DNA from: Gemmatimonadota bacterium | GTDB lineage: Bacteria > Gemmatimonadota > Gemmatimonadetes > Palauibacterales > KS3-K002 | Direction of reading: 5' to 3' | Assembly (NCBI GenBank): GCA_039586575.1 | Contig: JBDHKD010000002.1 | Coordinates: forward strand, 1,128-65,127 | Length of the DNA stretch: 64,000 bases | In this document: positions 1-64,000 of the stretch, one piece after another | How positions within the stretch are numbered: position 1 is the first letter of the stretch | Layout: each line of letters starts with the position of its first letter | Made by a program: the position numbers and the translations under genes | The notes under the pieces: generated by a model | Databases searched by the model: none | What the model saw: only the letters and a program-made list of their open reading frames with translations | Told to the model about the DNA's origin: nothing

Positions 1-105
1 CCAGGCAGGTCGCGGCCGGAGGCTGAGGGGAGGCCAGTGGGCCAGTGGGTCAGTCAGGGCAATGGCCGGCTGACCGACCAGTCATAGAAAACGGGTAACG
101 GCACG

Positions 106-3100
106 ATGAGAAACGTCATCCATTACTTCATAAAGCACAGGGTCGTCACCAACTGGGTCATGCTCGCGGTGATGCTGGCGGGAGTGTTCGCCCTCTTCAA
201 CCTCGAACGGCGGCTCAACCCGAAGATCGAGATCGAGGAGGTGGAGATCAGCGTTCCCTATCCGGGCGCCTCCGCCGTCGAGGTCGAGGAAGGCATCACG
301 ATCAAGATCGAGGAAGCGCTGCGCGGCATCGAGGCGATCGAAAGGGTCTACTCGATATCGAGCGATGGGTTCGCCTCGCTCTGGGTAGAGATCACCCCGG
401 GCTACGACATGAACAAGGCGCTCCAGAATATCCGGAACGCCGTCAACTCGATCAGCTCGTACCCCAGCGGTGCCGAGCAACCGACCGTTCGCCAGGAGAC
501 GATGTGGAACCGGGCCGTCATGCTGACCATCTACGGCCCGGAGGACCTCTATACACTGAAGCGAATCATCGAGGAGTTTCGCGACGACCTGCTGGCCACG
601 GGCGAGATCTCCGAGGTCCGCTGGTGGGGACTGCCGCCGCGCGAGATCACCATCGAAGTGTCGCCGGAGAACTTGCGGCGCTACAAGCTGACTATCGGCG
701 ACATCGCTCAGGCGATTCGTAACTCGAATCTGAATATCTCTTCCGGCTCGGTGCTCACCGATCAGGAAGAGATCCTCATCCGTTCCTACAACCGGAAGTA
801 CGAGGCCTCGGAGTTCGAGGACATCGAGGTCATCTCTTCGATCGACGGTACCCGGATTCGCCTCACCGACATCGCCCTGGTCCAGGAGAAGTGGCCGGAG
901 AACTTCTTCTACGCGGAATACAACGGCCGCCCCTCCGTCGGCGTCCACGTGATGTACAACAACAGCCAGGACGTTATCGAGGTCACGGAGATCGTCGATC
1001 GCCTGGCGGCCCAGTACGAGGAACGATACGCCGGCCTCGTCAATGTCAATACCTTCATCAAAGATACCGACGAACTCGAGCAGCGCTTGTCGCTGATGAC
1101 GACCAACGGACTGTTGGGGCTCATTCTGGTCCTGACGCTGCTCGGCATCTTCCTCAACGTGCGCCTTTCGTTCTGGGTAGCGCTGGGCATCCCGTTCTCG
1201 CTGCTCGGGATGTTCTTCGTGCTCTGGCTGCTGGACATCACGATCAACGAGATGAGCCTGTTCGGCATCATCATGGTGATCGGTATCCTGGTCGACGACG
1301 GCATCATCATCGGCGAGAGCATCTATTCGCAATTCGAGAAATACGGGAAGCAACCGATACAGGCGGCGATCGACGGGACCTTGGACGTCATCAAGCCCGT
1401 GACGATCTCGGTGATCACCACGATGGTGGCGTTCGTCCCGTACTTCTACTTCTATGGGATGCTTGGGAAGTTCGTCTGGCAGATCGCCGCGGTCGTGATC
1501 ATCGCGCTGGCGTTCTCGTTGGTCGAGGCGTTTATCATCCTCCCGGCTCATCTGTCGCACTCGCGGGCTTTACAGAACCGGCCCGAGGCGCACCGCTTCC
1601 TGTCGGCTGTCCGCGACCGGGTGAACCGCGTCCTGGCGGGCGTCGTCGACAAGGTCTACGGCCCCGCGCTGTCGTTCTGCCTGAGCAACCGCTGGGCTGT
1701 GACGGCCGGCATGATCGCCGTGATCATGGCGATCGCCGGCATGTTCCAGGGCCAGCATGTGCGGGCACAGTTCTTCCCACAGATCGAGCCGCCTTACGCT
1801 CGTATGCAGGTCGAGGTGCCGGCGGGCATCTCGGCGGAAGTGGCGGACGGCATCCGCGCGAGCTTGATCGAGAGGTCGCTGGCCTTTGCCGAGTCGTGGG
1901 AGCACCCAGGCAAGGGCGGGGAGAACCCGATTCAGAACTACACGTCGTGGATGAACGGCGGCACGATAAACATCTTCTTCGTCTTGCCGTCTGCTGCAGC
2001 ACGCGAGTATTCGGTGGGCGAGTTCTCCAGTGGGCTGGCCGAGTACATCGGCGAGGTGCCGGAGGCCGAGAACGTGATCGTCGGTGGTTTCTCGTTCGGT
2101 GGCACACCCATCTCGGCGCGGTTCCAGAGCAGCGACTACCAGCAGCTGATCTTGGCGAAGGAGCTATTGAAGGACGAGCTGAGGGGCATCGCGGGCGTCA
2201 AGGATATCCGCGACGACACTCCGCTGGGCAACAACGAATTCGTGGTCACGCTGAAGCCGAAGGGCCAGGCGTTGGGGTTCACGGTGCGGGACCTCACCAC
2301 GCAGCTGCGCCAGGGCTTCTATGGCGACGAGGTGATGCGGCTGCAGAAGGGCCGTGACGAGGTGAAAGTGTGGGTCCGCTTCCCGAAGGAGGACCGGGTC
2401 TCGATCGCCCAGATCGAGAACCTCAAGGTGCGAACGCCGGCCGGCGACTACGTGCCTTTTAAGGAGGTTGCCGAGTACCGAATCGAGCGCGGCCTGCGGC
2501 GCATCCGACATGACGACGGCTTGCGCGCCGTCACGGTCTATGCCGACCTCGACTACTCGCAGAACGACTTGAATGTGGTGCTGGCCGAAGTCAACCGCGA
2601 GGTGGTGCCGCGTGTCCTGTCGCAGGTCGATGGCGTGTCACGCGCCGTGGGCACCGGCCAGCAGGCCGAGGTCCAGAAGATGGTCGGATCGATGACTTAC
2701 ACGATGGCCCTCGCCCTGGTCGTGATGTTCACGATCCTCCTTTTCTTGCTCAAGTCCTATATCCAGACGCTGTTGATCATGGGCTTGATCCCGCTCGGTA
2801 TCATCGGCGCGGTGATCGGGCACTTCATCGTCGGCATCCCGGTGTCGATTCTCTCGTTCTTGGGAATCGTGGCGCTGGCCGGGATCATCGTGAACGACTC
2901 GGTGGTTCTGGTCGATCGCTATAACAAGATGATTGCCCGGGGTGTGGATGTTGGCGAGGCGCTTTACGAATCCGCCCTTTCCAGGTTCCGGCCCATCGTG
3001 TTGACGACCATAACCACGGCGGGCGGCCTGGCCCCGATCATCTTGATGCGCAGCGAGCAGGGTCAGTTCCTGGCGCCGATGGCCGTGTCGGTGGCGTTCG

Positions 3101-3234
3101 GCCTCATCTTTGGGACCCTGATCACGCTGCTCCTGCTGCCATCGGCGCTCTACGTGGTCAGCGATGTGCGGGTGCTGATCCGCAGGAGGAAGAAATCGCG
3201 CTTGGAGTTGGAGCCGGCGTACTCGGGGGACTAG
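106..3234 (+). CDS. RND superfamily efflux permease (AcrB/HAE1-like inner-membrane transporter), 1042 aa
   Basis: Full-length ORF with typical AcrB N-terminus (MRNVIHYFIKHR...TNWVMLAVMLAG), two large periplasmic loops and 12-TM organisation by hydropathy pattern; conserved motifs such as VIGILVDDGIIIGE and GLAPIILMRS. Confidence 0.9.
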   Translation: MRNVIHYFIKHRVVTNWVMLAVMLAGVFALFNLERRLNPKIEIEEVEISVPYPGASAVEVEEGITIKIEEALRGIEAIERVYSISSDGFASLWVEITPGYDMNKALQNIRNAVNSISSYPSGAEQPTVRQETMWNRAVMLTIYGPEDLYTLKRIIEEFRDDLLATGEISEVRWWGLPPREITIEVSPENLRRYKLTIGDIAQAIRNSNLNISSGSVLTDQEEILIRSYNRKYEASEFEDIEVISSIDGTRIRLTDIALVQEKWPENFFYAEYNGRPSVGVHVMYNNSQDVIEVTEIVDRLAAQYEERYAGLVNVNTFIKDTDELEQRLSLMTTNGLLGLILVLTLLGIFLNVRLSFWVALGIPFSLLGMFFVLWLLDITINEMSLFGIIMVIGILVDDGIIIGESIYSQFEKYGKQPIQAAIDGTLDVIKPVTISVITTMVAFVPYFYFYGMLGKFVWQIAAVVIIALAFSLVEAFIILPAHLSHSRALQNRPEAHRFLSAVRDRVNRVLAGVVDKVYGPALSFCLSNRWAVTAGMIAVIMAIAGMFQGQHVRAQFFPQIEPPYARMQVEVPAGISAEVADGIRASLIERSLAFAESWEHPGKGGENPIQNYTSWMNGGTINIFFVLPSAAAREYSVGEFSSGLAEYIGEVPEAENVIVGGFSFGGTPISARFQSSDYQQLILAKELLKDELRGIAGVKDIRDDTPLGNNEFVVTLKPKGQALGFTVRDLTTQLRQGFYGDEVMRLQKGRDEVKVWVRFPKEDRVSIAQIENLKVRTPAGDYVPFKEVAEYRIERGLRRIRHDDGLRAVTVYADLDYSQNDLNVVLAEVNREVVPRVLSQVDGVSRAVGTGQQAEVQKMVGSMTYTMALALVVMFTILLFLLKSYIQTLLIMGLIPLGIIGAVIGHFIVGIPVSILSFLGIVALAGIIVNDSVVLVDRYNKMIARGVDVGEALYESALSRFRPIVLTTITTAGGLAPIILMRSEQGQFLAPMAVSVAFGLIFGTLITLLLLPSALYVVSDVRVLIRRRKKSRLELEPAYSGD

Positions 3235-3258
3235 TAAAGCAGCAATCAGCGATCAGTA

Positions 3259-3299
3259 ACCGGCGGCCGATTACCGTTCTCGGCCGCCGGTTCTTCTTT
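3259..3299 (+). terminator. Rho-independent terminator: stem ACCGGCGGCCGA / TCGGCCGCCGGT, loop TTACCGTTC, then TCTTCTTT
   Basis: Perfect 12-bp GC-rich inverted repeat immediately followed by a T-rich tract, 25 nt downstream of the RND permease stop codon. Confidence 0.7.
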
Positions 3300-3333
3300 G
3301 GCAAGCGAGCGATCACTGATCAAAGAGCCTTGA

Positions 3334-3777
3334 TTACCGTATCTGATCGAGCGCGCGCTCTCCGCCCCAGCGCCGCACGATCTTGTCGTCGTAGTCGTCG
3401 GCGGTCCGCGCCACATGTACTAGCGACGCTTCGAGTTCCTTCTGGTCACAGGTCGAGCCGACGATGGAGTGCTCGAAGATAATGTCGCCTTCATCGTCGA
3501 TGCCGAAAGCGCCGAAGCGCATACCGGCGTTCTCTTCCAGCATGAAGCGCATCAGCTCCGGTGTGAGATCGACCCCGGTCACTACGTAGGCCCGCGTTGT
3601 GATGATCGCTTCGTCGTCGCCCCAGGGGAGGACACCCACCTGAGCGAACGCCGAGCCGTGCATCACCCCCAGCACCGGCCTGTCAGTTTTGCGCAATACG
3701 GAGCCACCGAACAGATCGGTGATCCACGGTAGTACCCTCTCGTAGCACTCGCGCTGTGCTTCGGTCTCGAATTCCAT
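3334..3777 (-). CDS. YbjN-like domain protein (putative sensory transduction regulator / T3SS-chaperone-like fold), 147 aa
   Basis: ORF with RBS-like GAGAGG upstream of ATG; sequence pattern (IITTRAYVV..GVDLTPELMRFMLEEN..FGAFGIDDEGDIIFEH) recalled as YbjN family; assignment from memory, not searched. Confidence 0.5.
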   Translation of the reverse strand: MEFETEAQRECYERVLPWITDLFGGSVLRKTDRPVLGVMHGSAFAQVGVLPWGDDEAIITTRAYVVTGVDLTPELMRFMLEENAGMRFGAFGIDDEGDIIFEHSIVGSTCDQKELEASLVHVARTADDYDDKIVRRWGGERALDQIR

Positions 3778-3977
3778 TGCGGAACACCTCTCACTGGCCT
3801 CGGAATCGGGCTTCCTGGTTGGACGGCTCCGTTACGATGGGCTGTCGCGGCGGGCCGGGCAAGACGGGCAGGAACAAGCGTCGGCTCCCGGGGTGGATAG
3901 GGGGTAGGCGGTCGCGGTCTCGGCCCGCGGCGGCCTTCTTTCCGTATCCGGTCTGTCGAGAGCAGGGAGCTGAAACG

Positions 3978-4385
3978 ATGCTTCTCAACTATCGCCTCAG
4001 ACAAAGCTGGATCGCGGTTTTCGCGCTCTTGGCCCTGTCGGGTTGCGTAGCGCTAGCTGCCGGAGCCGGTGCGGGCGCCGGCATCTACTACACTTCCCGC
4101 GGTGTCGAGTCGGTGGTGCCCGCCTCGATCGATGCGACGTTCGCAGCTGCGGAGCGCGCCTTCCGTCACTTCGCAATAGAGCGCACGGCCATGAAGGAGG
4201 AGGAGGGCGGCGCCAGGCGCGAGCTGGAGGGAAAGTCGGAGGAGCGCGATGTCGACGTCAAGGTGAAGCTCGAGCAGCGAGGCGAAGGAACGCTGGTAGA
4301 AGTCAGCGCGCGTGAGAGTCTCGTTGAATGGGACAAAGACTTTGCCCGCGAGATCGTCCAGAAGATCGTCGAATTCACCAGCTAA
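3978..4385 (+). CDS. Small lipoprotein, hypothetical (DUF3568-like), about 135 aa
   Basis: ATG at 3978 gives MLLNYRLRQSWIAVFALLALSGC lipobox signal; the longer six-frame ORF from 3756 overlaps the upstream gene. Confidence 0.5.
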   Translation: MLLNYRLRQSWIAVFALLALSGCVALAAGAGAGAGIYYTSRGVESVVPASIDATFAAAERAFRHFAIERTAMKEEEGGARRELEGKSEERDVDVKVKLEQRGEGTLVEVSARESLVEWDKDFAREIVQKIVEFTS

Positions 4386-4402
4386 CGACGCGAGGGAGAG
4401 CG

Positions 4403-4687
4403 GTGGAGAAGAGATCCAACGGCGCGCAGGGTGAGTTTCGCCTGACCGCTTGGAAGATCTTCCTGATCGTCGAGTGGGTCGCGCTGCTCATCGGCCTGGC
4501 CATGCCGATCACGCCCAGCAAGACCGGCGGCGATTTCGACTTCGCCGACCTCTTCTTCGAGAACCCCGGCTACCTGCAGAAGGCTCTCGTCGACTTCCTC
4601 GTTGTCAACGTCTTGATCGGTGTCCTCGCTCTCATCTTTCTGCTGCTTTGGTGGCGCCAGAGACGCAAGGCGGGCAGCAAAGGGTGA
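4403..4687 (+). CDS. Small two-TM membrane protein, hypothetical (94 aa)
   Basis: GTG start at 4403 preceded by GAGGGAGAG RBS; two hydrophobic helices (IFLIVEWVALLIGLAM; LVVNVLIGVLALIFLLLWW). Confidence 0.4.
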   Translation: MEKRSNGAQGEFRLTAWKIFLIVEWVALLIGLAMPITPSKTGGDFDFADLFFENPGYLQKALVDFLVVNVLIGVLALIFLLLWWRQRRKAGSKG

Positions 4688-4764
4688 ACCCTCCTTTACC
4701 GGTGAAACACGCTCAAGCGACGGTTCGTCCTGTCTGGTGTCTGACCCCGGAAAGGAGAGGTAGT

Positions 4765-5031
4765 GTGGGCGACACAATCGTTGAGGTTCTACTCGCCGTG
4801 TTCATATTCGGCATCCCGGCTGCGGCACTCGCCATCCGCTTTGTGCTGCGACCGATGCTCAAGGACGTGGCAGAGGCTGTCCGGTCCACCCGTGGGCTAC
4901 CGTCAGACTTCGAGCGGCGGCTGGCGGAGCTCGAGGAGAACCAGCGGCTGACGAACGAGCAGTTGAGCCGCCTGATCGAAGCCGAGCGCTTCCGCGAGCA
5001 GCTCGGGTCGGGCCCGCCTAGCTCCTCTTAA
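4765..5031 (+). CDS. Small membrane-anchored coiled-coil protein, hypothetical (88 aa)
   Basis: GTG start at 4765 with AAAGGAGAGG RBS 6 nt upstream; N-terminal TM helix (IVEVLLAVFIFGIPAAALAI) followed by a charged helical tail. Confidence 0.4.
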   Translation: MGDTIVEVLLAVFIFGIPAAALAIRFVLRPMLKDVAEAVRSTRGLPSDFERRLAELEENQRLTNEQLSRLIEAERFREQLGSGPPSSS

Positions 5032-5458
5032 GCCTAGCCCCCACGAGCACGCCCACTGCACCGATCAGCGGGTTGAGAAGCGCGATCCACACCGGCTGCT
5101 CGGCCTCCTGCATGGCCTGCGTCATGCTGACCTCTGCGGGACGTTCCGTGGCAACGTCGTCGCCCGACCGTGTCAGGACCGGCATCGCGGACACGAGCCC
5201 GAGGATCAGCACAATCGCGGCCAGTACCTTCGGCGGAGTTGACGCCCTGGCGAGCGCGGCGCAGGCCAGCCCGCCGAGGATGGCAGCGATGAAGCTCAGC
5301 ACGATGCTCGCCACGATCCAGGCTGCAGAGAGCTCGTAGGTTCCCGGTCGGAACGAGCCGTCGCTGCCCAGCACGAGGTAGGCCAGTGAGAAGGTCAAGA
5401 AGACGACAACGGCCATGACCAGGTAACCGACGATAACGCTCCCGATCGCTCTGCCCAT
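5018..5458 (-). CDS. Integral membrane protein, hypothetical (about 146 aa, 4 TM)
   Basis: ORF with four hydrophobic segments; ATG at 5458 preferred over the TTG at 5467 used by the ORF track. Confidence 0.5.
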   Translation of the reverse strand: MGRAIGSVIVGYLVMAVVVFLTFSLAYLVLGSDGSFRPGTYELSAAWIVASIVLSFIAAILGGLACAALARASTPPKVLAAIVLILGLVSAMPVLTRSGDDVATERPAEVSMTQAMQEAEQPVWIALLNPLIGAVGVLVGARLKRS

Positions 5459-5495
5459 CTCGCTCAATCCTTGCTGTGGTTGGGAATCTGTCGGT

Positions 5496-5747
5496 GTGGC
5501 CTGGACAGCTAGAGCCGGAATGCGCCAGTCGCTGGGGGTAGCGCTGCTGGCTGCCGGTAGCGCCGCTAAAGCGGAACGGGTCTACCGCGAAGACCTGGCC
5601 CGCTTCCCGGAGAACGGGTGGTCGCTGTTCGGGCTCCGCCGGTCCCTCCAGGCACAGGGCAAGTCGCAGGAAGCGAGGGAGGTTAAGGAGCCCTTTGAAC
5701 AGGCGTGGCAGCACGCCGACGTTACGCTCGTCGCCTCGCGGTTCTAG
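5496..5747 (+). CDS. Orphan 83-aa ORF resembling the C-terminal tail of a larger protein (possible gene remnant)
   Basis: No RBS; Ala/Arg-rich; reads like a C-terminal fragment (…RVYREDLARFPENGWSLFGLRRSLQAQGK…). Coding status is doubtful. Confidence 0.2.
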   Translation: MAWTARAGMRQSLGVALLAAGSAAKAERVYREDLARFPENGWSLFGLRRSLQAQGKSQEAREVKEPFEQAWQHADVTLVASRF

Positions 5748-5941
5748 GTTCCATTAGAGAGGGTGGGCGGCTATGGCCGAGTCAAGCTGCGCAGGCTGGA
5801 CGCGCCGGAGTGATCGGGCCCGGGTTCAGGATACCAGCGAAGCGGATATATTTGGGCGGCAACCAGAGAGCATTTGCGAGACGCCGGCCGGAGCTCAAGC
5901 TGGGCCGACCGGCGTGCTTAGTATCCGCAGAGGGGAAGCGA

Positions 5942-6394
5942 ATGACGGACGAGGGCGTGGCCAAGACCGGGAAGGTGACGGTAACCTGCCAGTTCTGCCT
6001 GACGCTCAACCGCGTGGACCTGAGCCGGGCCGACCAGCGGCCCAAGTGTGGAGAGTGCGGGCGGCCGATTCTGCTAGACCGGCCGGTAAGAGTCAGCGAT
6101 GACGACTTCCAGCGTGTCTTGTCGGGTGCCGATGTGCCAGTGGTGGTCGACTTCTATGCCGACTGGTGCGCTCCCTGTAAGATCATGGCGCCGGTCCTCG
6201 ACGAGTTCGCCCACGCACACCGGGGCGAAGTGCTGGTCGCCAAGCTGGACACCGACCGCAGCCCGGCGACCGCCCAACGCTATGGTATCCGGGGCATCCC
6301 CACACTGATCGTCTTCAGGGGCGGGCAGGAGGTCGAGCGGCGAACGGGCGCGATCCCGCGCGAGGAGCTGGAACGACTGCTGGCTTCGGCCTGA
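5942..6394 (+). CDS. trxC: Thioredoxin, Trx2/TrxC type with N-terminal zinc-finger extension (150 aa)
   Basis: Two CxxC pairs in the N-terminal extension (CQFC…CGEC) followed by canonical thioredoxin fold and active site WCAPCK, plus GIRGIPTLIVF. Confidence 0.85.
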   Translation: MTDEGVAKTGKVTVTCQFCLTLNRVDLSRADQRPKCGECGRPILLDRPVRVSDDDFQRVLSGADVPVVVDFYADWCAPCKIMAPVLDEFAHAHRGEVLVAKLDTDRSPATAQRYGIRGIPTLIVFRGGQEVERRTGAIPREELERLLASA

Positions 6395-6462
6395 ATCGGC
6401 CTCGTGGGCCTTCTAATAGGACCGGAAGATAACGGCGATGCCGGGCCCGCTGTGAGTTACAT

Positions 6463-7010
6463 CTAGACGAAAAGCTCGTCGGCTGACCCGGTGCTGTAGT
6501 CGATGGCCCAGAAGCGATAGCCGAGACCCACCGATAGATTGCTCAACACGTTGTAGTAGATCGAGCCCTCTAAGCCCCACGCCAGATCGGAACCGATCCC
6601 CAGTCCGCCCAGATGACCGGCGGCTCTGAGCTGCCAGCGGCTGGAGATCGGCCAGCGGAACCGGCCGCCCAGCAGTGGGTCGAACCAACCGCGGCTCGAT
6701 TCGGCGAGTTCGTTCCCGGAGTCGGTGAGCTCGTAACTCAGGTTGTGAACATGGCCGCCGGCCATGACATCGATCTGCGAGGTGACTCGGTACCCCAGCA
6801 TGCCGACGCGGGCAAGCTTGTCGTATTCGAGTCGGGTGGTCCCCGAGTCCTCGCTGGCATCCATGTACAGCACGTCGAAGAGCAGCGTGCATCTCGCCGT
6901 CGACAGCCAGCGCCCACAGGTATGGCACCAGCTCGAACTCCACGCGATTCGATTCGTCGTTCTGGGCAGTAGCGGGCTGAGCGAAAACGACGGCGAGGGC
7001 GGCCGCCATA
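6463..7010 (-). pseudogene. Outer-membrane beta-barrel protein gene split by a frameshift near 6875-6900
   Basis: Signal peptide plus first beta-strands (…LVMAAALAVVFAQPATAQNDESNRVEFELVPYLWALAVDGEM…) lie in one reverse frame (ORF 6413..7090). The remaining beta-barrel body (MLYMDASEDSG…ADELFV) lies in another (ORF 6463..6873). Confidence 0.5.
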
Positions 7011-7241
7011 ACGAGCCGCGTGAATCTCGGGGATCGGTGCGTGACCACTCGTTCCTGGGCGGGAAGTTTCTCGGGCCGCTCTGCGCTCATCGCCTCGACC
7101 GCCTCGGTCAGCTGGTCGAGAAGCTTGCGCAGTATCGCTGCCGCCGCCCGGCCACCGATCTGCTAGTGGCGCGGGTTCAACCATGGGCGGCAATCTGCCC
7201 CCGGTGGGCGACCGTCGAGCGAGGGCTGGAGATCGCTAGAC

Positions 7242-7778
7242 TCATTGAATCGGAACGAGGAAAACGTCGCCGGCCTGGGCCTCCGATTCGCCGAAGACCG
7301 GCACCGCCCGCGCCACAACTCGACGACCACCATCCTCGATGAGGAAAAGGATGTCGCGGCGCTGGCCGTCCGGCGTCGTGATGACGACCGAGCCCAGCGT
7401 GTCGTTCACCAGATCGCCGGCGAACTGCGCGACGACCGAAGCCGGCGTTGCTCCGACCTGCTGCAGGAGCCGCGCCGGCGCTTCGGAGGAAGCGTGCAAC
7501 GCGCCGCGGATATCTGACCCCGACTGCTGAACCTCCACCGTCACTGTGGTCATCGCCTCGAACATCATCTCGAACGAGCGTGGTCGCTGCGGCAACTTCA
7601 AGCGACCGATGTGCATCTCGCCTTCGGCCGTGAGCCTGACCTGCTGGTCGTTTTGAGTCCACTCGATCTGACTCACGCGCCAGCGGCCGGCGAGGTCAGG
7701 CGGAGTGCCGGCGCGGCAGCTAGCGAGCAGCAGCGCTGCGACGGCGAGCGCGAATGCAAGCGTGGATTGGATCCTCAT
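7242..7778 (-). CDS. Lipoprotein, hypothetical (178 aa)
   Basis: Internal ATG at 7778 gives MRIQSTLAFALAVAALLLASC lipobox; the upstream extension of the ORF track is Arg/His-rich and lacks an RBS. Confidence 0.5.
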   Translation of the reverse strand: MRIQSTLAFALAVAALLLASCRAGTPPDLAGRWRVSQIEWTQNDQQVRLTAEGEMHIGRLKLPQRPRSFEMMFEAMTTVTVEVQQSGSDIRGALHASSEAPARLLQQVGATPASVVAQFAGDLVNDTLGSVVITTPDGQRRDILFLIEDGGRRVVARAVPVFGESEAQAGDVFLVPIQ

Positions 7779-7927
7779 GGGTGGGGAAGCTAGGCGACGG
7801 CGGTGTGGTGCGCGAGACCACCGGGCCTCGCGGCTGTGCCCTGATTGTGCGCAAGGGTTTCGACGCACATCTTGCGGACCGGACGGATACGTGCCTGAAG
7901 ACGATTGGGAGAATGCTGGGGGGAACG

Positions 7928-8425
7928 ATGAGAGGTTGGCGTCTAACGGGATTGCTGCTTCTGCTCTCGGCTCTGGCTTGTGAACCGGCGGCGCAGAGGG
8001 AGGAGCCTGGGATCGACCCAGAGGCGGAGATCCGAGCCGTGAGCGCGGTGGTCGGGCAGTTCGCGCACGCCGTCAAGAGTGGCGATGTGGAGACCGCATC
8101 GCGGCTCGTGGCCCGCGAACCGAAGACCCTGCACTTTGGGATATTCGGGGACCCGATCTTCGGCTGGGAGGACGCCCAGCGATTCGTGGCGGAACAGGCC
8201 GAGCTCATAGACGAGTTCGAGATCGAGCGGGGTGTTCCGCATATCAAGCTGCACCCGTCGGGCACGATGGCCTGGGCGACGCAGATCTGGTTGTACAGCG
8301 GGAGCGTAGGGGGTCATAGCTTCGATTATCAGGCCCGCTGCACTTGGATCCTGGAGAAGCAGAACGGCGAGTGGAAGATCATCCACTTCCACATCTCGAA
8401 TCGCACCGCCGATCTGGGAGGGTGA
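7928..8425 (+). CDS. NTF2-like (SnoaL/DUF4440-type) lipoprotein, 165 aa
   Basis: ATG at 7928 gives MRGWRLTGLLLLLSALAC lipobox; C-terminus has the NTF2-like cone pattern (…CTWILEKQNGEWKIIHFHIS). Confidence 0.55.
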   Translation: MRGWRLTGLLLLLSALACEPAAQREEPGIDPEAEIRAVSAVVGQFAHAVKSGDVETASRLVAREPKTLHFGIFGDPIFGWEDAQRFVAEQAELIDEFEIERGVPHIKLHPSGTMAWATQIWLYSGSVGGHSFDYQARCTWILEKQNGEWKIIHFHISNRTADLGG

Positions 8426-8438
8426 CGGTCGACCGATC

Positions 8439-9386
8439 TTACTCCACGAGCTGGGACGGCAGCGGGGTCATCACCTCGACTGCGACCCGCCAGCTGCCGC
8501 TACCGTTGGGGCCACGACGCCAGGCCCGCACGTAAACGCCGAGTTCCGTCGGCGCGTCCGTGCCAGCCGGTGTGAACTCGTATTCACCGTACGTATAGCC
8601 CAGATCGCCGGAGCCCGACACGTCACCGCCCTGGACGGTCCACCGGTAGGCTCCCGGCCGTTCATCATAGAGCTCCTGCAAAGCTTCGATCCCGTTCAGC
8701 GGCTGCAGTCCGTTCCGCAGCGCGCGGACGTCGGAGGTGACATGCGCGGCGAGCGCCTGGACGGTGCCGGGCGTGGACGCGGCCCCGGCGAAGGCACGGT
8801 CCACTTCTAGCAGGGACCGTCGCTCGACCGTCAGGTCGAGTGCCCGTGCTCTCCAGCTTCGGTCGCGCTCGGGTGAGTGGAAATCCACCGCCGACTCGGG
8901 CGGCGGGTTGAAGATGCCGTGATCGATCACGGCCTTCCAATCTCCGTCCGGCTGCTTTTTCCACACGGTGAAATAGTTTCCATAGGCGGTGGCTTCACCA
9001 GTGGGATCCTCACGCCATTCCCAAGGGCCGGTTGTGTACCCCAGGTCGCCGGCCGCCGAGATGTCCGCGTACACCGGTTCCCAGGACAGCAGTCCGGGTA
9101 CCGCCGGCTGGGCCTGCAGGAACTGCTGCGCGTTGGTCGCACGTGGGCGAAACAGCACCGCGTCATCGGCCAGGTGGGTCCGAAACGCCTCGATGGTGCC
9201 GTGCTGCGCCGCCGAACGCGCGAAGTCTCGCTCCGCCTCCACCAGCGATCTCAGCACGGCCGGGCTGGCGTCGTCAGGCTCTTGGTCGTTCCCGGCGCAG
9301 GACGCCCCCGCCGCCACGCTGCTCGCCGCGACGAGGGCGATGCCGAGAAAGCGAGAATTGCAAAGATACTTGAACACGAGCACCAA
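8439..9386 (-). CDS. Tandem double NTF2-like (DUF4440-type) lipoprotein, 315 aa
   Basis: Signal/lipobox (…GIALVAASSVAAGASC) and two repeats of the same domain (…YFTVWKKQPDGDWKAVIDH… and …VYVRAWRRGPNGSGSWRVAVEV…). The start codon is non-ATG (TTG or GTG). Confidence 0.5.
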   Translation of the reverse strand: MVLVFKYLCNSRFLGIALVAASSVAAGASCAGNDQEPDDASPAVLRSLVEAERDFARSAAQHGTIEAFRTHLADDAVLFRPRATNAQQFLQAQPAVPGLLSWEPVYADISAAGDLGYTTGPWEWREDPTGEATAYGNYFTVWKKQPDGDWKAVIDHGIFNPPPESAVDFHSPERDRSWRARALDLTVERRSLLEVDRAFAGAASTPGTVQALAAHVTSDVRALRNGLQPLNGIEALQELYDERPGAYRWTVQGGDVSGSGDLGYTYGEYEFTPAGTDAPTELGVYVRAWRRGPNGSGSWRVAVEVMTPLPSQLVE

Positions 9387-9698
9387 GTTTAGGTCTAGAG
9401 CCGGGCCCCGCTACGGCCGGGCGGTGAACCGCGAACCGAGACAGCCAGCTTGCAGGAACGGTCGGACGAACCGCTGGACGGTGGAGCGGCCCCTTCCAGC
9501 CGGCAGAGAGGGGGGCACCCGCTAGGCAGGCGTGGCCTGTGAAGCTGGGCCACTAGTGCCTGTTCTTTCGGCCAGCAGCCGGTCGACCGAGAGCACGGGA
9601 ATCTGGCTTCTCCCGGGCCGACTGTATAACGTGGGTGTGTGCCGCCCGGTTCCCGGCGTGGCCGCCCCCACCATCTCGGCAACAACACGTCTTTCGAC

Positions 9699-10625
9699 AT
9701 GCCTACTCTTCCTCTCGTCTGGCACGAGGCCTACGAGGCCGACATCGGCGTTCACGTCTTCCCCACCCGTAAGTACCGCGCCGCCTATGACTTGCTGGTT
9801 CAGGCGGGAACGATCAGCCCGTCCGACATCCTGCGACCGGAGCCGGCCAGCGACGAGCAGGTGGCTCTGGTGCATACGGAGCAGTACCTGCGCAAGATCA
9901 GGGAGAGCGCCTTCTCCTGGCAGGACGTGATGATGTTGGAGGTGCCCTTCTCGCAGGAACTGCGCGAGGCGATGTGGCTATGCACGGGTGGTTCGATCCT
10001 GACGGGGCGGCTGGCCCTGGAGCACGGGCTGGCCGTCCACCTCGGCGGAGGCTTTCACCACGCTTTCCCCGATCACGGTGAAGGGTTCTGCCTGATCAAC
10101 GATGTGGCGATCGCGGTGCGCGTACTGCGAGCGGAGGGACGGATTGAACGGGCGGCCGTCGTCGATTGTGACCTGCACCACGGCAACGGCACCGCCGCGG
10201 TCTTCGCCGAGGAACCCGAGGTCTTCACCTTCTCGATGCACCAGGAACACAACTACCCGATGTGGAAGCCGCCCAGCGACCTGGACCTCGGGCTGCCCGA
10301 CCTCACCAGTGATGCCGAGTACCTGGCCCTGCTCGACAAACACCTGCCGCGGATTCTCGATGAGCACCGACCGGAGCTGGTCTTCTACCTGGCCGGCGCC
10401 GACCCGTACAAGGAGGACCAGCTGGGCGGTCTCGGCCTGACTCTGGAAGGGTTACGTCGCCGCGATGAGTTCGTGTTGCAGACGGCAGCCGCCGCCGGTG
10501 TGCCGCTCGCCGCTACGCTAGCTGGCGGCTATGCCCGCCGCTTCGAGGACACGGTCGAGATCCACTGCCAGACGGTGCGTGCTGCCCGGGTTCAGTTCGA
10601 GGCGCTGAAGAGTGGCCAGTGGTGA
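9699..10625 (+). CDS. Histone deacetylase family protein (HDAC/AcuC/arginase-deacetylase fold), 308 aa
   Basis: Hallmarks of class I/II HDAC-like amidohydrolases: start MPTLPLVWHEAY, GGGFHHA, DxDxHHGNG, and GGY near the C-terminus. Confidence 0.85.
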   Translation: MPTLPLVWHEAYEADIGVHVFPTRKYRAAYDLLVQAGTISPSDILRPEPASDEQVALVHTEQYLRKIRESAFSWQDVMMLEVPFSQELREAMWLCTGGSILTGRLALEHGLAVHLGGGFHHAFPDHGEGFCLINDVAIAVRVLRAEGRIERAAVVDCDLHHGNGTAAVFAEEPEVFTFSMHQEHNYPMWKPPSDLDLGLPDLTSDAEYLALLDKHLPRILDEHRPELVFYLAGADPYKEDQLGGLGLTLEGLRRRDEFVLQTAAAAGVPLAATLAGGYARRFEDTVEIHCQTVRAARVQFEALKSGQW

Positions 10626-11209
10626 GTCAGGCTCAGCAGTAACCCGAAGTCGTGCGCCTTGCCGACGCCGAAGAAAAGCTGCGTGCCTTCGTCGAGGTCG
10701 AGCCTCGTCGATGTCGCTCCACGCAGCGACGTGATGGCCTCGCTCATCAGCGAACTGACTGAGCGCTGCCGTTCTTTGCCTTGCTCGAGCTGCCAGGTCA
10801 GGGGCAAGAGTGAGGGAAGGGCCAGGCGGCTCTCGGCGCCGGGAAGCCCGGCAGTCGGGGCTGGCTGCGACGCCACACCGCCGGCGTGGTAGAACGCCAG
10901 ACTGGCGCCAAGGTCGAAGCCACCCGCGTTTCGCGCCCGCGAAAGCTGGAACGTCGCCTGCAATCCCATACCGCCGAACCACGACCCGAGGGCCGAGGAT
11001 AAGGATGTACTCGCCCGCATCACCTCGGCTGTCAGAGGGGCGACCCCAAGCCGAGAGTCCGACTCGCCCAGGCCGGGCACCAAGCTCGCCCGCAGATGCG
11101 TCCCCACGCTCGCGGCCGGAACATCGCGCTCGCTCTGGCCAGAGGCTACCCCGGGCCACAAGTGCAAGAAGATGATCGGCGCGAGCGCGATGCAGCACAG
11201 GCGCATCAT
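10592..11209 (-). CDS. Secreted hypothetical protein (205 aa)
   Basis: ATG-ATG start at 11209 gives signal peptide MMRLCCIALAPIIFLHLWPGVASGQ; no recognisable domain. Confidence 0.45.
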   Translation of the reverse strand: MMRLCCIALAPIIFLHLWPGVASGQSERDVPAASVGTHLRASLVPGLGESDSRLGVAPLTAEVMRASTSLSSALGSWFGGMGLQATFQLSRARNAGGFDLGASLAFYHAGGVASQPAPTAGLPGAESRLALPSLLPLTWQLEQGKERQRSVSSLMSEAITSLRGATSTRLDLDEGTQLFFGVGKAHDFGLLLSLTHHWPLFSASN

Positions 11210-11404
11210 CGTGGCTGAGAGTCCCTCACAAGAGGAACGGTTCGGCTTGGTTCGCAAATTGATTCCCGTCATAGCATCAAAATAACTAAAACCATTCCTG
11301 CCTGATACACAAGGCCGCCCTGCGAGTTCCCGGGCGGGTGTAGGCGGCTCCGCCATTGCATTATTGTGAATCGCGCTTACTGATTACTCTGATCACGGAT
11401 CACC

Positions 11405-11500
11405 GGCCACGGGCACGACAGGGGTGCTGGGGAGTCACCCGGCTGAGATCACACCCTGGAACCTGATCCGGGTAATGCCGGCGCAGGGAGTCAGCCAACC
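11405..11500 (+). ncRNA. TPP (THI-box) riboswitch in the 5' leader of the tenA pair
   Basis: Conserved thi-box elements visible directly: GGGGTGCTGGGGAG…CTGAGA…ACCCTGGAACCTGATCCGGGTAATGCCGGCGCAGGGAG, 60-150 nt upstream of the first TenA start. Confidence 0.85.
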
Positions 11501-11560
11501 CCTCCGTCCCTTCCTGCCATTCGCTCGCAGCGCAGTGTCTGCTGAGTAGGGGGAATCGTC

Positions 11561-12226
11561 ATGAGTTTCTGTGCGGAAAAACTCGCCCGGGTGCGTCCGG
11601 TTTGGGACCGGATCCTAAGTCACCGCTTTCTGGAGGAGACGCGGGACGGGACCGTCGCCCACGAGACTTTCGCGACGTGGATGCGGCAGGACTATCTGTT
11701 CGTCGAAGCGGCGATCCCGTTCATCGCGGCGCTCATGCCGAGAGCACCGCTGGAGCATCGGCAGGCGCTGGGCCAGGCGCTGCCGGTGCTCGAGACCGAG
11801 TTGGGTCTGTTCCGTGAGCGGGCGGGGAAGGCGGGCGTCGACCTGGAGAACGTCCGACCCTCCTTCGTCAACCATGCTTATGTTCAATTCCTGCTGGCGA
11901 GCGCGTACACGAAGTCATACGCGGGAGCTTTCACCGTGCTCTACGTGGCGGAGAAGGCTTACTACGACTCGTGGATGGTCGTCAGGCAGGGGATCGACGA
12001 AGGGTCGATCTGGTATCCGTTCGTCGAGAACTGGACCAGCGATGCGTTCAAGGCGTGGGTCGATTTCCTGCAGACGAACCTGGACTCACTAGCCGAGGAG
12101 GCGGGCCCGGCCGAGCGGTCCGAGATGGCCGAGCTGTTCGAGCTCACCGCCAAGTACGAGCTCGCCTTCTGGGAGATGGCGGCGACCGGCCAGGGCTGGC
12201 CCTGTATGGACGAGGAGGTGGCCTGA
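11561..12226 (+). CDS. TenA/THI-4/PqqC-family protein; the active-site-Cys region of copy 2 is not shared (221 aa)
   Basis: Heme-oxygenase-like TenA fold motifs (FATWMRQDYLFV…YVAEKAYYDSW…ELAFWEMA); no counterpart of the PCAWGY Cys motif of the downstream paralog. Confidence 0.75.
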   Translation: MSFCAEKLARVRPVWDRILSHRFLEETRDGTVAHETFATWMRQDYLFVEAAIPFIAALMPRAPLEHRQALGQALPVLETELGLFRERAGKAGVDLENVRPSFVNHAYVQFLLASAYTKSYAGAFTVLYVAEKAYYDSWMVVRQGIDEGSIWYPFVENWTSDAFKAWVDFLQTNLDSLAEEAGPAERSEMAELFELTAKYELAFWEMAATGQGWPCMDEEVA

Positions 12227-12891
12227 TGGCGTTCACCGAGGAGCTACAGGCGGCGGCGAAGTCGATCTGGGACGCCCAGCTCGAGCACCCCTACGTGCGG
12301 GGGATCGGGGACGGCTCGCTCGACGAAGAGCTGTTCAAGAACTGGGTGCTCCAGGACTACCGCTACCTCAAGGAGTTCGCGCGGATCTTCGCCTGGGCGG
12401 TGGCGAAATCCGACCGGCTGGACTCGATGGGCTGGTATGCGGCGGTGCTCAACCTGACGCTCAACACCGAGATGGAGCTACACCGGCAGTACGCCGCCCG
12501 CTTCGCTCTCACGCCGGACGACCTGGAAGCGACCCCCATGTGGCCGACCACCCGGGCCTACACCGATTTCCTGGTGCGCACGGCGGCGGACGGCGACATG
12601 GCGGATCTGATAGCGGCGCTCTTGCCCTGCGCCTGGGGCTACGTCTACGTGGCGCAGCGCCTGGCCAAGGACGCGCTGCCCGCGGACCAGCGATACGCCG
12701 ATTGGATCGCCCAGTACGCGTCCGACGAGTTCGCCCAGGCGGCCGAGTGGCTGAAGGACGAGATGAACCGGCTGGCTGAGGGCGCGACAGCGGAGAAACG
12801 CCAACGGCTCAAAGAGACCTTTGTGCTCTCCAGTCGTTACGAGTGGGCGTTCTGGGAGATGTGCTGGAAGGGCGAGGCGTGGCCGGTGTAG
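12226..12891 (+). CDS. tenA: TenA family aminopyrimidine aminohydrolase (thiaminase II), Cys-containing type (221 aa)
   Basis: Start ATG overlaps upstream stop (TGATG); motifs NWVLQDYRYL, LLPCAWGYVYVAQRL (putative catalytic Cys), YEWAFWEM. Confidence 0.8.
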   Translation: MAFTEELQAAAKSIWDAQLEHPYVRGIGDGSLDEELFKNWVLQDYRYLKEFARIFAWAVAKSDRLDSMGWYAAVLNLTLNTEMELHRQYAARFALTPDDLEATPMWPTTRAYTDFLVRTAADGDMADLIAALLPCAWGYVYVAQRLAKDALPADQRYADWIAQYASDEFAQAAEWLKDEMNRLAEGATAEKRQRLKETFVLSSRYEWAFWEMCWKGEAWPV

Positions 12892-13155
12892 CGGTGGCGC
12901 CGGGCGGGGCGGCGGTAACGAGCGTGGAAGGGTCCCAGAACCGCCGCGTGGAACAATCGTCCCAGACCCGCCGGCCGCGAGCGCTGCCTGGCGGCAGTCG
13001 GCCCCGTTAAGACTGGCGGCACCACCGACTCTGGAGCTGTGCGGACGAGGAGTGGTTCGCTCCGCTGACGTCGTCGCTTCGGGCCCCTGGCCCGTAGCCT
13101 TCAAGTAAGCAGGGCGGCGTTAGAAGGGCGTCAAAAACTCGGGCCGTAGCGTTAT

Positions 13156-14106
13156 TCACACCGCGAGCGCCTGCCAGGCGGCTTCGGCGATGGCGGCATC
13201 CTGGGCTCCCACCCCCGTCAGGTCGCAGACGATCAGTTCTTTGCCCTGACGTCCCGGTCTGGCGCCGATCAGCACTTCGCCGAGCTCGGCATGTACCGAC
13301 TCGGGTGCCAGGACACCCTCTTCCACGGCGTGGTGCAGCTCGCCGAGCGCCAGGCACTGGCTCAGCCGGTCGACGATGATCTTGTCGGCTCGGGTCAGCG
13401 CTCCCGTCGGCAACTCCCGCTTGTCGGGTCCGTCGGAGCCGACCGCGATCACCGTGGCGTGTGGGGCCAGGGCCTCGCCGCTGATGAGCGGAACGCGACT
13501 CGGGGTGGCTGTGATGAGCAGGTCGGCCCCCCGCACCGCCTCATCCGGGCCAGGTGCCGTACTGAAGGGAACACCGAGCTCCGCTTCCATCTCGGCACAG
13601 TAACGGGAGAGTCGGTCGGCGTGCGGGCTCCAGGCTATAGTCCGTTCCCAGCGCCGCACCTGTGCCAGCGCCCGCAGCTGGAAGCGTGCCTGAGTCCCGC
13701 TGCCCAGCATGGCGACCGTACCAACCGACTCAGGCGCCAGCAGGCGCGCGGCCAGCGCGCCGGCGGCCGCCGTTCGCAGGTCGGTCAGGTAGCCGTTGTC
13801 TGCCAGAAGAGCGGTCGGGAAACCGGTGGCGGCATCGAACACGAGGATCAGTCCGGAGCCGGACGGTAGCCCGCGCTCGACGTTGCGATAGAAGCCGCTG
13901 GCGATCTTGACGGCGAACACCGGTGCGCCTCTCAGGTAGGCCGACTTCACGTGGACTTCGCCGTCGGCTTCGGGAACCGCGAGACCCACCGGGGGCGGCA
14001 GCTCCACGGCGCCTTCCGCCAGAGCCCGAAAAGCCTTCTCGGCGGCGGCCAGCGCCTCGGGCTCCTTGACAGCCGCGCGGATGTCGGTTTCCTCGATGAC
14101 ACGCAT
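13156..14106 (-). CDS. Ornithine cyclodeaminase / mu-crystallin family protein (316 aa)
   Basis: Rossmann motif MLGSGTQA, family-typical N-terminus (…AVKEPEALAAAEKAFRALAEGAV…) and C-terminus. Confidence 0.85.
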   Translation of the reverse strand: MRVIEETDIRAAVKEPEALAAAEKAFRALAEGAVELPPPVGLAVPEADGEVHVKSAYLRGAPVFAVKIASGFYRNVERGLPSGSGLILVFDAATGFPTALLADNGYLTDLRTAAAGALAARLLAPESVGTVAMLGSGTQARFQLRALAQVRRWERTIAWSPHADRLSRYCAEMEAELGVPFSTAPGPDEAVRGADLLITATPSRVPLISGEALAPHATVIAVGSDGPDKRELPTGALTRADKIIVDRLSQCLALGELHHAVEEGVLAPESVHAELGEVLIGARPGRQGKELIVCDLTGVGAQDAAIAEAAWQALAV

Positions 14107-14120
14107 CGCTCGGTCCTCGC

Positions 14121-14720
14121 CTAGCGTCGACGCCTCAGGTAACAGCGCATGATCGGCCGGGTGCCCGAGCGGCGCGCCACCTCCTCGAAACCCGCTTCGC
14201 GAAACGCCGATGCCGTGCCCGTCCAGACAAAAGCGTCCGCCGTGTGTCCCTTCTTCGGCTCGACTGGATACCCCTCGACGATCCGCGCACCCCGTGCCCG
14301 GGCATGCTTGACCGCCGCCTCGAGCAGCCGGCTCGAGATCCCTTCACGGCGATGTGGCTTGGCCACGAAGAGACAGACGACTGACCAGACCTGCTCGTCA
14401 TCGACCGGCTTCAGGATTCGTGACGTGTCCAGCCGGGGAAAGGCCTCGCGCGGCTGGACCGCGCACCAGCCGACCGGCTCGTCATCCAAGTAAGCCAAGA
14501 GGCCTGGCTCGGCACCCGAGTCCACGATTCGCTTGAACGCCCGCCGGTTCTTCTCGCCCTTCCGCTGCTCGAACTCCGAATGACGCAGCCGCCACCACAT
14601 GCACCAGCACCCCCCACAAGCGCCACGCATCCCAAACAGCTGCTTCAAGTCAGCCCAACGCTCGGGCGTGAGCGACTCGAACCTCAGCGTCGTTCTTTCG
14701 TCTGGTCTCCGGCGTGGCAT
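14121..14720 (-). CDS. GNAT family N-acetyltransferase (199 aa)
   Basis: ATG at 14720 preceded by GAGGAGACAGGG RBS; acetyl-CoA binding region (…VAKPHRREGISSRLLEAAVKHARARGARIVEGYP…). Confidence 0.75.
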   Translation of the reverse strand: MPRRRPDERTTLRFESLTPERWADLKQLFGMRGACGGCWCMWWRLRHSEFEQRKGEKNRRAFKRIVDSGAEPGLLAYLDDEPVGWCAVQPREAFPRLDTSRILKPVDDEQVWSVVCLFVAKPHRREGISSRLLEAAVKHARARGARIVEGYPVEPKKGHTADAFVWTGTASAFREAGFEEVARRSGTRPIMRCYLRRRR

Positions 14721-14915
14721 CCCTGTCTCCTCGCGGAGCATGTACGGTCGTGGCGGTCGCTCGAACAAGAGTGCCTTCTTGGGGCCGCCCTAGCAAGCGG
14801 ATGCTGTCCTCCCTGCCGGGAAGGCCTAGTTCTAGACGCGAGCCGCTCGAGGCCGCATCTTGACGCCGGCCTCACCCAACAGAAGGCGACGCCCCACCCG
14901 CAACCGCACGGAGCG

Positions 14916-16592
14916 ATGACGAACGCACAGCAAACATCGGGAACCTTCAAGCCGTCGGACTACCAGCCGCCGTTGCCCCTGGATCGCCTCGTGCTCGAGG
15001 TCGCGCCCGACGAAGAGGCGGTCCCTATGGACGTCCTCTTTGTAGGCGGTGGCCCGGCCGGGCTCGCTGGGGCCATCGAGCTGGCCCGTCTCGTCGCCCA
15101 GGACAACGAGAGCGGCGGCGGCTTGGGCGAGCTGGAGATCGGCGTGTTGGAGAAGGCCGGATCGCTCGGCGAGCACTGCATGTCGGGCGCCATAGTGAAC
15201 CCGGGCCCCTTTCGCGAGCTCTTTCCCGATGTGTCTGACGCCGAGTTGCCCTTTCGCCGGCCGGCGCCCAGGGATCGTGTCTACATGCTCTCGGAGAGAG
15301 GCAAGGCCCGCATCCCCACACCGCCCACCATGCATAACAAGGGGAACTACGTAGCGTCGATCTGCGAGATCGTGCGCTGGATGGGCGAGCGGGCCGAGGC
15401 CGCCGGGGTCAACGTCTTCACCGGCTTTCCGGCCGAAGCGCTGCTCGTGGAGGGCGAGCGCGTCGTTGGGGTGCGCACGACAGCGACCGGGCTCGACCGG
15501 GAGGGCCAACCGGGCAGCGGGTACATGCCGCCCACCGACGTCACGGCCCGGGTCACGGTTCTGAGCGAGGGAACCCGGGGGACCCTGGGCCAGGCGTTCA
15601 TGAGCTGGCAGGCGGTGAGAGCCCCCAACCCGCAGATCTACGCTCTGGGAGTCAAGGAGCTGTGGCAGGTGAAGCAGCCGCTCGATCAAGTGATTCATAC
15701 CATGGGCTGGCCGCTCCCCAGGGATGTCTTCGGCGGCAGCTGGCTGTATCCGATGGCCGATGACCTGATCTCGATCGGCCTGGTCGTCGGCCTCGACTAC
15801 CGCCAGCACTCGCTCGATGCGCATGTGCTGCTTCAGATCCTAAAGGGCCACCCGCTCGTCGCACGGTACCTGGACGGTGGTGAGCTATTGGAGTGGGGTG
15901 CCAAGACGATACCGGAGGGCGGCTACTATTCGATACCGGAACGCCTGCATGGCGACGGCCTGCTCATCGCCGGCGATGCGGCCGGGCTCGTCGATGTCCC
16001 GTCCCTCAAGGGGATCCACTACGCGGTCCAGTCGGGAATCTTCGCCGCTCGCGCCATCTTTGAGGCACTGAAGCGAGACGACACATCGGCGGCTGGCCTG
16101 GCCGGTTATGACGCCCTGGTCCGTGACAGCTACATCGGCAAAGACCTCTACGCGACCCGCAACATGCGTCTCGCGTTCAAGTCCGGCTTGTTTGGCGGCA
16201 GTCTGAAAGCGGCGCTGATGACCGCGACTAAGGGCGTCTTGTTCGGCGGTCGGATGAGCGTTCTGGCAGACGCCGATGAGCCGCGCGAGGTAACGCGGGC
16301 CGCCCAATTCACGCCTGACGGCGAGCGCACGCTGAGCAAACTGGACGCCGTATTCCGCGCCGGCAACGCCACGCGTGACGACATACCGAGCCACCTGATC
16401 GTCGGCGCCGAAATCCCACCGGATGTGGCGGACCTCTATGTGCACATGTGCCCGGCCGGCGTTTACGAGCGGGATGGCGACCGGCTCGTCGTCAATGCGC
16501 CCAACTGCATCGACTGCAAGGCGACGGATGTCATCGGGCCCCGCTGGACGCCGCGCGAGGGTGGGAGCGGTCCCAGCTACAAGCGGATGTAG
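14916..16592 (+). CDS. Electron-transfer flavoprotein:ubiquinone oxidoreductase (ETF-QO), 558 aa
   Basis: FAD motif DVLFVGGGPAGLAGA, central ETF-QO domain and C-terminal 4Fe-4S ferredoxin-like cysteines (CPAGVY…CIDCKA); ATG at 14916 with GGAG RBS (the 14580 extension is Pro/His-rich). Confidence 0.85.
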   Translation: MTNAQQTSGTFKPSDYQPPLPLDRLVLEVAPDEEAVPMDVLFVGGGPAGLAGAIELARLVAQDNESGGGLGELEIGVLEKAGSLGEHCMSGAIVNPGPFRELFPDVSDAELPFRRPAPRDRVYMLSERGKARIPTPPTMHNKGNYVASICEIVRWMGERAEAAGVNVFTGFPAEALLVEGERVVGVRTTATGLDREGQPGSGYMPPTDVTARVTVLSEGTRGTLGQAFMSWQAVRAPNPQIYALGVKELWQVKQPLDQVIHTMGWPLPRDVFGGSWLYPMADDLISIGLVVGLDYRQHSLDAHVLLQILKGHPLVARYLDGGELLEWGAKTIPEGGYYSIPERLHGDGLLIAGDAAGLVDVPSLKGIHYAVQSGIFAARAIFEALKRDDTSAAGLAGYDALVRDSYIGKDLYATRNMRLAFKSGLFGGSLKAALMTATKGVLFGGRMSVLADADEPREVTRAAQFTPDGERTLSKLDAVFRAGNATRDDIPSHLIVGAEIPPDVADLYVHMCPAGVYERDGDRLVVNAPNCIDCKATDVIGPRWTPREGGSGPSYKRM

Positions 16593-16671
16593 CTAATTCG
16601 ACTCCGCAGGAATAAGTTCCGGGCCCTCGTCCGCAGAGTCCTCGACTCGAACCGATCCTGTGGAGGTCACC

Positions 16672-17304
16672 ATGCGATTAGTCCCCCTGGCGCTGGCGCT
16701 CGCCGCATTCGTGTCGCCGCTCGCGGCACAGGAAAACGAACTCGAGCGACCGGCTGACTGGAACGTCCGCTTCGATCAACCGGCGCCCGACAGCGCCATC
16801 TACTTCGTTACGATGCCGCCCGGTTGGCACATCACCACGGGACCCGCCGCCATCCTTTATCCTGCCTCGCAACCGGCGGTCGGCGAGTTCCGTGTGCAGT
16901 CGGAGATCTTTCTCTTTCCAGGTGAGCGAAAAGAGGGCTTCGGCGTCTTCGTCGGCGGCACGGATTTGGAGGCAGCGGGCCAATCATACCTCTATTTCCT
17001 GATCCGCAAAGATGGCCGTTTCCTGGTCAAACACCGAGCCGGGAATGATACTCACGTTATCATCCCGTGGACCGAGCACGCTGCCATCGTCAAGCACGAG
17101 GGAGGTGAAGGGACCGCCAAGAACGTACTCGCCATTGCATGCGGTGCGGAGCGTGTGAGCTTCCTCGTGAATGATCAACAGGTGGCCTGGCTCCCGCGCG
17201 CCCAGATGAACGTGGAAGGCGTCGTGGGACTGCGGGTCAACCACGGGCTCGATCTGCACGTCTCTGAACTGAGCGTCACGCCGCTGGCCGGCGGTTCTCG
17301 CTAG
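16672..17304 (+). CDS. Secreted DUF1080-like (3-keto-disaccharide hydrolase / concanavalin-like jelly-roll) protein, 210 aa
   Basis: ATG at 16672 after GGAGGTCACC RBS; signal peptide MRLVPLALALAAFVSPLAAQ; beta-rich pattern ending …VGLRVNHGLDLHVSELSV. Confidence 0.5.
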   Translation: MRLVPLALALAAFVSPLAAQENELERPADWNVRFDQPAPDSAIYFVTMPPGWHITTGPAAILYPASQPAVGEFRVQSEIFLFPGERKEGFGVFVGGTDLEAAGQSYLYFLIRKDGRFLVKHRAGNDTHVIIPWTEHAAIVKHEGGEGTAKNVLAIACGAERVSFLVNDQQVAWLPRAQMNVEGVVGLRVNHGLDLHVSELSVTPLAGGSR

Positions 17305-17422
17305 CCGTTCCTGGCTCGGCTTCGCCTCGTGGCCCCACCGCCCGGCTGCGGTGGGGCTTTCTTTCGTCATCCGTGTCGGCGAGACAAATTGTCAACAGGC
17401 CCCGACGACACCGGAGAGCGCC

Positions 17423-18118
17423 ATGCAGGTGATCGGCCTATTGGGCGGCATGAGCTGGGAATCGACGATCGAGTACTATCGGATCATCAACCAGGAGGTG
17501 CGAAGACGGCTCGGTCGCCAACACTCGGCCAAGATCCTCATGTACAGCGTCGACTTCGAGGAAATCGAGCGCCAACAGGACACCGGCGCTTGGGATCGCG
17601 CCGGCCAGCTGCTCGCCACCGAGGCGAAGCGCCTGGAGCGCGGCGGCGCCGACTTCATCCTCCTCTGCACCAACACCATGCACAAGGTCGCCTCGGCCAT
17701 CGAAGACGCGCTCCGTATACCGCTGGTGCATATCGCCGACGCCACCGCCCAGCGCATTCGGGAAGCCGGCCTCTCGCGTATCGGGCTCCTCGGCACCCGC
17801 TTCACCATGGAGGAGGACTTCTACACAGGCCGGCTCGCCAAGATGCACGACCTCCAGGTGATCGTGCCCGAGAAGCACGACCGGACGATCGTTGACCGCG
17901 TCATCTACTCCGAACTCTGCCAGGGGCAAGTCCTCGACCCATCACGGCGCGAGTTCGTCCGCATCATCGAAGCTCTGGCAGGCCAGGGGGCGGAAGGTGT
18001 GATCCTCGGCTGTACCGAGATCGGACTGCTGGTGCGCCCGGACGACTCGCCGATCCCCGTCTTCGACACCGCGCGCATCCATGCCCTGGCCGGCGTGAGT
18101 CTGGCGCTCGGCGCCTAG
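17423..18118 (+). CDS. Aspartate/glutamate/hydantoin racemase family protein (231 aa)
   Basis: Asp/Glu racemase motifs (GLLGGMSWEST…ILLCTNTMHKV…ILGCTEIGLL) including the two catalytic Cys regions. Confidence 0.8.
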   Translation: MQVIGLLGGMSWESTIEYYRIINQEVRRRLGRQHSAKILMYSVDFEEIERQQDTGAWDRAGQLLATEAKRLERGGADFILLCTNTMHKVASAIEDALRIPLVHIADATAQRIREAGLSRIGLLGTRFTMEEDFYTGRLAKMHDLQVIVPEKHDRTIVDRVIYSELCQGQVLDPSRREFVRIIEALAGQGAEGVILGCTEIGLLVRPDDSPIPVFDTARIHALAGVSLALGA

Positions 18119-18140
18119 CCAGCCGGGCCGCCCGAGCGCC

Positions 18141-18180
18141 TATTGACAAGTATATTGCCATAATGACAATATTATAGACG
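18141..18180. promoter_or_regulatory. AT-rich promoter/operator island upstream of marR-like gene, containing TTGACA and palindrome ATATTG-N9-CAATAT
   Basis: About 40 nt of under 35% GC in a 67% GC genome: tATTGACAAGTATATTGCCATAATGACAATATTATAGACG. It has a -35 hexamer, TATAAT-like hexamers and a perfect 6-bp inverted repeat, and sits 30-70 nt upstream of the MarR start. Confidence 0.45.
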
Positions 18181-18210
18181 ATATGGTAAGACTCTGGGGG
18201 ACCTAAGGTT

Positions 18211-18807
18211 ATGAAGAGTCTCGGGATCCGGGCGCTCGGCGACCTGCAGACTGAAGCGCCGCCGGCAGCGGTCTCGGCGGCTGAGCCGTCGAGCGGCGTA
18301 GCTGAGCGGGCAGGACTCGGTCGCCCGTCTGTCGGTGTCCAGTCGCCGGGTGTCCGGGGGTGGGCGCCGGCCCAGGCGGCTCTGCTCGCCACGAGCGCCG
18401 ATCTGGTGCGGTCGGCCCGTGCGGTGAGTGAGGCGCTCAACCGTCAGCACGGCGTGACCGGCAGTGGGCGGGCGATCCTTAGGGAGCTGGTGACCCATGG
18501 TCCTCTGACGGTCCCCGCTCTGGCGCGCGGGCGAGGAGTGACTCGGCAGCGCGTGCAGACGCTGGTCAGCGCGCTGGTCGAGGCCGGCTACGTGGAGCTT
18601 GTGGACAATCCCGCTCACAAGCGCTCGCGCTTGGCGCGATCGACTGCAAGGGGGCTAGCGCTGCTGGAGCGGTTGGAGCGCCGGGAGCGAGAGGAACTGG
18701 CCTTACTGAAGGTCGCCGTCAGCGACGCGGAGCTGAGGCGAGCCGTGGCGGTACTCCAGGCTGTGAGCGAGGCTTTCGCAGATCACCGTCCCTCGGCGGC
18801 ATCATAG
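18211..18807 (+). CDS. MarR family transcriptional regulator (198 aa)
   Basis: Winged-helix MarR core (…GRAILRELVTHGPLTVPALARGRGVTRQRVQTLVSALVEAGYVELVDNPAHKRSRLARSTARG…). Confidence 0.75.
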   Translation: MKSLGIRALGDLQTEAPPAAVSAAEPSSGVAERAGLGRPSVGVQSPGVRGWAPAQAALLATSADLVRSARAVSEALNRQHGVTGSGRAILRELVTHGPLTVPALARGRGVTRQRVQTLVSALVEAGYVELVDNPAHKRSRLARSTARGLALLERLERREREELALLKVAVSDAELRRAVAVLQAVSEAFADHRPSAAS

Positions 18808-19349
18808 ACCCGCCGGAACTTAATCGAGCGGCCAGGGCTGCTCATGTTGAAGTTCAGGATCAGCTGCCTGCCGTCATCGGACAGCTCGTAGGTGGTGACG
18901 AGCCGCGGGCCGCCTTCGAGCTTCCGTTCGATCTCGAGCTTTTCCCCTTTCCAGCGCGCCCTGGTGACGGTATCGCCGAGCCCCGAGAAGCGGCGCTGGA
19001 CCTCTCGGCCGTCGGTTAAGAAGGACAGCGAGGTCCCGTCCATGCCGGTGACGGTGACGGTGGAATCGTCCTGCGCGATTCGGAAGACCCGCGCCGCCGC
19101 CAGGATGGCGCTTACCCGCTCGCCACTACGGGCTCGATTGCCGCCGGGAAGTGATGGGTTGGCCGGATTGTCTGCCGCCTGCCGGAACACTTCGTCGGGG
19201 TTGTCGCTGGCCAGGTCGTTGAGCAGCCATGTGCCGTTGAAGTCGACGTGCTGGGGCGCGGGATCGGAACCGCCGCCGGAGCAGGCTAGTGTGGCCACCA
19301 CGAGCGCCGCTCCTACCAGCCGAATCAGCGAGGCTATCTGCTTTCTCAT
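18783..19349 (-). CDS. Lipoprotein, hypothetical (188 aa)
   Basis: ATG at 19349 gives MRKQIASLIRLVGAALVVATLACSGG lipobox; beta-rich mature part. Confidence 0.5.
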   Translation of the reverse strand: MRKQIASLIRLVGAALVVATLACSGGGSDPAPQHVDFNGTWLLNDLASDNPDEVFRQAADNPANPSLPGGNRARSGERVSAILAAARVFRIAQDDSTVTVTGMDGTSLSFLTDGREVQRRFSGLGDTVTRARWKGEKLEIERKLEGGPRLVTTYELSDDGRQLILNFNMSSPGRSIKFRRVYDAAEGR

Positions 19350-19371
19350 AGGACTACCACGAACTCCCATC

Positions 19372-19872
19372 TCAGGGCGTCTGCCGCGGCGGCCTGGAGG
19401 GACCCCCGCGCCGGCCCGGCATCATCCCCGGCACTTGCCCGAGTCTGCGGCGCCAATCTGTCTCGAGGCTGTCCAGGGCCGCAGCCTGCTCGGCGGTCAG
19501 CACCGCACGGATCTCCTGACGAATCGAGTCGGTGACGGCGCGCAGCTCGTCCAGAACAACCTCCGTGCGCGGCCGGCCGCTCTCCATAATTACTGCGATC
19601 TGCTCTCTCTGTTCCGCCGTCAGTCCGAGTGCGCGAAACATAGACGGCATGACGCCTTCGCGGAACCTCCCGACCATCTCGGGGCCCGGCTCGAAGGGCC
19701 GGGGCACGAAACGTTCGGTCTCCCGGATCCCGTCCAGCCGCTCCGCCGCCCGCACGAAGGCGTCCTGGGTCACGTCCTCCGCATCGATTCCGTTCCCCAG
19801 CACGCCGAGGGCGACGGCGAACGCCGCCGCGTCGCCGCGGCGTGCTCTGTGCACGAGCTTCGCATCGCTCAA
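19372..19872 (-). CDS. LTXXQ-motif (CpxP/Spy-like) protein whose N-terminus resembles a truncated ECF sigma-70 region 2; no signal peptide (166 aa)
   Basis: N-terminus MSDAKLVHRARRGDAAAFA…DAEDVTQDAFVRAAERLDGIRETERF mimics ECF sigma region 2.1-2.2; C-terminal half carries two LTAEQ repeats typical of the periplasmic LTXXQ family. Confidence 0.45.
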   Translation of the reverse strand: MSDAKLVHRARRGDAAAFAVALGVLGNGIDAEDVTQDAFVRAAERLDGIRETERFVPRPFEPGPEMVGRFREGVMPSMFRALGLTAEQREQIAVIMESGRPRTEVVLDELRAVTDSIRQEIRAVLTAEQAAALDSLETDWRRRLGQVPGMMPGRRGGPSRPPRQTP

Positions 19873-20123
19873 GTCGGGATCCCTCGCCCCGGCCAGACCC
19901 TCACTTCTCCACTGATGTACGACAGCCAGACCATCCCAAACGTTAGCTCGACCAGGGAGCTTCGGCGCCGGGCTCAGCGCGGCCCCCTGACTTCACTTTT
20001 GCCCCAGGTGCTCTCAGCCACAAGGCAGTCGGCCTGTGAACAAGGCGGCTCCTGCGGTGTACGAGATTCGAGCCGCCCGTATCGGCTCGCCTGCCTTGGC
20101 TGTAACTTCACCGACCTTCAAAG

Positions 20124-21281
20124 GTGAGCGAACCCGTGGGCAATGCGGACTTTCTGGGAATCCTCGAGCTCAAGGATAAGGGCACCGGCTTCATCCGTTG
20201 CCGGGAGGCGAGTTACCTGCCTTCGGACTGCGATGTCCATGTAGGCCGCAAGCTGATCCAGGACTACCGGCTGCGGACAGGTGACGAGATCGCCGGTGTG
20301 GTCGGCCAGGCGCCGGGGAAGGGGAAGAGCCCGCCGCTCATCGAGGTCACGGCGGTCAACGGCATGCCGCCCGAGCAGCTGGAGGGTCGGCCCGACTTCA
20401 ACCGACTCGGCGCGATCCACCCGGACGAGCAGCTGGTTCTCGACTGCGGCCGCACGTTGCGCGGCGCGCCGGACTACACGAACCGGGTCATCGATCTCCT
20501 GTGTCCCTTCGGTAAGGGGCAACGCGCGTTGATCGTTTCGCCGGCCAAGGCGGGCAAGACCACGGTGCTGCAGTCGGTGGCCGAGGGCATCGTCAAGAAC
20601 TATCCCGACGCTACTCTGCTGATCCTGCTGGTCGATGAGCGCCCCGAAGAGGTCACCGAGATGGAGATGTGCGGCTTCGGTGAGGTCGTGTCGTCGAGCT
20701 TCGACTTCCCGGCCGAGCGCCACGTCGCGGTCGCCGAGCTTACGCTCGAGCGGGCACGTCGCCGCGTCGAGCTCGGTCAGGACGTCGTCATCATCCTCGA
20801 TTCCATCACGCGCCTCGCGCGCGCCTACAACAACGTGGAGCGGGGCACCGGCCGCACCCTCTCCGGTGGCCTCGACGCGTCGGCGATCGAGGGTCCCAAG
20901 CGCTTCTTGGGTAGCGCCCGCAGGGTCGACCCGGCGAAAGGCGGTGGCTCGCTCACCATCATCGCCACGGCTCTCGTCGACACGGGCTCCCGCATGGACG
21001 ATGTGATCTTCGAGGAGTTCAAAGGGACGGGGAACAGCGAGCTGGTCCTAAGTCGCGAGCTGGCCGAGCGCCGCCTCTTTCCTGCCATCGATCTCAACTC
21101 CAGCAGCACACGCCGTGAAGAGCTGCTGCTCGATCCACCGACGCTCGCTATCTCGCAGGCGATCCGCCGCCGCCTCGCCGAGGCCGCGCCGGCAGATGCG
21201 ATGACCGAGCTCTTGGGCGTAATGAAGAGAACCGGGTCGAACGCCGAGCTCGTGCAACAGGCCGCCGGGTCGGCGGGCTAG
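20124..21281 (+). CDS. rho: Transcription termination factor Rho (385 aa; short form beginning at the CSD/OB subdomain)
   Basis: GTG start; Rho CSD ([15 protein letters not shown]), Walker A ([18 protein letters not shown]), Q- and R-loops, Walker B ([16 protein letters not shown]). An in-frame TAA 21 nt upstream excludes a longer N-terminus. Confidence 0.9.
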
Positions 21282-21404
21282 CCGGGGGGCGGCGGTCTCG
21301 AGGCCCACTTGCGAATGAGCCGGCGGATCGTTGCCTTGCTGCTCCGTGGGGGCAGCGTGCATATTGGAATTTGATCAACCGACTCTCGTCATCTCTGTCC
21401 CAGC

Positions 21405-22247
21405 ATGAAGGAAGAGCGGTCGCCTCGCTCGCCACGGCTTGTTGTTGTCGGCCTTCTCCTCAGCGTTGCGCTTTCTCCCGTTGAGGCCATCGCACAGCTA
21501 CGCGCAGGGGCGGATCTCACCTACGCTAACCGCTATGTCTGGCGTGGCGTGACGCGCGCCAGCGTTCCGGCGTTCCAGCCCGATCTCTACATCGCGTACC
21601 GACGCGATCGTTCTTTTGCCAGTCTGGGCGGCTGGTGGAGTTTCGAGGTCGCAGGCGACGAGGATGACCTGGGCGACACGGGTCCGGGCGAGGGCGGGCT
21701 GGGTGAGTCCAACTACTGGATCGAGCTCTCGACGGCGGCCGGTCCGCTCGACCTGGGGATCGGGTTCGCGGGCTATTCGTTCCACGGTGATGAAAGCGGG
21801 GGCCGCAGCAGCGAGTACGACACCAGCGAGCTGTACGCCTTCGTCTGGTGGGAGATGGCGGTGTGGTTCCCGAAGCTGGCCGTCTGGTACGACTTGGGCG
21901 CGCTCGAGGGGGCCTACGTCGAAACGAGCGCTAGCCTGCGCTTATCGATCCTACCGATGGCTTCCCTCTATCTCGGCGCTTTGGCCGGCTGGAGCGCCGG
22001 CCAGGCAACGAACGACTCCGATCCGTCGCAGCCACCCTACTTCGAGTCGGACGGGCTTACGCATGTGGATCTTTCGACCTGGGGCTCGTACCGGATCGGC
22101 AAGGGCTTCACTCTGGCACCGGCGCTTCACGTGCAGCTCAACTTCGACGAGGCGACCAAGCGGACGAGGCCAAGCGAGAGCCAGGACGTCAAGGTCTGGT
22201 TCACGATCGCTTTGAGTTGGTCGCACGAGCTCGGAGCTCAAATGTGA
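21405..22247 (+). CDS. TorF-family putative outer-membrane porin (Gcw_chp/TIGR02001-like), 280 aa
   Basis: Signal peptide then …ADLTYANRYVWRGVTRASVPAFQPDLYIAY… matching the TorF-family N-terminal pattern (SDYvfRGisqT…PA.Q); aromatic-rich beta-barrel body. Confidence 0.6.
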   Translation: MKEERSPRSPRLVVVGLLLSVALSPVEAIAQLRAGADLTYANRYVWRGVTRASVPAFQPDLYIAYRRDRSFASLGGWWSFEVAGDEDDLGDTGPGEGGLGESNYWIELSTAAGPLDLGIGFAGYSFHGDESGGRSSEYDTSELYAFVWWEMAVWFPKLAVWYDLGALEGAYVETSASLRLSILPMASLYLGALAGWSAGQATNDSDPSQPPYFESDGLTHVDLSTWGSYRIGKGFTLAPALHVQLNFDEATKRTRPSESQDVKVWFTIALSWSHELGAQM

Positions 22248-24403
22248 GCGCGCGGTCAGCCGTGCTGGTGGCAGCTCTGGTCGGCGGCTGTGGTTACAAC
22301 GTGCAGACGCTCCCCGCGCCGGTATCGAGACCTCCCGTACCTCACCTGGGAGAACCAACGCTACACGCCGGCCTGGGGCGTGCCGACATCACCCCGCCTC
22401 CGGGGCTTGGGACGTACGCCTACGGTCCTGAGGGCCTTGAGGCGCGCGGCTTTCGCAATCGGCTCTACGCTCGGGCGCTGGTGCTGGAGGACGCGGACGG
22501 CGAGCGGGTTGCCTTCGTTGTCGCGGATCTCGGCGTGATCTCGGCTATGCTTCACCGCTCGGTGGCCAGCCGAATCGTCGAGCCGACCGGTATCGGCGCC
22601 GACCGGCTGGTTCTCGCAGCGACACACACCCACGCGGGTCCCGCGCACTTCATCGGTGTGAAGCAGTTCGACGATCACGGCTCCGCGATCGCCGGCCTGG
22701 ATACCGCGGTGGTTCGCTTCCTCGCCGAACGGATTGCCGGTGCCGTGGCGGAAGCCGTCGACTCGTCGCGCCCGGCGCGGTTGGCGGTCGCCCGGGTACC
22801 GGTCTGGGGATTCACCCGCAACCGCAGCCTCTCTGCCTACCGGCGCAATCCCGACAGCCTCAAGGTCTACCTGCCGCCGCCCGACCTCGAGCTCGAGGCG
22901 GACCAGCGCGCGGTGGATCCGACTTGGACCATGCTGCGCGTCGACCAGCTCGCTCCCGACGGGTCGGGCTATCTGCCGGCTGGCGCGCTGAGCATCTTCG
23001 CGATTCACGGCAACGCCATCCCATCCGTCAACGACCTCTTCGACGGCGACATCCACGCGCTGGTTGAACGCCAGCTCGAAATGCACATCGACAGCCTGAC
23101 CGGTTGGATTCCAACGTACGAGCCGCGGGCCGTCCACCTGCTGGCGAACGGCACGGTTGGAGACGTGGCACCCATACATCCCGAGTCGGCTCGCTGTCCG
23201 CCGCCGCAGCTTCGCCTTGGCCGCCGGCCCGGCGGGCCACACGCGCCGCCGCCCGCTGAAGAATGGCGGCCGGTGTCGCCGGAGCGTGCGGCTTCCTGTA
23301 TGGCGTCGGCCGCCGCGTACGTCGACTCCGCCGGCCGTGCCTTGGCGCAACGAGCGGCGGAGATCTTCGATGGGCTCGCCAGTCGGCTGAGCGGCGAGAT
23401 CGTTATCGCACGGTCGTTCCTTACGCTCCCCTTGAAGGGCGAGCTCGCTCCGCAAGCACTTTGCGAGCAGCCGCGAGTCGGCACCGCTACCCTGGCAGGA
23501 AGCGAGTCGTCCCCAACCCGCTACTACGGTTGGCGGTTCATTGGCCTCTTCCCGACCGGCTTCGAGCACGGCGGCTCGGCCATCGGGTCGCCTACCGGTA
23601 GCTGTCATGCACCCAAGCGATTAGCCTTGGGAGCGCTGCAGGGCATGCTTGTCGGCGAGCACGGGTTCCCGGAGCTGGCTCAGCTCATGGTCGTGCAGTT
23701 AGGCGGATTGCTGCTGGTGGCCGTGCCGGCTGAGGTTACCGTCGGGGCCGGCGTGATGATGCAGAACTCCGTGCGCCGAGCGGCTGAAGCTGCCGGCCTG
23801 TTCCCAGAATCGACCGCGCTCATCGGGCTGGCGAACGGCGACCTTCGCTACGTCACCACGCCCTGGGAGTACACAGCACAGGACTACGAAGGTGCCTCCA
23901 CGCTGTACGGCCCGGCGACCGCCGAGGTGCTATCGGAGAAGCTGGGCGAACTCACCGCCGCGGTCGCCGCTGGCTCGCCAACTGTCTCCCCGGTCCAGTT
24001 GGAGCCGATCACCGCCTACGCCGGCCGCGTGCGCGAGATCCTGCCGCCGTCGGATGCCGGACCAGAGCCGGAGCGGATCCAGCGCGTCTTCGTTGACCTG
24101 GCGTGCGACGGTAAAGCAACGGTCGCGCGTTGGGTCGACACCTATCCCGGTCGCTTGATCCCGGCCGACGGGCCCATCCTGCGCATCGATCGGGGTTCGC
24201 CGGCCGCGTGGTCACCGCTGACCTGGGATGACGACAGCCATCTGGAGATCCGCGCCATCAAAGCGATGGGGAAGCGCGGCTATCTCTGGGAAGCGCGCTG
24301 GAATCCGCCGGTCCGCTTCGAGGGGTCTGTCAGGTTCGTTCTGCTGGCACGCTCCGGGCTCGCCGAACTGCCGAGCGGGCCCGTGCTGCCATGTTCAAGG
24401 TGA
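22217..24403 (+). CDS. Neutral/alkaline ceramidase family lipoprotein (728 aa)
   Basis: Lipobox LVAALVGGC; ceramidase N-domain motifs (GRADITPPPGLGTYAYG…RLYARALVLEDADGERVAFVVADLGVIS…LAATHTHAGP). Confidence 0.75.
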   Translation: MVARARSSNVSARSAVLVAALVGGCGYNVQTLPAPVSRPPVPHLGEPTLHAGLGRADITPPPGLGTYAYGPEGLEARGFRNRLYARALVLEDADGERVAFVVADLGVISAMLHRSVASRIVEPTGIGADRLVLAATHTHAGPAHFIGVKQFDDHGSAIAGLDTAVVRFLAERIAGAVAEAVDSSRPARLAVARVPVWGFTRNRSLSAYRRNPDSLKVYLPPPDLELEADQRAVDPTWTMLRVDQLAPDGSGYLPAGALSIFAIHGNAIPSVNDLFDGDIHALVERQLEMHIDSLTGWIPTYEPRAVHLLANGTVGDVAPIHPESARCPPPQLRLGRRPGGPHAPPPAEEWRPVSPERAASCMASAAAYVDSAGRALAQRAAEIFDGLASRLSGEIVIARSFLTLPLKGELAPQALCEQPRVGTATLAGSESSPTRYYGWRFIGLFPTGFEHGGSAIGSPTGSCHAPKRLALGALQGMLVGEHGFPELAQLMVVQLGGLLLVAVPAEVTVGAGVMMQNSVRRAAEAAGLFPESTALIGLANGDLRYVTTPWEYTAQDYEGASTLYGPATAEVLSEKLGELTAAVAAGSPTVSPVQLEPITAYAGRVREILPPSDAGPEPERIQRVFVDLACDGKATVARWVDTYPGRLIPADGPILRIDRGSPAAWSPLTWDDDSHLEIRAIKAMGKRGYLWEARWNPPVRFEGSVRFVLLARSGLAELPSGPVLPCSR

Positions 24404-26026
24404 TCGCGGAAGGTCGACTCGAGGCTCGGTGACCGCGGGCTCGGCGGGGCTCGTAGGCTCGCCGGCGCTCGGGCGCGCCTCCGGTTCGTGCAGCGTCCAC
24501 CACTCCCGCGCCTGCTCCACCGTCCACGGGTGGGCCAGCGGTACGCTGGCGAGCGCAGCGCACAGCTCGGCCGCCGATTGAAAGCGGTCGGCCGGCCGCT
24601 TCGCCAGGCACTTCAGCACGATGTCATCGAGTACTGGCGGGATCTCGATCTCGGAGATCTCCGAAGGTTTGGTCGGCTCGCTCCGCACGTGGTCGAGAAT
24701 GACCTCTAGAGCCGTAGCACGCTTGAACGGCGGTTGTCCCGTCAGCATCCAGTGGGCCACTCCGCCCAAGTTGTAGATGTCCGCGCGGCCGTCGATCTTG
24801 TCACCGCCCTCGATGGATTCGGGCGCGAAATACGTGGGGGTCCCGAAGATCATCCCGCTCTTGGTGAGCGTACCGGGGTCGTCGAGCCCGATCTCCTTCG
24901 CCAGGCCGAAGTCCAAGACCTTCGCGAAGTCGTGTATCCCACCTTGCTGGGTCAGATAGATATTGGACGGTTTGATGTCTCGGTGGATTACCCCGCGAGC
25001 GTGCGCCTCGCCCAACGAGCCGCACACCTGCTGGAGCACATAGATGACCCGCTCCGGACACATGGGCCCGAAACGCTCCACCAGCGACTGGAGGTCCAGC
25101 CCTTCCAGGTACTCCATCGCATAGTAGAACGTGTTGTCCGTGGTGCGACCGTAGTCGTAGATAGTGATCGTGTTGGGATGGGTGAGGGCGGCGGACAGTC
25201 GCACCTCACGCTCGAACCGCGCTACCGCGCTCTCGTCCAGTTCCTTCTCTGCATGGATGACCTTCACGGCGGTGGGCCGGCACATGAGCGCGTGTTGTGC
25301 TGCATAAACTTGCCCCATACCACCGCGGCCCAGCTCTTTCTCTAGAACGTAGCTGCCAAGTCGCCGCGCCTCGTGCAACGAGCGTCGCATGTTGTAAAGC
25401 GCCTTCGTGATCAGGACGGACACGCCGCCCAGAACCGCCAGGTAGAAAGTCCCTTCCAACACCATCCGGCGGAACTCCTCCACGCCGCCGTTCTGCACCC
25501 AGAATTGGCGGATCTCTGGGACTCCCAGGTAGGCGACGACCATCGCCGCCGGATAGGCGAGCGTGGCTGTCCCGGCCAGTCCTGCCTGTGAGCCCACGTT
25601 CACCGGGATGATGGCAGCGTGGATGAAAAGGGCGAGCGAGATGGCAAAAGCGGGCACTTCGTTCAGGTCGTAGACCGCGGCGATGAAGAGCGACACCAAC
25701 AAGATGATCGATACCGTCACGTAGTCGATGAACAGCACGGCCTGCGTGCCCCACGACCGGAGCAAGAGCACCAGCGTCGCCAACCCCAGCGTGAGCGGGT
25801 AGAGATCGTAGATCTTGGCAACGTGCGGGGTGAAGATCGTTTCAGCGGCCGGGCGAATCTCGACGAAAATCCCGTAAAAGAGGTAGACGGCAATGCCGAT
25901 GAGAAAACCGATCCCGAAGGCGAGCCTGCAGCGCTGGAGCAGGAGTTCTCCCAGCTCCTCGTGGAACGAAGTAGCCGCCCCGAGGGTGGTCGAAACGGAT
26001 CGCCTGAGCCGTTCCAGGACGTCCAT
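24395..26026 (-). CDS. Ser/Thr protein kinase with N-terminal polytopic membrane domain (543 aa)
   Basis: About 230-aa N-terminal region with 6-7 hydrophobic helices, then a Hanks kinase (GRGGMGQVYAA…VKV…HRDIKPSNIYL…DFGLAK…GTPTYFAPE) and a Pro-rich tail; overlaps the ceramidase 3' end by 9 nt (convergent). Confidence 0.85.
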   Translation of the reverse strand: MDVLERLRRSVSTTLGAATSFHEELGELLLQRCRLAFGIGFLIGIAVYLFYGIFVEIRPAAETIFTPHVAKIYDLYPLTLGLATLVLLLRSWGTQAVLFIDYVTVSIILLVSLFIAAVYDLNEVPAFAISLALFIHAAIIPVNVGSQAGLAGTATLAYPAAMVVAYLGVPEIRQFWVQNGGVEEFRRMVLEGTFYLAVLGGVSVLITKALYNMRRSLHEARRLGSYVLEKELGRGGMGQVYAAQHALMCRPTAVKVIHAEKELDESAVARFEREVRLSAALTHPNTITIYDYGRTTDNTFYYAMEYLEGLDLQSLVERFGPMCPERVIYVLQQVCGSLGEAHARGVIHRDIKPSNIYLTQQGGIHDFAKVLDFGLAKEIGLDDPGTLTKSGMIFGTPTYFAPESIEGGDKIDGRADIYNLGGVAHWMLTGQPPFKRATALEVILDHVRSEPTKPSEISEIEIPPVLDDIVLKCLAKRPADRFQSAAELCAALASVPLAHPWTVEQAREWWTLHEPEARPSAGEPTSPAEPAVTEPRVDLPRSP

Positions 26027-26235
26027 GCCCCTGTCGGGTTGGAGTCACCGCAGCAAGAATTGCACGTTAGCTCGGGTTCTCTATTAACAATCTCTGCTTT
26101 CGGCTAGGCGGTCGCAACCTCGAAACCGGCCCGCGCTCATCTTCGTACGTGGTTATGTAATCTGGACTAACCGGGCTGCGATTGGCACCGCTCACCATCA
26201 GACGACATCCCCGTCCGAGCGAAGGAGAGGCGACG

Positions 26236-26790
26236 ATGAAGCGTTTGTTGTTACCCGCCCTGCTACTAGCCTTAGCGACACCCGGGCTGGCGCAGGAGCG
26301 GACGCTGATCGGTAGTGGAATTGAATCGGGCGGCTTCGGTGCCGTCACGGTCAAGTTCAGCGAGTTCGCGGACGATTTCGCCGTGTTCGCCGGTGCCCGC
26401 GGCGGCTGGATCATCAATCACAGTTTCGTTCTCGGCGCCGGCGGCTACGGGCTCACCAACGACATCGACATGGGTCTGACCGGGACCCGGGACGTCGAGT
26501 TCGGCTATGGCGGCCTGGAGCTCGAGTACATCCATAACTGGAATAAGCTGGCCCACTTCACCGTCTACCTGCTGATCGGTGGGGGTGGGCTGAGCGGCCC
26601 GGCGGTGACAGAGGAGGCGGTGTTCGTACTCGAGCCGGCGCTGAACGGCGAGCTTAACGTCACGGACTACTTCCGGCTGCACGCGGGGGCGGGCTACCGC
26701 TTCGTGACCGGGGTCGACACGCCGGGCCTGGAAGGCTCGGACTTGAGCGCTGTCTGCGGCCAGATAACATTGAAGTTCGGCGCGTTCTAG
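26236..26790 (+). CDS. Small outer-membrane beta-barrel protein (OmpW/OmpA-beta-barrel-like), 184 aa
   Basis: Signal peptide MKRLLLPALLLALATPGLAQ; alternating-hydrophobic beta-strands; C-terminal …ITLKFGAF (terminal Phe). Confidence 0.6.
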   Translation: MKRLLLPALLLALATPGLAQERTLIGSGIESGGFGAVTVKFSEFADDFAVFAGARGGWIINHSFVLGAGGYGLTNDIDMGLTGTRDVEFGYGGLELEYIHNWNKLAHFTVYLLIGGGGLSGPAVTEEAVFVLEPALNGELNVTDYFRLHAGAGYRFVTGVDTPGLEGSDLSAVCGQITLKFGAF

Positions 26791-26816
26791 ACACTCCCAG
26801 CCGTAGGGAGCCGCGT

Positions 26817-28364
26817 TTGCGACTCTGGGACATCGTGGAAACCTCGCGGCGTGTGGCTGAGACCAGCGCGCGCCGCGAGAAGATCGCCAACCTGGCGGCG
26901 CTGCTCGGAAGGTTGCGGCCTGACGAAGTCGGCGTCGCCGTCGCGTTCCTGGCCGGCGAGCCGCGTCAGGGCCGGCTGGGTATCGGTCCCGCGAAGCTCC
27001 AGGCCGCCCGGCCGGATTCCGCCTCTGCAGAGCCCCGGCTCGAGCTCATGGAGACCGACGCGGCGCTCGAGCGCATAGCCTCGCTATCCGGGTCGGGATC
27101 GACGGCGCAACGCGCCCGCTGGCTGCACGAACTGCTCACCCGCGCCACCCGCGAAGAGCAAGACTTTATCAACCGACTCGTACTCGGCGAGCTGCGTCAG
27201 GGTGCCCTCGAGGGTGTCATGGTCGAGGCGATCGCCAAGGCGGCTCGTGTCCCGGCAGCGCTTGTCCGCCGTGCCCTCATGTTCTCGGGCAACCTCCCCG
27301 AGGTGGCCGATGCCGCTCTGACCGGCGGCGCGGAAGAGCTGGCCGGGTTCTCCATCCAGCTCTTCCGCCCTGTGCAGCCGATGCTGGCGGCGACCGCCGA
27401 AGACGTCGGTGAAGCATTCGGCCGCCTGGAGACCGCCGGCCTCGAGTACAAGCTGGATGGCGCGCGAGTTCAGGTGCACCGCGCCGGCGACGAAATACGC
27501 GTCTACACGCGCCGGCTGAACGATGTCACCGCGGCGGCGCCCGAGTTGGTGGAAGCCGTTCGCGCGCTACCGGTGAACGAGATCATCCTCGATGGCGAGA
27601 CGCTGGCATTGCGCTCCGACGGAAAGCCCCAGCCGTTCCAGGTGACGATGAGCCGCTTCGGGCGCAAGCTGGACGTTGAGCGGATGCGCCGCGAGCTGCC
27701 CTTGTCCGCCTACTACTTCGATCTTCTCTATCTGGATGGCCAGAGCCTGGCCGACCGTCCGGCGGGCGAGCGGCTCGAATCACTGAGAGAACTACTGCCG
27801 GAAACGCTGTCAGTCAGACGCACAATTACCGGAGATCCGGCTGAGGCGCAGAGATTTCTGCGCGCCGCGCTCGCCGCCGGGCACGAAGGCATCATGGCCA
27901 AAGCGCTGGATGCGCCCTACGAGGCCGGTCGGCGCGGTCAGAGTTGGCTCAAGGTGAAGCCCGCTCACACCCTCGATCTGGTCGTGCTGGCGGCGGAGTG
28001 GGGCTCGGGTCGGCGGCGCGGCTGGCTGAGCAACCTGCACCTTGGAGCCCGCGACCCGAAGACCGGCGGCTTCGTCATGCTCGGCAAGACCTTCAAAGGA
28101 TTGCGAGACCGAGATCTCGAGTGGCAGACTAAGCGTCTGCAGGAGCTAGAGATTAGCCGGGACGCCTACACGGTCTATGTACGCCCTGAGGTTGTCGTAG
28201 AGATCGCGTTCAATGAGGTGCAGGGAAGCCCGAGGTATCCGGCGGGGCTGGCCCTCCGCTTCGCGCGGGTCAAACGTTATCGACCCGACAAGCGTCCCGA
28301 AGACGCCGACACCATTGACACCGTGAGAGCGATCTATGCGGCTCAGAATGGAGAGCTTGGGTAG
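26817..28364 (+). CDS. ATP-dependent DNA ligase (LigB/Lig I-like: DNA-binding, adenylation and OB domains), 515 aa
   Basis: Motif I KLDGARVQV (active-site Lys), motif III/IV and V, C-terminal OB-fold; N-terminal DNA-binding domain present. Confidence 0.9.
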   Translation: MRLWDIVETSRRVAETSARREKIANLAALLGRLRPDEVGVAVAFLAGEPRQGRLGIGPAKLQAARPDSASAEPRLELMETDAALERIASLSGSGSTAQRARWLHELLTRATREEQDFINRLVLGELRQGALEGVMVEAIAKAARVPAALVRRALMFSGNLPEVADAALTGGAEELAGFSIQLFRPVQPMLAATAEDVGEAFGRLETAGLEYKLDGARVQVHRAGDEIRVYTRRLNDVTAAAPELVEAVRALPVNEIILDGETLALRSDGKPQPFQVTMSRFGRKLDVERMRRELPLSAYYFDLLYLDGQSLADRPAGERLESLRELLPETLSVRRTITGDPAEAQRFLRAALAAGHEGIMAKALDAPYEAGRRGQSWLKVKPAHTLDLVVLAAEWGSGRRRGWLSNLHLGARDPKTGGFVMLGKTFKGLRDRDLEWQTKRLQELEISRDAYTVYVRPEVVVEIAFNEVQGSPRYPAGLALRFARVKRYRPDKRPEDADTIDTVRAIYAAQNGELG

Positions 28365-28394
28365 GAGCCGACCCCGGCAACACGAGGCCGTCAA

Positions 28395-29186
28395 ATGACT
28401 CTGCAAGCGTTGATCGTCGCAGCGGCCCTCCTGCTCGTTCTCGTCGCAGCGGTTGTCGTCTTCATCGGCTGGGCGGTACGCTGGGGCGCGACCCCTGAGG
28501 AGTGCTCGATGCGCATGCCAGGCGACGGATACTTCACGGGTGTTTCCCCGGCGTACGTGGCGATGACCCGCGCCATATCTATTGCGGCCCCAACCGAGAC
28601 CGTCTGGCCGTGGTTGGCTCAGCTGGGCCGTGGCGCCGGCTGGTACAGCATCGACCGCTTGGACAACGGCGGCAAAATGTCGGCGCGACACATCCTCTCC
28701 TGGGTCCCGCCGCCTCGCGAAGGCGATGCGACGCCCATCGGATATTTGCGTCATATTATGCCCGGGCGCGAGCTCACCTGGTGGTTGCCCGGCACGCGCT
28801 CTCTCGGCAGCACGGCGCGCTTGGCCGTCGACATCCGCCTGAGTCCCGAGAACGACGGGTCGCGCCTGGTGATCCGGATGTCCGGAGATGCCGCGGGGGG
28901 CATGCCGCGCATGGTGATCTGGGTCTTCAGGTTCATCGACAGCATCATGGCCATCCGCCAGCTCCTCGGCATCAAGGAGCGCGTCGAGCAGCACGCGGCG
29001 CGCACCTCCGATCCCGAGCACCCGGAGAGCGGGTCGCGCGACCAGTACCAGCTCTACGAAGTGGTTTATGCTTCGGGCGAAAGGGCGGGGACCCCGGGAA
29101 AGGAGCACGCCGAGCAGTGGCATCGCGCGGCTGTGACAGCCGGGCTTGTAACCGTCGACGGCGAGGAGAGGAACAACAAGGGCTGA
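28395..29186 (+). CDS. SRPBCC (START/Bet v1-like) family protein with N-terminal membrane anchor (263 aa)
   Basis: N-terminal TM helix (ALIVAAALLLVLVAAVVVFIGWAV) followed by a helix-grip-like domain; family call from pattern memory only. Confidence 0.45.
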   Translation: MTLQALIVAAALLLVLVAAVVVFIGWAVRWGATPEECSMRMPGDGYFTGVSPAYVAMTRAISIAAPTETVWPWLAQLGRGAGWYSIDRLDNGGKMSARHILSWVPPPREGDATPIGYLRHIMPGRELTWWLPGTRSLGSTARLAVDIRLSPENDGSRLVIRMSGDAAGGMPRMVIWVFRFIDSIMAIRQLLGIKERVEQHAARTSDPEHPESGSRDQYQLYEVVYASGERAGTPGKEHAEQWHRAAVTAGLVTVDGEERNNKG

Positions 29187-29199
29187 TCAGCCCGAGTGA

Positions 29200-29520
29200 C
29201 GTGGGGGGCTTTTATGGTGTCACGGGCACCGCTACCCTTTGAAGACGTTCAAAGGGCTGACGGACCAAACGCTCGAATGGCAAACGGGGAAGCTTCAGGA
29301 GCTGGAGACCGGCCGCGATCGATACACCGTTTATCTGCGCCCCGAGCTTGTAGTGGAAATCGCCTTCAATGATATTCAGGCCAGCCCCAAGTATCCGGGC
29401 GGCTTGGCGCTGCGCTTTGCCCGGCTCAAGCGCTAGCGGCCGGACAGGCGCCCCGAACATGCCGACACTATCGAGACGGTTCGGGCGATTCACGAGGGTC
29501 GGCGCGGCCACAGCTGAGGC
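29200..29520 (+). pseudogene. Displaced, diverged 3' fragment of an ATP-dependent DNA ligase gene (OB-domain C-terminus) with internal TAG stop
   Basis: The fragment translates to …[85 protein letters not shown]. This is about 75% identical to residues about 425-508 of the intact ligase ([84 protein letters not shown]). Confidence 0.75.
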
Positions 29521-29541
29521 CGACCTCGCATTCTCAGCCGA

Positions 29542-30648
29542 ATGACGACGCTCTTCCCCACGGTCTACGCCGAGAAGAACCGCTCCACGTTCTTCGACGT
29601 GGCGGGAACCCTCATCACGGTCAGCTATGATCTGATCGAACGGAAGCGCTGGTTCTTGTTTCCCAGCCCGGCGCTGGCTCGCGTCCTGATCAATATCGGC
29701 GACGGTGAGTCGCTGATGTCCCACGAATACTCGGTGCCCAGGAACCGCCGGGTCGGTCCGGAGATCGCCGGCGTCGAACGAGGCCTGTACAGGCTCCTGG
29801 ATGATGCCGTCTGCACGACGATGCAGATCAAAGCACTCGAGGCCGCGGAAAGGGAAGTGCAGGCCCTGGAAGCCGAGCACCTGTTCGAAGGTGGAAGTGG
29901 AAGTGGCTCCCGCGAGCAGCCCGCCGACGCCGCAGCTGCGCGACGGGCGTGGGAGCAGAGACTGCTGGAAGAGTTGATCGACCGATTGATTACGGCGTTG
30001 CGCCACGTCACCAACGTGACATCACTCACCCCCGAGGGGCTCGAAGCCCATCAACGCGACCGTTCCCAGGCGCTGGAGCGCGTCGTTCAATCGACGACTC
30101 TCGCCTCGGTCCTCGAGGCGCAGGGCGTGCTGAGTGCGGTGGAGACGTTTCTGGCCCACGAGGTCGAGACGACGACCGATGTGAATGTGCTCAGGGATAG
30201 GACGCTGGACTATCTGGAGCGGCTGCACGAGAGGAGCGGTCGCGGGGCACCGGCGCTCAGTTACCCGCAAGCGCACATTATCACCAACGAGTTCGTGCCT
30301 GCCTTCGTGGAGATGAAGAAGGAATACGATGCGGCCAGCTCTGTCCCTTCCAACATCGTCGAGCATGCCTTCGGCAGCTTCTTCGGTGGAGGCATAGCCG
30401 GTTGGCTGACGCTCTCGCTATTCGGGGAAGCCGTGATCAGAGGCCTGACCGGGATGTATGTGGATATACCCGGTTGGTATATCGGCGCCGCGGTGGCTTT
30501 CGTTTGGCCTTACCTCAAGGCGAGCCTCGGGATGACCAGGCGCGAAAGGCAATACGAGAAGCGACGTCAGAAGCTCTTGCGGAGACTCGGCAAGCGGCTC
30601 GAGCTCGTCTGGCCGGAAAGCGGCTCGCGGTCTGTGCCCCCCTCCTAG
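29542..30648 (+). CDS. Hypothetical protein: N-terminal globular region, central coiled coil, C-terminal Gly-rich two-TM hairpin (368 aa)
   Basis: Clean ORF with no similarity I can recall; C-terminus FGSFFGGGIAGWLTLSLFGEAVIRGLTGMYVDIPGWYIGAAVAFVWPYL predicts two TM helices; ends with a basic tail. Confidence 0.5.
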   Translation: MTTLFPTVYAEKNRSTFFDVAGTLITVSYDLIERKRWFLFPSPALARVLINIGDGESLMSHEYSVPRNRRVGPEIAGVERGLYRLLDDAVCTTMQIKALEAAEREVQALEAEHLFEGGSGSGSREQPADAAAARRAWEQRLLEELIDRLITALRHVTNVTSLTPEGLEAHQRDRSQALERVVQSTTLASVLEAQGVLSAVETFLAHEVETTTDVNVLRDRTLDYLERLHERSGRGAPALSYPQAHIITNEFVPAFVEMKKEYDAASSVPSNIVEHAFGSFFGGGIAGWLTLSLFGEAVIRGLTGMYVDIPGWYIGAAVAFVWPYLKASLGMTRRERQYEKRRQKLLRRLGKRLELVWPESGSRSVPPS

Positions 30649-30938
30649 GGCATCACGGCGCGCGAGCGGATGTAGGCCTCGAGCTCGCGCGCCGGCCTGA
30701 ACCACTCGCCACGCACATGGGCATCCTTGAACGTGTTGTGCAGCTCGCGCACGAGAGCCTTCGAGTTCCGCGCCCCGATCACCCCGAGTAGCTTCAATTC
30801 GGCTGGGTTGCCGGACTGCAGCTCTTGCAGCTGTGTCTCGAGCCGCCGCCTGCGGGCGATGCCGATCTTGATCTCGCCGCCGCGCATGTCGCGAACGAAG
30901 TAGGCGTATCTCATCAGATCATAATACCTCTGGAACAA
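30645..30938 (-). CDS. T5orf172/MUG113 (GIY-YIG superfamily) domain protein, 97 aa
   Basis: Pattern …GEIKIGIARRRRLETQLQELQSGNPAELKLLGVIGARNSKALVRELHNTFKDAHVRGEWFR matches the phage T5 Orf172 domain signature (KIGit.…R...LQtGNP..L.L…..LE..LH..F…GEWF); 4-nt convergent overlap with the preceding gene. Confidence 0.65.
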   Translation of the reverse strand: MFQRYYDLMRYAYFVRDMRGGEIKIGIARRRRLETQLQELQSGNPAELKLLGVIGARNSKALVRELHNTFKDAHVRGEWFRPARELEAYIRSRAVMP

Positions 30939-31152
30939 CCTGCAGAGCGAGTCCGGAGCCTGTGGGATCGAGAATCTAGCTCATGGAGAAGGTGGCGGAA
31001 ACGACGACGCACGTAGCGTGGCACTCCTACACAATGTAGGTGCCACCCCGGTGGCAATCAGCGGGCGGTGGCGACAGAGCGAATTCGCTTGCGCTCGCAT
31101 TCCCGCGGCCTTTACTTGAAAGGTAGCAGGAGTCCCGGCCCAGGAGATTGCC

Positions 31153-31617
31153 ATGTCCATCGAGGTCACGAGTAGCGCCTTCGAAGACGGCGGCTTCATC
31201 CCGCCCCGCCACACCTGTCAGGGAGAGGACGTCTCACCGCCGCTCCACTGGAAGCACGTTCCCGCCGAGGCTCGGAGCCTGGCGCTCGTCTGCGATGACC
31301 CGGATGCGCCCGTCGGAACGTGGGTCCACTGGGTGCTCTACGACGTTCCGCCTGCCTTCTCGGAGCTGCCCGAAGGGATTCCGCCCACGGAGATCACACC
31401 CGACGGCGCCAAGCAGGGGCTCAACGATTTCCGGCGCCTCGGCTACGGCGGTCCCTGCCCACCGCCCGGTGCGGCGCACCGCTACTTCTTCAAGCTGTAC
31501 GCGCTGGACATCGAGCCGGGGCTGCCCGCCGGAGCGACGAAGGCCGACTTGCTGCGGGCGATGGAAGGGCACGTGTTGGCGGAGGGCCAGCTCGTCGGCC
31601 TGTACCAGAGGGGCTAG
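31153..31617 (+). CDS. YbhB/YbcL family Raf-kinase-inhibitor-like (PEBP) protein, 154 aa
   Basis: PEBP motifs (SPPLHW…CDDPDAP…WVHWVLYD…GYGGPCPPPG..HRYFFKLYALD). Confidence 0.85.
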   Translation: MSIEVTSSAFEDGGFIPPRHTCQGEDVSPPLHWKHVPAEARSLALVCDDPDAPVGTWVHWVLYDVPPAFSELPEGIPPTEITPDGAKQGLNDFRRLGYGGPCPPPGAAHRYFFKLYALDIEPGLPAGATKADLLRAMEGHVLAEGQLVGLYQRG

Positions 31618-32144
31618 CCGGGCACCCTGAGGATCGGCAGGTAGGCGCCCCAAGGGCCGACCTCCTCGCTGTACCCCTTGGCCATCACGCGAGCGATCTG
31701 GGCGATGTGTCCCAGATCGTGCACCGTCCAGGTCGCCAGTAGCTGCCGCAGCGTAACTCTTCCGAGCTCGGGGTGCGTGCTGGTCAACTCGAGCTGAGCC
31801 GGCTGGATGTTCAGTTCCTCGAGCGTCTGTAAGTTGCCGACACGCAGCGACTCGAACCTGTCCAGCAGTTCGGCCAGCGTCTTGCCGCGACTCTTCTCGA
31901 ACTGAGCAAAGCGGTCGAACGGGGTGAAGGTCTGCGATTCGCCCTGCTCGAGAATGATGCGGACACGCGTGATCCAGTCGGTTTCTTCGCCGTGGATCAG
32001 GTGTCCGACGATGTCGAACGGACACCAGGTATCCGGTCCGGCGTTGCTCGTGATCCACGCTTCCGACAGCCCGCCCAGCCAGGAGCGCAGCGTCGCTGGT
32101 GTCCCTCTCAGGATCTCGATCGTCCGACTTAGTTCAAACTCCAT
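31614..32144 (-). CDS. DinB/YfiT-like (DinB_2) metal-dependent hydrolase-fold protein, 176 aa
   Basis: Four-helix-bundle His motif pattern (…FDIVGHLIHGEETDWITR…WTVHDLGHIAQIARV…); 4-nt overlap with the PEBP gene end. Confidence 0.7.
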   Translation of the reverse strand: MEFELSRTIEILRGTPATLRSWLGGLSEAWITSNAGPDTWCPFDIVGHLIHGEETDWITRVRIILEQGESQTFTPFDRFAQFEKSRGKTLAELLDRFESLRVGNLQTLEELNIQPAQLELTSTHPELGRVTLRQLLATWTVHDLGHIAQIARVMAKGYSEEVGPWGAYLPILRVPG

Positions 32145-32299
32145 TGTGGGTCACCTCCAAGATGAACTCAGCGATCCCAGCCAAGGGAACTGGCTTGCTT
32201 TGGCCGGCGTTTCTAGGACAAGCGGGCGGACGGCAACCTGCAACCTTGTAATGCTTCGAAGCATCCAAGTAGATGAAGGGGCGGCCGAAACAAGCTACC

Positions 32300-32482
32300 G
32301 AGCCGCTCCGTAAGGTAGAAGTAGGGACCACTTAACGAAAACCAGGGTACAGGAGTCGTACCTATAGAGTAACGAGATAGAAGAGTTTCCTCCCTGTCCA
32401 GGTGGCACTGGACAGCAATCCTTCAAGAAACCCTACCAATAACTCCGCAACGCGATGGGGCCGGTGAAAGCCGGCCCCTTTT
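32300..32482 (+). ncRNA. Candidate small RNA: GC-poor ORF-free tract with an internal perfect hairpin (CTGTCCAG-GTGGCA-CTGGACAG, 32393-32414), ending in an intrinsic terminator (GGGGCCGG-TGAAAG-CCGGCCCC-TTTT, 32457-32482)
   Basis: The terminator polarity is plus-strand, whereas both flanking genes are on the minus strand; no ORF in any frame; local GC well below the genome average. The 5' end is unknown. Confidence 0.3.
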
Positions 32483-32502
32483 GCATGCGCGCTGGGCGCG
32501 GC

Positions 32503-32907
32503 TCAGTCCTTCGGCCCGCGCTTCAGTCGTCGCAGCAACCGCCGCTCCTTCTTGCTCGGCTTACCACCTTCCCGGAACTCGAAAGTCGGGGCAGCCCGGC
32601 GCTGAGCCTTGAGCTGCTCGCGGGCCTGCACGCTCTCCGCCGTCTCCTCGTAGAGCGTGGCGGCCTCGGCGGCCGGCCCCCTTAGCTCCGAGAGTCGCCG
32701 GACGATGAGCTGGTACTCGTGCGGGCCCTTGCGAACTCGCACCCTGTCGCCGACGTGCAGGTGAGAGGCACGCTTCGCACGCCGGCCGTTCACCTGTACC
32801 TTGCCGCCGCTGATGGCCCGCCCCGCCAGCGAGCGCGTCTTGAAGAAACGCGCCGCCCACAGCCACTTATCCAGCCGTACGGTCTCGGAACCACTCGATT
32901 CGCTCAT
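32503..32907 (-). CDS. hslR: Ribosome-associated heat-shock protein Hsp15 (S4 RNA-binding domain), 134 aa
   Basis: N-terminus VRLDKWLWAARFFKTRSLAGRAISGGKVQVNGRRAKRASHLHVGDRVRV is the Hsp15/S4 signature; basic C-terminal tail. Confidence 0.8.
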   Translation of the reverse strand: MSESSGSETVRLDKWLWAARFFKTRSLAGRAISGGKVQVNGRRAKRASHLHVGDRVRVRKGPHEYQLIVRRLSELRGPAAEAATLYEETAESVQAREQLKAQRRAAPTFEFREGGKPSKKERRLLRRLKRGPKD

Positions 32908-33074
32908 CCCCCCTCATGGTCGTCAGGACGCCGGCCTGACGCAATGGCGGGAGGGCCGCCTCGGTGTCCCCCCTTCCACATCACCCCGCTGTCTTTCATC
33001 TTTGGAAGTTTTTACCAGTACAAGAGTGGCGCGTTTCAGCACTTCGCGCCGGACAATTGAACGGAGAATCAGCG

Positions 33075-36000
33075 TTGAAACTCTCCGACACGGCAATTCG
33101 CCGGCCGGTTCTGGCTGCTATGATGAGCCTCGCGCTCGTCCTGTTCGGAGGGATCGGCTACTTCCGCCTCCCGGTGCGTGAGTTCCCCGATGTCGATGCG
33201 CCGATCGTCTCGGTCACCACGGTCCTGCGGGGTGCCAATCCCCGGGTGATCGAGTCGACGGTGACCGACATTCTGGAGGAGGAGCTCAGCACGATTCCGG
33301 GGCTGCGCACGCTGACCAGCTCGAGTGCCGAGCAGGTGAGCAATATCACCCTCGAGTTCACCCTGGATCGGGATATCGAGGCGTCGGCCCAGGACGTGCG
33401 CGACAAAGTCTCGCGGGTGCGCGGCCGGTTGCCCCAGGAGATCGAGGAGCCCGTCGTCACCAAACAGGACGCCGATGCCCAGCCGTTCTTCTGGCTCGCC
33501 TTGACCGCCGAGAACTACGACCTTCTTCAGTTGTCGGATATCGGGGACCGCGAAGTCAAGGCGCGCCTACAGACGTTGCCGGGCGTCGGGCGTGCGCAGG
33601 TCTTCGGTGAGCGCCGCTACTCGATGCGCATCTGGCTCGACCCGGCCGAGCTCTCAGCCCGCGGTCTCACCGTTCAGGACGTCGAGGCGGCGATTCGCAG
33701 TCGCAACGTCGAGATTCCCGCCGGTCGCATCGAGTCGGAGCGCCGCGAGTTCACCGTCCGCTCACTCGGCGAGCTGAAGACACCGGACGAGTTCGCCGAC
33801 CTTACCGTGTCGAGTCAGGGCGGGCAGCTGGTCAAGCTACGCGACCTCGCCCGGGTCGAGCTGGGGCCGGAGGACGAGCGCAGCTCGCTGCGCTTCAAAG
33901 GCACCTCCGCGGTCGCCATCGGTGTGGTCCGCCAGTCGAAGGCGAATCTGATCGAAGTATCGGACGCGATCCGCGGCGAGCTACCGGCGATCAACGCAGC
34001 GCTACCACCTGGCGTGGAGTTGGAAGTCGCCTTCGACTCTTCGATTTTCGTGCGGCGCTCGATTCAGGAGGCGCAGGAGACCCTGCTGCTCGCGGCGGTT
34101 CTTGTCGTACTGATCATCTTTTTCGCGCTGCGCAATCTAAAGGCGACCATCATCCCGGCGCTGGCGATTCCCACATCGATCGTCGCCGCCTTCGGTTTGA
34201 TGTACTTCTTCGGCTTCACTATCAACAACCTGACGCTGCTGGCTCTCATCCTGTCCATCGGTATCGTGGTGGATGACGCGATCATCGTCATGGAGAACGC
34301 GTACCGGCATCAGGAGGAACTCGGTGAGGACCCGGAGACGGCGGCGATCAAGGGCACGCGTGAGATCGCCTTCGCGGTGATCGCCACGACGGTGGCTCTG
34401 GTCGCCGTCTTCTCACCACTGGCGTTCCTGCGCGGTACGACCGGGCGGCTGTTCAACGAGTTCGGCATCGCTATGGCCGGCGCCGTCGTAATATCGAGCT
34501 TCATCGCGCTCACGCTGACCGCGATGACCAGCGCAAAGATCCTCAGGGTCCCCAAAAGCCACGGCCGCATCTTCATGGCGTTCGAAAAGGGGTTTGTCGG
34601 CCTCTCGGAGGGCTACGGCCGCTCGCTGGTCTGGGCCCTGAAGCGCCGTTGGTGGGTCGTGGGTGGTGCGGTGGGTGCCGTACTGCTGGCCATCGTCGTC
34701 TTCCGTGCTCTGGAGCGAGAGTTCGTTCCGCCCGAGGATCGCGGTTGGTTCGTGGTCATCACCGTGGCGCCGGAAGGAGCGACGCTTGCCTACACGGACG
34801 GTTATCAGCAACAGATCGAGGGCGTCCTCGGTAGGACCGAGGACATCGAGGCCTATTTCAGCGTCGTCGGCTTCGGCGGTCGCGTGAACAGCGGCATCAT
34901 CTTCACCCGGCTGACCGATTGGGAGGAGCGCGACCGCTCGGTACAGGAGATCATCGGCGAGATCCAACCGCAGTTCTTCGGGATACCCGGCGTCTTCGCT
35001 TTTGCCAACAACCCGCCGGCCTTCGGCTTCGGCAGCCCCGTTCAGTTCGTCGTGCGGCATCCCGACTTCGATTCGCTGGGGGCGGGTATGGAGCGGCTCG
35101 TGCCGCGCGCCCGCTCGATCAATGGGCTGATCAATATCGACACCAACCTGCGGGTCAACAAACCGGAGCTTACGGTGAGCTATGACCGTGACCGGGCTGA
35201 GGATTTGGGCGTTCAGATCCGCGATGTCTCAGGGGCGCTGCAGACCCTGCTGGGCAGTCGGCGCGTCAGTACCTTCACCCGCGCGAACAAGCTCTACGAT
35301 GTCATCGTGCAGCTCGATCCCGAGGCGCGCGCGACGCCGGGACAGATGACCGACCTCTATGTGCGCGGCCGCGACGGCGCTCTGATTCAGCTTGACGCCG
35401 TGACACGCGTAGAGGAGGGGGTCGGACCACGTCAGCTCAACCACTTCAATCGAGTCCGTTCGTTCACGTTGACCGCCAACCTGGCGCCGGGATTCGCACT
35501 CGGCGAGGCACTCGATTCCCTGAGTGTGGCGTCGGCCGAGGTGCTGCCGCCCGGCAGCAGCATCGCGCTGGCGGGCGAGTCGCGCGAGCTGGAGGAGAGC
35601 GGGAACGCACTCTACTTCGCCTTCGTTCTCGCGCTGATCGTCGTCTACATGGTTCTGGCGGCGCAGTTCGAGTCGCTGCTCCACCCGTTCACGGTGCTGC
35701 TCTCGGTGCCGCTGGCGGTGACCGGTGCCCTCCTGGCCCTGCTGCTCGCCGGCTCCACGCTAAACCTGTACAGCCAGATCGGGATGATCCTGCTGATCGG
35801 CATCGTGAGTAAGAACTCTATCCTGCTGGTCGAGTACGCTAACCAGCTCAAGGCCAAAGGGATGGCCTCAGCGGAAGCGATGCTCGAGTCGGGCCGCATT
35901 CGACTGCGTCCGATTCTGATGACGGCGACGGCGACGGTGTTCGGGGCGATGCCCATCGCCCTCGGCCTCGGTGCCGGCTCGGCAAGTCGCAGGCCGCTAG

Positions 36001-36140
36001 GCTACGCCATCGTCGGCGGACTTTTGTTCTCCACTGTTCTGACCCTGTACCTGGTGCCCGTCGTGTACGTGCTCTTGGACGCGCTCAAGGAGCGGCTGGC
36101 GCGACGCGCACCCCAGCTCGAAACGGTTGAGGCACAATGA
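33075..36140 (+). CDS. RND superfamily efflux permease (AcrB-like), about 1021 aa
   Basis: TTG start at 33075 preceded by GGAGAA (ATG at 33121 is the alternative); 12-TM/2-loop organisation; motifs VVDDAIIVMEN and GAMPIALGLG. Confidence 0.9.
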   Translation: MKLSDTAIRRPVLAAMMSLALVLFGGIGYFRLPVREFPDVDAPIVSVTTVLRGANPRVIESTVTDILEEELSTIPGLRTLTSSSAEQVSNITLEFTLDRDIEASAQDVRDKVSRVRGRLPQEIEEPVVTKQDADAQPFFWLALTAENYDLLQLSDIGDREVKARLQTLPGVGRAQVFGERRYSMRIWLDPAELSARGLTVQDVEAAIRSRNVEIPAGRIESERREFTVRSLGELKTPDEFADLTVSSQGGQLVKLRDLARVELGPEDERSSLRFKGTSAVAIGVVRQSKANLIEVSDAIRGELPAINAALPPGVELEVAFDSSIFVRRSIQEAQETLLLAAVLVVLIIFFALRNLKATIIPALAIPTSIVAAFGLMYFFGFTINNLTLLALILSIGIVVDDAIIVMENAYRHQEELGEDPETAAIKGTREIAFAVIATTVALVAVFSPLAFLRGTTGRLFNEFGIAMAGAVVISSFIALTLTAMTSAKILRVPKSHGRIFMAFEKGFVGLSEGYGRSLVWALKRRWWVVGGAVGAVLLAIVVFRALEREFVPPEDRGWFVVITVAPEGATLAYTDGYQQQIEGVLGRTEDIEAYFSVVGFGGRVNSGIIFTRLTDWEERDRSVQEIIGEIQPQFFGIPGVFAFANNPPAFGFGSPVQFVVRHPDFDSLGAGMERLVPRARSINGLINIDTNLRVNKPELTVSYDRDRAEDLGVQIRDVSGALQTLLGSRRVSTFTRANKLYDVIVQLDPEARATPGQMTDLYVRGRDGALIQLDAVTRVEEGVGPRQLNHFNRVRSFTLTANLAPGFALGEALDSLSVASAEVLPPGSSIALAGESRELEESGNALYFAFVLALIVVYMVLAAQFESLLHPFTVLLSVPLAVTGALLALLLAGSTLNLYSQIGMILLIGIVSKNSILLVEYANQLKAKGMASAEAMLESGRIRLRPILMTATATVFGAMPIALGLGAGSASRRPLGYAIVGGLLFSTVLTLYLVPVVYVLLDALKERLARRAPQLETVEAQ

Positions 36141-37471
36141 TTGTCGCGCTCCTCGCGTTATTTCAGCTGACCGCCATCGACGCGGTCGAGCAAGCGGCGA
36201 CGCAGCACCCGGCGCCGATCGTTCGGGCCGACACAGTCCCGACCGTCACACTCGCGCAGGCGTTGCAGGCGGCCGCGCAGCTCGATCCAGACTATGTCGC
36301 GGCGCTCGGCGAGATCAGCAACGCTCGTTGGGTCAGGCGCTCGGCCTACGCCGTCTTCGTCTTGCCATCGGTCTCCATCTCCACGTCGCTGACCAAAGCG
36401 TCCGAGCAGTTCTTCAACCTCGGTACGGGCACGCTCGCCGACCAGATCGTCGATGCGCGCGTTGAGGCGCGCTACAACCTGTTCCGCGGCGGCGCGAAGC
36501 TCTTCGAGCTGCAGCGAGCACGCGCCGAGATGGCAGGCGCCGAGGCCAACGAACTCCAGGCGCGCTTCAACACGGCGGTGCAGACCGAGGCCGACTTCTA
36601 CAGCGTGCTGGCCGAGCGGGAGCTGACACGTGTCGCGGCAGAGCGCGTCGGCCGTGCCGAGGAGCAGCTCGCCGTTGCACGCGCCCGCGTCGTCTCGGGT
36701 GCCGCGGTGCAGACGGATTCGCTGCAGCTGCTGCTCGAGCTGACGCGCGCCAACGTCGACCTACTGCGCCAGCGCGCGAGCTTGCGGGTGGCTCAGGTGC
36801 AGCTGGGCCGGCGCGTGGGGATCGCCGGCCCGGTGGACGCGCTGTCGCGGGATACGCTGCCGGCGCTGGAGCTTCCGATCAGCGAAGACAGCGCCGTTGC
36901 GGAAGCGCTGGGGCAGGGCCCAGCCTATCGTGTGGCGCTGGCGGATGAGCAGGCGGCGAGCGCTGCGGCCAAGGCTGCCTACGGCAGCTTCATTCCACAG
37001 GTAGACCTGTTCGCGTCCTGGCAGGGCTTCGACGAAAACTACTTTCCGGAGGCCGCAACGCGCACGGTGTGGGGCTTTCAGATCAGCCTGCCGGTTTGGA
37101 ACAACGGGCAGCGCGAGATCGCGCTGACACGGGCGCGGACGAACCGTGATGTGGCACGCGCCGTTCTACGTGACACCGAGCTCGCCGTGCGACGCGATGC
37201 GATCGAGGCCTACCAGGTCTACGAGACGGCGCGTGCCAGCGCCGAGCTGGCGCGACAGGCCGTGATCGTGGCGCAGGAGAACCTGGAAGTGCAGGAGACG
37301 CGTTACCGTGCCGGCGCGACCACGATTCTGGACCTGCTTTCGGCCCAAGTCTCGCTGTCCGAGGCGGAAGCTGGTCTGGTGCAAGCGCGCTACTCGACGC
37401 GGTTGGCGCTGGCCGGGCTGGAGGCGATCTTGGGACGGCGGCTATTCACAGATAGAGGTCGGCAAAGGTGA
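36137..37471 (+). CDS. Outer-membrane efflux protein (TolC/OprM-family OMF), 444 aa
   Basis: ATGA overlap with the permease; two-repeat alpha-barrel pattern with coiled-coil segments and the TolC-family C-terminus (…RYRAGATTILDLLSAQVSLSEAEAGLVQARYSTRLALAGLE…). Confidence 0.8.
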   Translation: MIVALLALFQLTAIDAVEQAATQHPAPIVRADTVPTVTLAQALQAAAQLDPDYVAALGEISNARWVRRSAYAVFVLPSVSISTSLTKASEQFFNLGTGTLADQIVDARVEARYNLFRGGAKLFELQRARAEMAGAEANELQARFNTAVQTEADFYSVLAERELTRVAAERVGRAEEQLAVARARVVSGAAVQTDSLQLLLELTRANVDLLRQRASLRVAQVQLGRRVGIAGPVDALSRDTLPALELPISEDSAVAEALGQGPAYRVALADEQAASAAAKAAYGSFIPQVDLFASWQGFDENYFPEAATRTVWGFQISLPVWNNGQREIALTRARTNRDVARAVLRDTELAVRRDAIEAYQVYETARASAELARQAVIVAQENLEVQETRYRAGATTILDLLSAQVSLSEAEAGLVQARYSTRLALAGLEAILGRRLFTDRGRQR

Positions 37472-38517
37472 GAACGAAACTGGTGAGCCTGTTGGCGCTG
37501 GCCGCGGTCGCGGCCTGCTCGGACGCAGAATCGAACAACAGCGGCGGTCCAGGCGGTGGAGGGCCACCGCCTGGGATGCCCGTCGAGGTAGCACTCGCGC
37601 GCCAGGATACGGTCGTTGATGCGATCACCGCGACCGGTCAGGTCGAGGCGCTTCAGTCCATCGAGCTGCGACCGGAGGTTGACGGGCGGCTGGAGCAGAT
37701 CCTGGCGCGCGAAGGGATCGAGGTCGCGAAGGGTACCCCCCTCTTCAAGATCGATGACGCCGAACTGAGGGCTCAAGTGACGCGCCTGGAGGCCGAGCGC
37801 GACCTGGCCGTACAGGCCCTCGAGCGCACTCGCCGCCTGCTGGCACAGAACGCCTCATCGGAGGCGGATCTGGAGTTGGCCGAGGCTAATGCGCGGAGCA
37901 GCCAGGCCCAGCTCGAGCTTGAGCAGGTCCGTCTGGACCGGACCTTGGTGCGCGCGCCGTTCTCGGGGTCGCTGGGCGAGCGGCTCGTGAGCCTGGGCGA
38001 CTACGTTAACACGTCGACCCGGCTGACCACGCTGCAGACGGTGGATCCGCAGCGCGCGGTGTTCCAGGTTCCGGAGCGTTACGCCCGGCGCCTCGAGGTG
38101 GGTCAAGAGGTGAGTTTTCGGGTGGCCGCGCTGCCGGAAATCGAGTTTTTCGGTTCGGTCGATTTCGTCGATCCGGTCGTCGCGCTTCCGGCCCGCACGA
38201 TCAAGGTCAAGGCCGAGGTGCCGAATCGGGAGCGGACTCTCAAGGCCGGCATGTTCATCGAGGCGCGACTCGCTACCGATGTGCGTCCTGCCGCCATCGT
38301 CGTGCCCGAGGATGCGATTCTCCCACTCTCGGGCGCGAACTATGTCTGGGTGATCGTCGACGGGACGGCGACCCGCAGGCAGGTGGAGCTGGGCGTGCGT
38401 ATACCGGGCTTCGTCGAGATCGAGAGCGGCGTCGAGGCTGGCGAGCAGGTGGTGGTCGGGGGCTTGGAGCGACTCTCGGAAGGAACGCCGGTGGTGGCGA
38501 CGGTTGTGGAGCGCTGA
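37468..38517 (+). CDS. RND efflux periplasmic adaptor (membrane fusion protein, HlyD/AcrA family) lipoprotein, 349 aa
   Basis: GTGA overlap with OMF; lipobox LALAAVAAC; alpha-hairpin plus lipoyl plus beta-barrel pattern (…TGQVEALQSIELRPEVDGRL…LVRAPFSGSLGERLVSLGDYV…). Confidence 0.85.
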   Translation: MRTKLVSLLALAAVAACSDAESNNSGGPGGGGPPPGMPVEVALARQDTVVDAITATGQVEALQSIELRPEVDGRLEQILAREGIEVAKGTPLFKIDDAELRAQVTRLEAERDLAVQALERTRRLLAQNASSEADLELAEANARSSQAQLELEQVRLDRTLVRAPFSGSLGERLVSLGDYVNTSTRLTTLQTVDPQRAVFQVPERYARRLEVGQEVSFRVAALPEIEFFGSVDFVDPVVALPARTIKVKAEVPNRERTLKAGMFIEARLATDVRPAAIVVPEDAILPLSGANYVWVIVDGTATRRQVELGVRIPGFVEIESGVEAGEQVVVGGLERLSEGTPVVATVVER

Positions 38518-38975
38518 GCGCTACACAACTCTGCTTGAGAATCGCGTGGCGGCTGACCCGGTGCCGGGAGTGGAACCACCGGGCCGGAATGGAGGGATTG
38601 GAGACCTACCTGCTGCCCAATGCAGGCGCCGCCACGCAACTTCCTGAGCTCGAAGCTCCCGTATAGGGTGTGGAGGCCTCAACGACCGAGAGGAAGCAGT
38701 GCAGGCTCCCGTACCGCTTCCTCTCCGTCGTCTTCACCGGGCGGGGGCCTCTCACCGAAACTGACCCCTCTTCCTCGTCGTGTCGGCGTTACGCAAGGGG
38801 CGCGTGACTGTTCCGGACCCGATGGTGACACGCTTGTCGCGTGCCTGCTCTACATTAGTGCCGTCCGCGCGCGGCGAGTACGGTTTATCGGTGAGTTGGC
38901 GGTTCGGTTGGACGAAGCGGCGAAGCCGTAGGACGAATCGCCGCGGTCGACGCGTGCGCCGAGCCCGCGGCGATC

Positions 38976-39767
38976 TTACAGAGGTCTGCCCAGTCGGTCT
39001 TCCAGCGCCTGCCGACGGCTGCGGCTCAGCTTGAGCTCTGTCCCGTCCTTCAGCAGGATCATGTAGTCGCCGTGGAAGTAGGGGTGCAGCTCCTTGATGC
39101 GCTCGAGGTTGACGATGGAAGAGCGGTGGGTGCGGGCGAACTTGGAGGGATCGAGCTGCTCCTCGAGGCGCTTCATCGTGTCGCGCAGCAGGTGGGTGTT
39201 GCCGCCGACGTGCAGCCGTACGTAATCGCCTTCCGCTTCGATCCAGTCGATCTCATCTACCTTGAGGAAGACAACCCGGCCGGCCGTCTTGAGCATCACC
39301 CGCTGCAGATACCCGGAAGGCAGCGGGCGCCCCGCGGCGACACCGGCCTGACTCTCCAGGAGCGCGATGAGCTGGCGGCTCAGCGCTCCGACAGCGCCCT
39401 CGCGGATCTGCGTCTTCGCGCGCGTCACTGCCGTCGCGAAGCGCTCGTCATCGTACGGCTTCAGCAGGTAATCGAGCGCCGCCACGTCGAACGCACGCAG
39501 TGCATACTGATCGTAGGCCGTCACGAAGACCACCACAGGCATCTCGTCGGCACCGACCTCGTCGATGACACCGAATCCGTCGAGTTCGGGCATTTGCACA
39601 TCGAGGAAGACGAGGTGGGGCGCGAGCTCACGGATTGCCTCGACCGCCTCACGGCCGTCGGCGCACTCGCCGACCACCTCGATCTCGGGATCGTTCGCCA
39701 GCAGCACGCGGAGCCCCTCGCGGGCGACCGGCTCGTCGTCGACGAGCAGCGCTCTGATCGTCTGCAT
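38976..39767 (-). CDS. LytTR-family two-component response regulator (REC + LytTR DNA-binding), 263 aa
   Basis: REC acidic pocket LLVDDEP and phospho-Asp in VFLDVQMP; C-terminal LytTR (…ETHRSSIVNLERIKEL…). Confidence 0.85.
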   Translation of the reverse strand: MQTIRALLVDDEPVAREGLRVLLANDPEIEVVGECADGREAVEAIRELAPHLVFLDVQMPELDGFGVIDEVGADEMPVVVFVTAYDQYALRAFDVAALDYLLKPYDDERFATAVTRAKTQIREGAVGALSRQLIALLESQAGVAAGRPLPSGYLQRVMLKTAGRVVFLKVDEIDWIEAEGDYVRLHVGGNTHLLRDTMKRLEEQLDPSKFARTHRSSIVNLERIKELHPYFHGDYMILLKDGTELKLSRSRRQALEDRLGRPL

Positions 39768-39771
39768 CCCG

Positions 39772-40905
39772 CTAGGCCTCGCCCTTCACATCCTCGGCGG
39801 CGAGCCGGAAGGGAAGCTCGAGCGCCGCGGTAACACCACCGCCTGCGGCGTTCTCGATCACAAAGCTGTGGTCGCTGCCGTAGAGCTGCTCGAGCCTCTG
39901 CTTGGTCGTTGACAGGCCGACACCATTGCCGCCTGGCTCTTCGAGCCACTCGGGCAGCCCGGGGCCGTCGTTCCAGACCGAGAGGTGGAGCCGCTGACCG
40001 TCGCGCCGGGCGGCGATCCGCAGCGTTCCAGCCGCCGAGCGCGGCGCGATGCCGTGCTGGATCGCGTTTTCCACCAGCGGTTGCAGAATCAGGTAGGGAA
40101 CTTGCGCCTCCTGAGCCCCGTCATCGATACTCAGCTCCACCTTCAGTCGCTCGCCGAAGCGTATCTGCTCGATCTCCAGGTAACGCCGGATGAACTCGAG
40201 TTCCTGCTTGAGAGGCACGACTTGTGACCCGGCGCTGTCCAGCGCCCGCCGCAACAATTCACCGAGCCCGGTCACTACCCGCACGGCCTGCGCCTTCCTC
40301 TCGGTCCGCACGAGCACGGCGATCGTGTTGAGTGCGTTGAAAAGGAAGTGCGGATGCAGTTGTGCCTCGAGCGCCTGTATGCGTGCCTCGGCAAGCTGTG
40401 TCTCCAGCTGTGAGGCCCGCAGCTCTCGCTCGCGGCTTTCCCGATAGTGCTGTACGAGGTAGGCCAGGCCGACGATGATCCAATACAGGAGGGGATCGAA
40501 GTGGAGGAACGCGACGAACGTCATGAGCGACATCTGCAGGAGAACGCCGGTGCCGGTGTCGATCTGGCCCAGCGCCTGACCGGCGTACACCCATGCCATG
40601 CTACCGATCCACGATACCAACAGACTGGCGACCAGGTGGACCGCGAGGCTGGGAGCCCACCGGTCGCGCCGGAAAGGGAAGCGCACCTTCAGCCAGAGGA
40701 TGACCGGTGTGAAGAGCGCCCAGGTAGAGGTCCAGGCCAAGTACCAGATCAGCGAGTCGGAAAGCGGGAAGTCGCGCCCGAGGAAGCGGTAGCGGATGTA
40801 AAGGTCACCAGCGACCAGGGCGCCGAAGAGGGTCCAGACGCCGATGATCAGCAGCCAGCGCGCCGAGCGCCGGCTGAGCAGCTCTTCCAGGTTTCCGATT
40901 CTCAA
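39772..40905 (-). CDS. LytS/YehU-type sensor histidine kinase (polytopic sensor + His_kinase/HATPase), 377 aa
   Basis: Five to six N-terminal TM helices; H-box QLHPHFLFNALNTI; HATPase N, G1 and G2 boxes (LVENAIQHG…DGPGL…GGNGVGL). Confidence 0.8.
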   Translation of the reverse strand: MRIGNLEELLSRRSARWLLIIGVWTLFGALVAGDLYIRYRFLGRDFPLSDSLIWYLAWTSTWALFTPVILWLKVRFPFRRDRWAPSLAVHLVASLLVSWIGSMAWVYAGQALGQIDTGTGVLLQMSLMTFVAFLHFDPLLYWIIVGLAYLVQHYRESRERELRASQLETQLAEARIQALEAQLHPHFLFNALNTIAVLVRTERKAQAVRVVTGLGELLRRALDSAGSQVVPLKQELEFIRRYLEIEQIRFGERLKVELSIDDGAQEAQVPYLILQPLVENAIQHGIAPRSAAGTLRIAARRDGQRLHLSVWNDGPGLPEWLEEPGGNGVGLSTTKQRLEQLYGSDHSFVIENAAGGGVTAALELPFRLAAEDVKGEA

Positions 40906-41128
40906 TCGCGGACCGGTCTTGATCGCACGGCGAGGGGCCTACCCCGAGCGGCATAGTAAGCATGGCGCGGCCAGCCCGGCAACCGTTGTGCGGCAGACCG
41001 TAGCCTCGACGCGACGAAACGGGTTGGGGCGCGTCTAAGCGCGCCGGAGCCTTGACGGGCACGCCGCGGCGCGTGACGTTTATCCCTCTCTCAGCACCTC
41101 AATCTGCCCTGTCGGAAAGGACCAGACG

Positions 41129-42016
41129 ATGTACGTGGTAACGGGGGCTACCGGGCGCACCGGTCGCGTGGTCGCCGAGGCGCTGCTCGCTGCGGGGAAG
41201 GACGTGTTGGCGGTCGGGCGTAGCAAGGGCCGCCTGCAGGTGCTGGTGGAGAAGGGAGCGCAGCCCTTCGTCGGCTCGGTCACTGATGCCCAGTCCATGA
41301 GCATCGCCCTCTCGGGCGCCGTTGGCGCCTACTGCATGATTCCGCCGCGCTTCGACGTCCAGGATTTCCGCGCCTTCCAGCGTCAGGTCAGCGAGTCGCT
41401 CGCCGCCGCCGTGCACGAGGCGGGCGTCGAGTACGTCGTCTTTCTCAGCAGTGTCGGCGCACAGCACTCGGCGGGCGTCGGCCCGATCGTCGGCTTGCGA
41501 GAGGCGGAAGACCGCCTCAATGCGCTCGAGGGCGTGAACGTGCTCAGTCTGCGCCCTGGATTCTTCATGGAGAACTGCTTCACGCAGATCGAGGCGATCC
41601 GTGGCATGGGGGCGATCGGCATGCCGATGCGCGGTGATGTTCCCCTGTCGCTCATTGCCACGCGCGACATCGGCGAGTACGCCGCCGAGCGGTTGCTGAA
41701 GACGGACTTCTCCGGGAAGACGACGCGCGAACTACTCGGCCCCCGCGACATGACACTGGAGGAAGCGGCTGGAATCCTCGGCGCCGCTATCGGCAAGAAC
41801 GGTCTCCAATACGTCCAGGTCGGATTCGATGACGCGGAACAGGGCTTGCTCGGTATGGGTCTCAGTTCCAGCGCGGTGTCTGCGCTTCTGGAATTGTACC
41901 GCGGTTTCAATGATGGGCTGGTTGCCGGGGCTGAGGAACGATCGCCGGAGAACACCACGCCGACGACCCTCGAAGAGTTTAGTGAGGCCTTCGCCAAGGT
42001 TTATGGCGCGCAGTGA
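41129..42016 (+). CDS. NmrA-like / atypical SDR NAD(P)H-binding protein, 295 aa
   Basis: Rossmann N-terminus MYVVTGATGRTGRVVAEALLAAG; NmrA-like length and pattern. Confidence 0.75.
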   Translation: MYVVTGATGRTGRVVAEALLAAGKDVLAVGRSKGRLQVLVEKGAQPFVGSVTDAQSMSIALSGAVGAYCMIPPRFDVQDFRAFQRQVSESLAAAVHEAGVEYVVFLSSVGAQHSAGVGPIVGLREAEDRLNALEGVNVLSLRPGFFMENCFTQIEAIRGMGAIGMPMRGDVPLSLIATRDIGEYAAERLLKTDFSGKTTRELLGPRDMTLEEAAGILGAAIGKNGLQYVQVGFDDAEQGLLGMGLSSSAVSALLELYRGFNDGLVAGAEERSPENTTPTTLEEFSEAFAKVYGAQ

Positions 42017-42100
42017 TCAGTCGGCAGCGGCCGGTGATCGGTAGCTGTCGACTTCGCCCGCGACAGGCTACCGATCACCGACCATCTTCCAGAGACCAAC

Positions 42101-42712
42101 CTAACGCGCCGCGTCGAACCGCTTCGCCACCTCGTCCCAGTTGACCGTGTCGAACCAGGCCTCGATATAATCGGGTCGCCGGTTCTGATACTTCAAGTAG
42201 TAGGCGTGCTCCCATACATCGATCCCGAGGATCGGCCTACGCCCCTCGGTGAGTGGGCTGTCCTGGTTCGGGGTGCTTTCGACGACCAGCTTCCCCTTCG
42301 GGTCCACCGAGAGCCACCCCCAGCCGCTGCCGAAGCGCGTCGCCGCCACATCACCTAGCTGCTGCTTGAAACTCGCGAAGTCGCCGAACGCCGCGGCTAT
42401 CGCGCCGGCCAGCTCGCCCGTCGGCTCGCCGCCGCCACCCGGGCCCATAATCGACCAGAAGAGCGTGTGGTTCGCGTGACCACCACCGTTGTTGCGGACC
42501 GCGGTCCGGATGTCCTCCGGCACCTCACTCAACTGTGCCAACAGCTTCTCGACCGGCCAATCGGCCAGCCCCGCGTGCTTCTCTAGCGCCCCATTCAGCT
42601 TGGCGACGTAGCCCGCATGGTGCTTGCCGTGGTGGATCCGCATCGTCTGCTCGTCGATATGCGGCTCGAGCGCCTTGTAGTCGTAAGGGAGCGGGGGAAG
42701 TTCGTGAGCCAT
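42101..42712 (-). CDS. Fe/Mn superoxide dismutase, 203 aa
   Basis: ATG at 42712 preceded by GGAGGAAAA RBS; metal ligands and signature (HHGKHH…[18 protein letters not shown]). The 421-aa ORF in the track is an N-terminal over-extension. Confidence 0.9.
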
Positions 42713-43016
42713 TTTTCCTCCTATCACGGGTGGGGCACCTTTCGGATAACACGAGAAAGATACTGCGAAAGAGGGGTGGTTCAACGTGGCGATTGCAGCG
42801 CGCCTTCCGCGGCCTTGCGAAATGCGACTGTTTTCGGTATATGTTCGGGTCACCGTACTACAGGGGGACGCAGGCGATTTCGGAGTCTGGTCGCGCTGGC
42901 CGCCCTTGTCCTGGCCTTGGGGGCGGGCGGCTGCGGTCGCGGTGAGCAAGCGGTCGACGAAGCGGTAGTACTGTCGGCCGATCCCATCGTCATCTCCAAA
43001 CCAAACGAGGGCACGA

Positions 43017-43378
43017 TGTTTGTTGGTCTGAGAACCGTCGTCTACCAGGTCGACGATCTGGAGAAGGCGAAGGAATGGTACGGCCGGGTCTTGGGATTCG
43101 AGCCGTACTTCGACGAGCCGTTCTACGTCGGGTTCAACGTGGCTGGGTTCGAGCTGGGGCTGCATCCGGCCGAGAAAGACGCGCCCCTCGGAGCCGGGGG
43201 TACGCTCGCGTATTGGGGAGTCGAAGATATCGTAGCGGTGATGGCCAGGTTGGAAGAGCTGGGCGCCCCGGTGCACAGCGAGATTCAGGATGTCGGCGAA
43301 GGGATCTTGGTGGCCTCGGTGATCGATCCGTTCGGCAACCTGGTGGGGATCATCCAGAACCCGCATTTCGGGAACTAG
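43017..43378 (+). CDS. VOC (glyoxalase I / bleomycin-resistance) family protein, 120 aa
   Basis: ATG at 43017 with GAGGG RBS; VOC beta-alpha-beta-beta-beta pattern (…[23 protein letters not shown]…[31 protein letters not shown]). Confidence 0.6.
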
Positions 43379-43382
43379 CGAG

Positions 43383-44063
43383 TCACAGTCCCCACTCCCA
43401 GAAGCTCGGGCCGATGCGCAGGTTGTGCAGCCACTCGGGCGGCCACCAGTATCTCAGTAGCACAGCGAGCCAACCGTGTGAGAGCGCCAGGGTGATCAGG
43501 TTGGGGTGCCGCTCGAACAGGCGGCACCAAACGTAGCCTCCCACCAGGGTTAGCGCCGCCAGGGCCAGGTTCGGCCAATGGAGGGAAGCGAAGAGAGCAG
43601 CCGTGATCGCCGCCGTCGGTGCCGGCCGCCCAACAGCTTCCCGTAGCCGGCGATAGGTGAACGACTGCATAGCGAACTGCTGGGCGAGCCCCCAGAACGG
43701 GTAGAGAAGGAACGGGCCGAGCATACCGCGGTGCCAAGTGGGCCCGGCTCCGGTCGCCCAGCCGATGGCCAGCACAGCTATCGCCCCCACCAGAGTCGCC
43801 AGTCCTACCTCACGGGCTGAGATCCCCAGGTTGTCCAACCGGAGGCCGAGGTCCCGCAGCCGGTCCCTGTGAAGAACCGCGGAGGCGAAGGGGATGAGCA
43901 CGATCAGGGTCATGAACGGGATGCGAAGCCAGTCGTTGTGCGTCGGTTGAAGTACCCAGACGTAGACCAGGCCCAGGCCCACGAAGACCAGCGGCTCTCC
44001 GACCGAGCGCGCTTTGGCGCGACCACTTAGGGTGGATAGGCTCTCTACTTGGCGTCTGTCCAT
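43383..44063 (-). CDS. CPBP-family (CAAX/Abi-like) intramembrane metalloprotease, 226 aa
   Basis: Six TM helices; C-terminal CPBP motifs (…[15 protein letters not shown]… and …[11 protein letters not shown]…); the first EExxxR motif appears degenerate. Confidence 0.55.
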
Positions 44064-44189
44064 TCGATCTCCGGGGCTGAGGGGCTCGAGACGACGCCCC
44101 GGGAAATTTGCGGGAAACGCGATTCTGCGCTATAGATTGGTCAATTCTCGAGATCGCTGGTTCCCCATTTTACCAGGAGGTTCTCGGCT

Positions 44190-44726
44190 ATGCAGCGACG
44201 TGATGCCGGCAGGGTAGGTGCACAACCGCAACCGTTCCCGGTCCAGGCAGCGCCCCGCCCGCTGCGTTTCCGCGTTGAAGCGGAGCCCGGCGGGGACCCG
44301 ATGCGTCGCCGCTGGCAGGCCGTTTTCTCCTACGGTGAGGGCTGGGCACGCTTCAAAATCGTTGTCAACCTGAGCCGCAACAGCCTCACTTTTCACCGCT
44401 CCCTCGACGCCGACTATACCGCCATGCTAAGAGCGTTGGCGGGTAAGCCTTCGGGTTCGGTGACACCGCTGCCGCCCCCGGCGAGCCGCGTCGAGTCGCT
44501 GACCTTTGAGACCGAGATCGTCGGACTCAAGATGTCACGAGTGGATGCCGGTGCCTTTCAGGCCGGGCCCGCTGGTGACTGGCTGGTCGTGCAGGCGTTT
44601 GTTCCGCGCGGTGCCGAGTCATTCCTGGTCGGTGTGAACGATCGGCTGAATGCCGGCGAAATCGTGATCACGCGGGCCGAGGCCGTACCTGTCGTCGTCC
44701 ACGCGCTCTCGCAGGTCTTCGGCTAG
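44190..44726 (+). CDS. Hypothetical protein, 178 aa
   Basis: ATG at 44190, 9 nt after CAGGAGG RBS; no recognisable domain. Confidence 0.5.
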   Translation: MQRRDAGRVGAQPQPFPVQAAPRPLRFRVEAEPGGDPMRRRWQAVFSYGEGWARFKIVVNLSRNSLTFHRSLDADYTAMLRALAGKPSGSVTPLPPPASRVESLTFETEIVGLKMSRVDAGAFQAGPAGDWLVVQAFVPRGAESFLVGVNDRLNAGEIVITRAEAVPVVVHALSQVFG

Positions 44727-44860
44727 CCGGCGGCCCCGCCCCGGGGGCTAGCCGGAGCGCCGCGGACGCTTATTATTGAGTCGCCCCGCCAACAAAGTCA
44801 CTCGAATCCGACTCCCGCCGGCGGTCGGTCCACGGCCAGGCGGAGGGGTATAGGACACCC

Positions 44861-46423
44861 ATGATTCAGCCCGCGGTACAGGAAGTCGCCAGCGTCTTCA
44901 GAGGGGAATTGCGCTGGATGTTCGGGCCCTACCCGGCGCTGATACCTGACAGCGGCTGGCCGTCGGTGGGGATACTCGACGCACTCTGCCGCGGCATGCG
45001 CGGTCGCAGCGTCCTGACCGAGAGCGAAAAACTCTTCGTCTCCGGTGCAGCGGCGCAACTGGGCGAATTGATCCATACCTGCTGGGAAACGTTCGCCACC
45101 GAAGTGCGGGTAGAACATCGCGATGGAATCGTCTGCTCCGCCGTGGCGCCCGACGGCTCGACTTATCGCCTGCCGTTGGAGAACGCCATCCTGGCCACCC
45201 TGCGCGATCCCAAGCTGCCACAGCAACTGCCCGCGCAGCTACCGTACAGCCCGGCGGGCGACAGGCACTTACTCGAGTTGCTGGGACTGGCGGCCTGTCT
45301 GGGGATCAGCGCCTTCGGTGAAGGGCCTTGGCCCGAGCTGGCGGTGGACGGGTTGGATGATCGAATCGACGCCGTCGTTCCGCTGCTCGCCGACCAGTGC
45401 GCCGAACACTACAAGCATCTCCACCCCGAGGAGCACCTCGGTCAGAAGTCCGATCTCTACCTCAAACTGATCTGGCCGCTCACCATGTGTGACGGGGAAC
45501 GCGCCTACGAGGAGGCCGGCACCAACCTCCTGGCCTACCTCGACGGTGCGCTGGCAGTCATTCGCGGAGCGTTGCCTCTTCTTAGGAACTTGGCGCGATT
45601 TCCTAGTGGGACGGTCCGCGGTGCGGCTCTTACCTGCCTCATCCTGGATGAGCGCGTCCCGGTCTCGGGCGAGCTGTTGGAGGTGGCGGCTGACCATTTC
45701 GGCGGCCGGGCCCGGGCGTTCCGCGAGGCCGCCATCGCCTTGGCGGCCGACCGCGGCCGCAACATCGACTGGCTGCGCGGTGGCGTTAACCCGGAGGCGC
45801 GCTTCCGCTATGAGCGGCAGCTGTCACTTCTGCCGCTTGTGCACATGCCGTTCGCGCAGTGTGTCGAGCCGGCCAACCGGGAGTTGGCGGCCGCGCTCGT
45901 CGCGATGGATGCCAGCGAAGCGACCACGCTGCTGGAGCGGCGATTGGCGCGAGCTGAGCGTCACCCGAAGCTCCTGTTCCAGCAGGCCATCCTGAAGCGC
46001 TGGCTCGGCGACCTCGAGGAAGCGGAGTCTCTGCTGGAAGAGATCGTCCGAGCTCACCCGGAGGGACTGGACGCCGATTTCTACCTGGAGGCCGGCATCG
46101 GCGCCTTGGCGCTGGGCCATTTGGACGACGCCATCACGCGCCTGGAACGGGCGCTCGCCTTGGGCGAGAAACGATTCCAGGTCGCCTCCATACTGGGCCA
46201 CGCCTACGCGCGCGTCGGGCGCCGCGAGGATGCCGTCGCCGCCTTCGGCGAAGCCATCGCCCGAGGCCATCTCCCCTCCGATGTCCTGGTGAGCAGGGCC
46301 GACGTGCAGCGTGAGATGGGCGAGCAGGAAGGATACTCTCGTGACCTTGCGGCTGCGGCCGCGCTCTATCCGTTCAACCCCCGCGTCGTCGAGCGGGTCA
46401 TGGCGGGATACGTCGAGGCCTGA
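44861..46423 (+). CDS. Hypothetical protein with C-terminal TPR repeats, 520 aa
   Basis: About 350-aa N-terminal region of unknown fold; C-terminal about 170 aa with 3-4 TPR-like helix pairs (…LLFQQAILKRWLGDLEEAESLLEEIVRAHPEG…RFQVASILGHAYARVGRREDAVAAFGEAIARG…). Confidence 0.55.
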   Translation: MIQPAVQEVASVFRGELRWMFGPYPALIPDSGWPSVGILDALCRGMRGRSVLTESEKLFVSGAAAQLGELIHTCWETFATEVRVEHRDGIVCSAVAPDGSTYRLPLENAILATLRDPKLPQQLPAQLPYSPAGDRHLLELLGLAACLGISAFGEGPWPELAVDGLDDRIDAVVPLLADQCAEHYKHLHPEEHLGQKSDLYLKLIWPLTMCDGERAYEEAGTNLLAYLDGALAVIRGALPLLRNLARFPSGTVRGAALTCLILDERVPVSGELLEVAADHFGGRARAFREAAIALAADRGRNIDWLRGGVNPEARFRYERQLSLLPLVHMPFAQCVEPANRELAAALVAMDASEATTLLERRLARAERHPKLLFQQAILKRWLGDLEEAESLLEEIVRAHPEGLDADFYLEAGIGALALGHLDDAITRLERALALGEKRFQVASILGHAYARVGRREDAVAAFGEAIARGHLPSDVLVSRADVQREMGEQEGYSRDLAAAAALYPFNPRVVERVMAGYVEA

Positions 46424-46435
46424 ACGGCGCGTGCG

Positions 46436-46660
46436 CTACGGACGCCAGCGGCCGGCACGGCTTCCCGCCTCGAGAACCTTGGCCACCACCTCGCGAAAAC
46501 CGGGTCCGAACGCCATCGCCGCTTCGTCGAGCGAGACGAAGGAGAATAGCCGCTGGACGTAGCTACCACCCTCGCCGTAAGTGGCAACGACCTCGACGCC
46601 GCCATCGTCACCGACCGCCCACCTCGCCCAAATCGGGCCGCCTGAAGTCCCATCTTCCAT
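46436..46660 (-). CDS. Small hypothetical ORF (74 aa), coding status uncertain
   Basis: ATG at 46660; weak RBS; not composition-artefact-like (mixed residues: …ATYGEGGSYVQRLFSFVSLDEAAMAF…). Confidence 0.25.
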   Translation of the reverse strand: MEDGTSGGPIWARWAVGDDGGVEVVATYGEGGSYVQRLFSFVSLDEAAMAFGPGFREVVAKVLEAGSRAGRWRP

Positions 46661-46840
46661 GAGTCCTGCGAGTTAGAGCCTCCGAGAGCGAACGTAGAGG
46701 GATAACCGTTCTCCGTCCAGGCCCGGTCCCGTTGCCAGCCGGTCCGCATCGCCCTATCGTGAGGTGGGCCCATTCCCAGCTCACAGCCAAGAGTGTAAGC
46801 CTAGCGGGAAAGTGCAGCTCACTTTCAGCAGGAGGGTGTC

Positions 46841-47356
46841 ATGAAGCTCCTCAGACTCGCCTTGGTTCTAGTGCTCGTTCCAGGTCTAGGCCTCGTCGCT
46901 TGTGCCGAGCAGGCTGGCGAGGAGGGGGCCGAGACCATGGAGATGGCGATGGCCGTTGACATGGAGGCTCTGGGCGAAGCGATCGCCGACATCACCGCAC
47001 AGTGGGATGCTGCGTACGAGGCTGGCGATGCCGCAAGCCTCGCGGCCTTGTACACGGAAGACGCGTTCCGCATGCCACCGAAGGAGGCGACGGAGCGCGG
47101 CCGAGAGGCGGTCGAGCAGGCCTACGCGGAGATGTTCGCTGCCACGAGTGAGAGAGAGATCACGATCAACCCGATTGAGTACGGAGGCAGCGGCAACCTT
47201 TCGTTCACGGTCGGCACATACTCCTTCAGCTATCTGATGGAGGGTGAGACCTTCACGGACGAGGGGAAATACCTGGTCGTCTCCAAGATGGCCGACGACG
47301 GGACGTGGAAAATCCTCGCCCACAGCTGGAGCAGCAACCTGCCCGACGAGGAATAG
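46841..47356 (+). CDS. NTF2-like (DUF4440/SnoaL-type) lipoprotein, 171 aa
   Basis: Lipobox LVLVPGLGLVAC; NTF2-like pattern (…WDAAYEAGDAASLAALYTEDAFRMPP…KYLVVSKMADDGTWKILAHSWSS). Confidence 0.55.
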   Translation: MKLLRLALVLVLVPGLGLVACAEQAGEEGAETMEMAMAVDMEALGEAIADITAQWDAAYEAGDAASLAALYTEDAFRMPPKEATERGREAVEQAYAEMFAATSEREITINPIEYGGSGNLSFTVGTYSFSYLMEGETFTDEGKYLVVSKMADDGTWKILAHSWSSNLPDEE

Positions 47357-47440
47357 CGAGAGCGGTTCGGCTAGATCGTTAGCCGCAACGAGCCCCGCGG
47401 TTTGCAACACTCGGCCCGCGGGGCTCGTCTATTCGAGCGT

Positions 47441-48160
47441 CTAAATAGCGTGGCCCGCGGCGACCGCCTCGGGCAAGGACAGCAGGCCACCATAGAGAGC
47501 GCTGCCGACGACGCAGCCCGCGGCGCCGGTCTGACGTATCCGCACCACGTCGTCCACCGTCGCGACACCGCCGCCGGCGATCACGATGAAACCCTCCTGA
47601 ATGACCCGCTTCGTCAGCTCGAGGCTGGGGCCGATCAGAATGCCGTCACGCATGACGTCAGTGCAGACGACCCAGCGGACCCCAATGGTGTGCAGGCTCG
47701 CCAGCACCTGGTCCATATCCTGGCCCGCTGGCGAAACCCGTCCCTGAACGACCAAGCGATCCTCGACCAGGTCGAGTGCGGCCGCCACCTCGTCCGGGCT
47801 GTAGTGGTCGAGCAGCTTGTAGAGCAGACGCGGGTCCTCTACGGCCGCTGTGCCGAGGACGATGCGGTTGATTCCCGCCTCGAATAGCCGGTTGGCGACC
47901 GCGAAGCTGCGCACACCGCCGCCGATTTGGATCGGTACATCGACGCGGTCGCGGATACGGTAGATCCAGTCGATGTTCTTGGCGTGTCCGAGTCGAGCAC
48001 CGTCGAGGTCGACGATATGGAGTGCCTCGGCGCCCGCCTCGACGAAGTTCCGTGCCACGCCGACTGGATCGTCAGAATGGACGGTCGCCTCGTCGAAGCG
48101 ACCTTGCCGCAGGCGAACGCAGCGCCCGTCAAGGAGGTCGATGGCGGGATAGACGATCAT
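47441..48160 (-). CDS. hisA: 1-(5-phosphoribosyl)-5-[(5-phosphoribosylamino)methylideneamino]imidazole-4-carboxamide isomerase (HisA), 239 aa
   Basis: MIVYPAIDLLDGRCVRL…GGGVRS…VIAGGGVATVDDV: (beta/alpha)8 HisA signature with both catalytic Asp regions. Confidence 0.85.
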   Translation of the reverse strand: MIVYPAIDLLDGRCVRLRQGRFDEATVHSDDPVGVARNFVEAGAEALHIVDLDGARLGHAKNIDWIYRIRDRVDVPIQIGGGVRSFAVANRLFEAGINRIVLGTAAVEDPRLLYKLLDHYSPDEVAAALDLVEDRLVVQGRVSPAGQDMDQVLASLHTIGVRWVVCTDVMRDGILIGPSLELTKRVIQEGFIVIAGGGVATVDDVVRIRQTGAAGCVVGSALYGGLLSLPEAVAAGHAI

Positions 48161-48377
48161 CCGACCTCAGCACCCCTCCACCCGATGATAGCGGTCAAGC
48201 AAAAGCGGCCGTGAGGCGAACTGACTACCCCCTCACGGCCTGCTCAAGGATACCCGGCTGCAGGTCGCTGTCAAGCAGACACGCGTTACGATACACGGCC
48301 TATCGACACGAAGCGTGCCGAGCGTAGTTTCGGCGCATGGACATAGGGTGCAATGGCGAGCCGCCGGGAGGTGGGCC

Positions 48378-49022
48378 GTGCTGAGGGCCGCGGGCCTGAC
48401 GCGCCTGGTCGAGGGACGAGCGCTGGTCGAGGACGTCAGCTTCGAGGTCACACGCGGAGAGGTCGTGGCTATTACAGGGCCCAGCGGCTCCGGTAAGTCG
48501 TCGCTCCTTCGGTTGTTGAACCGTCTGGACGAGCCGACAGCGGGCACCGTCTACCTGGAAGACCGTGACTACCGGGAGGTACCACCCAGAGAACTCCGCC
48601 GTAGGGTCGGCATGCTTTTGCAGCAGCCCTACCTGTTTCCGGGCACCGTAGCGGCGAACCTCACGTTCGGCCCGGCAGCTCATCAGGAGACCTTGCCGGA
48701 GCAGACGGTCAGCGAGCTGCTCGGACGCGTCGGCTTGCCCGAGTCCGCCGGCCGCGACGTGAGCCGACTATCCGGCGGCGAGGCGCAGCGGGTCTCGCTC
48801 GCGCGAACGCTGGCCAATCGGCCGGAGATCCTGCTGCTCGACGAACCGACGTCGGCGCTTGATGAGGCTGCCAGATTGGGCGTGGAGCAGCTGATCTGTG
48901 AGATCATCAGTGACCAGGAGCTCACCTGTCTGATCGTGACGCACGACCGAGCCCAGGCGACGCGCATGGCCCGGCGCACGCTGGAGCTGCAGGCCGGCCG
49001 GCTCGTCCGTGATAACGGATAG
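48378..49022 (+). CDS. fetA: ABC transporter ATP-binding protein, FetA/YbbL-like, 214 aa
   Basis: GTG at 48378 after GGGAGG RBS; Walker A GPSGSGKSS, signature LSGGEAQR, Walker B ILLLDEPTSALD, H-loop. Confidence 0.75.
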   Translation: MLRAAGLTRLVEGRALVEDVSFEVTRGEVVAITGPSGSGKSSLLRLLNRLDEPTAGTVYLEDRDYREVPPRELRRRVGMLLQQPYLFPGTVAANLTFGPAAHQETLPEQTVSELLGRVGLPESAGRDVSRLSGGEAQRVSLARTLANRPEILLLDEPTSALDEAARLGVEQLICEIISDQELTCLIVTHDRAQATRMARRTLELQAGRLVRDNG

Positions 49023-49034
49023 AGGAGTATACGC

Positions 49035-49823
49035 ATGCTCGGCGGTTTCATCAGTGATTCGCTGCAGTTGGGACTCGCGCAGGCGGCGATATCGGCACTC
49101 CTCGCGATAGGTGTCGTCTATGTTGCGCGTCGCAATGGGATACGCCTGGAACGCGAGACGATTATTGCCCTGGTCAGGGGTTTCGTTCAGATCGTCGCGG
49201 TGGGGTCGATCCTCGTCCTCGTCTTCCAAGGCCCATCGTGGTCGAGCTCGTTCATTCTACTCTTCATGATGCTCGCCGCTGCGGTCACGGCGGCGCGCCG
49301 CGCCCAGGGGATACCGGGAGCGTTCGCGGTCTCGTTCTATGGGATCGCCGGCGGTGCGGGGATCGTGATCGCCGCTATGACCGTCTTGGGTGTGATCGAT
49401 CCGAGGATGGCTTCGCTCATTCCCGTGGGCAGCATGATCATCGCCAGCGCGATGAACTCGGTGGCGCTGGCCTTGGAGCGCTTCCGCTCAGAACTCGCCG
49501 GCAATGTCGGTTTTGTCGAGGCCGGCCTGGCACTCGGTGCGGCGCCGAGTCGGGTCGTCGCGCCGTACGTTCAAGCTGCGGTGCGCGCCGCCATGATCCC
49601 GCGCATCGATACGTTGCGCGCGCTGGGAATTGTATGGATCCCCGGGCTGATGGCGGGGATGGTGCTGGCAGGCAGCGACCCCGTCTATGCCGCCATCTAC
49701 CAGTTCGTTGTGGTGGCGATGATCGTCGCTGCCTCGGGCTTGTCCTCGACGATTTCCACGCTGTTGATCCGAGGGCGAGCGTTCTCAGCGGCCGAGCAGC
49801 TCTTGATCGGCGCTTCGGCGTAG
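49035..49823 (+). CDS. fetB: ABC transporter permease, FetB/YbbM (UPF0014) family, 262 aa
   Basis: ATG 12 nt after fetA stop with AGAGGAG RBS; about 7 TM helices; family pattern (…ALVRGFVQIVAVGSIL…GIAGGAGIVIAAM…IPGLMAGMVLAGSDPVYAAIYQ…). Confidence 0.7.
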   Translation: MLGGFISDSLQLGLAQAAISALLAIGVVYVARRNGIRLERETIIALVRGFVQIVAVGSILVLVFQGPSWSSSFILLFMMLAAAVTAARRAQGIPGAFAVSFYGIAGGAGIVIAAMTVLGVIDPRMASLIPVGSMIIASAMNSVALALERFRSELAGNVGFVEAGLALGAAPSRVVAPYVQAAVRAAMIPRIDTLRALGIVWIPGLMAGMVLAGSDPVYAAIYQFVVVAMIVAASGLSSTISTLLIRGRAFSAAEQLLIGASA

Positions 49824-49909
49824 CGGGATATGGGGGCGGTGTAGTGTACCGGGGCGCGAGCGGCCGACCTATAATGGATAGTTCACCGATCTGCCGCGGA
49901 GGGTAACGG

Positions 49910-51439
49910 ATGCTGGAGATCGACGGCCATAGCCTGGGCCTGGAGGATGTGGGCCGCGTCGCCTACGGGCGGGAGTCGGAGGTGAGACTTTCCGGTGCCG
50001 CAGCCAGCGCCATCGACGCGTCACGCGAGGTGGTAGAGCGCGCGTTGGATCAGAGCGAGCCGGTATACGGTGTGACGACGGGGTTCGGTCGGCTCGCGGA
50101 GGTACTGATTCCGCCGGCACAGCGCATGGAGCTGCAGGAGAACCTGATTCGAAGCCACGCGAGCGGGTTTGGGCGCCGACTGGGCCGTGAAATCACCCGC
50201 GCCGTCCTTCTGTTGCGTGCTAATTCGCTGGCGCGTGGCAATTCCGGCGTGCGACGCGAAGTCGTGGAATTGCTGCTGGAGATGCTGCGCCGCGGTATCG
50301 AACCGGTGATTCCCGAGTTCGGCTCGGTCGGGGCGAGCGGTGACCTCGCCCCTCTGGCGCACGTTGCCGTCTGCCTCTTGGGGGAAGGGCTGGTGCATGG
50401 CGAGCCCGACCCGATCCCGGCCGCGGAAGCTCTTGCAAAGGCCGGACTCGAGCCGCTGCGGCTTCGCGAGAAAGAGGGTCTGGCCTTGATCAACGGGACC
50501 CAGGCCACGACCGCACAGGGCGTCCTCGCTCTCCTGCAGGCGGAAGCCGCGGTCGATACGGCCGAGCTGGCCGGTGCGATGTCGCTGGAGGCGCTGAAAG
50601 GGACTCCCGCGCCTTTCGATGAGCGCGTGCATGCCAGCCGGCCACACCCGGGTCAGGCGGCGAGCGCCGCGCGGCTTCGTGCGCTGCTGGCCGAGAGCGA
50701 GATCCGCGAGTCGCACCGTCACGGTGACCCGCGTGTCCACGATGCCTACTCGCTTCGCTGCATGCCGCAGGTCCATGGAGCGGCGCGCGATGTGCTGGCA
50801 TTCGTGCGACGCGTCCTCGAGATCGAGATCAACAGTTCGACCGACAATCCGCTGGTCTTCTCCGATCCGGGCGAGATCGTCAGCGCGGGCAATTTCCACG
50901 CACAGCTCATCTCGGAGGCGCTCGACTTTCTCACGATCGCCTGCACCGACCTGGCCTCGATCAGCCAGCAGCGCGTCGAGCGTATGCTGAACCCCGACCT
51001 CTCCGGACTGCCGGCCTTCCTTGCCAGAGATCCGGGGGTCGAGTCGGGTTTCATGACCGCTCAAATCGCTGTCGTCGATGTGCTATCCGAGATGCGGGTG
51101 CTGTCGCACCCGGCGAGCGTCGATTCGGTCACCACCAGCGCCAACAAGGAGGACCACGTCTCCATGGGCATGGCGGCGGCCAGAAAGGCTTGCCGCACGG
51201 TCGATTGTCTGACTTACGTCCTGGCGGTCGAGCTGATGTGCGCCGCGCAGGCGCTCGAGTTCCTGAAGCCTCTGGCACCCGGTCTCGGCGCCGCCGCTGG
51301 CTACCAGCTCGTCAGAACGCATGTTCAGCCGCTGGATGGAGATCGGGTGCTGGGTCCTGATATCGAGCGACTGCGCGAGGTGGTGAGGAGCGGGGCGTTC
51401 CAGGAGATCGTTCAGGGCTTTAGCGCGCGCACGACCTGA
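49910..51439 (+). CDS. hutH: Histidine ammonia-lyase (MIO-dependent), 509 aa
   Basis: MIO-forming triad in GSVGASGDLAPLAHV; HAL-type selectivity dipeptide context (…NLIRSHASGFG…, Ser-His); full-length lyase fold. Confidence 0.85.
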   Translation: MLEIDGHSLGLEDVGRVAYGRESEVRLSGAAASAIDASREVVERALDQSEPVYGVTTGFGRLAEVLIPPAQRMELQENLIRSHASGFGRRLGREITRAVLLLRANSLARGNSGVRREVVELLLEMLRRGIEPVIPEFGSVGASGDLAPLAHVAVCLLGEGLVHGEPDPIPAAEALAKAGLEPLRLREKEGLALINGTQATTAQGVLALLQAEAAVDTAELAGAMSLEALKGTPAPFDERVHASRPHPGQAASAARLRALLAESEIRESHRHGDPRVHDAYSLRCMPQVHGAARDVLAFVRRVLEIEINSSTDNPLVFSDPGEIVSAGNFHAQLISEALDFLTIACTDLASISQQRVERMLNPDLSGLPAFLARDPGVESGFMTAQIAVVDVLSEMRVLSHPASVDSVTTSANKEDHVSMGMAAARKACRTVDCLTYVLAVELMCAAQALEFLKPLAPGLGAAAGYQLVRTHVQPLDGDRVLGPDIERLREVVRSGAFQEIVQGFSARTT

Positions 51440-51512
51440 AACGGTGTTCTCGTCGCCGCCGTAGGGAGACGTAGGACTTCGGGAAGCCGGGCACTCGGGC
51501 AAGGTACGACGA

Positions 51513-51773
51513 ATGGGCGTCATCTCTTGGATCATCTTCGGGTTAATCGCCGGGACCGTGGCGCGGTTGGTTCATCCCGGTCGTGATCCCGGTGGCTGCC
51601 TGGTCACGATCGCGCTGGGTATCGGCGGCGCTTTCGTCGGCGGTTACATCGGCACCCGGCTGGGTTGGGGCGAGGTGACCGGGTTCGACTTGCGCTCGCT
51701 CGGCTTGGCCGTACTCGGCGCGCTGGTCTTGCTGATCGCTTTCCGCCTGCTGTTCGGCAAACCCCGCCGCTGA
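51513..51773 (+). CDS. GlsB/YeaQ/YmgE family stress-response membrane protein (transglycosylase-associated), 86 aa
   Basis: Signature MGVISWIIFGLIAGTVARLVHPG…GCLVTIALGIGGAFVGGYIG, three short TM segments. Confidence 0.75.
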   Translation: MGVISWIIFGLIAGTVARLVHPGRDPGGCLVTIALGIGGAFVGGYIGTRLGWGEVTGFDLRSLGLAVLGALVLLIAFRLLFGKPRR

Positions 51774-51891
51774 GTCTCAGCCCTCCGTACAGCTGTCGCC
51801 CACTCACGCTTTGATAGCTGCCGTGTAGTGCGGTAGATTGTCCCCCACGACCGGGAACTCACTTCCCACCCACGAGAGTCCGGACATTCCC

Positions 51892-53871
51892 ATGCCTGAG
51901 GAAGAACGCAACCGTCTGCTGCAACGCTTGGAAGCGTTGGAGCGTCAGGCGCAGCGCTTCGATATCGAGCTGAGGCGCCTGCGGCATGACGTAGAGCGCC
52001 ACAGCACCAGCCCCGCAGTCGCGGAAGTCAGGGCGCCCGGCCTTCGGGCCCGCGAGGCGGTGCCCCCGGAACCTCCTCCGACGCCGGCTCCGGTCGCCGG
52101 CGTGTCGGACGAGCCGCGCCGGCGGCGGGCAGTCGAAATCGAGTTCTGGCTCGGCGGGCGTGGTCTGCTACTGCTCGGTGTCCTCGCTCTCGTCTTCTCC
52201 GTCGGGTTCTTCGTCAAGGAAGCGATCGAGAGAGGCTGGATCGGTCCGGCTGTGCGAGTGCTCCTCGGCATCGCCGTCGGCATGGCGGCCGTGGGTGTGG
52301 GAGAGCGACTACGGGCCGTCGGATACCGGACCTACGGGCTCTGGCTCGCCGCCGGCGGCTTCGGCGCCATCTACCTCAGCATCTGGGCGGCCGCGGCGCT
52401 CTATGCGCTCGTGCCCGCCGCGTGGGGCTTTCTTCTAATGGTTGCGGTCGTCGTTGCGGCGGCCGCCTTGGGGCTGCTCCGCGCCTCCGAGTCCTTCGTC
52501 GCTTTGGCTGCGTTCGCTGGCTACCTGGCGCCGCTGCTGATACAGGTCGATACCGCCTCCAACCTCTTCGCCCTCGGCTACCTCGGTCTCCTCTCCGGCG
52601 CCGGCCTCTGGGTCTCCTTCCGGGCGCGCTGGCAGGGGCTGGCGGCGGTCGCCGTTCTCGGCGGCTCGCTGCTCTCGCTGACCGGTGTCGGTGACCCTTA
52701 TCTGCACGGGGCCTATCTGGCGATACTGGTCACGGCGGCGATGGTCGTCGCCAGGCTGAGACACTGGCCCGAGGTATCGCTCCTGACGATCGCACTCGGT
52801 TGGACCGTTCTGGCGGCCGGGCACGGGAGGTGGGAGCTGACCGGGCTCAAGCTCTCGTCCCACGCCGCCTGGCTGTGGTTAGCCAACCTCATCGGGTCGG
52901 TCGGTGTGACTGCCGGGTACAGGCCCGAGGCGGCTGATAGCAAGTCGTGGGTGGCCGCCGACACGCGCCAGTCGTTCGCCGAGGTGAGTGGTCTGGCGGT
53001 CACGCTCTTACCGCCCTGGTTGTTCCTGATCCTCGCGATGGCCGGGCTGGGCGATTCGACCTACAGCGGGTCGCGCGACGTTGTAGGGTTCGCTTTGGGT
53101 ATCTTCACCGGCGCCGTCTACCTCACCCAGTCGATCCTGATCCGCGCCGATGGCGAGCCACGGCGTTGGCCCTGGGCTGTATACCTCGGATACGCCCTCT
53201 GGATCGTGGCGCCTTGGATACTCTGGGACGGTGCTTCGTTGGCCCGGGTCTGGTTGCTCGAGGGCGCCGTACTCACCGGCGCCGGCGTCGCTCTGAGGTC
53301 CCTGGAAGCACGCTCAGCTGGCCTGGCTGCCTTCGCAGTCGCTGCCTTGACGTACTCGGCTGCAGCGGTCAACCGTCCGGATCTCGATCCGGCCTTCTTC
53401 AGCGTGTGGGCGCTCACCGGTCTCGCCTCCGCGATCGCGCTCGCCGCCTGGGGGCTGGCTCTCGAGCTGCTGGATGAACCCGCGGCCTGGGAAATCGGCC
53501 TCCGACCCGTCCTGATGCTGTTCTCCGCTCTCCTGTTCCTGAGTTGGGGAACGCTGGAGATCCAGCGGTTCTTCGAGCTGCTCGCTGATGATGGCCGCTG
53601 GAATCTCGCCCGCGACCTCTCGATCAGCGGATTCTGGATCGCTTACGCCGTCGCGCTGCTCACCGCTGGCTTTTGGCTGAAGCGCGCTCCCGTGCGTTGG
53701 GCCGGCCTCGTCATGGCGCTCATCGCTGCCGCCAAGGTCTTCCTTTATGACCTGTCGCAGCTCTCCCAGTTGTATCGCATTCTCAGCTTCGTGCTGCTTG
53801 CGGTGGTTCTGCTGGCGCTCTCGTTCCGCTACCAGAAGCTCCGCCGGACCGAGGAGGAACCGAAGTCCTAG
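51892..53871 (+). CDS. DUF2339-like large polytopic membrane protein with N-terminal coiled coil, about 660 aa
   Basis: N-terminal coiled coil (LLQRLEALERQAQRFDIELRRLRHDVER), then about 15-18 hydrophobic helices; ATG at 51892 preferred over TTG at 51838. Confidence 0.55.
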   Translation: MPEEERNRLLQRLEALERQAQRFDIELRRLRHDVERHSTSPAVAEVRAPGLRAREAVPPEPPPTPAPVAGVSDEPRRRRAVEIEFWLGGRGLLLLGVLALVFSVGFFVKEAIERGWIGPAVRVLLGIAVGMAAVGVGERLRAVGYRTYGLWLAAGGFGAIYLSIWAAAALYALVPAAWGFLLMVAVVVAAAALGLLRASESFVALAAFAGYLAPLLIQVDTASNLFALGYLGLLSGAGLWVSFRARWQGLAAVAVLGGSLLSLTGVGDPYLHGAYLAILVTAAMVVARLRHWPEVSLLTIALGWTVLAAGHGRWELTGLKLSSHAAWLWLANLIGSVGVTAGYRPEAADSKSWVAADTRQSFAEVSGLAVTLLPPWLFLILAMAGLGDSTYSGSRDVVGFALGIFTGAVYLTQSILIRADGEPRRWPWAVYLGYALWIVAPWILWDGASLARVWLLEGAVLTGAGVALRSLEARSAGLAAFAVAALTYSAAAVNRPDLDPAFFSVWALTGLASAIALAAWGLALELLDEPAAWEIGLRPVLMLFSALLFLSWGTLEIQRFFELLADDGRWNLARDLSISGFWIAYAVALLTAGFWLKRAPVRWAGLVMALIAAAKVFLYDLSQLSQLYRILSFVLLAVVLLALSFRYQKLRRTEEEPKS

Positions 53872-54066
53872 CCAAGAGCTGAACAGCGACCTGCGCGAAG
53901 GAGCTTCGAGCCAGCTAACGCACTACATATCATAGCGTTATCGATCCGATCCGCCTGCGGGCGCCAGCCCACCGCGTCGGTAAACATTTTACGTCAAAAT
54001 GAAAACAGTAATCGGTCAGTATGTCCGGGCCGATCGTAAGTCGTTGTCGCGTCGTCCGCTCTTCGT

Positions 54067-54082
54067 TGGCACGAAGATGGCA
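54067..54082 (+). promoter_or_regulatory. Possible sigma-54 -24/-12-like element TGGCAC-GAAGA-TGGCA, embedded in CTTCG/CGAAG/CTTCG inverted repeats
   Basis: GG-N10-GC spacing correct, 58 nt upstream of the first pilin gene; one mismatch to consensus TTGCA in the -12 box. Confidence 0.25.
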
Positions 54083-54139
54083 CTTCGCCCGATGCCCAGA
54101 CCCGCCTCACACGTTGGCGAAAGAAGCGTAGAGGTAACC

Positions 54140-54565
54140 ATGACGACGCTTGCATGTAAGCGCGGTTACACGATGGTCGACATGGCCGTCGTCCTGCTGC
54201 TGATCGGGGCCGCTATGGGCACGACCGGGCCCCTGAGCCGGCGGATGGTCGCGCTGTACCAGCTGAACACGTCGGCGCAGACGTTGGCGGCGGATCTGTC
54301 ACAGGCTCAGATCCGGGCGATCCAGTCGAACGCGATGGCGGCCGTGACACGGGAATCGCATCGGGACTACCGGGTGGCGGGGTATCCGCGGCGGCTGCCG
54401 GGGATGGTGCGGTTCGATGGTGAGAGCGCCGAGTCGGTGACGTTCAACGGCTTAGGCGCGATGAGCGACGGAGCCACGCACCGGTTTATCCTGACCAACC
54501 TGTTCGGAGAGTCGCGAGAGATCGTGGTGTACGCGGCCGGAGGACACGAGGTACGCAAGCTGTGA
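54140..54565 (+). CDS. Type IV pilin-like protein, GspH/FimT-type pseudopilin, 141 aa
   Basis: Class III signal: MTTLACKRG|YTMVDMAVVLLLIGAAMG (Asp at +5); GspH-like body (…LSQAQIRAIQSNAM…); GAGGTAA RBS. Confidence 0.6.
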   Translation: MTTLACKRGYTMVDMAVVLLLIGAAMGTTGPLSRRMVALYQLNTSAQTLAADLSQAQIRAIQSNAMAAVTRESHRDYRVAGYPRRLPGMVRFDGESAESVTFNGLGAMSDGATHRFILTNLFGESREIVVYAAGGHEVRKL

Positions 54566-54966
54566 GGACTAGTGGATTCAGTCTGGTCGAATTGATGGTC
54601 GCGCTGGTGATCTTCGCCTTTGGCGTGCTGGCCGGCGTGGCGCTCTTGGGTTCCGGCTACCGTTGGGAGGGGCAGGCCGAGCTGGAGACGCAGATTACGG
54701 TTGCGGCTGAGATGAAGATCGAGGAACTGAAAGCGGTGGCCGGGACCAACCTTCCGGATACGGTACAGCTGGTCCCGGGTGGGAACCTCGAATCGAACGA
54801 GAGCGGATACTGGGACACAGCCGATGTAGACGGACGGATCTTCACTCGACGCTGGCGGGTCCAGGCAGGGCCGGCGGGGACAAGGCAAGTGACGGTAAGG
54901 GTACTGCCCTTGGATCCGCCCGCGGCGGGTGAAGCCGAGATTTGGACGCATATCCTCCATGAGTAA
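54562..54966 (+). CDS. Type IV minor pilin PilV-like, 134 aa
   Basis: MRTSG|FSLVELMVALVIFAFG canonical prepilin motif with Glu+5; ATGA overlap with upstream gene. Confidence 0.6.
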   Translation: MRTSGFSLVELMVALVIFAFGVLAGVALLGSGYRWEGQAELETQITVAAEMKIEELKAVAGTNLPDTVQLVPGGNLESNESGYWDTADVDGRIFTRRWRVQAGPAGTRQVTVRVLPLDPPAAGEAEIWTHILHE

Positions 54967-55567
54967 CCAGGGTGCGACGAACCGCATGCGGAGCTCGGCG
55001 GCTGGCTTCAGCACGATCGGCATGATCGTGGCGATCATGTTGCTCGGTCTGATGCTGGCGCCGATGCTCGGAACGATCGTCAGCGCACAGCGTGGCTTCG
55101 TGGCGAGCCGGGATCGGGCACGTGCGGCCGGCAGCGTGCGCTACGCACACCTCTCGTTGACCCGGTTCATGCGCCTGGCCGGCAGCAGCCCGCTGGGCTT
55201 GCCGCTGCCGGGTATCGATCCCGATCCGGATGGCGATGGCGTGTTCAACGACGTTCGCCTGCGCTCGGACTACAACCCGCCGGATGGTGACATCGATGAT
55301 CCGGGCGAAGACCTGACTTTCTTTCTGCGCGCCGACACGATGTACGTGAAGACGGGAGCCGGCGACACGGAAGAGCCTTACCTGATCGGCGTCGACTCGC
55401 TGGCCTTCGACTACTTCGACCGCGACGGCGCGCTGATCGTCGATCCGAGTCGTGTGCCGACGCGTGCTATCTCCGCCAGCGTGACCATCCGCGGACGGGG
55501 CGACCGGTACGTTGATCCGTCGGAGCGCACCCTGGCCGGGCTTGTCCGCCTGCGAAACGGGAAGTGA
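54959..55567 (+). CDS. Type IV minor pilin PilW-like (Gly at +5 instead of Glu), 202 aa
   Basis: …RSSAAG|FSTIGMIVAIMLLGLML prepilin-like leader and helix; ATGAGTAA overlap with upstream gene. Confidence 0.5.
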   Translation: MSNQGATNRMRSSAAGFSTIGMIVAIMLLGLMLAPMLGTIVSAQRGFVASRDRARAAGSVRYAHLSLTRFMRLAGSSPLGLPLPGIDPDPDGDGVFNDVRLRSDYNPPDGDIDDPGEDLTFFLRADTMYVKTGAGDTEEPYLIGVDSLAFDYFDRDGALIVDPSRVPTRAISASVTIRGRGDRYVDPSERTLAGLVRLRNGK

Positions 55568-56877
55568 TGGCTATGCGGAACCCACTGCGATCGAACCAAT
55601 CGGGAATGGCGTTGCTGGCGGTGCTGCTGGCCATGGCCCTGCTCACCGCGTTGGGTGCGGCACTCACCGCCGTGGGGATCGTCGAATTCCGCGCCGCCAA
55701 GAATCACCGCTCGGCCGCCCGTGCTCTGCTGCTGGCCGACGCCGGCGCCACCCATGCGCTGGCGCTCATGCGTGGTCCGATGGCCGTCTACAGCTACTCC
55801 GACGTGCTGATCGGCGCGGATGGGGTGGCGGACACCGAGGATGACGGGATCTTCTCCGGGTACGCGCTGGACGCGGCCGACGCGCTGCCGGACACGGGCA
55901 TCCTGCTGGGTGATGGCCGCTACTACGTGCGGATCGTGAACGACGATGGGGATCCCAGCGGTGATCCCTACGACGACGACAATCACCGCTTCGTGGCGCT
56001 CTGCCGCGGCGAGACCCCCGACGGCGGGATGGCGGAAGTGCGGGTCATGCTGGCCGCGCCGAGTTACCCGGCCATCGCGACGAACGGCACGCTGTACCTC
56101 CCGGGCAACCCCGAGGTTCTCGGGCCCTGTGGCGGCGTGCACGCCAACCGGGTCGTTTCGGTCAGCGGGCACCCGGTGGTGAGCGCCGGTGTGACGGCCA
56201 GCGATACGGTCATCGTGAGCGGAACGATCTACGATCCCTATGGCAACGTCGTGCAGCCGGAGTATGCGCCACCGGTGGAACTCCCCTACTATGATCCGCT
56301 CGACTATTGCCAGGATGCCGACTACCGCCTCAAGAACAACAAGCTGATCGTGGTGGGGCCGCCGCAGAGCGAGTACACTCTCGGCAAGGTGCTCGGTTGG
56401 CAGTTCGTGGCGTCGACCTGGACGTACGAGCTGAACGGCAATGAGGCTGTCGGGGGCAAGTACTGTGTCCAGGGCAACGTGCAGATCGTCGGCAACCTGG
56501 GTGAGCCGGGCAATCCGCTCGATATCACCATAATCGCCACGGGCTCGATCCAGGTGGGCGGCGTGCCGATCATCGAGCCCGCCCACGACGGCGAGATCCT
56601 GTTGCTCGCTGGCGGCGACGTACAGATCGGCGGCACGACGACGGCAAAGCGATCGCCCTACTACGCGGGCCTCATCTACGCCGGCAGCCAGTGCCAGGTG
56701 GGCGGTACGCCGGTCGTCGACGGCAACGTCCTGTGCTACGATGCGCAGGACCCGGAAGGTGCCGTAGACCTCTTCGACGAGAACAAGATCAACGGGACTC
56801 CCAGGATCTCCGCCGATTGCTCTGGGGAGCGGCGGCGCACGCTCGTCGCGTCCTGGTGGGAGTCGCGCACGTCGTAG
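55567..56877 (+). CDS. PilX_N-domain minor pilin with about 300-aa Cys-containing, Gly-rich repeat extension, 436 aa
   Basis: …NQSG|MALLAVLLAMALLTALGAAL (PilX N-terminal pattern); C-terminal region with repeats GNVQIVGNLG / GSIQVGGVPI / GDVQIGGTT and 7 Cys; TGATG overlap with PilW-like gene. Confidence 0.6.
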   Translation: MAMRNPLRSNQSGMALLAVLLAMALLTALGAALTAVGIVEFRAAKNHRSAARALLLADAGATHALALMRGPMAVYSYSDVLIGADGVADTEDDGIFSGYALDAADALPDTGILLGDGRYYVRIVNDDGDPSGDPYDDDNHRFVALCRGETPDGGMAEVRVMLAAPSYPAIATNGTLYLPGNPEVLGPCGGVHANRVVSVSGHPVVSAGVTASDTVIVSGTIYDPYGNVVQPEYAPPVELPYYDPLDYCQDADYRLKNNKLIVVGPPQSEYTLGKVLGWQFVASTWTYELNGNEAVGGKYCVQGNVQIVGNLGEPGNPLDITIIATGSIQVGGVPIIEPAHDGEILLLAGGDVQIGGTTTAKRSPYYAGLIYAGSQCQVGGTPVVDGNVLCYDAQDPEGAVDLFDENKINGTPRISADCSGERRRTLVASWWESRTS

Positions 56878-56904
56878 ATCGGATCCCAGACAGGACGACC
56901 CCCG

Positions 56905-58242
56905 ATGACCCGCCCACGGACGATCCGACAAATATCGCGAACCCGGGTGCGGGACGATAGATCTGGGATCGCTCTGCTGACGGTTCTGTTGGCCATGGCG
57001 CTGCTTACCGTGATCGGCGCCGCGCTCGCCGCCATCGGCATCGTCGAGTATCGCAAGTCCCTCAACCATCGCTCCGCGACCCGCGCGCTGCTGCTCGCCG
57101 ATGCCGGTGCCAGCCACGTGCTGGGGCTGATGCGCGGGCCACTGAGCCACTTCACCTACAGTGACGTTATCAGGGGGGACGACCGGGCTCCGAACACGCA
57201 GGATGACGGTGTGCTGGCGGGCTTCGGGCTCGACGCGTTCGATGAGCTGCCCGACACCGGAGTCGTGCTGGGCCTGGGCCGCTACTTCGTTAGGCTGGAG
57301 AACGACGCCGCTGACCCCAGCGGCGACCCATCTACCGACTCCAATCACAGGGTCGTCGCGATCTGTCGCGGCGAGCTGCCCGACGGCGGTGTCGCGGAGG
57401 TCCGCGCGATACTCGCCGCGCCGAGCTTCCCGGCCATCGTCAGCAACGGAGACCTCACGTTGCCCGGCAACCCGGAAGTGCTAGGACCGTGCGCAGGCGT
57501 TCACGCCAACGGCGACCTGAGGGTCAGCGGGCATCCGACCGTGGATGGAGAGGCGACGGCGTCCGGCGAGTTGATCTTGAGCGGCACGATCTACGACGCG
57601 AACGGCAACATCGTGGTTCCGCGCTACCAGCAGCAGATGGAGGTCCCCCAATACAGCTTGCAGAGCTTCTGCGCAGACGCCGACTACGAGCTCCTCGATG
57701 GCTATGTGGTCGCCGCGGGTCCGCCACGCCAGAGCACCCTGGCCACCGGCAACGGACACCTGGGCTGGAAGTGGAACGCGAGCCAGGGTACGTGGAGCCT
57801 ATCGGGTAGCGAGGCGGTTTCCGGCACTTACTGTGTGCACGGCAACGTATCGGTGACCGGCAACATCGGGAGTGACGGTGCGCCGCTGCAGATCTCGATC
57901 CTGGCCAGCGGGTCGGTCCAGGTGGCGGGGAACCCGAAGATCGAGGCCGACCACCCCGACGGCGTCCTGATCCTGGCCGAAGGCGACGTGCAGATCGCTG
58001 GCAACGCCTCGGGGATGACGCTCTCCTACGCCGGCCTGGTCTACGCCGGCAGCCAGTGCGAGGTCAACGGCACACCCAGCGTTGGGGGGCATGTCATGTG
58101 CTACGACGATCCCGACCCGCTGGGCGCCACCAATCTCGTTAGCGAGAACAAGATCAACGGGACTCCCGAAGTCACCTACGACTGTACGGGCGAACGGCGC
58201 CGCACCCTGATGGCGACGTGGTGGGAGTCACGAGCACGATAG
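56905..58242 (+). CDS. PilX_N-domain minor pilin paralog (tandem duplicate of the preceding gene), 445 aa
   Basis: …DRSG|IALLTVLLAMALLTVIGAAL; about 60% identical and co-linear with the previous protein, including all 7 Cys and the shared C-terminal CxGERRRTLxAxWWESR. Confidence 0.6.
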   Translation: MTRPRTIRQISRTRVRDDRSGIALLTVLLAMALLTVIGAALAAIGIVEYRKSLNHRSATRALLLADAGASHVLGLMRGPLSHFTYSDVIRGDDRAPNTQDDGVLAGFGLDAFDELPDTGVVLGLGRYFVRLENDAADPSGDPSTDSNHRVVAICRGELPDGGVAEVRAILAAPSFPAIVSNGDLTLPGNPEVLGPCAGVHANGDLRVSGHPTVDGEATASGELILSGTIYDANGNIVVPRYQQQMEVPQYSLQSFCADADYELLDGYVVAAGPPRQSTLATGNGHLGWKWNASQGTWSLSGSEAVSGTYCVHGNVSVTGNIGSDGAPLQISILASGSVQVAGNPKIEADHPDGVLILAEGDVQIAGNASGMTLSYAGLVYAGSQCEVNGTPSVGGHVMCYDDPDPLGATNLVSENKINGTPEVTYDCTGERRRTLMATWWESRAR

Positions 58243-58340
58243 ACCCGCCAAGTTCTGGAGTCAGACGTCAACCCAACAGACGGCGAGCGCCGGACCGGCG
58301 CTCGCCGTCGCGCATCTTGCAGGCCATTTGCCAACGGAAG

Positions 58341-59798
58341 TCAGGACCGCAGCATCTCCGACCAGCGAAGTGTCGGACCTATCAGAACGGGAATACTCTC
58401 GCTCCGAGCCTGGTACATGGCAGTGTCGGCTTCGATGACCAGGCGCTCGACGATTCTCGGGAAGTCGGGAAAACCCAAATCCATCGGTGAGACGTCGTCC
58501 GCCTCCAAGGTGACGAGGCCGATCGTCGTCTTGATCGGCGGTATCCCCTTCGGCCACGAGCGGGCCTGCTCGCCGGCCAGCGCCGATCGGATGCGATTCG
58601 CGACTACCCCGCCTCCCTCGGGGTTGGCATCGATGAGAACGATTAGGAACTCATCCCCACCGAAGCGGCCTACGACATCCGAATCCCGCACGCAGCGCTT
58701 GAGCAGGCTGCCCATGTGCCTGAGCGCGCGGTCACCGACAACGTGCCCGTGCTCGTCGTTCAGATTCTTGAACTTGTCGATGTCGAGCATCGCCACCGTG
58801 ACGGGAAACGCCTTGCGCCAGGCCAACTTGAGCGACTCGCGCAGGCGTTCCATCGTGAATTGCTTCTGGTAGACCCGCGTTGTCGTGTCGACGGTGGCCA
58901 GTTCGTACAGTGCGGCATTACGGATCGCCGCAGCGGCCTGGCTGGCGAAGACCTGAAGAAGATCGATGTCACGCTCGCCGATGCCCGGCTTGTTGAGATA
59001 GGCCAGTCCCAGGACGTGGTCTGCCAGCGTGAGTGGCAATACACCGTGATCGTCGTCGATGATGTTGCTGCGCTCTTCGACTGCCCGCCGCATCAGCTGG
59101 TCGGGGACCGCTCTGAGTTTGTTGATCGAGGCGCCGCGCGGGTAAGAATCGCTGCTGGCCGCGGCGACCACGTAGTCATCGACGCTCTGCGGAGAGTATA
59201 TGAAGCCTTCGATGCTCGGCTTGCCGACCGGGTCGCTCAGCCGCGCGGCGACAAACGCGCTCTCGCCGCCCATCAGCCGGCTGACCTCGTCCAGGATCGT
59301 CTCCGTAACATCCTCGAGCGACTGGATCTGGTGTAGTTGGGGTACTGCTTCCAGGACCCGCCTTAACCCTTGGCGTGAGCGCCGGATCATGTCCAGCTGC
59401 TGCGCCGCCTGCAGGGCGGCGTTCACCCAGAGCCGCAGGCCCTGCTCACCGTGACCTTTGTCGTGATAACCATAGGCCTTGTGCTCGCGGGTTACCCGGC
59501 TAAAACGTCCTCCCGGAGCGCCGTTGCCCATGAGCACGATGGGTGCTCCCGGAGCCAGCTCCCGCAAGTCGGCCAGCGGGTCGGCGCCGTCGATCTCCAG
59601 CAACGCCAGCTCGACCAGTAGCGCGTCGGGCAGATGGTCGGCCAGAAAGCTCGCGGCAGCGATGAGGTCCTCGACTCCCCAAACGCAATGGCCCTCCTCG
59701 GCGATGTGGCCGCAGCTTCGACTGAGGAAGTCAGGGTCGCTGTCGATGAGCAGAACGCTGAGTCCCTGCTTCGCGCGATTGCGACGCAGAAGGGTCAT
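58341..59798 (-). CDS. Receiver-like (REC) - GAF - GGDEF protein (response-regulator-type diguanylate cyclase), 485 aa
   Basis: N-terminal REC-like fold (VLLIDSDPDF…ALLVELALLEIDG), central GAF, C-terminal GGDEF with intact RFGGDEF and upstream I-site-like RxxD. Confidence 0.8.
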   Translation of the reverse strand: MTLLRRNRAKQGLSVLLIDSDPDFLSRSCGHIAEEGHCVWGVEDLIAAASFLADHLPDALLVELALLEIDGADPLADLRELAPGAPIVLMGNGAPGGRFSRVTREHKAYGYHDKGHGEQGLRLWVNAALQAAQQLDMIRRSRQGLRRVLEAVPQLHQIQSLEDVTETILDEVSRLMGGESAFVAARLSDPVGKPSIEGFIYSPQSVDDYVVAAASSDSYPRGASINKLRAVPDQLMRRAVEERSNIIDDDHGVLPLTLADHVLGLAYLNKPGIGERDIDLLQVFASQAAAAIRNAALYELATVDTTTRVYQKQFTMERLRESLKLAWRKAFPVTVAMLDIDKFKNLNDEHGHVVGDRALRHMGSLLKRCVRDSDVVGRFGGDEFLIVLIDANPEGGGVVANRIRSALAGEQARSWPKGIPPIKTTIGLVTLEADDVSPMDLGFPDFPRIVERLVIEADTAMYQARSESIPVLIGPTLRWSEMLRS

Positions 59799-59977
59799 GG
59801 TGATCCAGTGGCCCGGGCGCCTGCCGGTCCGGTATATGTTTGACTCACGGGTATTTAGAGCGGGGGAGTTGAAGCGGCGGTGGGAGGGGGCGTAACTGTA
59901 TACACGTCTGAGGCCCAGAGGTTCACAGCGGCCGGGCGACGCTCGGCATTCCGATGGGCCGGCGTCAGGAGGCTGAG

Positions 59978-60976
59978 ATGATCGAGATGCGAGCCGTGGT
60001 TTTCAGGCAGCCGGGAGGCCCAGAAGTCCTTGAGATTCAACGAGTTGCGGCTCGAGAACCGGGCCGGGGCGAGATCCGGGTCCGTGTCCACGCCGCCGGT
60101 GTCAATCGCGCCGACCTCCTGCAACGTCGAGGCCTCTACCCGGCGCCGCCGGGCTGGCCGGCCGAGATCCCTGGCCTCGAGTATGCCGGCGTGGTCGAGG
60201 CCCTGGGCGAAGGGGTCGAGCTGTGGGACGTAGGGGACCGCGTGATGGGGCTGGTTGGGGGTGGCGGCTATGCGGAATACGTGGTGGTGCCCGAGCGCGA
60301 GGCGATCGCGGTACCCGCGTTGCTGTCGCTGGAGGAGGCGGCGGCGGTCCCCGAAGTGTTCATCACAGCCCACGACGCTCTCTTTAGCCAGCTACATCTG
60401 GAGCTAGGCGAGCGACTTCTGATCCACGCGGTGGGCAGCGGTGTCGGGATTGCCGCCTTGCAGCTGGCGAAGGCTGTGGGCGCTACGGTGATCGGAACGT
60501 CGCGCTCCGAATGGAAGCTGGAGCGCGCCACTGATTTCGGTTTGGACGTCCTCATCAACACGGCCAGCCATGACTTCTCCCTCATGGTCGAGCAAGCGAC
60601 GGCCGGCCAGGGCGTCGACGCCGTTCTCGACCTTGTCGGTGCTCCCTACCTGGCCGGCAATCTGCTTTGCCTGGCGGAGAAGGGCCGGATCATCGTCGTG
60701 GGGTTGACCGCCGGCCGCACGGGCGAGATCGACCTTGGTGTGCTGCTCCGCAAGCGCGTGCGTCTTATCGGGACTTCTCTACGCTTTCGTCCGCTGGAGG
60801 AAAAGATCGATGCGGCTCGGGCCTTCGATCACGACGTGGGTCCGCTGCTGGCGAGCGGGCAGATCCGTCCTGTCATCGACCGGGTCTTCCCACTCGAGGA
60901 GTCGGTCGAGGCGCATCGGCACATGGAGGCGAACCTCAACTTCGGTAAGTTGGTCTTGAAATTGCCCCTCAAGTGA
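59978..60976 (+). CDS. NAD(P)H:quinone oxidoreductase / zinc-independent MDR family (Qor-like), 332 aa
   Basis: MDR pattern: MRAVVF…GGPEVL, GxGxxG-like AVGSGVGIAALQLAKAVGA, C-terminal …GKLVLKL. Confidence 0.85.
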   Translation: MIEMRAVVFRQPGGPEVLEIQRVAAREPGRGEIRVRVHAAGVNRADLLQRRGLYPAPPGWPAEIPGLEYAGVVEALGEGVELWDVGDRVMGLVGGGGYAEYVVVPEREAIAVPALLSLEEAAAVPEVFITAHDALFSQLHLELGERLLIHAVGSGVGIAALQLAKAVGATVIGTSRSEWKLERATDFGLDVLINTASHDFSLMVEQATAGQGVDAVLDLVGAPYLAGNLLCLAEKGRIIVVGLTAGRTGEIDLGVLLRKRVRLIGTSLRFRPLEEKIDAARAFDHDVGPLLASGQIRPVIDRVFPLEESVEAHRHMEANLNFGKLVLKLPLK

Positions 60977-61072
60977 AGCCCAACTGATCCGCCGCCTCCG
61001 CCCCGCTTGGGAGGCGATTCGCGATCGGTCGTGAGATCGCGCAGCTCGCCGATGAGCGTGAAGCTGCGCACC

Positions 61073-61639
61073 TCAGCCGTCGGGTGGCGGCTGCCAGCCC
61101 GGCCTCGTCAACCGGGGTGAGTCAAGGTTGATCTGTTGCATCCGCGAGTCGGACTCGAACGCTGTACACTCGCTGATCGTGCCGTCGGCCTCGATCATCT
61201 TAGTCTTATCGTCGCTCCAGATCCTGTCTTCGGACGGCAGGTAGTACAGCACCGAAGTCTCCAATCGTCGGCCTTCGGCACGATTCACTACAACCACGTC
61301 TTCCCTGGCGGTCATGTCACCGGTGTCCCAGTCGTACGTACCCTCACGGGACGTGAGAACCGACGTCTCCTCACCGTCTTCGTTGTAGAAGGTGACCCTC
61401 AGAACACGCAGCTCGACTATCGGCCGATTTTCCAGAAGGAACGCCGTGTCGGCCTCGACGAGGGCGCGCCGTATCCCGTCCGCTGTCACGTTATTCTCGT
61501 AGCCGAAGGCGACCATGTTTGCGTCGGGGTTGAGCTGCAGGATATCCTCAGCTACTAGAGGTGGCTCACCGCTCTCACCACACGCCTGCGTATAGAAGAC
61601 CAGACAGAGCGCCGCTGCAACCCGAGCAGACGTGCTCAT
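61073..61639 (-). CDS. LptC/OstA-like fold lipoprotein (standalone), 188 aa
   Basis: ATG at 61639 gives MSTSARVAAALCLVFYTQAC lipobox; beta-jellyroll pattern reminiscent of LptC (…LRVLRVTFYNEDGEETSVLTSREGTYDWDTGDMTAREDVVVVN…LETSVLYYLPSEDRIWSD…). Confidence 0.4.
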   Translation of the reverse strand: MSTSARVAAALCLVFYTQACGESGEPPLVAEDILQLNPDANMVAFGYENNVTADGIRRALVEADTAFLLENRPIVELRVLRVTFYNEDGEETSVLTSREGTYDWDTGDMTAREDVVVVNRAEGRRLETSVLYYLPSEDRIWSDDKTKMIEADGTISECTAFESDSRMQQINLDSPRLTRPGWQPPPDG

Positions 61640-62010
61640 ACTACCCGCGCCCGCATCAGGGCCAGAGCTGAGCCCTTGACCGTCCACATCCGCCGCCACA
61701 CCCTCTTACAACGTGAACAACACATACGCCCTTAATCTAGCAGGGAGAGCGTCACGGTGAACGGTATCCGCCCCCCTTCGCGGGGAGGCATATTACAATC
61801 AGACTTCGGTAAGATCGTTCTCCGCCTCGAGGGCTAGCTCGGCGGGTGTCCGCCGGGCGCACACCTCGCGTATCCCTCCGACACAGGTGCCCGAGGAGAC
61901 TTTCTCCCCAATGGCCTAGCTCGCTCGCTCTCACCGTCCGAGGTGCGGCACCGGGCTTGCCATGATTCCCGACGAGGACCGTAGGCGGCGCTTGACCTCG
62001 ACGGGAGGGA

Positions 62011-62823
62011 ATGATGAGCCAAGCTCGCCTTTTATCAGCCAGCGCGGCCGCCTTGCTGCCTGGACTTCTGATCGCTGCTCTTGCAGCGAGCGCCGGCGCC
62101 CAGGAGCTGGGCGACGGTTCGCGGGGCGGCGGTTTGGGCCTGGGACTCGGCGTGGTGATCGGTCTACCCCAGGGCGCGTTCGGCCGGAACGTCGACCCGA
62201 GCTTCGGATTGGGTGCCTCGCTGTTCTTCGATCTCGGCGCGCACACCGATCTGGGCCTGCGCATCGACGGCTCGATGGTGTACTATGGGAGCGAGACGCA
62301 AGATAAACAGTTGGTCGTGCATCTGCCTGGCCTATTCACTGACGTTCACAACATCGACGTCACCACCAGGAACCGGATCGGCTCCCTGCTCGCTGGCCCG
62401 CAGCTCACGTTCGAGGTCGGAGACGTGCGACCATATCTGCACCTGGGCGCCGGCTTCTCTTACTTCTGGACCGGTGTGGACTATGAGCTGCCATGGGAGG
62501 ACGACGATCACCAGTGCGAAGACTGGGATGATGATGGGCAATGCGACGAGGACATCGACTTCGGCAAGCTCGCCCTCTTCTTCGAAGGCGAAACCCTTTA
62601 CGATCACTGGGCGTTCGCCTGGACGGCCGGTGGCGGAGTCGACGTCGTGCTGAGCCGCAGTGTCACACTGTTCTTGGGAGCCCAGTGGTTGGAGAACGGG
62701 CGGGTTCGCTATTTGAGGGAGGGAGACGTCCGCGAACACCCCGACGGTTCATACTCCTTCACCCCGGTCGAGAGCAGCGCGAACTTGTTGCTGTTACAGA
62801 TAGGTGTGCGTGTCACCGGTTGA
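62011..62823 (+). CDS. Outer-membrane beta-barrel protein with acidic Cys-containing surface insertion, 270 aa
   Basis: GGGAGGGA RBS; signal peptide …LLIAALAASAGAQE; beta-strand pattern; insertion WEDDDHQCEDWDDDGQCDEDIDFG. Confidence 0.55.
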   Translation: MMSQARLLSASAAALLPGLLIAALAASAGAQELGDGSRGGGLGLGLGVVIGLPQGAFGRNVDPSFGLGASLFFDLGAHTDLGLRIDGSMVYYGSETQDKQLVVHLPGLFTDVHNIDVTTRNRIGSLLAGPQLTFEVGDVRPYLHLGAGFSYFWTGVDYELPWEDDDHQCEDWDDDGQCDEDIDFGKLALFFEGETLYDHWAFAWTAGGGVDVVLSRSVTLFLGAQWLENGRVRYLREGDVREHPDGSYSFTPVESSANLLLLQIGVRVTG

Positions 62824-62834
62824 CCCGCCCGCCG

Positions 62835-63275
62835 CTACTTGTCCTTCTTGGTCATGGGCTCGCAGGCGATGACGCCTTCGGTCTGGGCCGGCTCGTACGG
62901 GTCAATCTCACCGATAAAGATTGCGCAGTAGAATCGGTCCGGCCGCCGCAGTTTGTGCTCGGCCCGGGCCGACCATCCCCTCTCATCGGCGCGCATCTTG
63001 ATCATCACGTTGGGGCTGGGTGTGAAATCGAGCCGATGCGTCTGGCTGGCGTAAGTGGCGCTTGCATCTTGGTTCGGGTCGTCTGCGAAGTAGCCGCCGG
63101 TAGAGGCGTGGTAGACTTCCTGTGCATGGGTCAAACTGCGTAGATCCGACTCCATCACCGCCAGATAGGCCGAGCTCTTGGCCCGCTGGAGGGTAGCCGA
63201 GCCCATGGCGGTGAGGATGGCGATGATGACCATGGCGAAGATCAGCTCGAGGATCGTGAACCCTCGAGATCTCAT
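62835..63275 (-). CDS. Type IV major pilin candidate (PilA/PilE-like), 146 aa
   Basis: AGGAGGG RBS; MRSRG|FTILELIFAMVIIAILTAMG canonical class III signal with Glu+5; C-terminal Cys pair (…FYCAIFIGEIDPYEPAQTEGVIACEP…) consistent with a D-region disulfide loop. Confidence 0.75.
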   Translation of the reverse strand: MRSRGFTILELIFAMVIIAILTAMGSATLQRAKSSAYLAVMESDLRSLTHAQEVYHASTGGYFADDPNQDASATYASQTHRLDFTPSPNVMIKMRADERGWSARAEHKLRRPDRFYCAIFIGEIDPYEPAQTEGVIACEPMTKKDK

Positions 63276-63406
63276 GATAGATTGCCCTCCTGGCGGGAAG
63301 AATGCGCTGGCGGGGGTGGTAGCCAGCCCTTGTAGTCTGCCGCCTTTTCTGCCTGTCCGCAAGTCCGCTGGTTGCAGAAAGGCCTGGCGGCCGGGCCCGC
63401 AGCCGC

Positions 63407-63964
63407 TCAGGGGATCGCCGTCGCCAACGTGTCGTTGTGCCAGTTGATCAACGTCCGCATATACGATCCGATGCGATCCGCTCCCTCGAAGCCGGCCGCC
63501 CGGGCTGCCGCTTGCTTGCGCTCCTCTGGCACATCGGCGCTGCCGGCGAAGTCCTTGATATCCCGGTAGAACCCTATCGTGTAGAGGTCCCAGGCCCCGC
63601 CGGCCACACGAGTGAAGATCAGGTTGAGGGGCCGCTCGATCCCTTTTAGGTAAGCGTTCTCCATGTGGCGCTCTTCCAGCAGCGCGTCTCGCTTACCGGC
63701 GAGCGCAACGAACATCTCGACGTGGTAATAGGCGGTGGTGGTGAACGCGCTGTCCACGGCCTCGAGCGGCGGCCCGAGCACGAAGACCTCCTCGCGCCAG
63801 GCGATGAGCTGTCCGAGCGCGCTCTCGAACTCCGCTTCCGAGATTCCCGATTCCCGTGCGGCACGCTGACGCCGGGCGATCGCGTCCGCCGAGTGGTGCT
63901 CGGCAAAACTGCCCATGGGGAAGAGGAGCAGCAGATCCCAGTGGTCGCCCTGGCTGTGTCGCAT
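63407..63964 (-). CDS. Hypothetical protein; the in-window ORF starts at the ATG at 63964 and continuation beyond the window edge is not excluded (at least 185 aa)
   Basis: Open frame with no stop up to the window edge region; no confidently recognised domain. Confidence 0.35.
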   Translation of the reverse strand: MRHSQGDHWDLLLLFPMGSFAEHHSADAIARRQRAARESGISEAEFESALGQLIAWREEVFVLGPPLEAVDSAFTTTAYYHVEMFVALAGKRDALLEERHMENAYLKGIERPLNLIFTRVAGGAWDLYTIGFYRDIKDFAGSADVPEERKQAAARAAGFEGADRIGSYMRTLINWHNDTLATAIP

Positions 63965-64000
63965 CCAGAACGGCCGCTCCTCAGCGGCCTCGTAGACCGG

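Follow-up and report, generated by a model that had tools for sequence, protein, structure and literature searches.

How does the 3' end of a DNA ligase gene come to stand twice in a bacterial genome, once as part of an intact gene and once as a fragment further downstream, and which of the two copies belongs to the gene by descent? The question is raised by a stretch of 64,000 nt from contig JBDHKD010000002.1 of a Gemmatimonadota bacterium (hereafter the window), whose ligase locus comprises, from left to right:

26817-28364, plus strand: ATP-dependent DNA ligase, intact, 515 aa (Pfam PF04675, PF01068, PF04679)
26817-28085, plus strand: ligN, the native 5' part of the ligase, codons 1-423 (Pfam and NCBIfam matches)
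28086-28364, plus strand: tail_B, the replacement ligase tail, codons 424-515 and the stop, read here as foreign and now the functional 3' end
28295-29200, plus strand: block of recent common ancestry with loci L081 and L082, from nucleotide identity and dS
28395-29186, plus strand: SRPBCC/START-like cargo gene, 263 aa, with an N-terminal membrane anchor (weak match to Pfam PF10604)
29187-29241, plus strand: right end of the insert, 55 nt ending in CCCTTTG, with no match elsewhere
29235-29256, strandless: perfect inverted repeat across the junction, CCCTTTGAA-gacg-TTCAAAGGG
29242-29517, plus strand: tail_A, the displaced native ligase tail, a pseudogene fragment and second copy of ligase codons 424-515
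29518-29541, plus strand: 24-nt leader from the old ligase stop to the ATG of the next gene, with a similar leader in L092
29542-30648, plus strand: gene of a 368-aa membrane protein, 73-76% identical in amino acids in L001, L081, L087, L092, L095 and L096
30645-30938, minus strand: T5orf172/MUG113 (GIY-YIG-like) gene, 97 aa, convergent with the 368-aa gene (Pfam PF13455, PF10544)

The 515-aa ligase matches NCBIfam NF002868 with 755 bits for a cut-off of 641, and ligN covers the N-terminal DNA-binding domain, the adenylation domain and the start of the OB domain. Tail_A opens with the K of KTFKGL and remains in frame up to its own TGA (29515-29517). It aligns with the resident tail without gaps (BLASTP, 64/90 residues identical, E 9e-45), with 75% amino acid and 72% nucleotide identity over the first 80 codons, and matches PF04679 by itself (E 1.4e-10, profile positions 25-94 of 94). 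The second ligase tail noticed in the preliminary description is therefore significant in a formal alignment, and the codon alignment also recovers the protein identity of about 75%, the many synonymous differences and the in-frame TAG that it had listed. The indel it had placed at the 5' edge is absent: the alignment contains no gap, and the homology ends at AAGAC (29242). Overall, the two copies are about 70% identical, their longest exact match is 8 nt, and their differences are distributed 13/11/44 over the three codon positions, so that the divergence is overwhelmingly synonymous.

Tail_A bears both marks of a pseudogene, being a truncated homologue of the ligase (no ligase N-terminal sequence lies upstream, and the first 24 positions of PF04679 are missing) that carries disabling mutations. 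The TAG at 29434-29436 occupies a codon that is TAT (Tyr) in the ligase, and is one of the three differences (V->L, Y->stop, K->R) that separate tail_A from a 98%-identical sequence, P0163, all three at residues conserved in functional ligases. Most of its divergence is, judging by a dN/dS of 0.09 in comparison with L001, older than its inactivation. No promoter, terminator or Rfam feature was found in the fragment.

Which of the two tails is native? Between them pS is 0.72-0.74 and dS about 2.4-2.9 (saturated), with a dN/dS of 0.07 and no indel, and the two window copies are sisters in 0.4% of neighbour-joining bootstraps, while tail_A joins L001 and the displaced tail of L096 in 55-70%. Measured from L001, whose tail is functional, dS is equal for tail_A (1.28), ligN (1.32) and the 368-aa gene (1.30), and the C-terminus of tail_A, RAIHEGRRGHS, matches RAIHEGRLGHG of L001. 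The window ligN is 75-77% identical in amino acids to those of L001, L081, L092 and L096, with a dS of 1.0-1.4 that equals that of the 368-aa gene. Tail_B, for its part, has a dS of at least 2 from every other tail compared, and its nearest relatives are weak ones (the first tail of L095, 77% nucleotide identity; L002, 84% amino acid identity). Its GC3 is 0.67 versus 0.80 in ligN, with a break at codon 424. In the chimeric ligases, the resident tail lies 0.10-0.15 below its own ligN in GC3 and the displaced tails keep a native-like GC3; in L001-L005, whose ligases are not chimeric, GC3 does not fall in this way. These comparisons identify tail_A as the native tail and tail_B, now attached to the ligase, as foreign, and the resident ligase accordingly reads, at the level of its sequence, as a chimera, its 5' part inherited vertically and its 3' end acquired laterally. 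The earlier proposal of a stranded original 3' end, replaced in the gene by a foreign one, is in this respect upheld by the dN/dS at saturated dS, the grouping with L001 and L096 and the GC3 break. The original 3' end now lies 1,156 bp further downstream.

An element that supplies a new tail puts the insert between the two copies, and the inserted block is therefore 28086-29241, that is, the foreign tail followed by the SRPBCC gene. The match of the SRPBCC-like protein to Polyketide_cyc2 (PF10604) is weak (E 0.006), and SRPBCC is the name of some members of its family, for which 1098 homologues were collected. Copies 76-81% identical in amino acids occur in unrelated contexts without a ligase tail (L083, L088, L089, L090), and there is no SRPBCC gene between the ligase and the 368-aa gene in L001, L087, L092 and L096. 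The block 28295-29200, which consists of the last 65 nt or so of the ligase, the spacer, the SRPBCC gene and about 15 nt beyond, is about 92% identical in nucleotides to L081 and 87-89% to L082, the flanks being about 72% identical. Correspondingly, dS in the L081/L082 comparison is 0.20-0.26 for the SRPBCC gene (0.20 with L081) and 1.25-1.36 for ligN and the 368-aa gene. L001 has no SRPBCC gene, yet is nearer to L081 (dS 0.5-0.7) than the window is. These distances indicate that the SRPBCC gene moved horizontally. A donor with a native ligase-SRPBCC adjacency was found neither among the best 80 ligase loci of the scan nor among seven SRPBCC contexts (L083-L086, L088-L090), and blastn-short detected no other copy of 29187-29241 in the window or among 90 loci.

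The genes to the right of tail_A have another history. In L001 and L087, the closest relatives, which have functional tails that group with tail_A and no insert, the start of the 368-aa gene follows the ligase stop by one base; the 24-nt leader is missing there and in L096, where stop and start likewise read TGAAATG. The 368-aa gene is always directly 3' of the (displaced) native tail in L001, L081, L087, L092, L095 and L096, promoter and terminator predictions gave nothing between ligase and 368-aa gene, and this gene is probably the ancestral downstream neighbour and operon partner of the ligase. Its family has 42 members, and those few for which a source is named belong to Gemmatimonadota or Gemmatimonadales; a metagenome scan with the 368-aa alignment, run with search patterns that were too degenerate, returned one locus (L087). 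All loci that contain the 368-aa gene and extend past it also contain the T5orf172 gene, which in L004 stands directly after the ligase. For a defence role of either gene, PADLOC gave marginal matches only, none better than E 8e-4. The preliminary description had taken these two genes for the cargo, a role that synteny in L001, L087, L092 and L096 contradicts for this event. Of the genes that it had proposed to look for in related genomes, SRPBCC is missing from these same four loci, and those at 29542-30938 are present in relatives.

Is the event unique to the window? Four further loci carry a displaced tail together with cargo:

L096: cargo, TolB-like propeller; native tail displaced and intact
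L081: cargo, SRPBCC; displaced tail present as two remnants
L082: cargo, SRPBCC and S41 peptidase; displaced tail reduced to an end of about 45 nt
L095: three tails in series, with an aspartic protease and a kinase between; displaced tail a decayed remnant

In L095, the 10 kb upstream of the 368-aa gene contain no intact ligase; the window has a single orphan tail. Outside the window, tail_A is full in P0163 and L096, partial in L091, and present as remnants in L081, L082 and L095, all of them independent assemblies; P0163 is an ORF of the junction type (L-KTFKG...) without the stop, and L096 has an ORF of the same type. Across these assemblies, displacement is a recurrent event at the ligase locus, with variable cargo. 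The same fragment thus occurs in the same place in relatives, as expected of an old pseudogene, but the cargo varies, and L001 and L087 are free of the insert, so that the locus is explained neither by one recent integration peculiar to the window nor by one old and inert pseudogene. L001 and L087, without insert, are yet nested among carriers; these uninterrupted alleles may simply be ancestral.

A search with a profile of the ligase tail gave, among its best 120 matches, short ORFs exclusively, of which 61 start at the internal Met of VMLGKTFKG, and one short ligase-tail ORF checked on a long contig (L097) proved to be a frameshifted ligase in a long-read MAG. With such internal-Met starts and such a frameshift, a widespread class of orphan ligase tails cannot be claimed.

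The breakpoints can be placed closely in several loci. The switch from L001-like to foreign sequence falls at the window equivalent of 28082-28094 in L081 and of 28064-28088 in L096, hence within 12-25 nt and at the same site, and the right join of the window is non-homologous. Breakpoints lie on conserved blocks (GKTFKG, RPELVVE, DADTID), which is what homeologous crossover predicts. Other boundaries are also used: the first tail of L095 starts 6-8 nt upstream, L092 and the third tail of L095 have their break at RPELVVE, and L036 at LRFAR. In L081, a left crossover at about 28300-28310 is combined with a right join in which SRPBCC plus 15 nt abuts codon 33 of the displaced tail with 1-2 nt of microhomology; the import of SRPBCC into L081 has, as read from these two ends, the form of homology-facilitated illegitimate recombination (HFIR). 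The displaced tails themselves look selected: between tail_A of the window and that of L096 dN/dS is 0.075, and dN between L001 and the L096 copy is 0.054, where about 0.25 would be expected had the tail been neutral since the L081/L096 split. In the L096 copy, one conserved aromatic position has changed from Y to C.

The reading that we favour, with moderate confidence, is a recurrent 3'-end ("C-terminal") displacement by recombination anchored in the ligase, as at Rhs and T6SS effector loci. DNA acquired horizontally from another Gemmatimonadota lineage, carrying a ligase tail that begins at codon 424 and includes the stop, a 30-nt spacer, the SRPBCC gene and 55 nt, would have recombined into the ligase at the conserved block coding for GKTFKG. 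The incoming tail would have been joined in frame to the resident 5' part, so that the ligase stayed intact, and the old tail would have lost both its 5' part and its function, and would now be decaying (TAG, substitutions at conserved residues). Homology-driven recombination is favoured, without a dedicated recombinase, and two routes could have been followed in the window. In the first, a small circular intermediate bearing tail and cargo would integrate by a single crossover, as in the Rhs model of Jackson et al.; in such a circle, ...ACCGCTACCCTTTG would be joined to AAGACCTTCAAAGGATTGCG of tail_B. In the second, HFIR, one crossover in the ligase would be combined with one illegitimate join. 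At about 70% identity and with a longest exact match of 8 nt, only short conserved blocks would be open to RecA-type crossover, which would be very rare. Once formed, the slot between the tails has ligase homology on both sides, and ordinary recombination between lineages could swap cargo and tails, remove the insert, or refresh the displaced tail from uninterrupted alleles. Such refreshing is conjectural, but the selected appearance of the displaced tails means that the model must invoke either recent events or repeated refreshing.

Could a site-specific mechanism have been at work instead? The right-hand junction gives reasons to ask. CCTTTG, left of the boundary, pairs with the tail's own CAAAGG in an inverted repeat that can be described as a perfect 9-4-9 (or 7-8-7), similar to a tyrosine-recombinase core; in the 64 kb, about nine sites, the junction repeat among them, have perfect arms of 9 nt or more separated by 10 nt or less. 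CCTTTG immediately before AAGAC is common to the window and L096, despite different cargo and different foreign tails, and an exact search of 97 loci for the 20-mer CCTTTGAAGACSTTCAARGG found it only in these two. For two loci at a dS of about 1, such a shared junction would have a chance of about 4^-6 under independent illegitimate events, so that the junction must either be inherited from a common ancestor or be due to a site-specific mechanism. The inserts could accordingly be non-autonomous cassettes, each made of a ligase tail, one or two genes and a conserved right end, with a core site in the GKTFKG codons (proposed attP CCTTTG-AAGACSTT-CAAAGG, proposed attB CTCGGC-AAGACSTT-CAARGG), integrated and excised by a recombinase encoded elsewhere. 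We consider this possible, though rather unlikely. The coincident left breakpoints of L081 and L096, the patchy distribution of the insert, with L001 and L087 nested among carriers, and the low dN/dS of the displaced tails fit with it, as frequent excision would keep both tails under selection. Set against these are the other boundaries seen in L092, L036 and the first and third tails of L095, the small number of independent junctions (two only), and insert ends that, upstream of the junction in the window and L096, are not significantly similar beyond the 6-7 shared nt. No recombinase, transposase or phage gene was found by Pfam in the 1.16-kb insert or in 40 of the about 62 window ORFs, including the tyrosine or serine recombinase that the preliminary description had suggested looking for, and no recombinase is present among the called genes of L081, L082, L095 and L096. 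A tRNA scan returned 0 genes, and neither the ligase tail nor the junction motif was found in viral contigs (IMG/VR).

In a more speculative version, to which we give little credence, the GKTFKG codons would be a dedicated insertion slot that single-gene cassettes, each with its own ligase tail, enter and leave by way of a trans-acting recombinase that recognises CCTTTG-AAGACSTT-CAAAGG or of a recombinase-free cycle of circle formation and crossover. Gain and loss would be frequent enough for both tails to alternate as the working end and to remain under purifying selection. If true, a repair gene would conceal a cassette system that in concept stands between integrons and the exchange of Rhs tips.

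The apparent selection on displaced tails has also been considered as a sign that they work as ORFs, either as a 92-aa OB-fold fragment or as a leader that starts at the TTG created by the junction and is coupled to the 368-aa gene, the feature being old and selected and the TAG a recent loss. Intact 92-aa L-KTFKG ORFs in P0163 and L096, the low dN/dS between the two displaced copies, the TGAAATG stop-start overlap kept in L096 and a TTG start that falls in the conserved CCTTTG would all agree with this. We nevertheless hold it to be very improbable: such an OB fold would be short of the first 24 Pfam model positions, nothing like a Shine-Dalgarno sequence can be seen upstream, the TAG and the V->L and K->R changes have destroyed the tail in the window, as deletions have in L081, L082 and L095, the L096 copy has lost its conserved aromatic residue, and the window, L081 and L092 have kept the 368-aa gene although they do not have the overlap.

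It is harder still to believe in an element integrated into the ligase 3' end with its cargo to the right, as first proposed. The region from the ligase to PEBP/DinB does vary across Gemmatimonadota (L002-L005), the 368-aa gene is limited to one clade, T5orf172 is a phage-associated domain, and an older event of this sort may have taken place before the clade diversified. A tail supplied by the element, however, puts cargo between the copies and not beyond the stranded one; the 368-aa and T5orf172 genes have diverged as ligN has (dS 1.0-1.3) and are present in L001 and L087 without a second tail, and the scanned and mapped relatives have no additional copy of the tail to the right of these two genes. 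Finally, an in-situ tandem duplication followed by divergence, or an assembly artefact, can be dismissed almost entirely, even though the copies are direct repeats in the same orientation and the source is probably a metagenome-assembled genome: duplication is ruled out by the saturated dS with its dN/dS of 0.07, the phylogeny and GC3, and an artefact is unlikely because the same junction-type ORF recurs in independent data (P0163, L096), with tail_A full, partial or as a remnant in further assemblies.

The favoured reading, displacement by recombination, has precedents. The displacement of Rhs C-termini via a circular intermediate was modelled by Jackson et al. 2009 (PMC2935791), HFIR was proposed as the putative mechanism of T6SS effector displacement by Kirchberger et al. 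2017 (PMC5361080), and HFIR during natural transformation or conjugation is summarised in PMC3240628 and PMC5361080. As at Rhs, CdiA and T6SS effector loci, the conserved 5' part of the ligase gene gains a 3' end by lateral transfer, and the former end, which opens with a conserved stretch, is left further downstream as an orphan with unchanged orientation (in the window, L096, L081, L082 and L095). Repeated events would build a series of orphans, as may be the case for the three tails of L095. No dedicated recombinase is known for displacement at those loci either, the routes being circle crossover or HFIR (PMC2935791, PMC5361080). The ligase tails differ from Rhs in that their identity of about 70% is far below the level that Jackson et al. 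thought necessary (PMC2935791). They also differ in kind: the gene is a DNA-repair ligase and not a polymorphic toxin, there is no immunity gene, the exchanged ends are orthologous OB-domain ends and not toxin tips, and the passengers are SRPBCC, an S41 peptidase, a TolB-like propeller and an aspartic protease. Since the exchanged tails are orthologous and equivalent in function, they offer no target to diversifying selection on the tip.

Integrative elements in the 3' ends of genes may carry a replacement 3' end, as in tRNA/tmRNA islands and ICESt1/CIME in fda, and CIME-like remnants can be without recombinase genes and accrete in tandem. The ligase insert resembles them in supplying a new tail and leaving the old one as a direct repeat at the far end; unlike them, it yielded no integrase in any of its versions, its breakpoints are not all at one site, and the duplication is 276 nt long and 70% identical instead of a short identical att core. 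HFIR accounts for foreign genes beside a conserved gene without mobile-element genes, and one homologous anchor (the ligase) with one illegitimate join is the configuration readable in L081. HFIR usually deletes or replaces recipient DNA; at the ligase, in contrast, the join lies upstream of the anchor end, so that recipient sequence was duplicated and not lost, and the CCTTTG junction shared by two lineages is unlike random illegitimate joins. Integron cassettes offer another parallel, with promoterless single-gene inserts at one position, older material pushed downstream and a palindrome at the end. Unlike integrons, the locus has no attI or attC consensus and no IntI integrase in the insert or among the 40 window ORFs scanned, insertion took place inside a coding sequence, and the gene tail is duplicated. 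The attC core consensus is GTTRRRY, and by eye the junction palindrome does not match this consensus.

What does the locus mean beyond the window? In annotation, genuine displaced tails may be met among short "DNA ligase C-terminal" ORFs, although most such ORFs in databases begin at an internal Met, which is how split or partial calls of a gene would begin. Should the shared junction prove site-specific, it would represent a new kind of cassette system. More generally, the locus offers a clean and datable footprint of accessory genes that arrived next to a conserved gene of a bacterial chromosome, no mobile-element genes being involved. Since the old end of the gene survives, what came from the donor can be told from what belonged to the recipient, nucleotide by nucleotide. 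It would extend 3'-end displacement, so far described mainly at polymorphic-toxin loci, to an ordinary DNA-repair gene of uncultured Gemmatimonadota, where it recurs at one locus.

The window, from a Gemmatimonadota chromosome, carries an intact ATP-dependent DNA ligase (755 bits against NCBIfam NF002868, cut-off 641), whose best matches are all Gemmatimonadota MAGs, followed at a distance by a second ligase 3' end:

26817-28364: intact ATP-dependent DNA ligase, 515 aa (PF04675, PF01068, PF04679; NCBIfam NF002868); resident tail (tail_B) at 28086-28364
28395-29186: SRPBCC-like gene, 263 aa, between ligase and fragment
29242-29517: ligase-tail fragment (tail_A), with its own TGA at 29515-29517 and a TAG at 29434-29436
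29542-30648, plus strand: 368-aa membrane protein gene
30645-30938, minus strand: T5orf172 gene

This second 3' end with an in-frame TAG, noticed in the preliminary description, is confirmed by a gap-free alignment to the resident tail (64/90 residues identical, BLASTP E 9e-45) and by the match of the fragment alone to PF04679 (E 1.4e-10, covering positions 25-94 of the 94-position profile). Its first codon, at 29242, is the AAG that opens KTFKGL, the paralogous ligase position being 28086; it stays in frame for 91 codons, with 0 indels, up to the TGA, the TAG (TAT in the ligase) being its single interruption; the indel described at its 5' edge is absent, homology just stopping at 29242. Differences between the two tails fall 13/11/44 at codon positions 1/2/3, with pS 0.72, dS ~2.4 (2.9 by global alignment) and dN/dS 0.07. 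Since neutrality after a duplication would push this last ratio towards 0.5, each tail evolved in a lineage of its own, while part of a working gene.

The native tail can be recognized by comparison with L001 and L087, the closest genome loci, whose ligase codons 1-423 (ligN, 26817-28085 in the window) are 75% identical to those of the window at the amino acid level. In both, a ceramidase-like gene, a kinase gene (minus strand), the ligase, the 368-aa gene and T5orf172 (minus strand) follow one another, the stretch from the stop of the ligase to the start ATG of the 368-aa gene reading TGAAATG, with SRPBCC absent. The fragment is 79% identical to the L001 tail (amino acids) and the resident tail 71%, and the fragment ends in RAIHEGRRGHS and stop, L001 in RAIHEGRLGHG and stop. 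Window and L001 are separated by a dS of 1.28 for the fragment, 1.32 for ligN and 1.30 for the 368-aa gene, whereas the resident tail stands at a dS of at least 2 from every other tail compared; the fragment clusters with the L001 tail and L096_A (the displaced tail of the relative L096) in 55-70% of bootstraps. Composition provides evidence independent of similarity: in the non-chimeric ligases L001-L005, tail GC3 is about equal to that of their own ligN, while the resident tails drop below theirs in the window (0.67 vs 0.80), L096 (0.66 vs 0.82), L081 (0.64 vs 0.76) and L092 (0.70 vs 0.81), and displaced tails are native-like (window 0.75, L096 0.79). Taken together, L001-like sequence, matching dS, bootstraps and GC3 indicate that the original gene consisted of 26817-28085 joined to 29242-29517, and 28086-29241 (tail_B, a spacer, SRPBCC and 55 nt) is hence the foreign block. 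The proposal of a stranded original 3' end and an imported replacement is thereby upheld.

This is not the case for the proposed cargo: the 368-aa gene and T5orf172 adjoin the ligase or tail_A in L001, L087, L081, L092, L095 and L096, and their divergence from relatives is that of ligN. The true passenger of the window insert is the SRPBCC gene, with a dS of 0.20 between window and L081 (92% nt identity) and 0.26 between window and L082, against flanks at 1.25-1.36; the high-identity block around it spans ~28295 to ~29200. L001 lacks SRPBCC, yet is nearer L081 (dS 0.5-0.7) than the window is. SRPBCC homologues (76-81% aa identical) occur in unrelated contexts without a ligase tail, and in overall GC the insert does not stand out. 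The SRPBCC stop lies at the centre of a perfect 14-nt palindrome, GGGCTGATCAGCCC (29180-29193), which is absent from L081 and L082. The 368-aa protein has no Pfam or NCBIfam match and belongs to a family of 42 proteins, the few with a source name being from Gemmatimonadota or Gemmatimonadales; its TGAAATG overlap with the ligase stop, seen in the simplest arrangement, suggests a ligase-linked function. Every inspected locus that reaches past the 368-aa gene (L082 ends inside it) has a T5orf172/MUG113 (GIY-YIG-like) gene of 89-97 aa next, in convergent orientation, and in L004 the T5orf172 gene alone comes after the ligase.

The states of the locus in relatives are as follows:

L001, L087: no insert between ligase and 368-aa gene, TGAAATG stop/start
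L092, L093: ligase and 368-aa gene 260 nt apart, a 56-aa ORF lying in the interval
Window, L091 and the contig of P0163 (a protein entry 98% identical to the fragment): tail_B, SRPBCC, full tail_A
L096: a different foreign tail, followed by a TolB-like propeller gene (minus strand) and by tail_A as an intact ORF of 92 aa
L081: L096-type tail with window-like end, SRPBCC, two tail_A remnants
L082: SRPBCC, S41 peptidase, ~45 nt of tail_A
L095 (CP070815.1, 1959132-1980226): tails at 6653-6916, 8762-8995 and 9912-9997, all plus strand

L091 is of the same species as the window and its contig starts within the fragment; tail_A of P0163 is free of the stop codon. The ligase tail of L092 and L093 is A-type up to window-equivalent ~28165-28196 and of a third type beyond, and the foreign tail of L096 is L004-like and common to L081 at a dS of 0.42. 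The tails of L095 are set apart by a Ser/Thr kinase gene and an aspartic-protease gene pair, and the 10 kb upstream of the 368-aa gene hold neither an intact ligase nor the N-terminal part of one; the first tail, which is whole from LGKTFKG onwards, resembles the window resident tail most closely (77% nt). Remnants of tail_A decay lineage by lineage, with differing deletions and substitution numbers, so that the displacement events differ in age, and the ligase 3' locus has been hit repeatedly, with different cargo in relatives. The expected contrast with related loci thus holds for the insert, absent from L001 and L087, and for the variable cargo, but not for the fragment, as the same tail_A is also displaced in L096, L081, L082 and L095.

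Two further cases were encountered. In L036 (Thermoanaerobaculia, DASUNJ010000570), the terminal 99 nt of the ligase gene (5508-5606) are repeated at 5945-6043 (87% identical), these direct repeats flanking a 338-nt insert with a 72-aa Lys/Ala-rich ORF, with tandem repeats and ParE-like toxin-antitoxin genes coming next; this is an analogous ligase-tail duplication in another phylum, at another position in the gene. In L092 (1-372; 537-2111, minus strand; 2376-2441), an outer-membrane beta-barrel-like gene that precedes the ligase in the window sits across the kinase gene, a 22-aa C-terminal remnant persisting at the original place, apparently the displaced-3'-end pattern in a second gene.

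Informative sites place the switch from L001-like to L004-like sequence in L081 between window-equivalent 28082 and 28094, and dense mismatches to L001 start between 28064 and 28088 in L096; both coincide with the start point of the window's displaced tail. A second cluster is the conserved RPELVVE block, where four independent breakpoints or truncations (L081 remnant, third L095 tail, L092 A-to-C switch, L091 contig start) lie within a few nt (window-equivalent 29337-29346). For the SRPBCC import in L081, the left crossover lies in a third block, DADTID (~28300-28310), and the right join sets SRPBCC plus 15 nt against tail_A codon 33 with a microhomology of 1-2 nt, an outcome of the type of homology-facilitated illegitimate recombination (HFIR). 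Positions 1-17 of L091 (GCA_041551735.1, JBFEMH010000021.1) correspond to window 29202-29218 (2 mismatches) joined to 29337 (fragment codon ~32); these 17 nt at a contig end imply a ~118-nt deletion variant without the junction, which could reflect either strain variation or faulty assembly. Two preserved right junctions were available, in the window (...CGCTACCCTTTG / AAGACGTTCAAAGGG) and L096 (...GGCCGCCTTTG / AAGACCTTCAAGGGG), which have the boundary and CCTTTG in common, the tail to the right being lineage-specific from the first base; upstream of CCTTTG, the two insert ends have no significant similarity. A perfect 9-4-9 inverted repeat lies at the window junction (29235-29256), one of ~9 such repeats in 64 kb; apart from these two junctions, the 20-mer has no further occurrence in the window, the 97 loci or IMG/VR.

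The best-supported reading, and one that we consider reasonably probable, takes the locus as a product of 3'-end ("C-terminal") displacement, through recombination for which the ligase gene served as anchor. In the Rhs model of Jackson et al. (PMC2935791), a circle of core piece, new tip and intervening genes enters by one homologous crossover, and the old tip is shunted downstream, none being deleted; an HFIR-like mechanism was proposed by Kirchberger et al. (PMC5361080) for serial T6SS effector displacement. Both routes are recombinase-free and predict crossovers at conserved blocks, and either yields the anatomy of the window locus. DNA with ligase tail and cargo would enter the ligase either as a circle by a single crossover or by an HFIR-like join, shunting the old tail downstream; the slot would then be flanked by ligase homology on both sides, where ordinary recombination could swap the cargo, remove the insert, or renew the displaced tail from alleles that carry no insert. 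Homology-driven displacement fits less well with the ~70% identity of the window tail copies (longest exact match 8 nt), with an identical CCTTTG junction in two lineages, window and L096, at dS ~1, and with the low dN/dS of displaced tails (0.075 for window vs L096_A; dN of 0.054 for L001 vs L096_A, ~0.25 being expected under neutrality since the L081/L096 split). These three features would find a more natural explanation in a site-specific cassette whose recombinase acts in trans; this mechanism is nevertheless unlikely, as only two junctions are available, competing boundaries exist within the same locus, and the suggested search for a recombinase found none, nor any transposase or tRNA, in the insert or in the 40 of ~62 window ORFs scanned.

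That the displaced tail is still a functional ORF is very improbable, the fragment in the window combining the TAG with three changes at conserved residues and a missing start of the OB-domain model (its first 24 positions); it has no visible ribosome-binding site and is a relic. The TAG also occurs in the second assembly, L091, and the fragment differs from the intact P0163 at exactly three residues (V to L in TVYVRPE, Y to stop in KRYRPDK, K to R in RPDK), all conserved in functional ligases. A decayed local duplicate is ruled out by the dN/dS of 0.07 and by the two window tails being sisters in 0.4% of NJ bootstrap replicates. No promoter, terminator or Rfam family was found within the fragment, and ligase, SRPBCC, fragment and 368-aa gene probably form one transcription unit. 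Short "ligase C-terminal" ORFs seem abundant in databases, 61 of the 120 best matches listed beginning at an internal Met; the single case checked (L097) is a frameshifted ligase, and this apparent abundance is probably due to genes called in part or in pieces, not to a general phenomenon.

Elsewhere in the window, a TPP riboswitch (RF00059, 11410-11506, plus strand; 58.9 bits vs a gathering score of 54.3) precedes a TenA/THI-4 family gene (11561-12226). A 27-nt perfect palindrome with 13-nt arms (58281-58307) lies between the convergent genes 56905-58242 (plus) and 58341-59798 (minus), and is probably a bidirectional terminator. The Fe/Mn superoxide dismutase at 42101-43366 (minus strand) has its domains at residues 221-416, after a 220-aa N-terminal extension without family match.

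This kind of event is already known; what is new is that it affects a gene of an unusual class in an uncultured phylum, where the comparative states of the locus form an unusually informative series. For genome-evolution specialists, the case is neat, not astonishing, though two loose ends could raise it above a known type of event: the palindromic junction that two lineages share, and the selection that displaced tails seem to be under.

Follow-up and report, generated by a model that had tools for sequence, protein, structure and literature searches.

The window analysed here, a 64-kb stretch of DNA from an uncultured Gemmatimonadota bacterium, contains a genuine five-gene operon on its forward strand (positions 54140-58242, Table 1), downstream of genes encoding HAL, a Transgly_assoc protein and DUF2339. 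All five ORFs recognised in the initial annotation are present, each starting with a short, basic class III leader with Gly at -1, followed by a hydrophobic helix of about 20 uncharged residues. The position that had been given as the start of the operon, 54067, marks no start codon but belongs to a promoter-like element. The genes are tightly packed, as had been claimed, but the junctions are not all overlaps of 1 to 4 nts. The 4 nts shared by g1 and g2 read GTGA rather than ATGA, g2 and g3 overlap by 8 nts (ATGAGTAA), and a gap of 27 nts separates g4 from g5. The g3/g4 junction, GTGATGgctATG, offers three start options, the alternative starts of g4 lying at 55564 and 55567.

Table 1. Features of the minor pilin operon and its surroundings (positions in the window; the arrow stands before residue +1).
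Feature	Position	Strand	Description
Candidate activator (bEBP) binding block	53982-54052	+	CATTTT-N5-AAAATG dyad and CGGTCAG..TGTCC..TCGTAAGTCGTTG; 15-85 nts upstream of -24
Sigma-54-type -24/-12 element	54067-54082	+	TGGCACGAAGATGGCA; last base 58 nts before the g1 ATG
g1	54140-54565	+	141 aa; GspH/FimU-class minor pilin; leader MTTLACKRG↓YTMVD
g2	54562-54966	+	134 aa; PilV/GspI-class minor pilin; leader MRTSG↓FSLVE
g3	54959-55567	+	202 aa; GspJ/PilW-fold minor pilin; leader ...SSAAG↓FSTIG
g4	55573-56877	+	434 aa; ComZ-like tip pilin, PilX_N/GspK-like domain and beta-solenoid; leader ...SNQSG↓MALLA
g5	56905-58242	+	445 aa; ComZ-like tip pilin paralogous to g4; leader ...DDRSG↓IALLT
Hairpin	58279-58309	.	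14-bp, GC-rich; separates g5 from the convergent GGDEF gene; probable terminator in both directions
Separate pilin	62835-63275	-	146 aa; G↓FTILE, C-terminal Cys pair; outside the operon; candidate filament subunit

Downstream of g5, the convergent regulator described in the initial annotation is a GGDEF gene, which faces the operon across the hairpin. Folding of the RNA from 58240 to 58345 gave -43.9 kcal/mol (z -3.3), and a consensus terminator scan does not call the hairpin because it has no U-tract. Because the hairpin and the convergent gene follow g5, the operon transcript cannot run on past it, which speaks against a pilY1 downstream on the same transcript. The absence of PilY1 was likewise borne out within the window, which contains neither a gene of that size nor a Pfam match (PF05567, about 1000 aa, searched among ORFs of at least 250 aa). 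The GGDEF gene is syntenic in related loci; however, unrelated genes are equally syntenic.

Upstream of g1, the sigma-54-like sequence TGGCAC-N5-TGGCA that had been pointed out is present, strongly conserved and position-specific. The sigma-54 consensus is close to TGGCAC-N5-TTGCW, with GG at -24 and GC at -12, from which TGGCACGAAGATGGCA departs by one mismatch. An exact match to this sequence occurs once in the window, where chance would give 0.08; the element is invariant in 13 aligned upstream regions. In 16 of 19 related Gemmatimonadota loci, TGGCAC-N5-TGGCA is found 70 to 119 nts upstream of g1, while the element ends in TGGCG in the remaining three; only two other matches occur in 319 kb. 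Sigma-54 control of the operon is thus supported by the conservation of the element upstream of g1 in the 19 related loci, and no sigma-70-like promoter was found between 53700 and 58500. The nested inverted repeat CTTCG/CGAAG/CTTCG said to surround the element is indeed found in the window, but the orthologous loci do not conserve it. The block located further upstream is present in 11 of the 13 aligned orthologous regions and, because of its position relative to the sigma-54-type promoter, was read as a candidate bEBP binding region. No sigma-54 activator gene (Sigma54_activat/bEBP) was found in the window with Pfam. Together, the conserved element and the upstream block provide a testable handle on the regulation of the operon.

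Weak matches to HMMs, the order of the genes and the folds predicted for their products suggest the classes assigned to g1 to g5. Among the HMM searches that had been proposed for each ORF, those with g2 passed the N_methyl thresholds (PF07963, 28.5 bits for a cut-off of 21.2; TIGR02532, 22.2 bits for a cut-off of 16.3) and also gave a match below cut-off to the PilV model TIGR02523 (E=1.2e-7), whereas g1, g3, g4 and g5 reach no curated threshold. N_methyl scored 13 bits with g4 and did not match g1, g3 or g5. For g1, all matches are below cut-off: Pfam GspH (PF12019, E=0.014, 16.3 vs 21 bits, covering profile positions 2-108 of 108), TIGR01708 GspH (9e-5, 22.5 vs 80 bits) and Verru_Chthon D (4e-5). 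When aligned by hhalign with E. coli GspH and PpdA, only its N-terminus aligns. The first gene of distant cassettes matches GspH, and g1 is likewise the first gene of its cassette. The structure model of g3 has a GspJ/PilW-type fold, with TTHA1219, a Thermus type IV-like pilin, as its best solved match. These assignments agree with the minor-pilin operon of order H-V-W-X-X' that had been claimed.

As initially annotated, PilX is followed by a second, long paralogue; g4 and g5 are 59% identical over their full length. Their N-termini match GspK, PilX_N and Verru_Chthon-A weakly; with PilX_N (PF14341), g5 reached 16.8 bits for a cut-off of 25.5 and g4 gave no match. In the 33-member family alignment that includes g4 (A1), PilX_N matches 19 members (best E 8.8e-10) and DUF7305 matches 16. 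The model of g5, taken to represent the g4/g5 family, predicts a GspK-like pilin domain fused to a large extra domain, a triangular beta-solenoid resembling ice-binding proteins, and its best solved match is Thermus ComZ. In the DSSP assignment, the pilin strands (120-171) are followed by the solenoid (178-424) and by a final strand (435-442). This topology, read from the order of secondary structure elements, would place the final strand after the solenoid, as in ComZ and the cyanobacterial PilX. A search of all PDB sequences with the A1 profile gave no match, even at E<=10; the relation of g4 and g5 to ComZ rests on predicted structure because ComZ is not detectable by sequence. Both proteins are strongly acidic (pI 4.4-4.6), their solenoids having a pI of about 4.2 with 6-10 K+R vs 27 D+E. 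All Gemmatimonadota members of the family are still annotated as hypothetical proteins.

A six-frame motif scan of the 64 kb found class III N-termini only in g1 to g5 and in the separate pilin; because there is only one further such N-terminus, the cluster of pilin leaders is not due to chance. The Gly at -1 does not vary in any of the orthologue alignments (A1-A5), and the leaders are conserved across 19-21 orthologous loci, reading G↓Y(N/H)..D for g1 (E replacing D in two loci), G↓FS.VE for g2 and G↓F..(I/L)G for g3 (A replacing the final G in one locus). Hence the unusual leaders that had been noted in the first three genes are conserved in orthologues, but a Tyr at +1 is already found in E. 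coli PpdA. At +5, Glu is found in g2 only, the other residues being Asp in g1 (Glu in two orthologues), Gly in g3, Ala in g4 and Thr in g5. An acidic residue is absent at this position from three of the five subunits, the PilW/GspJ-class protein and both caps. A missing Glu5 is unremarkable in the cap class but unusual in the PilW/GspJ class: the residue is present in E. coli GspJ and in four distant cassettes. Gly5 is conserved in 20 of 21 g3 orthologues. The Gly at +5 of the PilW-like protein, the Tyr+1/Asp+5 of g1 and the presence of two cap genes per operon are clade-specific.

The resemblance to Gsp proteins raises the question of whether g1 to g5 could encode the pseudopilus tip (GspH-I-J-K) of a T2SS, or of another non-extending pseudopilus, with the remaining genes elsewhere in the genome. 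The best weak NCBIfam matches of g1, g3, g4 and g5 are indeed the GspH, XpsI/GspJ and GspK models, GspJ and GspK are among the structures matched by the folds of g3 and of the g5 pilin domain, and some g3 homologues were named 'pseudopilin PulG' by JGI. However, the equivalog scores (13-22 bits) are far under the cut-offs (80-160 bits), with GspH at 22.5/80, XpsI at 16.7/150 and GspK at 19-21/130, and the GspJ/K-like folds do not discriminate because Thermus minor pilins structurally resemble T2SS pseudopilins (PMC6561018). Pseudopilin genes normally lie inside a gsp operon, but gspG is absent upstream and Pfam searches found no gspC-F/L/M in the 64 kb. Within the 64 kb, the outcome that would have reassigned the genes, HMM evidence for T2SS pseudopilins near gsp genes, was not obtained, with scores below cut-offs and no gsp Pfam match. 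In addition, ComZ, whose solved structure shows the same two-domain design, is part of a type IV pilus system, the genes of disulfide-bearing T4a-type pilins, with a sigma-54-like promoter, lie nearby, and a bulky solenoid of about 250 residues would be odd on a periplasm-bound piston. A T2SS-type pseudopilus is hence improbable.

The operon is likely to encode a complete core minor pilin set for a type IV filament, most likely type IVa, in which H, V and W subunits are shared by two solenoid caps. Type IV pilus genes have been reported in Gemmatimonadota genomes (PMC10581226). It had been stated that PilE is missing; none is present in the operon, but the opposite strand carries two pilin genes further downstream, at distances of 4.6 kb and about 9.5 kb. 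The separate pilin scores 27.3 bits with N_methyl, above cut-off, and is syntenic in several related loci, and a sigma-54-like element of its own accompanies a neighbouring gene for a classic T4a pilin. No pilB/C/D/M-Q/T was found in the window or up to 4 kb beyond, and no A24 prepilin peptidase in the window. Next to one distant H-V-W-X cassette lie genes for an A24 prepilin peptidase, a PAS histidine kinase and a sigma-54 response regulator, and further distant cassettes have the same gene order.

In the proposed mechanism, the sigma-54 holoenzyme, together with a PilR-like activator sitting on the conserved block upstream, would transcribe g1 to g5 as one mRNA, and a prepilin peptidase encoded elsewhere would cut the products after the conserved Gly. 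The subunits would form an inner-membrane complex priming the polymerisation of a major pilin, for which the two downstream genes are candidates, and this complex would travel to the distal tip, with g4 or g5, devoid of Glu5, as terminal subunit. The solenoid would then point along the fibre axis and may play the part of PilY1 in Proteobacteria, as tip plug or cap and as adhesin or receptor. The suggestion that an enlarged PilX may take over the role of PilY1 fits the predicted ComZ-like beta-solenoid. The two cap paralogues would most likely constitute alternative tips on one shared H-V-W base.

The lack of an acidic +5 residue in three subunits and the presumed co-transcription of two cap genes with one H-V-W set could also be read as signs of a rewired, double-headed and PilY1-free tip of new stoichiometry, whose top layer would hold both caps alongside the PilW-like protein, in place of two alternative single-cap tips; this reading seems quite unlikely. 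If it were true, the tandem duplication of the cap gene, which arose independently in at least three lineages (that of the window, L027 and L028), would point to a selected two-cap architecture. Evidence for distinct specificities of g4 and g5 is weak because only three positions show fixed differences between the two orthologue groups. Why this clade lost Glu5 from its PilW-like protein, and why the cap gene was duplicated repeatedly, are concrete questions for modelling the assembly of tip complexes.

A further possibility is that the operon encodes a dedicated competence pilus or pseudopilus, like that of Thermus comZ-pilA1-3, with the solenoid caps as receptors of DNA in natural transformation and not as adhesins or plugs on a pilus used for motility or adhesion. 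Both g3 and g5 have Thermus type IV-like pilins as their best solved matches, ComZ is needed for competence and binds DNA (PMC6561018), and, of the two cyanobacterial core sets that include a solenoid PilX, one functions in competence (bioRxiv 10.64898/2026.02.12.705559). The strong acidity of g4 and g5 argues against such a function, the DNA-binding lysines of ComZ cannot be mapped on them because they have no sequence similarity to ComZ, and no comEA/comEC/dprA-like Pfam match was found in the window. The convergent GGDEF regulator would rather fit surface or biofilm behaviour, with the reservation already made about its synteny. A competence role is accordingly considered unlikely, and a type IV filament with two solenoid caps remains the preferred reading.

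The initial annotation regarded the complex as lineage-specific. This does not hold, since the same cassette is widespread in metagenomes and the solenoid-PilX design has been published (PMC6561018; bioRxiv 10.64898/2026.02.12.705559). The operon is most likely a fresh example of a known design and not a new system. With it, the use of a beta-solenoid PilX/ComZ cap instead of PilY1 would now extend to a third, poorly studied phylum, Gemmatimonadota. The H-V-W-X(solenoid) cassette, of four genes, occurs often in metagenomes (468 clusters at 50% identity, E<=1e-30), which supports the view that PilY1-free solenoid-capped filaments are widespread and not a peculiarity of Thermus and cyanobacteria.

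Among characterised systems, the P. aeruginosa fimU-pilVWXY1Y2E operon has the same order of classes (H/FimU, V, W, X) and the same presumed priming and tip role. The operon described here differs by the absence of PilY1, PilY2 and PilE, by a PilX about twice as large with a predicted solenoid, by a PilW without Glu5 and by its sigma-54-type promoter. Unlike the genes of the T2SS GspH-GspI-GspJ-GspK tip (3CI0, 5VTM), it does not form part of a gsp operon; the insert of GspK is alpha-helical and placed at another point in the fold (PMC6561018), whereas that of the g5 model is a beta-solenoid. Like the present operon, the Verru_Chthon cassette (TIGR02596/02598/02600) is a stand-alone set of genes for pilin-like proteins that includes a single, very large protein of PilX_N type; its protein A has about 1300 aa. 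The matches of g1, g4 and g5 to its models are weak, however (22-26 bits for cut-offs of 70-332), and limited to the N-terminal 57-59 residues.

In T. thermophilus, the replacement of PilY1 by a solenoid PilX was proposed in 2019 (PMC6561018). The g5 model appears to share its architecture, a pilin domain and a solenoid, with ComZ (6QVI) of the comZ-pilA1-pilA2-pilA3 locus (PMC6561018). The predicted solenoid is shorter (about 250 residues vs about 380 in ComZ), and two cap genes are present instead of one, Gly5 sits in the PilW-like subunit and control looks sigma-54-dependent. In addition, ComZ acts in DNA uptake, whereas any role of the present caps is putative. In cyanobacteria, the beta-solenoid PilX, reported to have its solenoid inserted before the last beta-strand, was proposed to provide the 'plug' in organisms that lack PilY1 (bioRxiv 10.64898/2026.02.12.705559, 2026 preprint). 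These sets, from a different phylum, likewise comprise a PilA9/FimU-like subunit, PilV, PilW and a PilX with an apical ice-binding-like solenoid, and their genomes carry PilX in more than one paralogous form. However, each cyanobacterial PilX subfamily has its own PilV subfamily in a separate set, whereas here two PilX share one H-V-W set within a single operon.

The reading best supported for the five-gene minor-pilin operon g1-g5 is that of a sigma-54-controlled set encoding the complex that primes a type IV filament and forms its tip. The five same-strand ORFs with prepilin-type leaders described in the initial annotation were all recovered. Each starts with a basic leader up to a Gly and continues with some 20 hydrophobic residues that carry no charge, and a six-frame scan of the 64 kb for the prepilin signature returned only these genes and a stand-alone pilin gene. 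The 4-nt overlap of g1 and g2 reads GTGA instead of the ATGA previously claimed, g2 and g3 overlap by 8 nt (ATGAGTAA), g3 and g4 overlap or lie 5 nt apart according to the g4 start chosen, and a gap of 27 nt separates g4 from g5. G+C content is 61-68% across the window and composition is unbroken at the operon.

Features of the minor-pilin operon and of the neighbouring pilin genes (window positions unless stated; L001, deposited contig near-identical to the window)
Feature	Position	Strand	Basis or description
Conserved upstream block, ~70 nt	53982-54052		15-85 nt upstream of the sigma-54 element
Sigma-54-type element	54067-82		TGGCACGAAGATGGCA, upstream of g1
g1	54140-54565	+	ORF listing and direct reading
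g2	54562-54966	+	ORF listing and direct reading
g3	54959-55567	+	ORF listing and direct reading
g4	55573-56877	+	ORF listing and direct reading; further possible starts 55564, 55567
g5	56905-58242	+	ORF listing and direct reading
Hairpin 3′ of g5	58279-58309		14-bp, GC; RNA fold
REC-GAF/DUF3369-GGDEF diguanylate cyclase gene	58341-59798	-	convergent with the operon, beyond the hairpin
Stand-alone pilin gene, 146 aa	62835-63275	-	G|FTILE, Cys117/Cys138 pair
Second, classic T4a pilin	L001 19404-19847	-	just past the window end; G|FTLIELLIVVVIIGLLAAIALP, C-terminal Cys pair

Downstream of g5, the 106-nt stretch containing the hairpin folds at -43.9 kcal/mol (z -3.3). Because this hairpin and the convergent GGDEF gene follow g5, the transcript cannot reach a pilY1, in agreement with the earlier claim that the operon lacks one. 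The operon and the GGDEF gene face each other convergently in all related loci. c-di-GMP may be linked to the pilus, but the unrelated neighbours HAL and ADH are equally syntenic.

Upstream of g1 lies TGGCACGAAGATGGCA; the window contains no other exact match to TGGCAY-N5-TGGCA, and 0.08 would be expected. A looser pattern allowing one mismatch occurs at chance level, therefore the case for this promoter rests on its conservation. The sigma-54-like element first noticed in this one sequence is unvarying across 13 aligned upstream regions; the regular expression matches 70-119 nt before g1 in 16 of 19 loci, the other three differing in the last base alone, and has just two further matches in 319 kb. 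The conserved upstream block, shared by 11 of the 13 aligned loci, includes a CATTTT-N5-AAAATG dyad as well as a CGGTCAG half-site and, from its position at the usual place of activator sites, is a candidate activator binding site. The promoter scan found no sigma-70-like promoter in 53700-58500. The CTTCG/CGAAG/CTTCG inverted repeat, also pointed out initially, was set aside as it is unconserved among orthologous loci.

The caps g4 and g5 share 59% identity. In the g5 model (pLDDT 89.6), an N-terminal helix of 58 residues is followed by a small beta-sheet, many short strands over residues 178-424 and a last strand at 435-442. The sole significant Foldseek match in the PDB was ComZ, a competence pilin of Thermus thermophilus (E 1.3e-11), with ice-binding proteins ranking next. 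In ComZ, an FfIBP-like triangular beta-solenoid interrupts a GspK-like pilin domain just ahead of its final strand; ComZ carries Gly at position 5 and was argued to fit at the pilus tip only (PMC6561018). The g5 model is predicted to share this combination of a GspK-like pilin domain and an ice-binding-protein-like solenoid. ComZ was undetectable by sequence when PDB sequences were searched with the g4/g5 family profile. Within that family, 19 of 33 members match PilX_N and 16 match DUF7305. The names found in the sources are only "hypothetical protein" and, occasionally, "PilX N-terminal domain". Both caps are strongly acidic (pI 4.4-4.6), which makes a role as DNA receptors less attractive.

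HMM searches gave g2 scores above the N_methyl thresholds and a sub-threshold PilV match, in line with the PilV-like label of the initial annotation. The GspH assignment of g1 was recovered in kind, but all its matches (Pfam GspH over the full profile length, TIGR01708 and Verru_Chthon protein D) are sub-threshold. Membership of a Verru_Chthon cassette was ruled out by the HMM scores. Profiles of g1, g2, g3 and g4/g5 matched PDB sequences over the N-terminal helix only, or not at all. Similarly, in hhalign comparisons of orthologue profiles with E. coli GspH, GspI, GspJ and PpdA, only the leader and first helix align, hence no class is assigned from hhalign. The HMM matches, the g5 model and its ComZ match together identify the operon as an H-I-J-K core set (GspH/FimU, PilV/GspI, PilW/GspJ and PilX/GspK classes) in which the K-class cap is duplicated and enlarged by a solenoid.

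Invariant Asp-rich loops occur in g3 (residues 87-118, window ~55217-55312; DPDPDGDG...DYNPPDGDxDDPGED), whose structure model was built with database homologues, and in g4/g5 (residues ~133-147; NDxxDPSGDPxxDxN). Judged by their motifs, these loops resemble DxDxDG-type calcium sites, and GspK, GspG and PilY1 are known to bind calcium.

Orthologues of g1 share G|Y, three loci having N or H, with Asp at +5, or Glu in two, while those of g2 retain G|FS(L/I)VE and those of g3 retain G|F..(I/L)G except for a single Ala. In the caps and their orthologues, the +5 residue is never acidic. Tyr at +1 is also seen in E. coli PpdA (G|YTLIE). Glu5 is present in all H, V and W genes of four distant cassettes and likewise in E. 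coli GspJ, so its loss in the PilW-like g3 is clade-specific.

An exact-protein look-up found an identical g5 protein on a 136-kb contig (JBDHJE010000001.1) of the Gemmatimonadota MAG GCA_039587075.1. Across 21 Gemmatimonadota loci, including four closed MAG chromosomes and 'Ca. Kutchimonas denitrificans', the common order is HAL - Transgly_assoc - (DUF2339) - g1 - g2 - g3 - g4 - (g5) - GGDEF (convergent) - ADH. CP070815.1, CP070812.1, CP070823.1 and CP070722.1 are complete MAG chromosomes with the operon. Both cap genes are kept in twelve genomes and a single one in several; a neighbour-joining tree, drawn without support values, places g4-type apart from g5-type genes, with some single-copy genes outside both. 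Only three sites are fixed and different between g4 and g5, so sub-functionalisation is unsupported by this crude test. An exhaustive profile search returned 468 clusters (50% identity) at E<=1e-30 and 1215 at E<=1e-10. The cap gene comes last in the same four-gene cassette in all five distant members on long contigs, after a GspH-match gene (~140-240 aa), an N_methyl gene (~135-150 aa) and an N_methyl/PpdB gene (~190-210 aa), the X gene itself encoding 440-505 aa. The cassette of JGI 3300048101 (P0238) is flanked on one side by an A24 prepilin peptidase and a PAS histidine kinase, and on the other by a second, divergent minor-pilin set and a sigma-54 response regulator. Two distant loci, L027 (8283-11329) and L028 (10001-12933), have their own tandem cap pairs, with 64% and 68% identity within the pair and only 33-38% to other lineages, implying at least three independent cap duplications.

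The stand-alone pilin gene lies 4.6 kb downstream of the operon, keeps its synteny in several related genomes and may encode a filament subunit. A sigma-54-like GGGCAT-N5-TTGCC lies some 75 nt before the second pilin start (near L001 19920-19940), which suggests a regulon common with the minor-pilin operon. A BNR-repeat protein beside this second pilin (L001 18187-19107) was rejected as a PilY1-like propeller, because its 306 aa contain Asp-box repeats but neither a signal nor a pilin N-terminus, and its Pfam matches are only faint.

A Pfam scan of window ORFs of >=250 aa and several shorter ones detected Rho, a Ser/Thr kinase, an ATP-dependent DNA ligase, ceramidase, SOD and metabolic enzymes, and no pilus or secretion machinery, PilY1 or sigma-54 activator; no pilus genes were seen among the downstream genes visible in L001. 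The window also carries two RND efflux systems (88-3234 and 32940-38517, both +), the second a full AcrB-OEP-HlyD set adjoined by a LytS-type kinase/LytTR regulator pair (38976-40938, -). The 450-codon stop-to-stop frame at 42101-43453 (-) has Fe/Mn superoxide dismutase domains in its last ~200 residues only, and either its true start is far downstream or it has an unusual N-terminal extension. The window and L001, the 136-kb contig with the identical g5 protein, are 99.9% identical, with ~850 bp extra in the window at 60950-61798, a segment containing an LptC-related ORF (61073-61699, -; Pfam E 2e-9); the window therefore derives from a very near relative or from a different assembly. The ADH-to-OMP interval differs in length among related loci.

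The operon could instead encode the tip of a type II secretion pseudopilus. This is improbable, since the operon stands alone, T4a-type pilins are close by, the cap is of the ComZ type and type IV pilus genes have been reported in Gemmatimonadota (PMC10581226). In the favoured reading, a type IV priming and tip complex, g4 or g5 would be the terminal subunit, without Glu5, and its solenoid would fill the capping and adhesin role held by PilY1 in Proteobacteria. Beyond the fold, gene order, leaders and promoter conservation, we infer the steps of this mechanism. A solenoid in the PilY1 role was previously proposed for ComZ (PMC6561018) and for cyanobacterial PilX (bioRxiv 10.64898/2026.02.12.705559). 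The operon is real and the initial reading of it largely right, but the solenoid-cap design has been described before, from two other phyla, and metagenomes commonly contain the cassette. What is peculiar to the clade is the Gly5 of the PilW-like subunit, the Tyr1/Asp5 of the GspH-like subunit and the presence of two caps per operon.

What the first reader, a model, noticed from the sequence alone, without database searches (positions are those of the whole stretch)
55567..58242. Tandem, diverged PilX_N paralogs with a conserved 300-aa Cys- and Gly-rich repeat extension
Both proteins (436 and 445 aa) are more than twice the size of classical PilX (about 170-200 aa). After the PilX-like N-terminal helix they share a co-linear extension. 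It has seven positionally conserved cysteines and repeated Gly-rich short beta-strand motifs (GNVQIVGNLG, GSIQVGGVPI, GDVQIGGTT in copy 1; GNVSVTGNIG, GSVQVAGNPKI, GDVQIAGNAS in copy 2), suggesting a beta-solenoid. They also share an invariant C-terminal CxGERRRTLxAxWWESR. Nucleotide identity is low, so this is an old duplication retained on both copies. The PilX-anchored beta-helical module may be a filament-tip adhesin standing in for the absent PilY1.
Basis: seen in the sequence. Interest (0 to 1): 0.65.

Follow-up and report, generated by a model that had tools for sequence, protein, structure and literature searches.

The report
Tandem ComZ-like pilus-tip minor pilins
Two neighbouring genes of an uncultured Gemmatimonadota bacterium encode large pilus-capping proteins in which a beta-solenoid rod is inserted into a pilin fold, a design already known from Thermus ComZ and cyanobacterial PilX, so this is a new example of a known kind.

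Summary
Two adjacent + strand genes (55564/55567-56877 and 56905-58242; 437 and 445 aa) are 59% identical in protein and 65% in DNA. All seven cysteines align, and the Gly-rich motifs recur every 23-24 residues.

They close a FimT/GspH-PilV-PilW-type minor-pilin operon. Both have a PilX/GspK-type N-terminus without Glu5. AlphaFold2 models are confident (pLDDT 89 and 92.5). The model without its membrane helix matches Thermus thermophilus ComZ (6QVI) over its full length (Foldseek E 3e-12), then ice-binding beta-solenoids.

So these are ComZ-type apical minor pilins: a pilin domain, an inserted triangular beta-solenoid, and a conserved last beta-strand (the RRRTLxAxWWESR motif).

The same operon occurs in 21 Gemmatimonadota genome loci, none with PilY1 nearby. 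One old duplication gave the tandem pair, and both copies are under purifying selection. They differ most in a loop region (aa 244-297) bracketed by a covarying cysteine pair.

It has already been proposed for cyanobacterial PilX, and part of the domain is catalogued as Pfam DUF7305.

Verdict: a real feature and a new member of a known kind, of modest interest.

The parts
54140..54565 (+). FimT/GspH-like minor pilin. The ORF is listed from 53999. The likely true start is at MTTLACKRG|YTMVD, with Asp at +5.
   Evidence: NCBIfam N-terminal matches to GspH (E 9e-5) and Verru_Chthon cassette protein D. Weak Pfam GspH match. Ortholog N-termini and +5 residues. Conserved in 21 loci.
54562..54966 (+). 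PilV/GspI-like minor pilin (SG|FSLVE, Glu5 present). It overlaps its neighbours, which suggests translational coupling.
   Evidence: Pfam N_methyl E 1e-6. NCBIfam PilV E 1.2e-7, N-terminal region only. Glu5 in 20 of 20 orthologs.
54929..55567 (+). PilW/GspJ-like minor pilin by position (AG|FSTIG). There is no acidic residue at +5.
   Evidence: Weak NCBIfam XpsI/GspJ N-terminal matches. Position and conservation in all 21 loci. Residue +5 is G or A in 19 of 19 orthologs.
55564..56877 (+). Copy 1, a ComZ-type apical minor pilin of 437 aa. Domains: leader and alpha1 helix aa 13-70, pilin beta-sheet aa 113-164, beta-solenoid aa 171-416, last strand aa 427-434.
   Evidence: ORF. AF2 model with pLDDT 89. 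Foldseek matches to ice-binding solenoids. N-terminal matches to GspK and Verru_Chthon protein A.
56074..56811 (+). Copy 1 beta-solenoid (aa 171-416). Rung motifs G[NSD][VI]x[VI]xG start at aa 304, 327 and 351.
   Evidence: DSSP strand pattern. Motif spacing of 23-24 residues and lag-24 hydrophobic periodicity.
56293..56454 (+). Copy 1 aa 244-297, the region where the two paralogs differ most. It is bracketed by C249 and C301.
   Evidence: Paralog identity here is 36% against 57-58% among orthologs. C249 and C301 are lost together in 7 of 12 downstream copies.
56842..56865 (+). Copy 1 C-terminal beta-strand (aa 427-434, within RRRTLVASWWESR). It is the candidate in-cis licensing strand.
   Evidence: DSSP strand E427-434. 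W431 is invariant and E433 at least 90% conserved. Role inferred from PMC12918778.
56905..58242 (+). Copy 2, a ComZ-type apical minor pilin of 445 aa. Solenoid about aa 178-424, last strand aa 435-443.
   Evidence: ORF. AF2 model of aa 45-445 with pLDDT 92.5 and pTM 0.80. Foldseek top match is ComZ 6QVI, E 3e-12. Pfam DUF7305 22.1 bits and PilX_N 16.8 bits, both below cut-off.
58207..58233 (+). Copy 2 C-terminal beta-strand (aa 435-443, RRRTLMATWWESR).
   Evidence: DSSP strand E391-399 of the trimmed model, with block pLDDT about 84.

Best explanation
The two genes encode alternative apical (cap) minor pilins of the GspK/PilX class, built like Thermus ComZ.

Architecture. Each has a prepilin-type leader and a hydrophobic alpha1 helix without Glu5. 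Then comes a small pilin beta-sheet. A roughly 250-residue triangular beta-solenoid of the ice-binding-protein type is inserted before the last beta-strand.

Proposed mechanism. Together with the three small pilins encoded upstream (FimT/GspH-, PilV/GspI- and PilW/GspJ-like) they would form the priming complex. That complex starts a type IV filament and stays at its tip, with the solenoid pointing outward as cap, plug and probable binding module. The strongly conserved C-terminal strand (RRRTLxAxWWESR) would return to the pilin sheet. There it would supply in cis the strand that PilY1/PilC supplies in trans in classical T4aP, making the system independent of PilY1. The tandem paralogs would give two interchangeable tips. 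They share the pilin-domain interface but differ in a surface excursion (aa 244-297).

Shown here: the sequence features, the fold, the operon context, the history of the duplication and purifying selection.

Inferred: the tip location, the in-cis licensing strand, the binding function, and the alternative use of the two copies.
For: Fold:
- The AF2 models are confident.
- The trimmed copy-2 model matches ComZ chains 6qvi_A/B/C at E 3e-12 to 8e-11, probability 1.00, over 542-553 columns. Next come ice-binding proteins 6eio, 6bg8, 5b5h and 3uyu.
- ComZ is the only PDB sequence touched by the family profile (E 0.073).

Class:
- N-terminal matches to GspK, Verru_Chthon protein A and PilX_N.
- The +5 residue is Ala or Thr in 33 of 33 family members.

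Context:
- The order FimT-PilV-PilW-solenoid pilin(s) is conserved in 21 Gemmatimonadota loci, with no PilY1.
- Distant relatives also end minor-pilin operons.

C-terminal strand:
- It is predicted as a strand in both models, and it is as conserved as the pilin sheet (75% between paralogs).
- The cis-versus-trans strand model comes from PMC12918778.

Paralogs:
- The tree shows a single duplication.
- dN/dS among orthologs is 0.11-0.27 for both copies.
- Divergence is concentrated in aa 244-297, flanked by the covarying C249/C301 pair.
Against: - No coordinates were available, so pairing of the last strand with the pilin sheet rests on strand order and the full-length ComZ alignment.
- Foldseek TM-scores to ComZ are low (0.27-0.34). 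This probably reflects insertions and a different angle between the domains.
- Sequence similarity to ComZ is not significant (E 0.073).
- No filament machinery (PilB/C/M-Q or Gsp) lies in the window, so T4P versus a T2SS-like system is undecided.
- PilY1 may exist elsewhere in the genome; some Gemmatimonadota have homologs.
- No binding function or ligand is indicated by any data.
- Alternative use of the two copies is only inferred. They could instead act together.
Confidence: 0.65

Rival explanations
1. They are DNA receptors of a competence pilus, as proposed for ComZ. The solenoid would bind extracellular DNA at the pilus tip for natural transformation.
For: ComZ is by far the best structural match. 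It binds DNA and is needed for transformation but not for piliation. One cyanobacterial PilX subfamily is tied to competence.
Against: The soluble parts are strongly acidic, with pI 4.1-4.8 and net charge about -23 to -26. No competence genes were found among the window ORFs scanned. The DNA-contacting lysines of ComZ could not be mapped. The fold match says nothing about the ligand.
Confidence: 0.12
2. The operon encodes the GspH-I-J-K tip of a type II secretion (or other non-surface) pseudopilus. The two proteins would be enlarged GspK caps acting inside the secretin, not on a surface pilus.
For: The gene order H-I-J-K without PilY1 is the T2SS pattern. There are N-terminal NCBIfam matches to GspK, GspH and GspI/J. 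GspK also supplies the last strand in cis.
Against: The operon stands alone, with no gsp machinery or GspG next to it. The second gene matches PilV better than GspI (E 1.2e-7 versus 0.007). The closest structure, ComZ, and the cyanobacterial PilX both belong to type IV pili. All NCBIfam matches cover only the N-terminal helix.
Confidence: 0.15
3. The two paralogs work together in one tip complex as an obligate pair, rather than as alternatives.
For: They are always adjacent, 13-86 nt apart, in the genomes that have both. Both are kept under purifying selection.
Against: Five related genomes manage with a single copy in the same operon. Both copies lack Glu5 and so both look like the topmost subunit. 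The pilin domains that would dock on shared partners are the most similar parts.
Confidence: 0.08

Closest known systems
ComZ of Thermus thermophilus HB27 (PDB 6QVI; PMC6561018)
   Same: [quoted passage not shown] Both are encoded among minor pilin genes. Both are argued to fit only at the filament tip. Foldseek E 3e-12 over the full length.
   Different: Identity is only 14%, and profile-to-sequence similarity is not significant (E 0.073). ComZ is about 100 residues longer, with longer loops. The proteins here are very acidic and have a clade-specific set of cysteines. They occur as a tandem pair. DNA binding is unknown.
Cyanobacterial PilX proteins (Synechocystis PilX1-3; bioRxiv 10.64898/2026.02.12.705559)
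   Same: Both are PilX-class subunits without Glu5, with a triangular ice-binding-protein-like solenoid inserted before the C-terminal strand. Both have several paralogs per genome. PilY1 is generally absent from the host. The solenoid is proposed to take over the PilY1 plug role.
   Different: The phylum differs. In cyanobacteria each PilX subfamily pairs with its own PilV subfamily, whereas here two paralogs share one PilV-like gene.
GspK (T2SS) and classical PilX/PilK (T4aP)
   Same: They share an N-terminal helix of the PilX_N/GspK type, the lack of Glu5, the last position in an H-I-J-K operon, and the apical role. Like GspK, these proteins carry their own C-terminal strand.
   Different: GspK carries an alpha-helical insertion, and classical PilX has none (about 170-200 aa, from general knowledge). 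Here the insertion is a roughly 250-residue beta-solenoid. Curated model cut-offs are not reached.
CpaL of the Caulobacter Tad pilus (PMC12918778)
   Same: Same topological logic: an N-terminal pilin-like domain, a large middle module, and an extreme C-terminal strand that returns to complete the pilin sheet.
   Different: CpaL belongs to a different filament class (T4cP) and has a different middle domain. No sequence or fold match was seen here.
Pfam DUF7305 (PF23981) and Verru_Chthon cassette protein A (TIGR02600)
   Same: DUF7305 covers the C-terminal half of the solenoid and co-occurs with PilX_N (P0257). Verru_Chthon protein A is another very large protein with the same N-terminus in a four-gene pilin-like cassette.
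   Different: The window copies score below the DUF7305 cut-off (22.1 versus 27 bits for copy 2, no match for copy 1). Only the first 57 residues match protein A.

Membership tests
GspK/PilX-class apical minor pilin (Pfam PilX_N PF14341; NCBIfam GspK NF037980) | Short leader, a Gly before the cleavage site, and a hydrophobic alpha1N helix of the PilX_N type | tested here: met
   SG|MALLAVLLAMALL in copy 1 and SG|IALLTVLLAMALL in copy 2. GspK and Verru_Chthon protein A models match aa 12-70 (E 2e-6 to 6e-4). The model shows a helix at aa 13-70.
GspK/PilX-class apical minor pilin (Pfam PilX_N PF14341; NCBIfam GspK NF037980) | Score above the curated family cut-off | tested here: not met
   PilX_N gives 16.8 bits against a cut-off of 25.5 for copy 2, and no match for copy 1. 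GspK gives 19-21 bits against 130. Relatives do pass: P0257 scores 26.2 bits, and 28 of 40 distant members match at E<0.001.
GspK/PilX-class apical minor pilin (Pfam PilX_N PF14341; NCBIfam GspK NF037980) | No Glu at position +5 of the mature protein | tested here: met
   The +5 residue is Ala (25) or Thr (8) in 33 of 33 family members, while the PilV-like neighbour has Glu in 20 of 20.
GspK/PilX-class apical minor pilin (Pfam PilX_N PF14341; NCBIfam GspK NF037980) | Encoded last in an H-I-J-K / FimU-PilV-PilW-PilX type operon | tested here: met
   Overlapping or closely spaced genes 53999-58242. The same order is seen in 21 loci.
GspK/PilX-class apical minor pilin (Pfam PilX_N PF14341; NCBIfam GspK NF037980) | Processed by prepilin peptidase and located at the filament tip | not testable with these tools
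   Needs biochemistry or imaging. No cultured host is known for this clade; all 21 loci come from MAGs.
ComZ-type pilin (pilin fold with inserted ice-binding-protein-like beta-solenoid) | Full-length fold similarity to ComZ (6QVI) | tested here: met
   Foldseek E 3.1e-12, probability 1.00, 553 aligned columns. TM-scores are low at 0.27-0.33.
ComZ-type pilin (pilin fold with inserted ice-binding-protein-like beta-solenoid) | Solenoid of the triangular ice-binding-protein (DUF3494) type | tested here: met
   The next-best matches are ice-binding proteins 6eio, 6bg8, 5b5h, 3uyu and 8x1p, with E 1e-3 to 5e-2, probability 0.85-0.99 and TM (target) 0.37-0.44.
ComZ-type pilin (pilin fold with inserted ice-binding-protein-like beta-solenoid) | [quoted passage not shown] | tested here: inconclusive
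   The strand order fits: sheet aa 113-164, solenoid aa 171-416, terminal strand aa 427-434.
ComZ-type pilin (pilin fold with inserted ice-binding-protein-like beta-solenoid) | Detectable sequence homology to ComZ | tested here: inconclusive
   ComZ is the only PDB match of profile A2, but at E 0.073 and only over the helix and first strands. Profile A1 gives nothing.
ComZ-type pilin (pilin fold with inserted ice-binding-protein-like beta-solenoid) | DNA binding and a requirement for natural transformation | not testable with these tools
   The only relevant result is an acidic net charge, which argues weakly against it.
Pfam DUF7305 (PF23981) | Score at or above the gathering cut-off (27 bits) | tested here: not met
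   Copy 2 scores 22.1 bits (E 1.5e-4, aa 306-390) and copy 1 has no match. The relative P0077, 54% identical to copy 1, scores 28.6 bits and P0257 scores 34.1 bits. 20 of 39 close members match at E<0.01.
PilY1-independent tip complexes with an in-cis C-terminal strand (PMC12918778) | The K-type subunit carries its own extreme C-terminal beta-strand | tested here: met
   A terminal strand of 8-9 residues is predicted in both models. It is highly conserved.
PilY1-independent tip complexes with an in-cis C-terminal strand (PMC12918778) | No PilY1/PilC in the system | tested here: inconclusive
   None was found in the 64-kb window. None lies in the flanks held for the 21 loci, up to 8 kb each side where the contig allows, or near three distant relatives. 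Whole genomes could not be searched, and PilY1 homologs are reported in some Gemmatimonadota.

The most novel reading that the evidence does not exclude
The tandem pair may be a two-tip system. A single FimT-PilV-PilW set would prime filaments capped by either of two solenoid pilins. Both would supply the licensing C-terminal strand in cis, so no PilY1 is needed. They would differ in a disulfide-bracketed surface excursion (aa 244-297) that sets what the tip binds. The convergent, always-syntenic REC-GAF-GGDEF regulator might link tip choice or surface contact to c-di-GMP.
Probability: 0.3. Interest if true: 0.45.

Novelty: new member of a known kind. Interest (0 to 1): 0.3.

Why it matters
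It extends the ComZ / solenoid-PilX design for a pilus tip to a third phylum, after Deinococcota and Cyanobacteria. It also extends it to a large metagenomic family: 443 clusters at 50% identity reach E<1e-30. That supports the emerging view that many type IV filaments outside Proteobacteria build their tip module into the K-type minor pilin rather than recruiting PilY1. The conserved tandem pair, with divergence focused on one excursion, is a natural test case for how tip specificity diversifies. It opens no new question, and no cultured host is available.

Tried and rejected
Approaches that gave nothing or were unavailable:
- Foldseek with the full-length copy-1 model, which includes the long membrane helix, found only weak ice-binding-protein matches and missed ComZ. 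Trimming the helix fixed this.
- A PDB sequence search with the close-family profile found nothing. P0257 alone gave only chance matches.
- tblastn against the plasmid collection found no match.
- A full-text search for 'DUF7305' found no papers.
- The second homolog search, with a profile of distant members, mostly returned the same close family.
- The cluster look-up of 10 distant representatives gave no informative names.
- The promoter and terminator scan of 53700-58500 found nothing.

Readings considered and rejected:
- The 645-aa antisense ORF as a real gene. Its codon-position GC is the mirror image of the + genes.
- A disordered or low-complexity extension. pLDDT is 89-92.5.
- A bactofilin relationship. 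Only 2 of 39 members match, weakly, which is a generic beta-helix resemblance.
Full report
**What is there**

The finding covers two adjacent + strand ORFs, 55564-56877 (437 aa from GTG; 436 aa from the ATG at 55567) and 56905-58242 (445 aa), separated by 27 nt. They are preceded on the same strand by three short ORFs that overlap or abut: 53999-54565, 54562-54966 and 54929-55567. The window has 61-68% G+C. Both genes show the codon-position G+C pattern of real genes (GC3 0.83-0.86). A 645-aa ORF on the opposite strand (55411-57348) has the mirror pattern and is a shadow ORF.

**Check of the observation**

- BLASTP gives 59% identity over 433 residues with three gaps.
- Codon-aligned DNA identity is 65%, and 50% at third positions.
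- All seven cysteines align.
- The quoted Gly-rich motifs exist. They start at aa 304, 327 and 351 in copy 1 and at 313, 336 and 360 in copy 2, a spacing of 23-24 residues.
- The C-terminal CxGERRRTLxAxWWESR motif is shared.

The description is accurate. The qualifications concern 'Cys-rich', 'invariant' and 'PilX_N' and are given below.

**Operon context**

- The first upstream protein has weak GspH/FimT-type matches. Its likely true start is at MTTLACKRG|YTMVD.
- The second has a clear prepilin motif (SG|FSLVE) and its best match is PilV.
- The third is PilW/GspJ-like by position and by weak N-terminal matches.
- The two large proteins match only through their first ~57 residues to GspK and to Verru_Chthon cassette protein A. 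Pfam PilX_N is sub-threshold for copy 2 and absent for copy 1.
- At family level PilX_N is matched by 20 of 39 close members (E up to 0.01) and 28 of 40 distant members (E up to 0.001). UniRef names two orthologs as type 4 fimbrial biogenesis proteins.
- After the predicted cleavage site the +5 residue is Ala or Thr in all 33 family members, whereas the PilV-like neighbour always has Glu. Lack of Glu5 is the hallmark of the topmost subunit of these filaments.
- Scans of 20 large ORFs across the window, plus those flanking the operon, found no PilY1/PilC and no pilus or secretion machinery. They found efflux pumps, metabolic enzymes, kinases and similar.

**Structure**

- AlphaFold2 with a 39-sequence alignment gave a confident model of copy 1 (pLDDT 89). 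It has a long helix at aa 13-70 and a four-stranded sheet at aa 113-164. About 25 short strands follow in solenoid fashion (aa 171-416), then a terminal strand at aa 427-434.
- Foldseek with this model found only ice-binding proteins of the DUF3494 type, and weakly.
- A second model, of copy 2 without the membrane helix (aa 45-445), was better still: pLDDT 92.5 and pTM 0.80.
- Its top PDB matches are the three chains of ComZ from Thermus thermophilus (6QVI), at E 3e-12 to 8e-11, probability 1.00, aligned over 542-553 columns at 13-14% identity. Ice-binding proteins follow. TM-scores to ComZ are low (0.25-0.34), as expected for two-domain proteins with different loops and domain angles.
[quoted passage not shown] Its nearest structural relative is the ice-binding protein FfIBP, and the shape fits only at a filament tip. 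The models here have the same order of elements.
- ComZ is also the only PDB sequence touched by the broad family profile, though not significantly (E 0.073).

**Family and history**

- The first homolog search found 89 proteins. Every one that carries an organism name is from a Gemmatimonadota MAG, and adjacent locus tags show tandem pairs.
- A profile search of 1.84 billion cluster representatives found 443 clusters at E<1e-30, 1187 at E<1e-10 and 8276 at E<1e-3. Among the 150 best listed, most are 400-505 aa and match over nearly the whole profile. This is a large, mostly unnamed family.
- A scan of species-representative genomes returned 21 loci, all Gemmatimonadota.
- The loci show the order FimT-PilV-PilW followed by one or two solenoid pilins wherever the contig extends far enough. 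A convergent REC-GAF-GGDEF gene and an alcohol dehydrogenase follow.
- Thirteen of those loci plus the window have the tandem pair. Five have a single copy followed directly by the GGDEF gene.
- In a neighbour-joining tree the upstream copies and the downstream copies form separate clades. So one duplication predates the divergence of these genomes.
- dN/dS among orthologs is 0.11-0.27 for both copies, so both are maintained.
- Distant relatives (24-40% identical) also sit at the end of minor-pilin operons without PilY1.

**What distinguishes the two copies**

- Identity between paralogs is highest in the pilin domain and the C-terminal strand (71-78%).
- It is lowest in aa 244-297 (36%, against 57-58% among orthologs).
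- That region is bracketed by C249 and C301. These two are lost together in 7 of 12 downstream copies and never singly, which is the signature of a disulfide.
- Broader relatives lack most of the seven cysteines, so they are a clade-specific addition and not part of the fold.
- The soluble parts are very acidic, with pI 4.1-4.8 and net charge -23 to -26.

**Mechanism**

Two recent preprints supply the framework.

- Ellison et al. (PMC12918778) show that tip-complex assembly needs a C-terminal beta-strand that completes the sheet of the K-type pilin. PilY1/PilC gives it in trans in classical T4aP. GspK, ComGG, Vibrio PilX and CpaL give it in cis, and CpaL has about 470 residues between its pilin domain and that strand.
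- The cyanobacterial study reports that all cyanobacterial PilX proteins carry an ice-binding-protein-like solenoid inserted before the C-terminal strand. It proposes that the solenoid replaces the PilY1 plug.

The proteins here fit both. The most conserved part outside the pilin domain is the terminal strand (W431 invariant), and no PilY1 accompanies the operon.

The solenoid would be displayed distally as a plug and probable binding module. Tip location, in-cis licensing and binding are inferences, not results.

**Rivals**

- A DNA-receptor role like that of ComZ is possible, but the charge disfavours it.
- A T2SS-type pseudopilus cap cannot be excluded, because no machinery genes are in view.
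- An obligate heteromeric pair is unlikely, given the single-copy genomes and two Glu5-less subunits.

**Novelty**

That was a good call, but it is no longer new.
- The architecture was solved in 2019 (ComZ).
- It has been generalised to cyanobacterial PilX with the same PilY1-replacement hypothesis (2026 preprint).
- The C-terminal half of the solenoid is catalogued as Pfam DUF7305. That domain co-occurs with PilX_N and is passed at the curated cut-off by P0077, 54% identical to copy 1.
- What is added here: the Gemmatimonadota clade, the conserved tandem duplication with focused divergence, the covarying cysteine pair, and the size of the wider family.

Noticed in passing
window 58341-59798 (-): A response-regulator diguanylate cyclase (REC, DUF3369/GAF, GGDEF) converges on the end of the pilin operon. 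It holds the same position in every related locus whose contig reaches that far. It is a possible c-di-GMP link to the filament, or it may simply reflect conserved synteny.
   Followed up: partly
window 62835-63362 (-): A pilin-like ORF with a canonical prepilin motif (MRSRG|FTILE, Glu5). It is probably about 146 aa once the over-long ORF start is trimmed. Homologs lie 3-8 kb downstream of the operon in seven related loci. It is a candidate major pilin or pseudopilin.
   Followed up: partly
window 54929-55567 (+) and orthologs in L001-L022: The PilW/GspJ-like protein has Gly or Ala instead of an acidic residue at +5 in 19 of 19 orthologs (AG|FSTIG). The FimT-like protein has Asp rather than Glu in 15 of 17. 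Two subunits per operon set lacking an acidic +5 residue is unusual.
   Followed up: partly
window 55828-55848 and 55939-55983 (copy 1 aa 89-95 and 126-140): Two nearly invariant acidic loops in the pilin domain, DTEDDG and NDxxDPSGDPxxDxN, look like calcium-binding sites. No family model matched them.
   Followed up: no
window 55411-57348 (-): A 645-aa ORF antisense to both genes. Its codon-position G+C (GC1 0.82, GC3 0.68) mirrors the + strand genes, so it is a shadow ORF of a high-GC genome.
   Followed up: yes
L024 4988-11341: A distant relative (P0094, 39% identical to copy 1) sits in a contig with two minor-pilin gene sets in tandem. The first ends in an unannotated 354-aa protein. So whole sets are duplicated there, rather than only the cap gene.
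   Followed up: no
window 51838-53871 (+): A large DUF2339 membrane protein lies directly upstream of the pilin operon. It is syntenic in about half of the related loci. Its function is unknown.
   Followed up: no
window 42101-43366 (-): The Fe/Mn superoxide dismutase domains occupy only aa 221-416 of a 421-aa ORF. The roughly 220-aa N-terminal part is either an over-long ORF call or an unusual extension.
   Followed up: no
window 18892-20127 (+) and 29542-30648 (+): Two sizeable ORFs (411 and 368 aa) have no Pfam match at E<1e-4.
   Followed up: no
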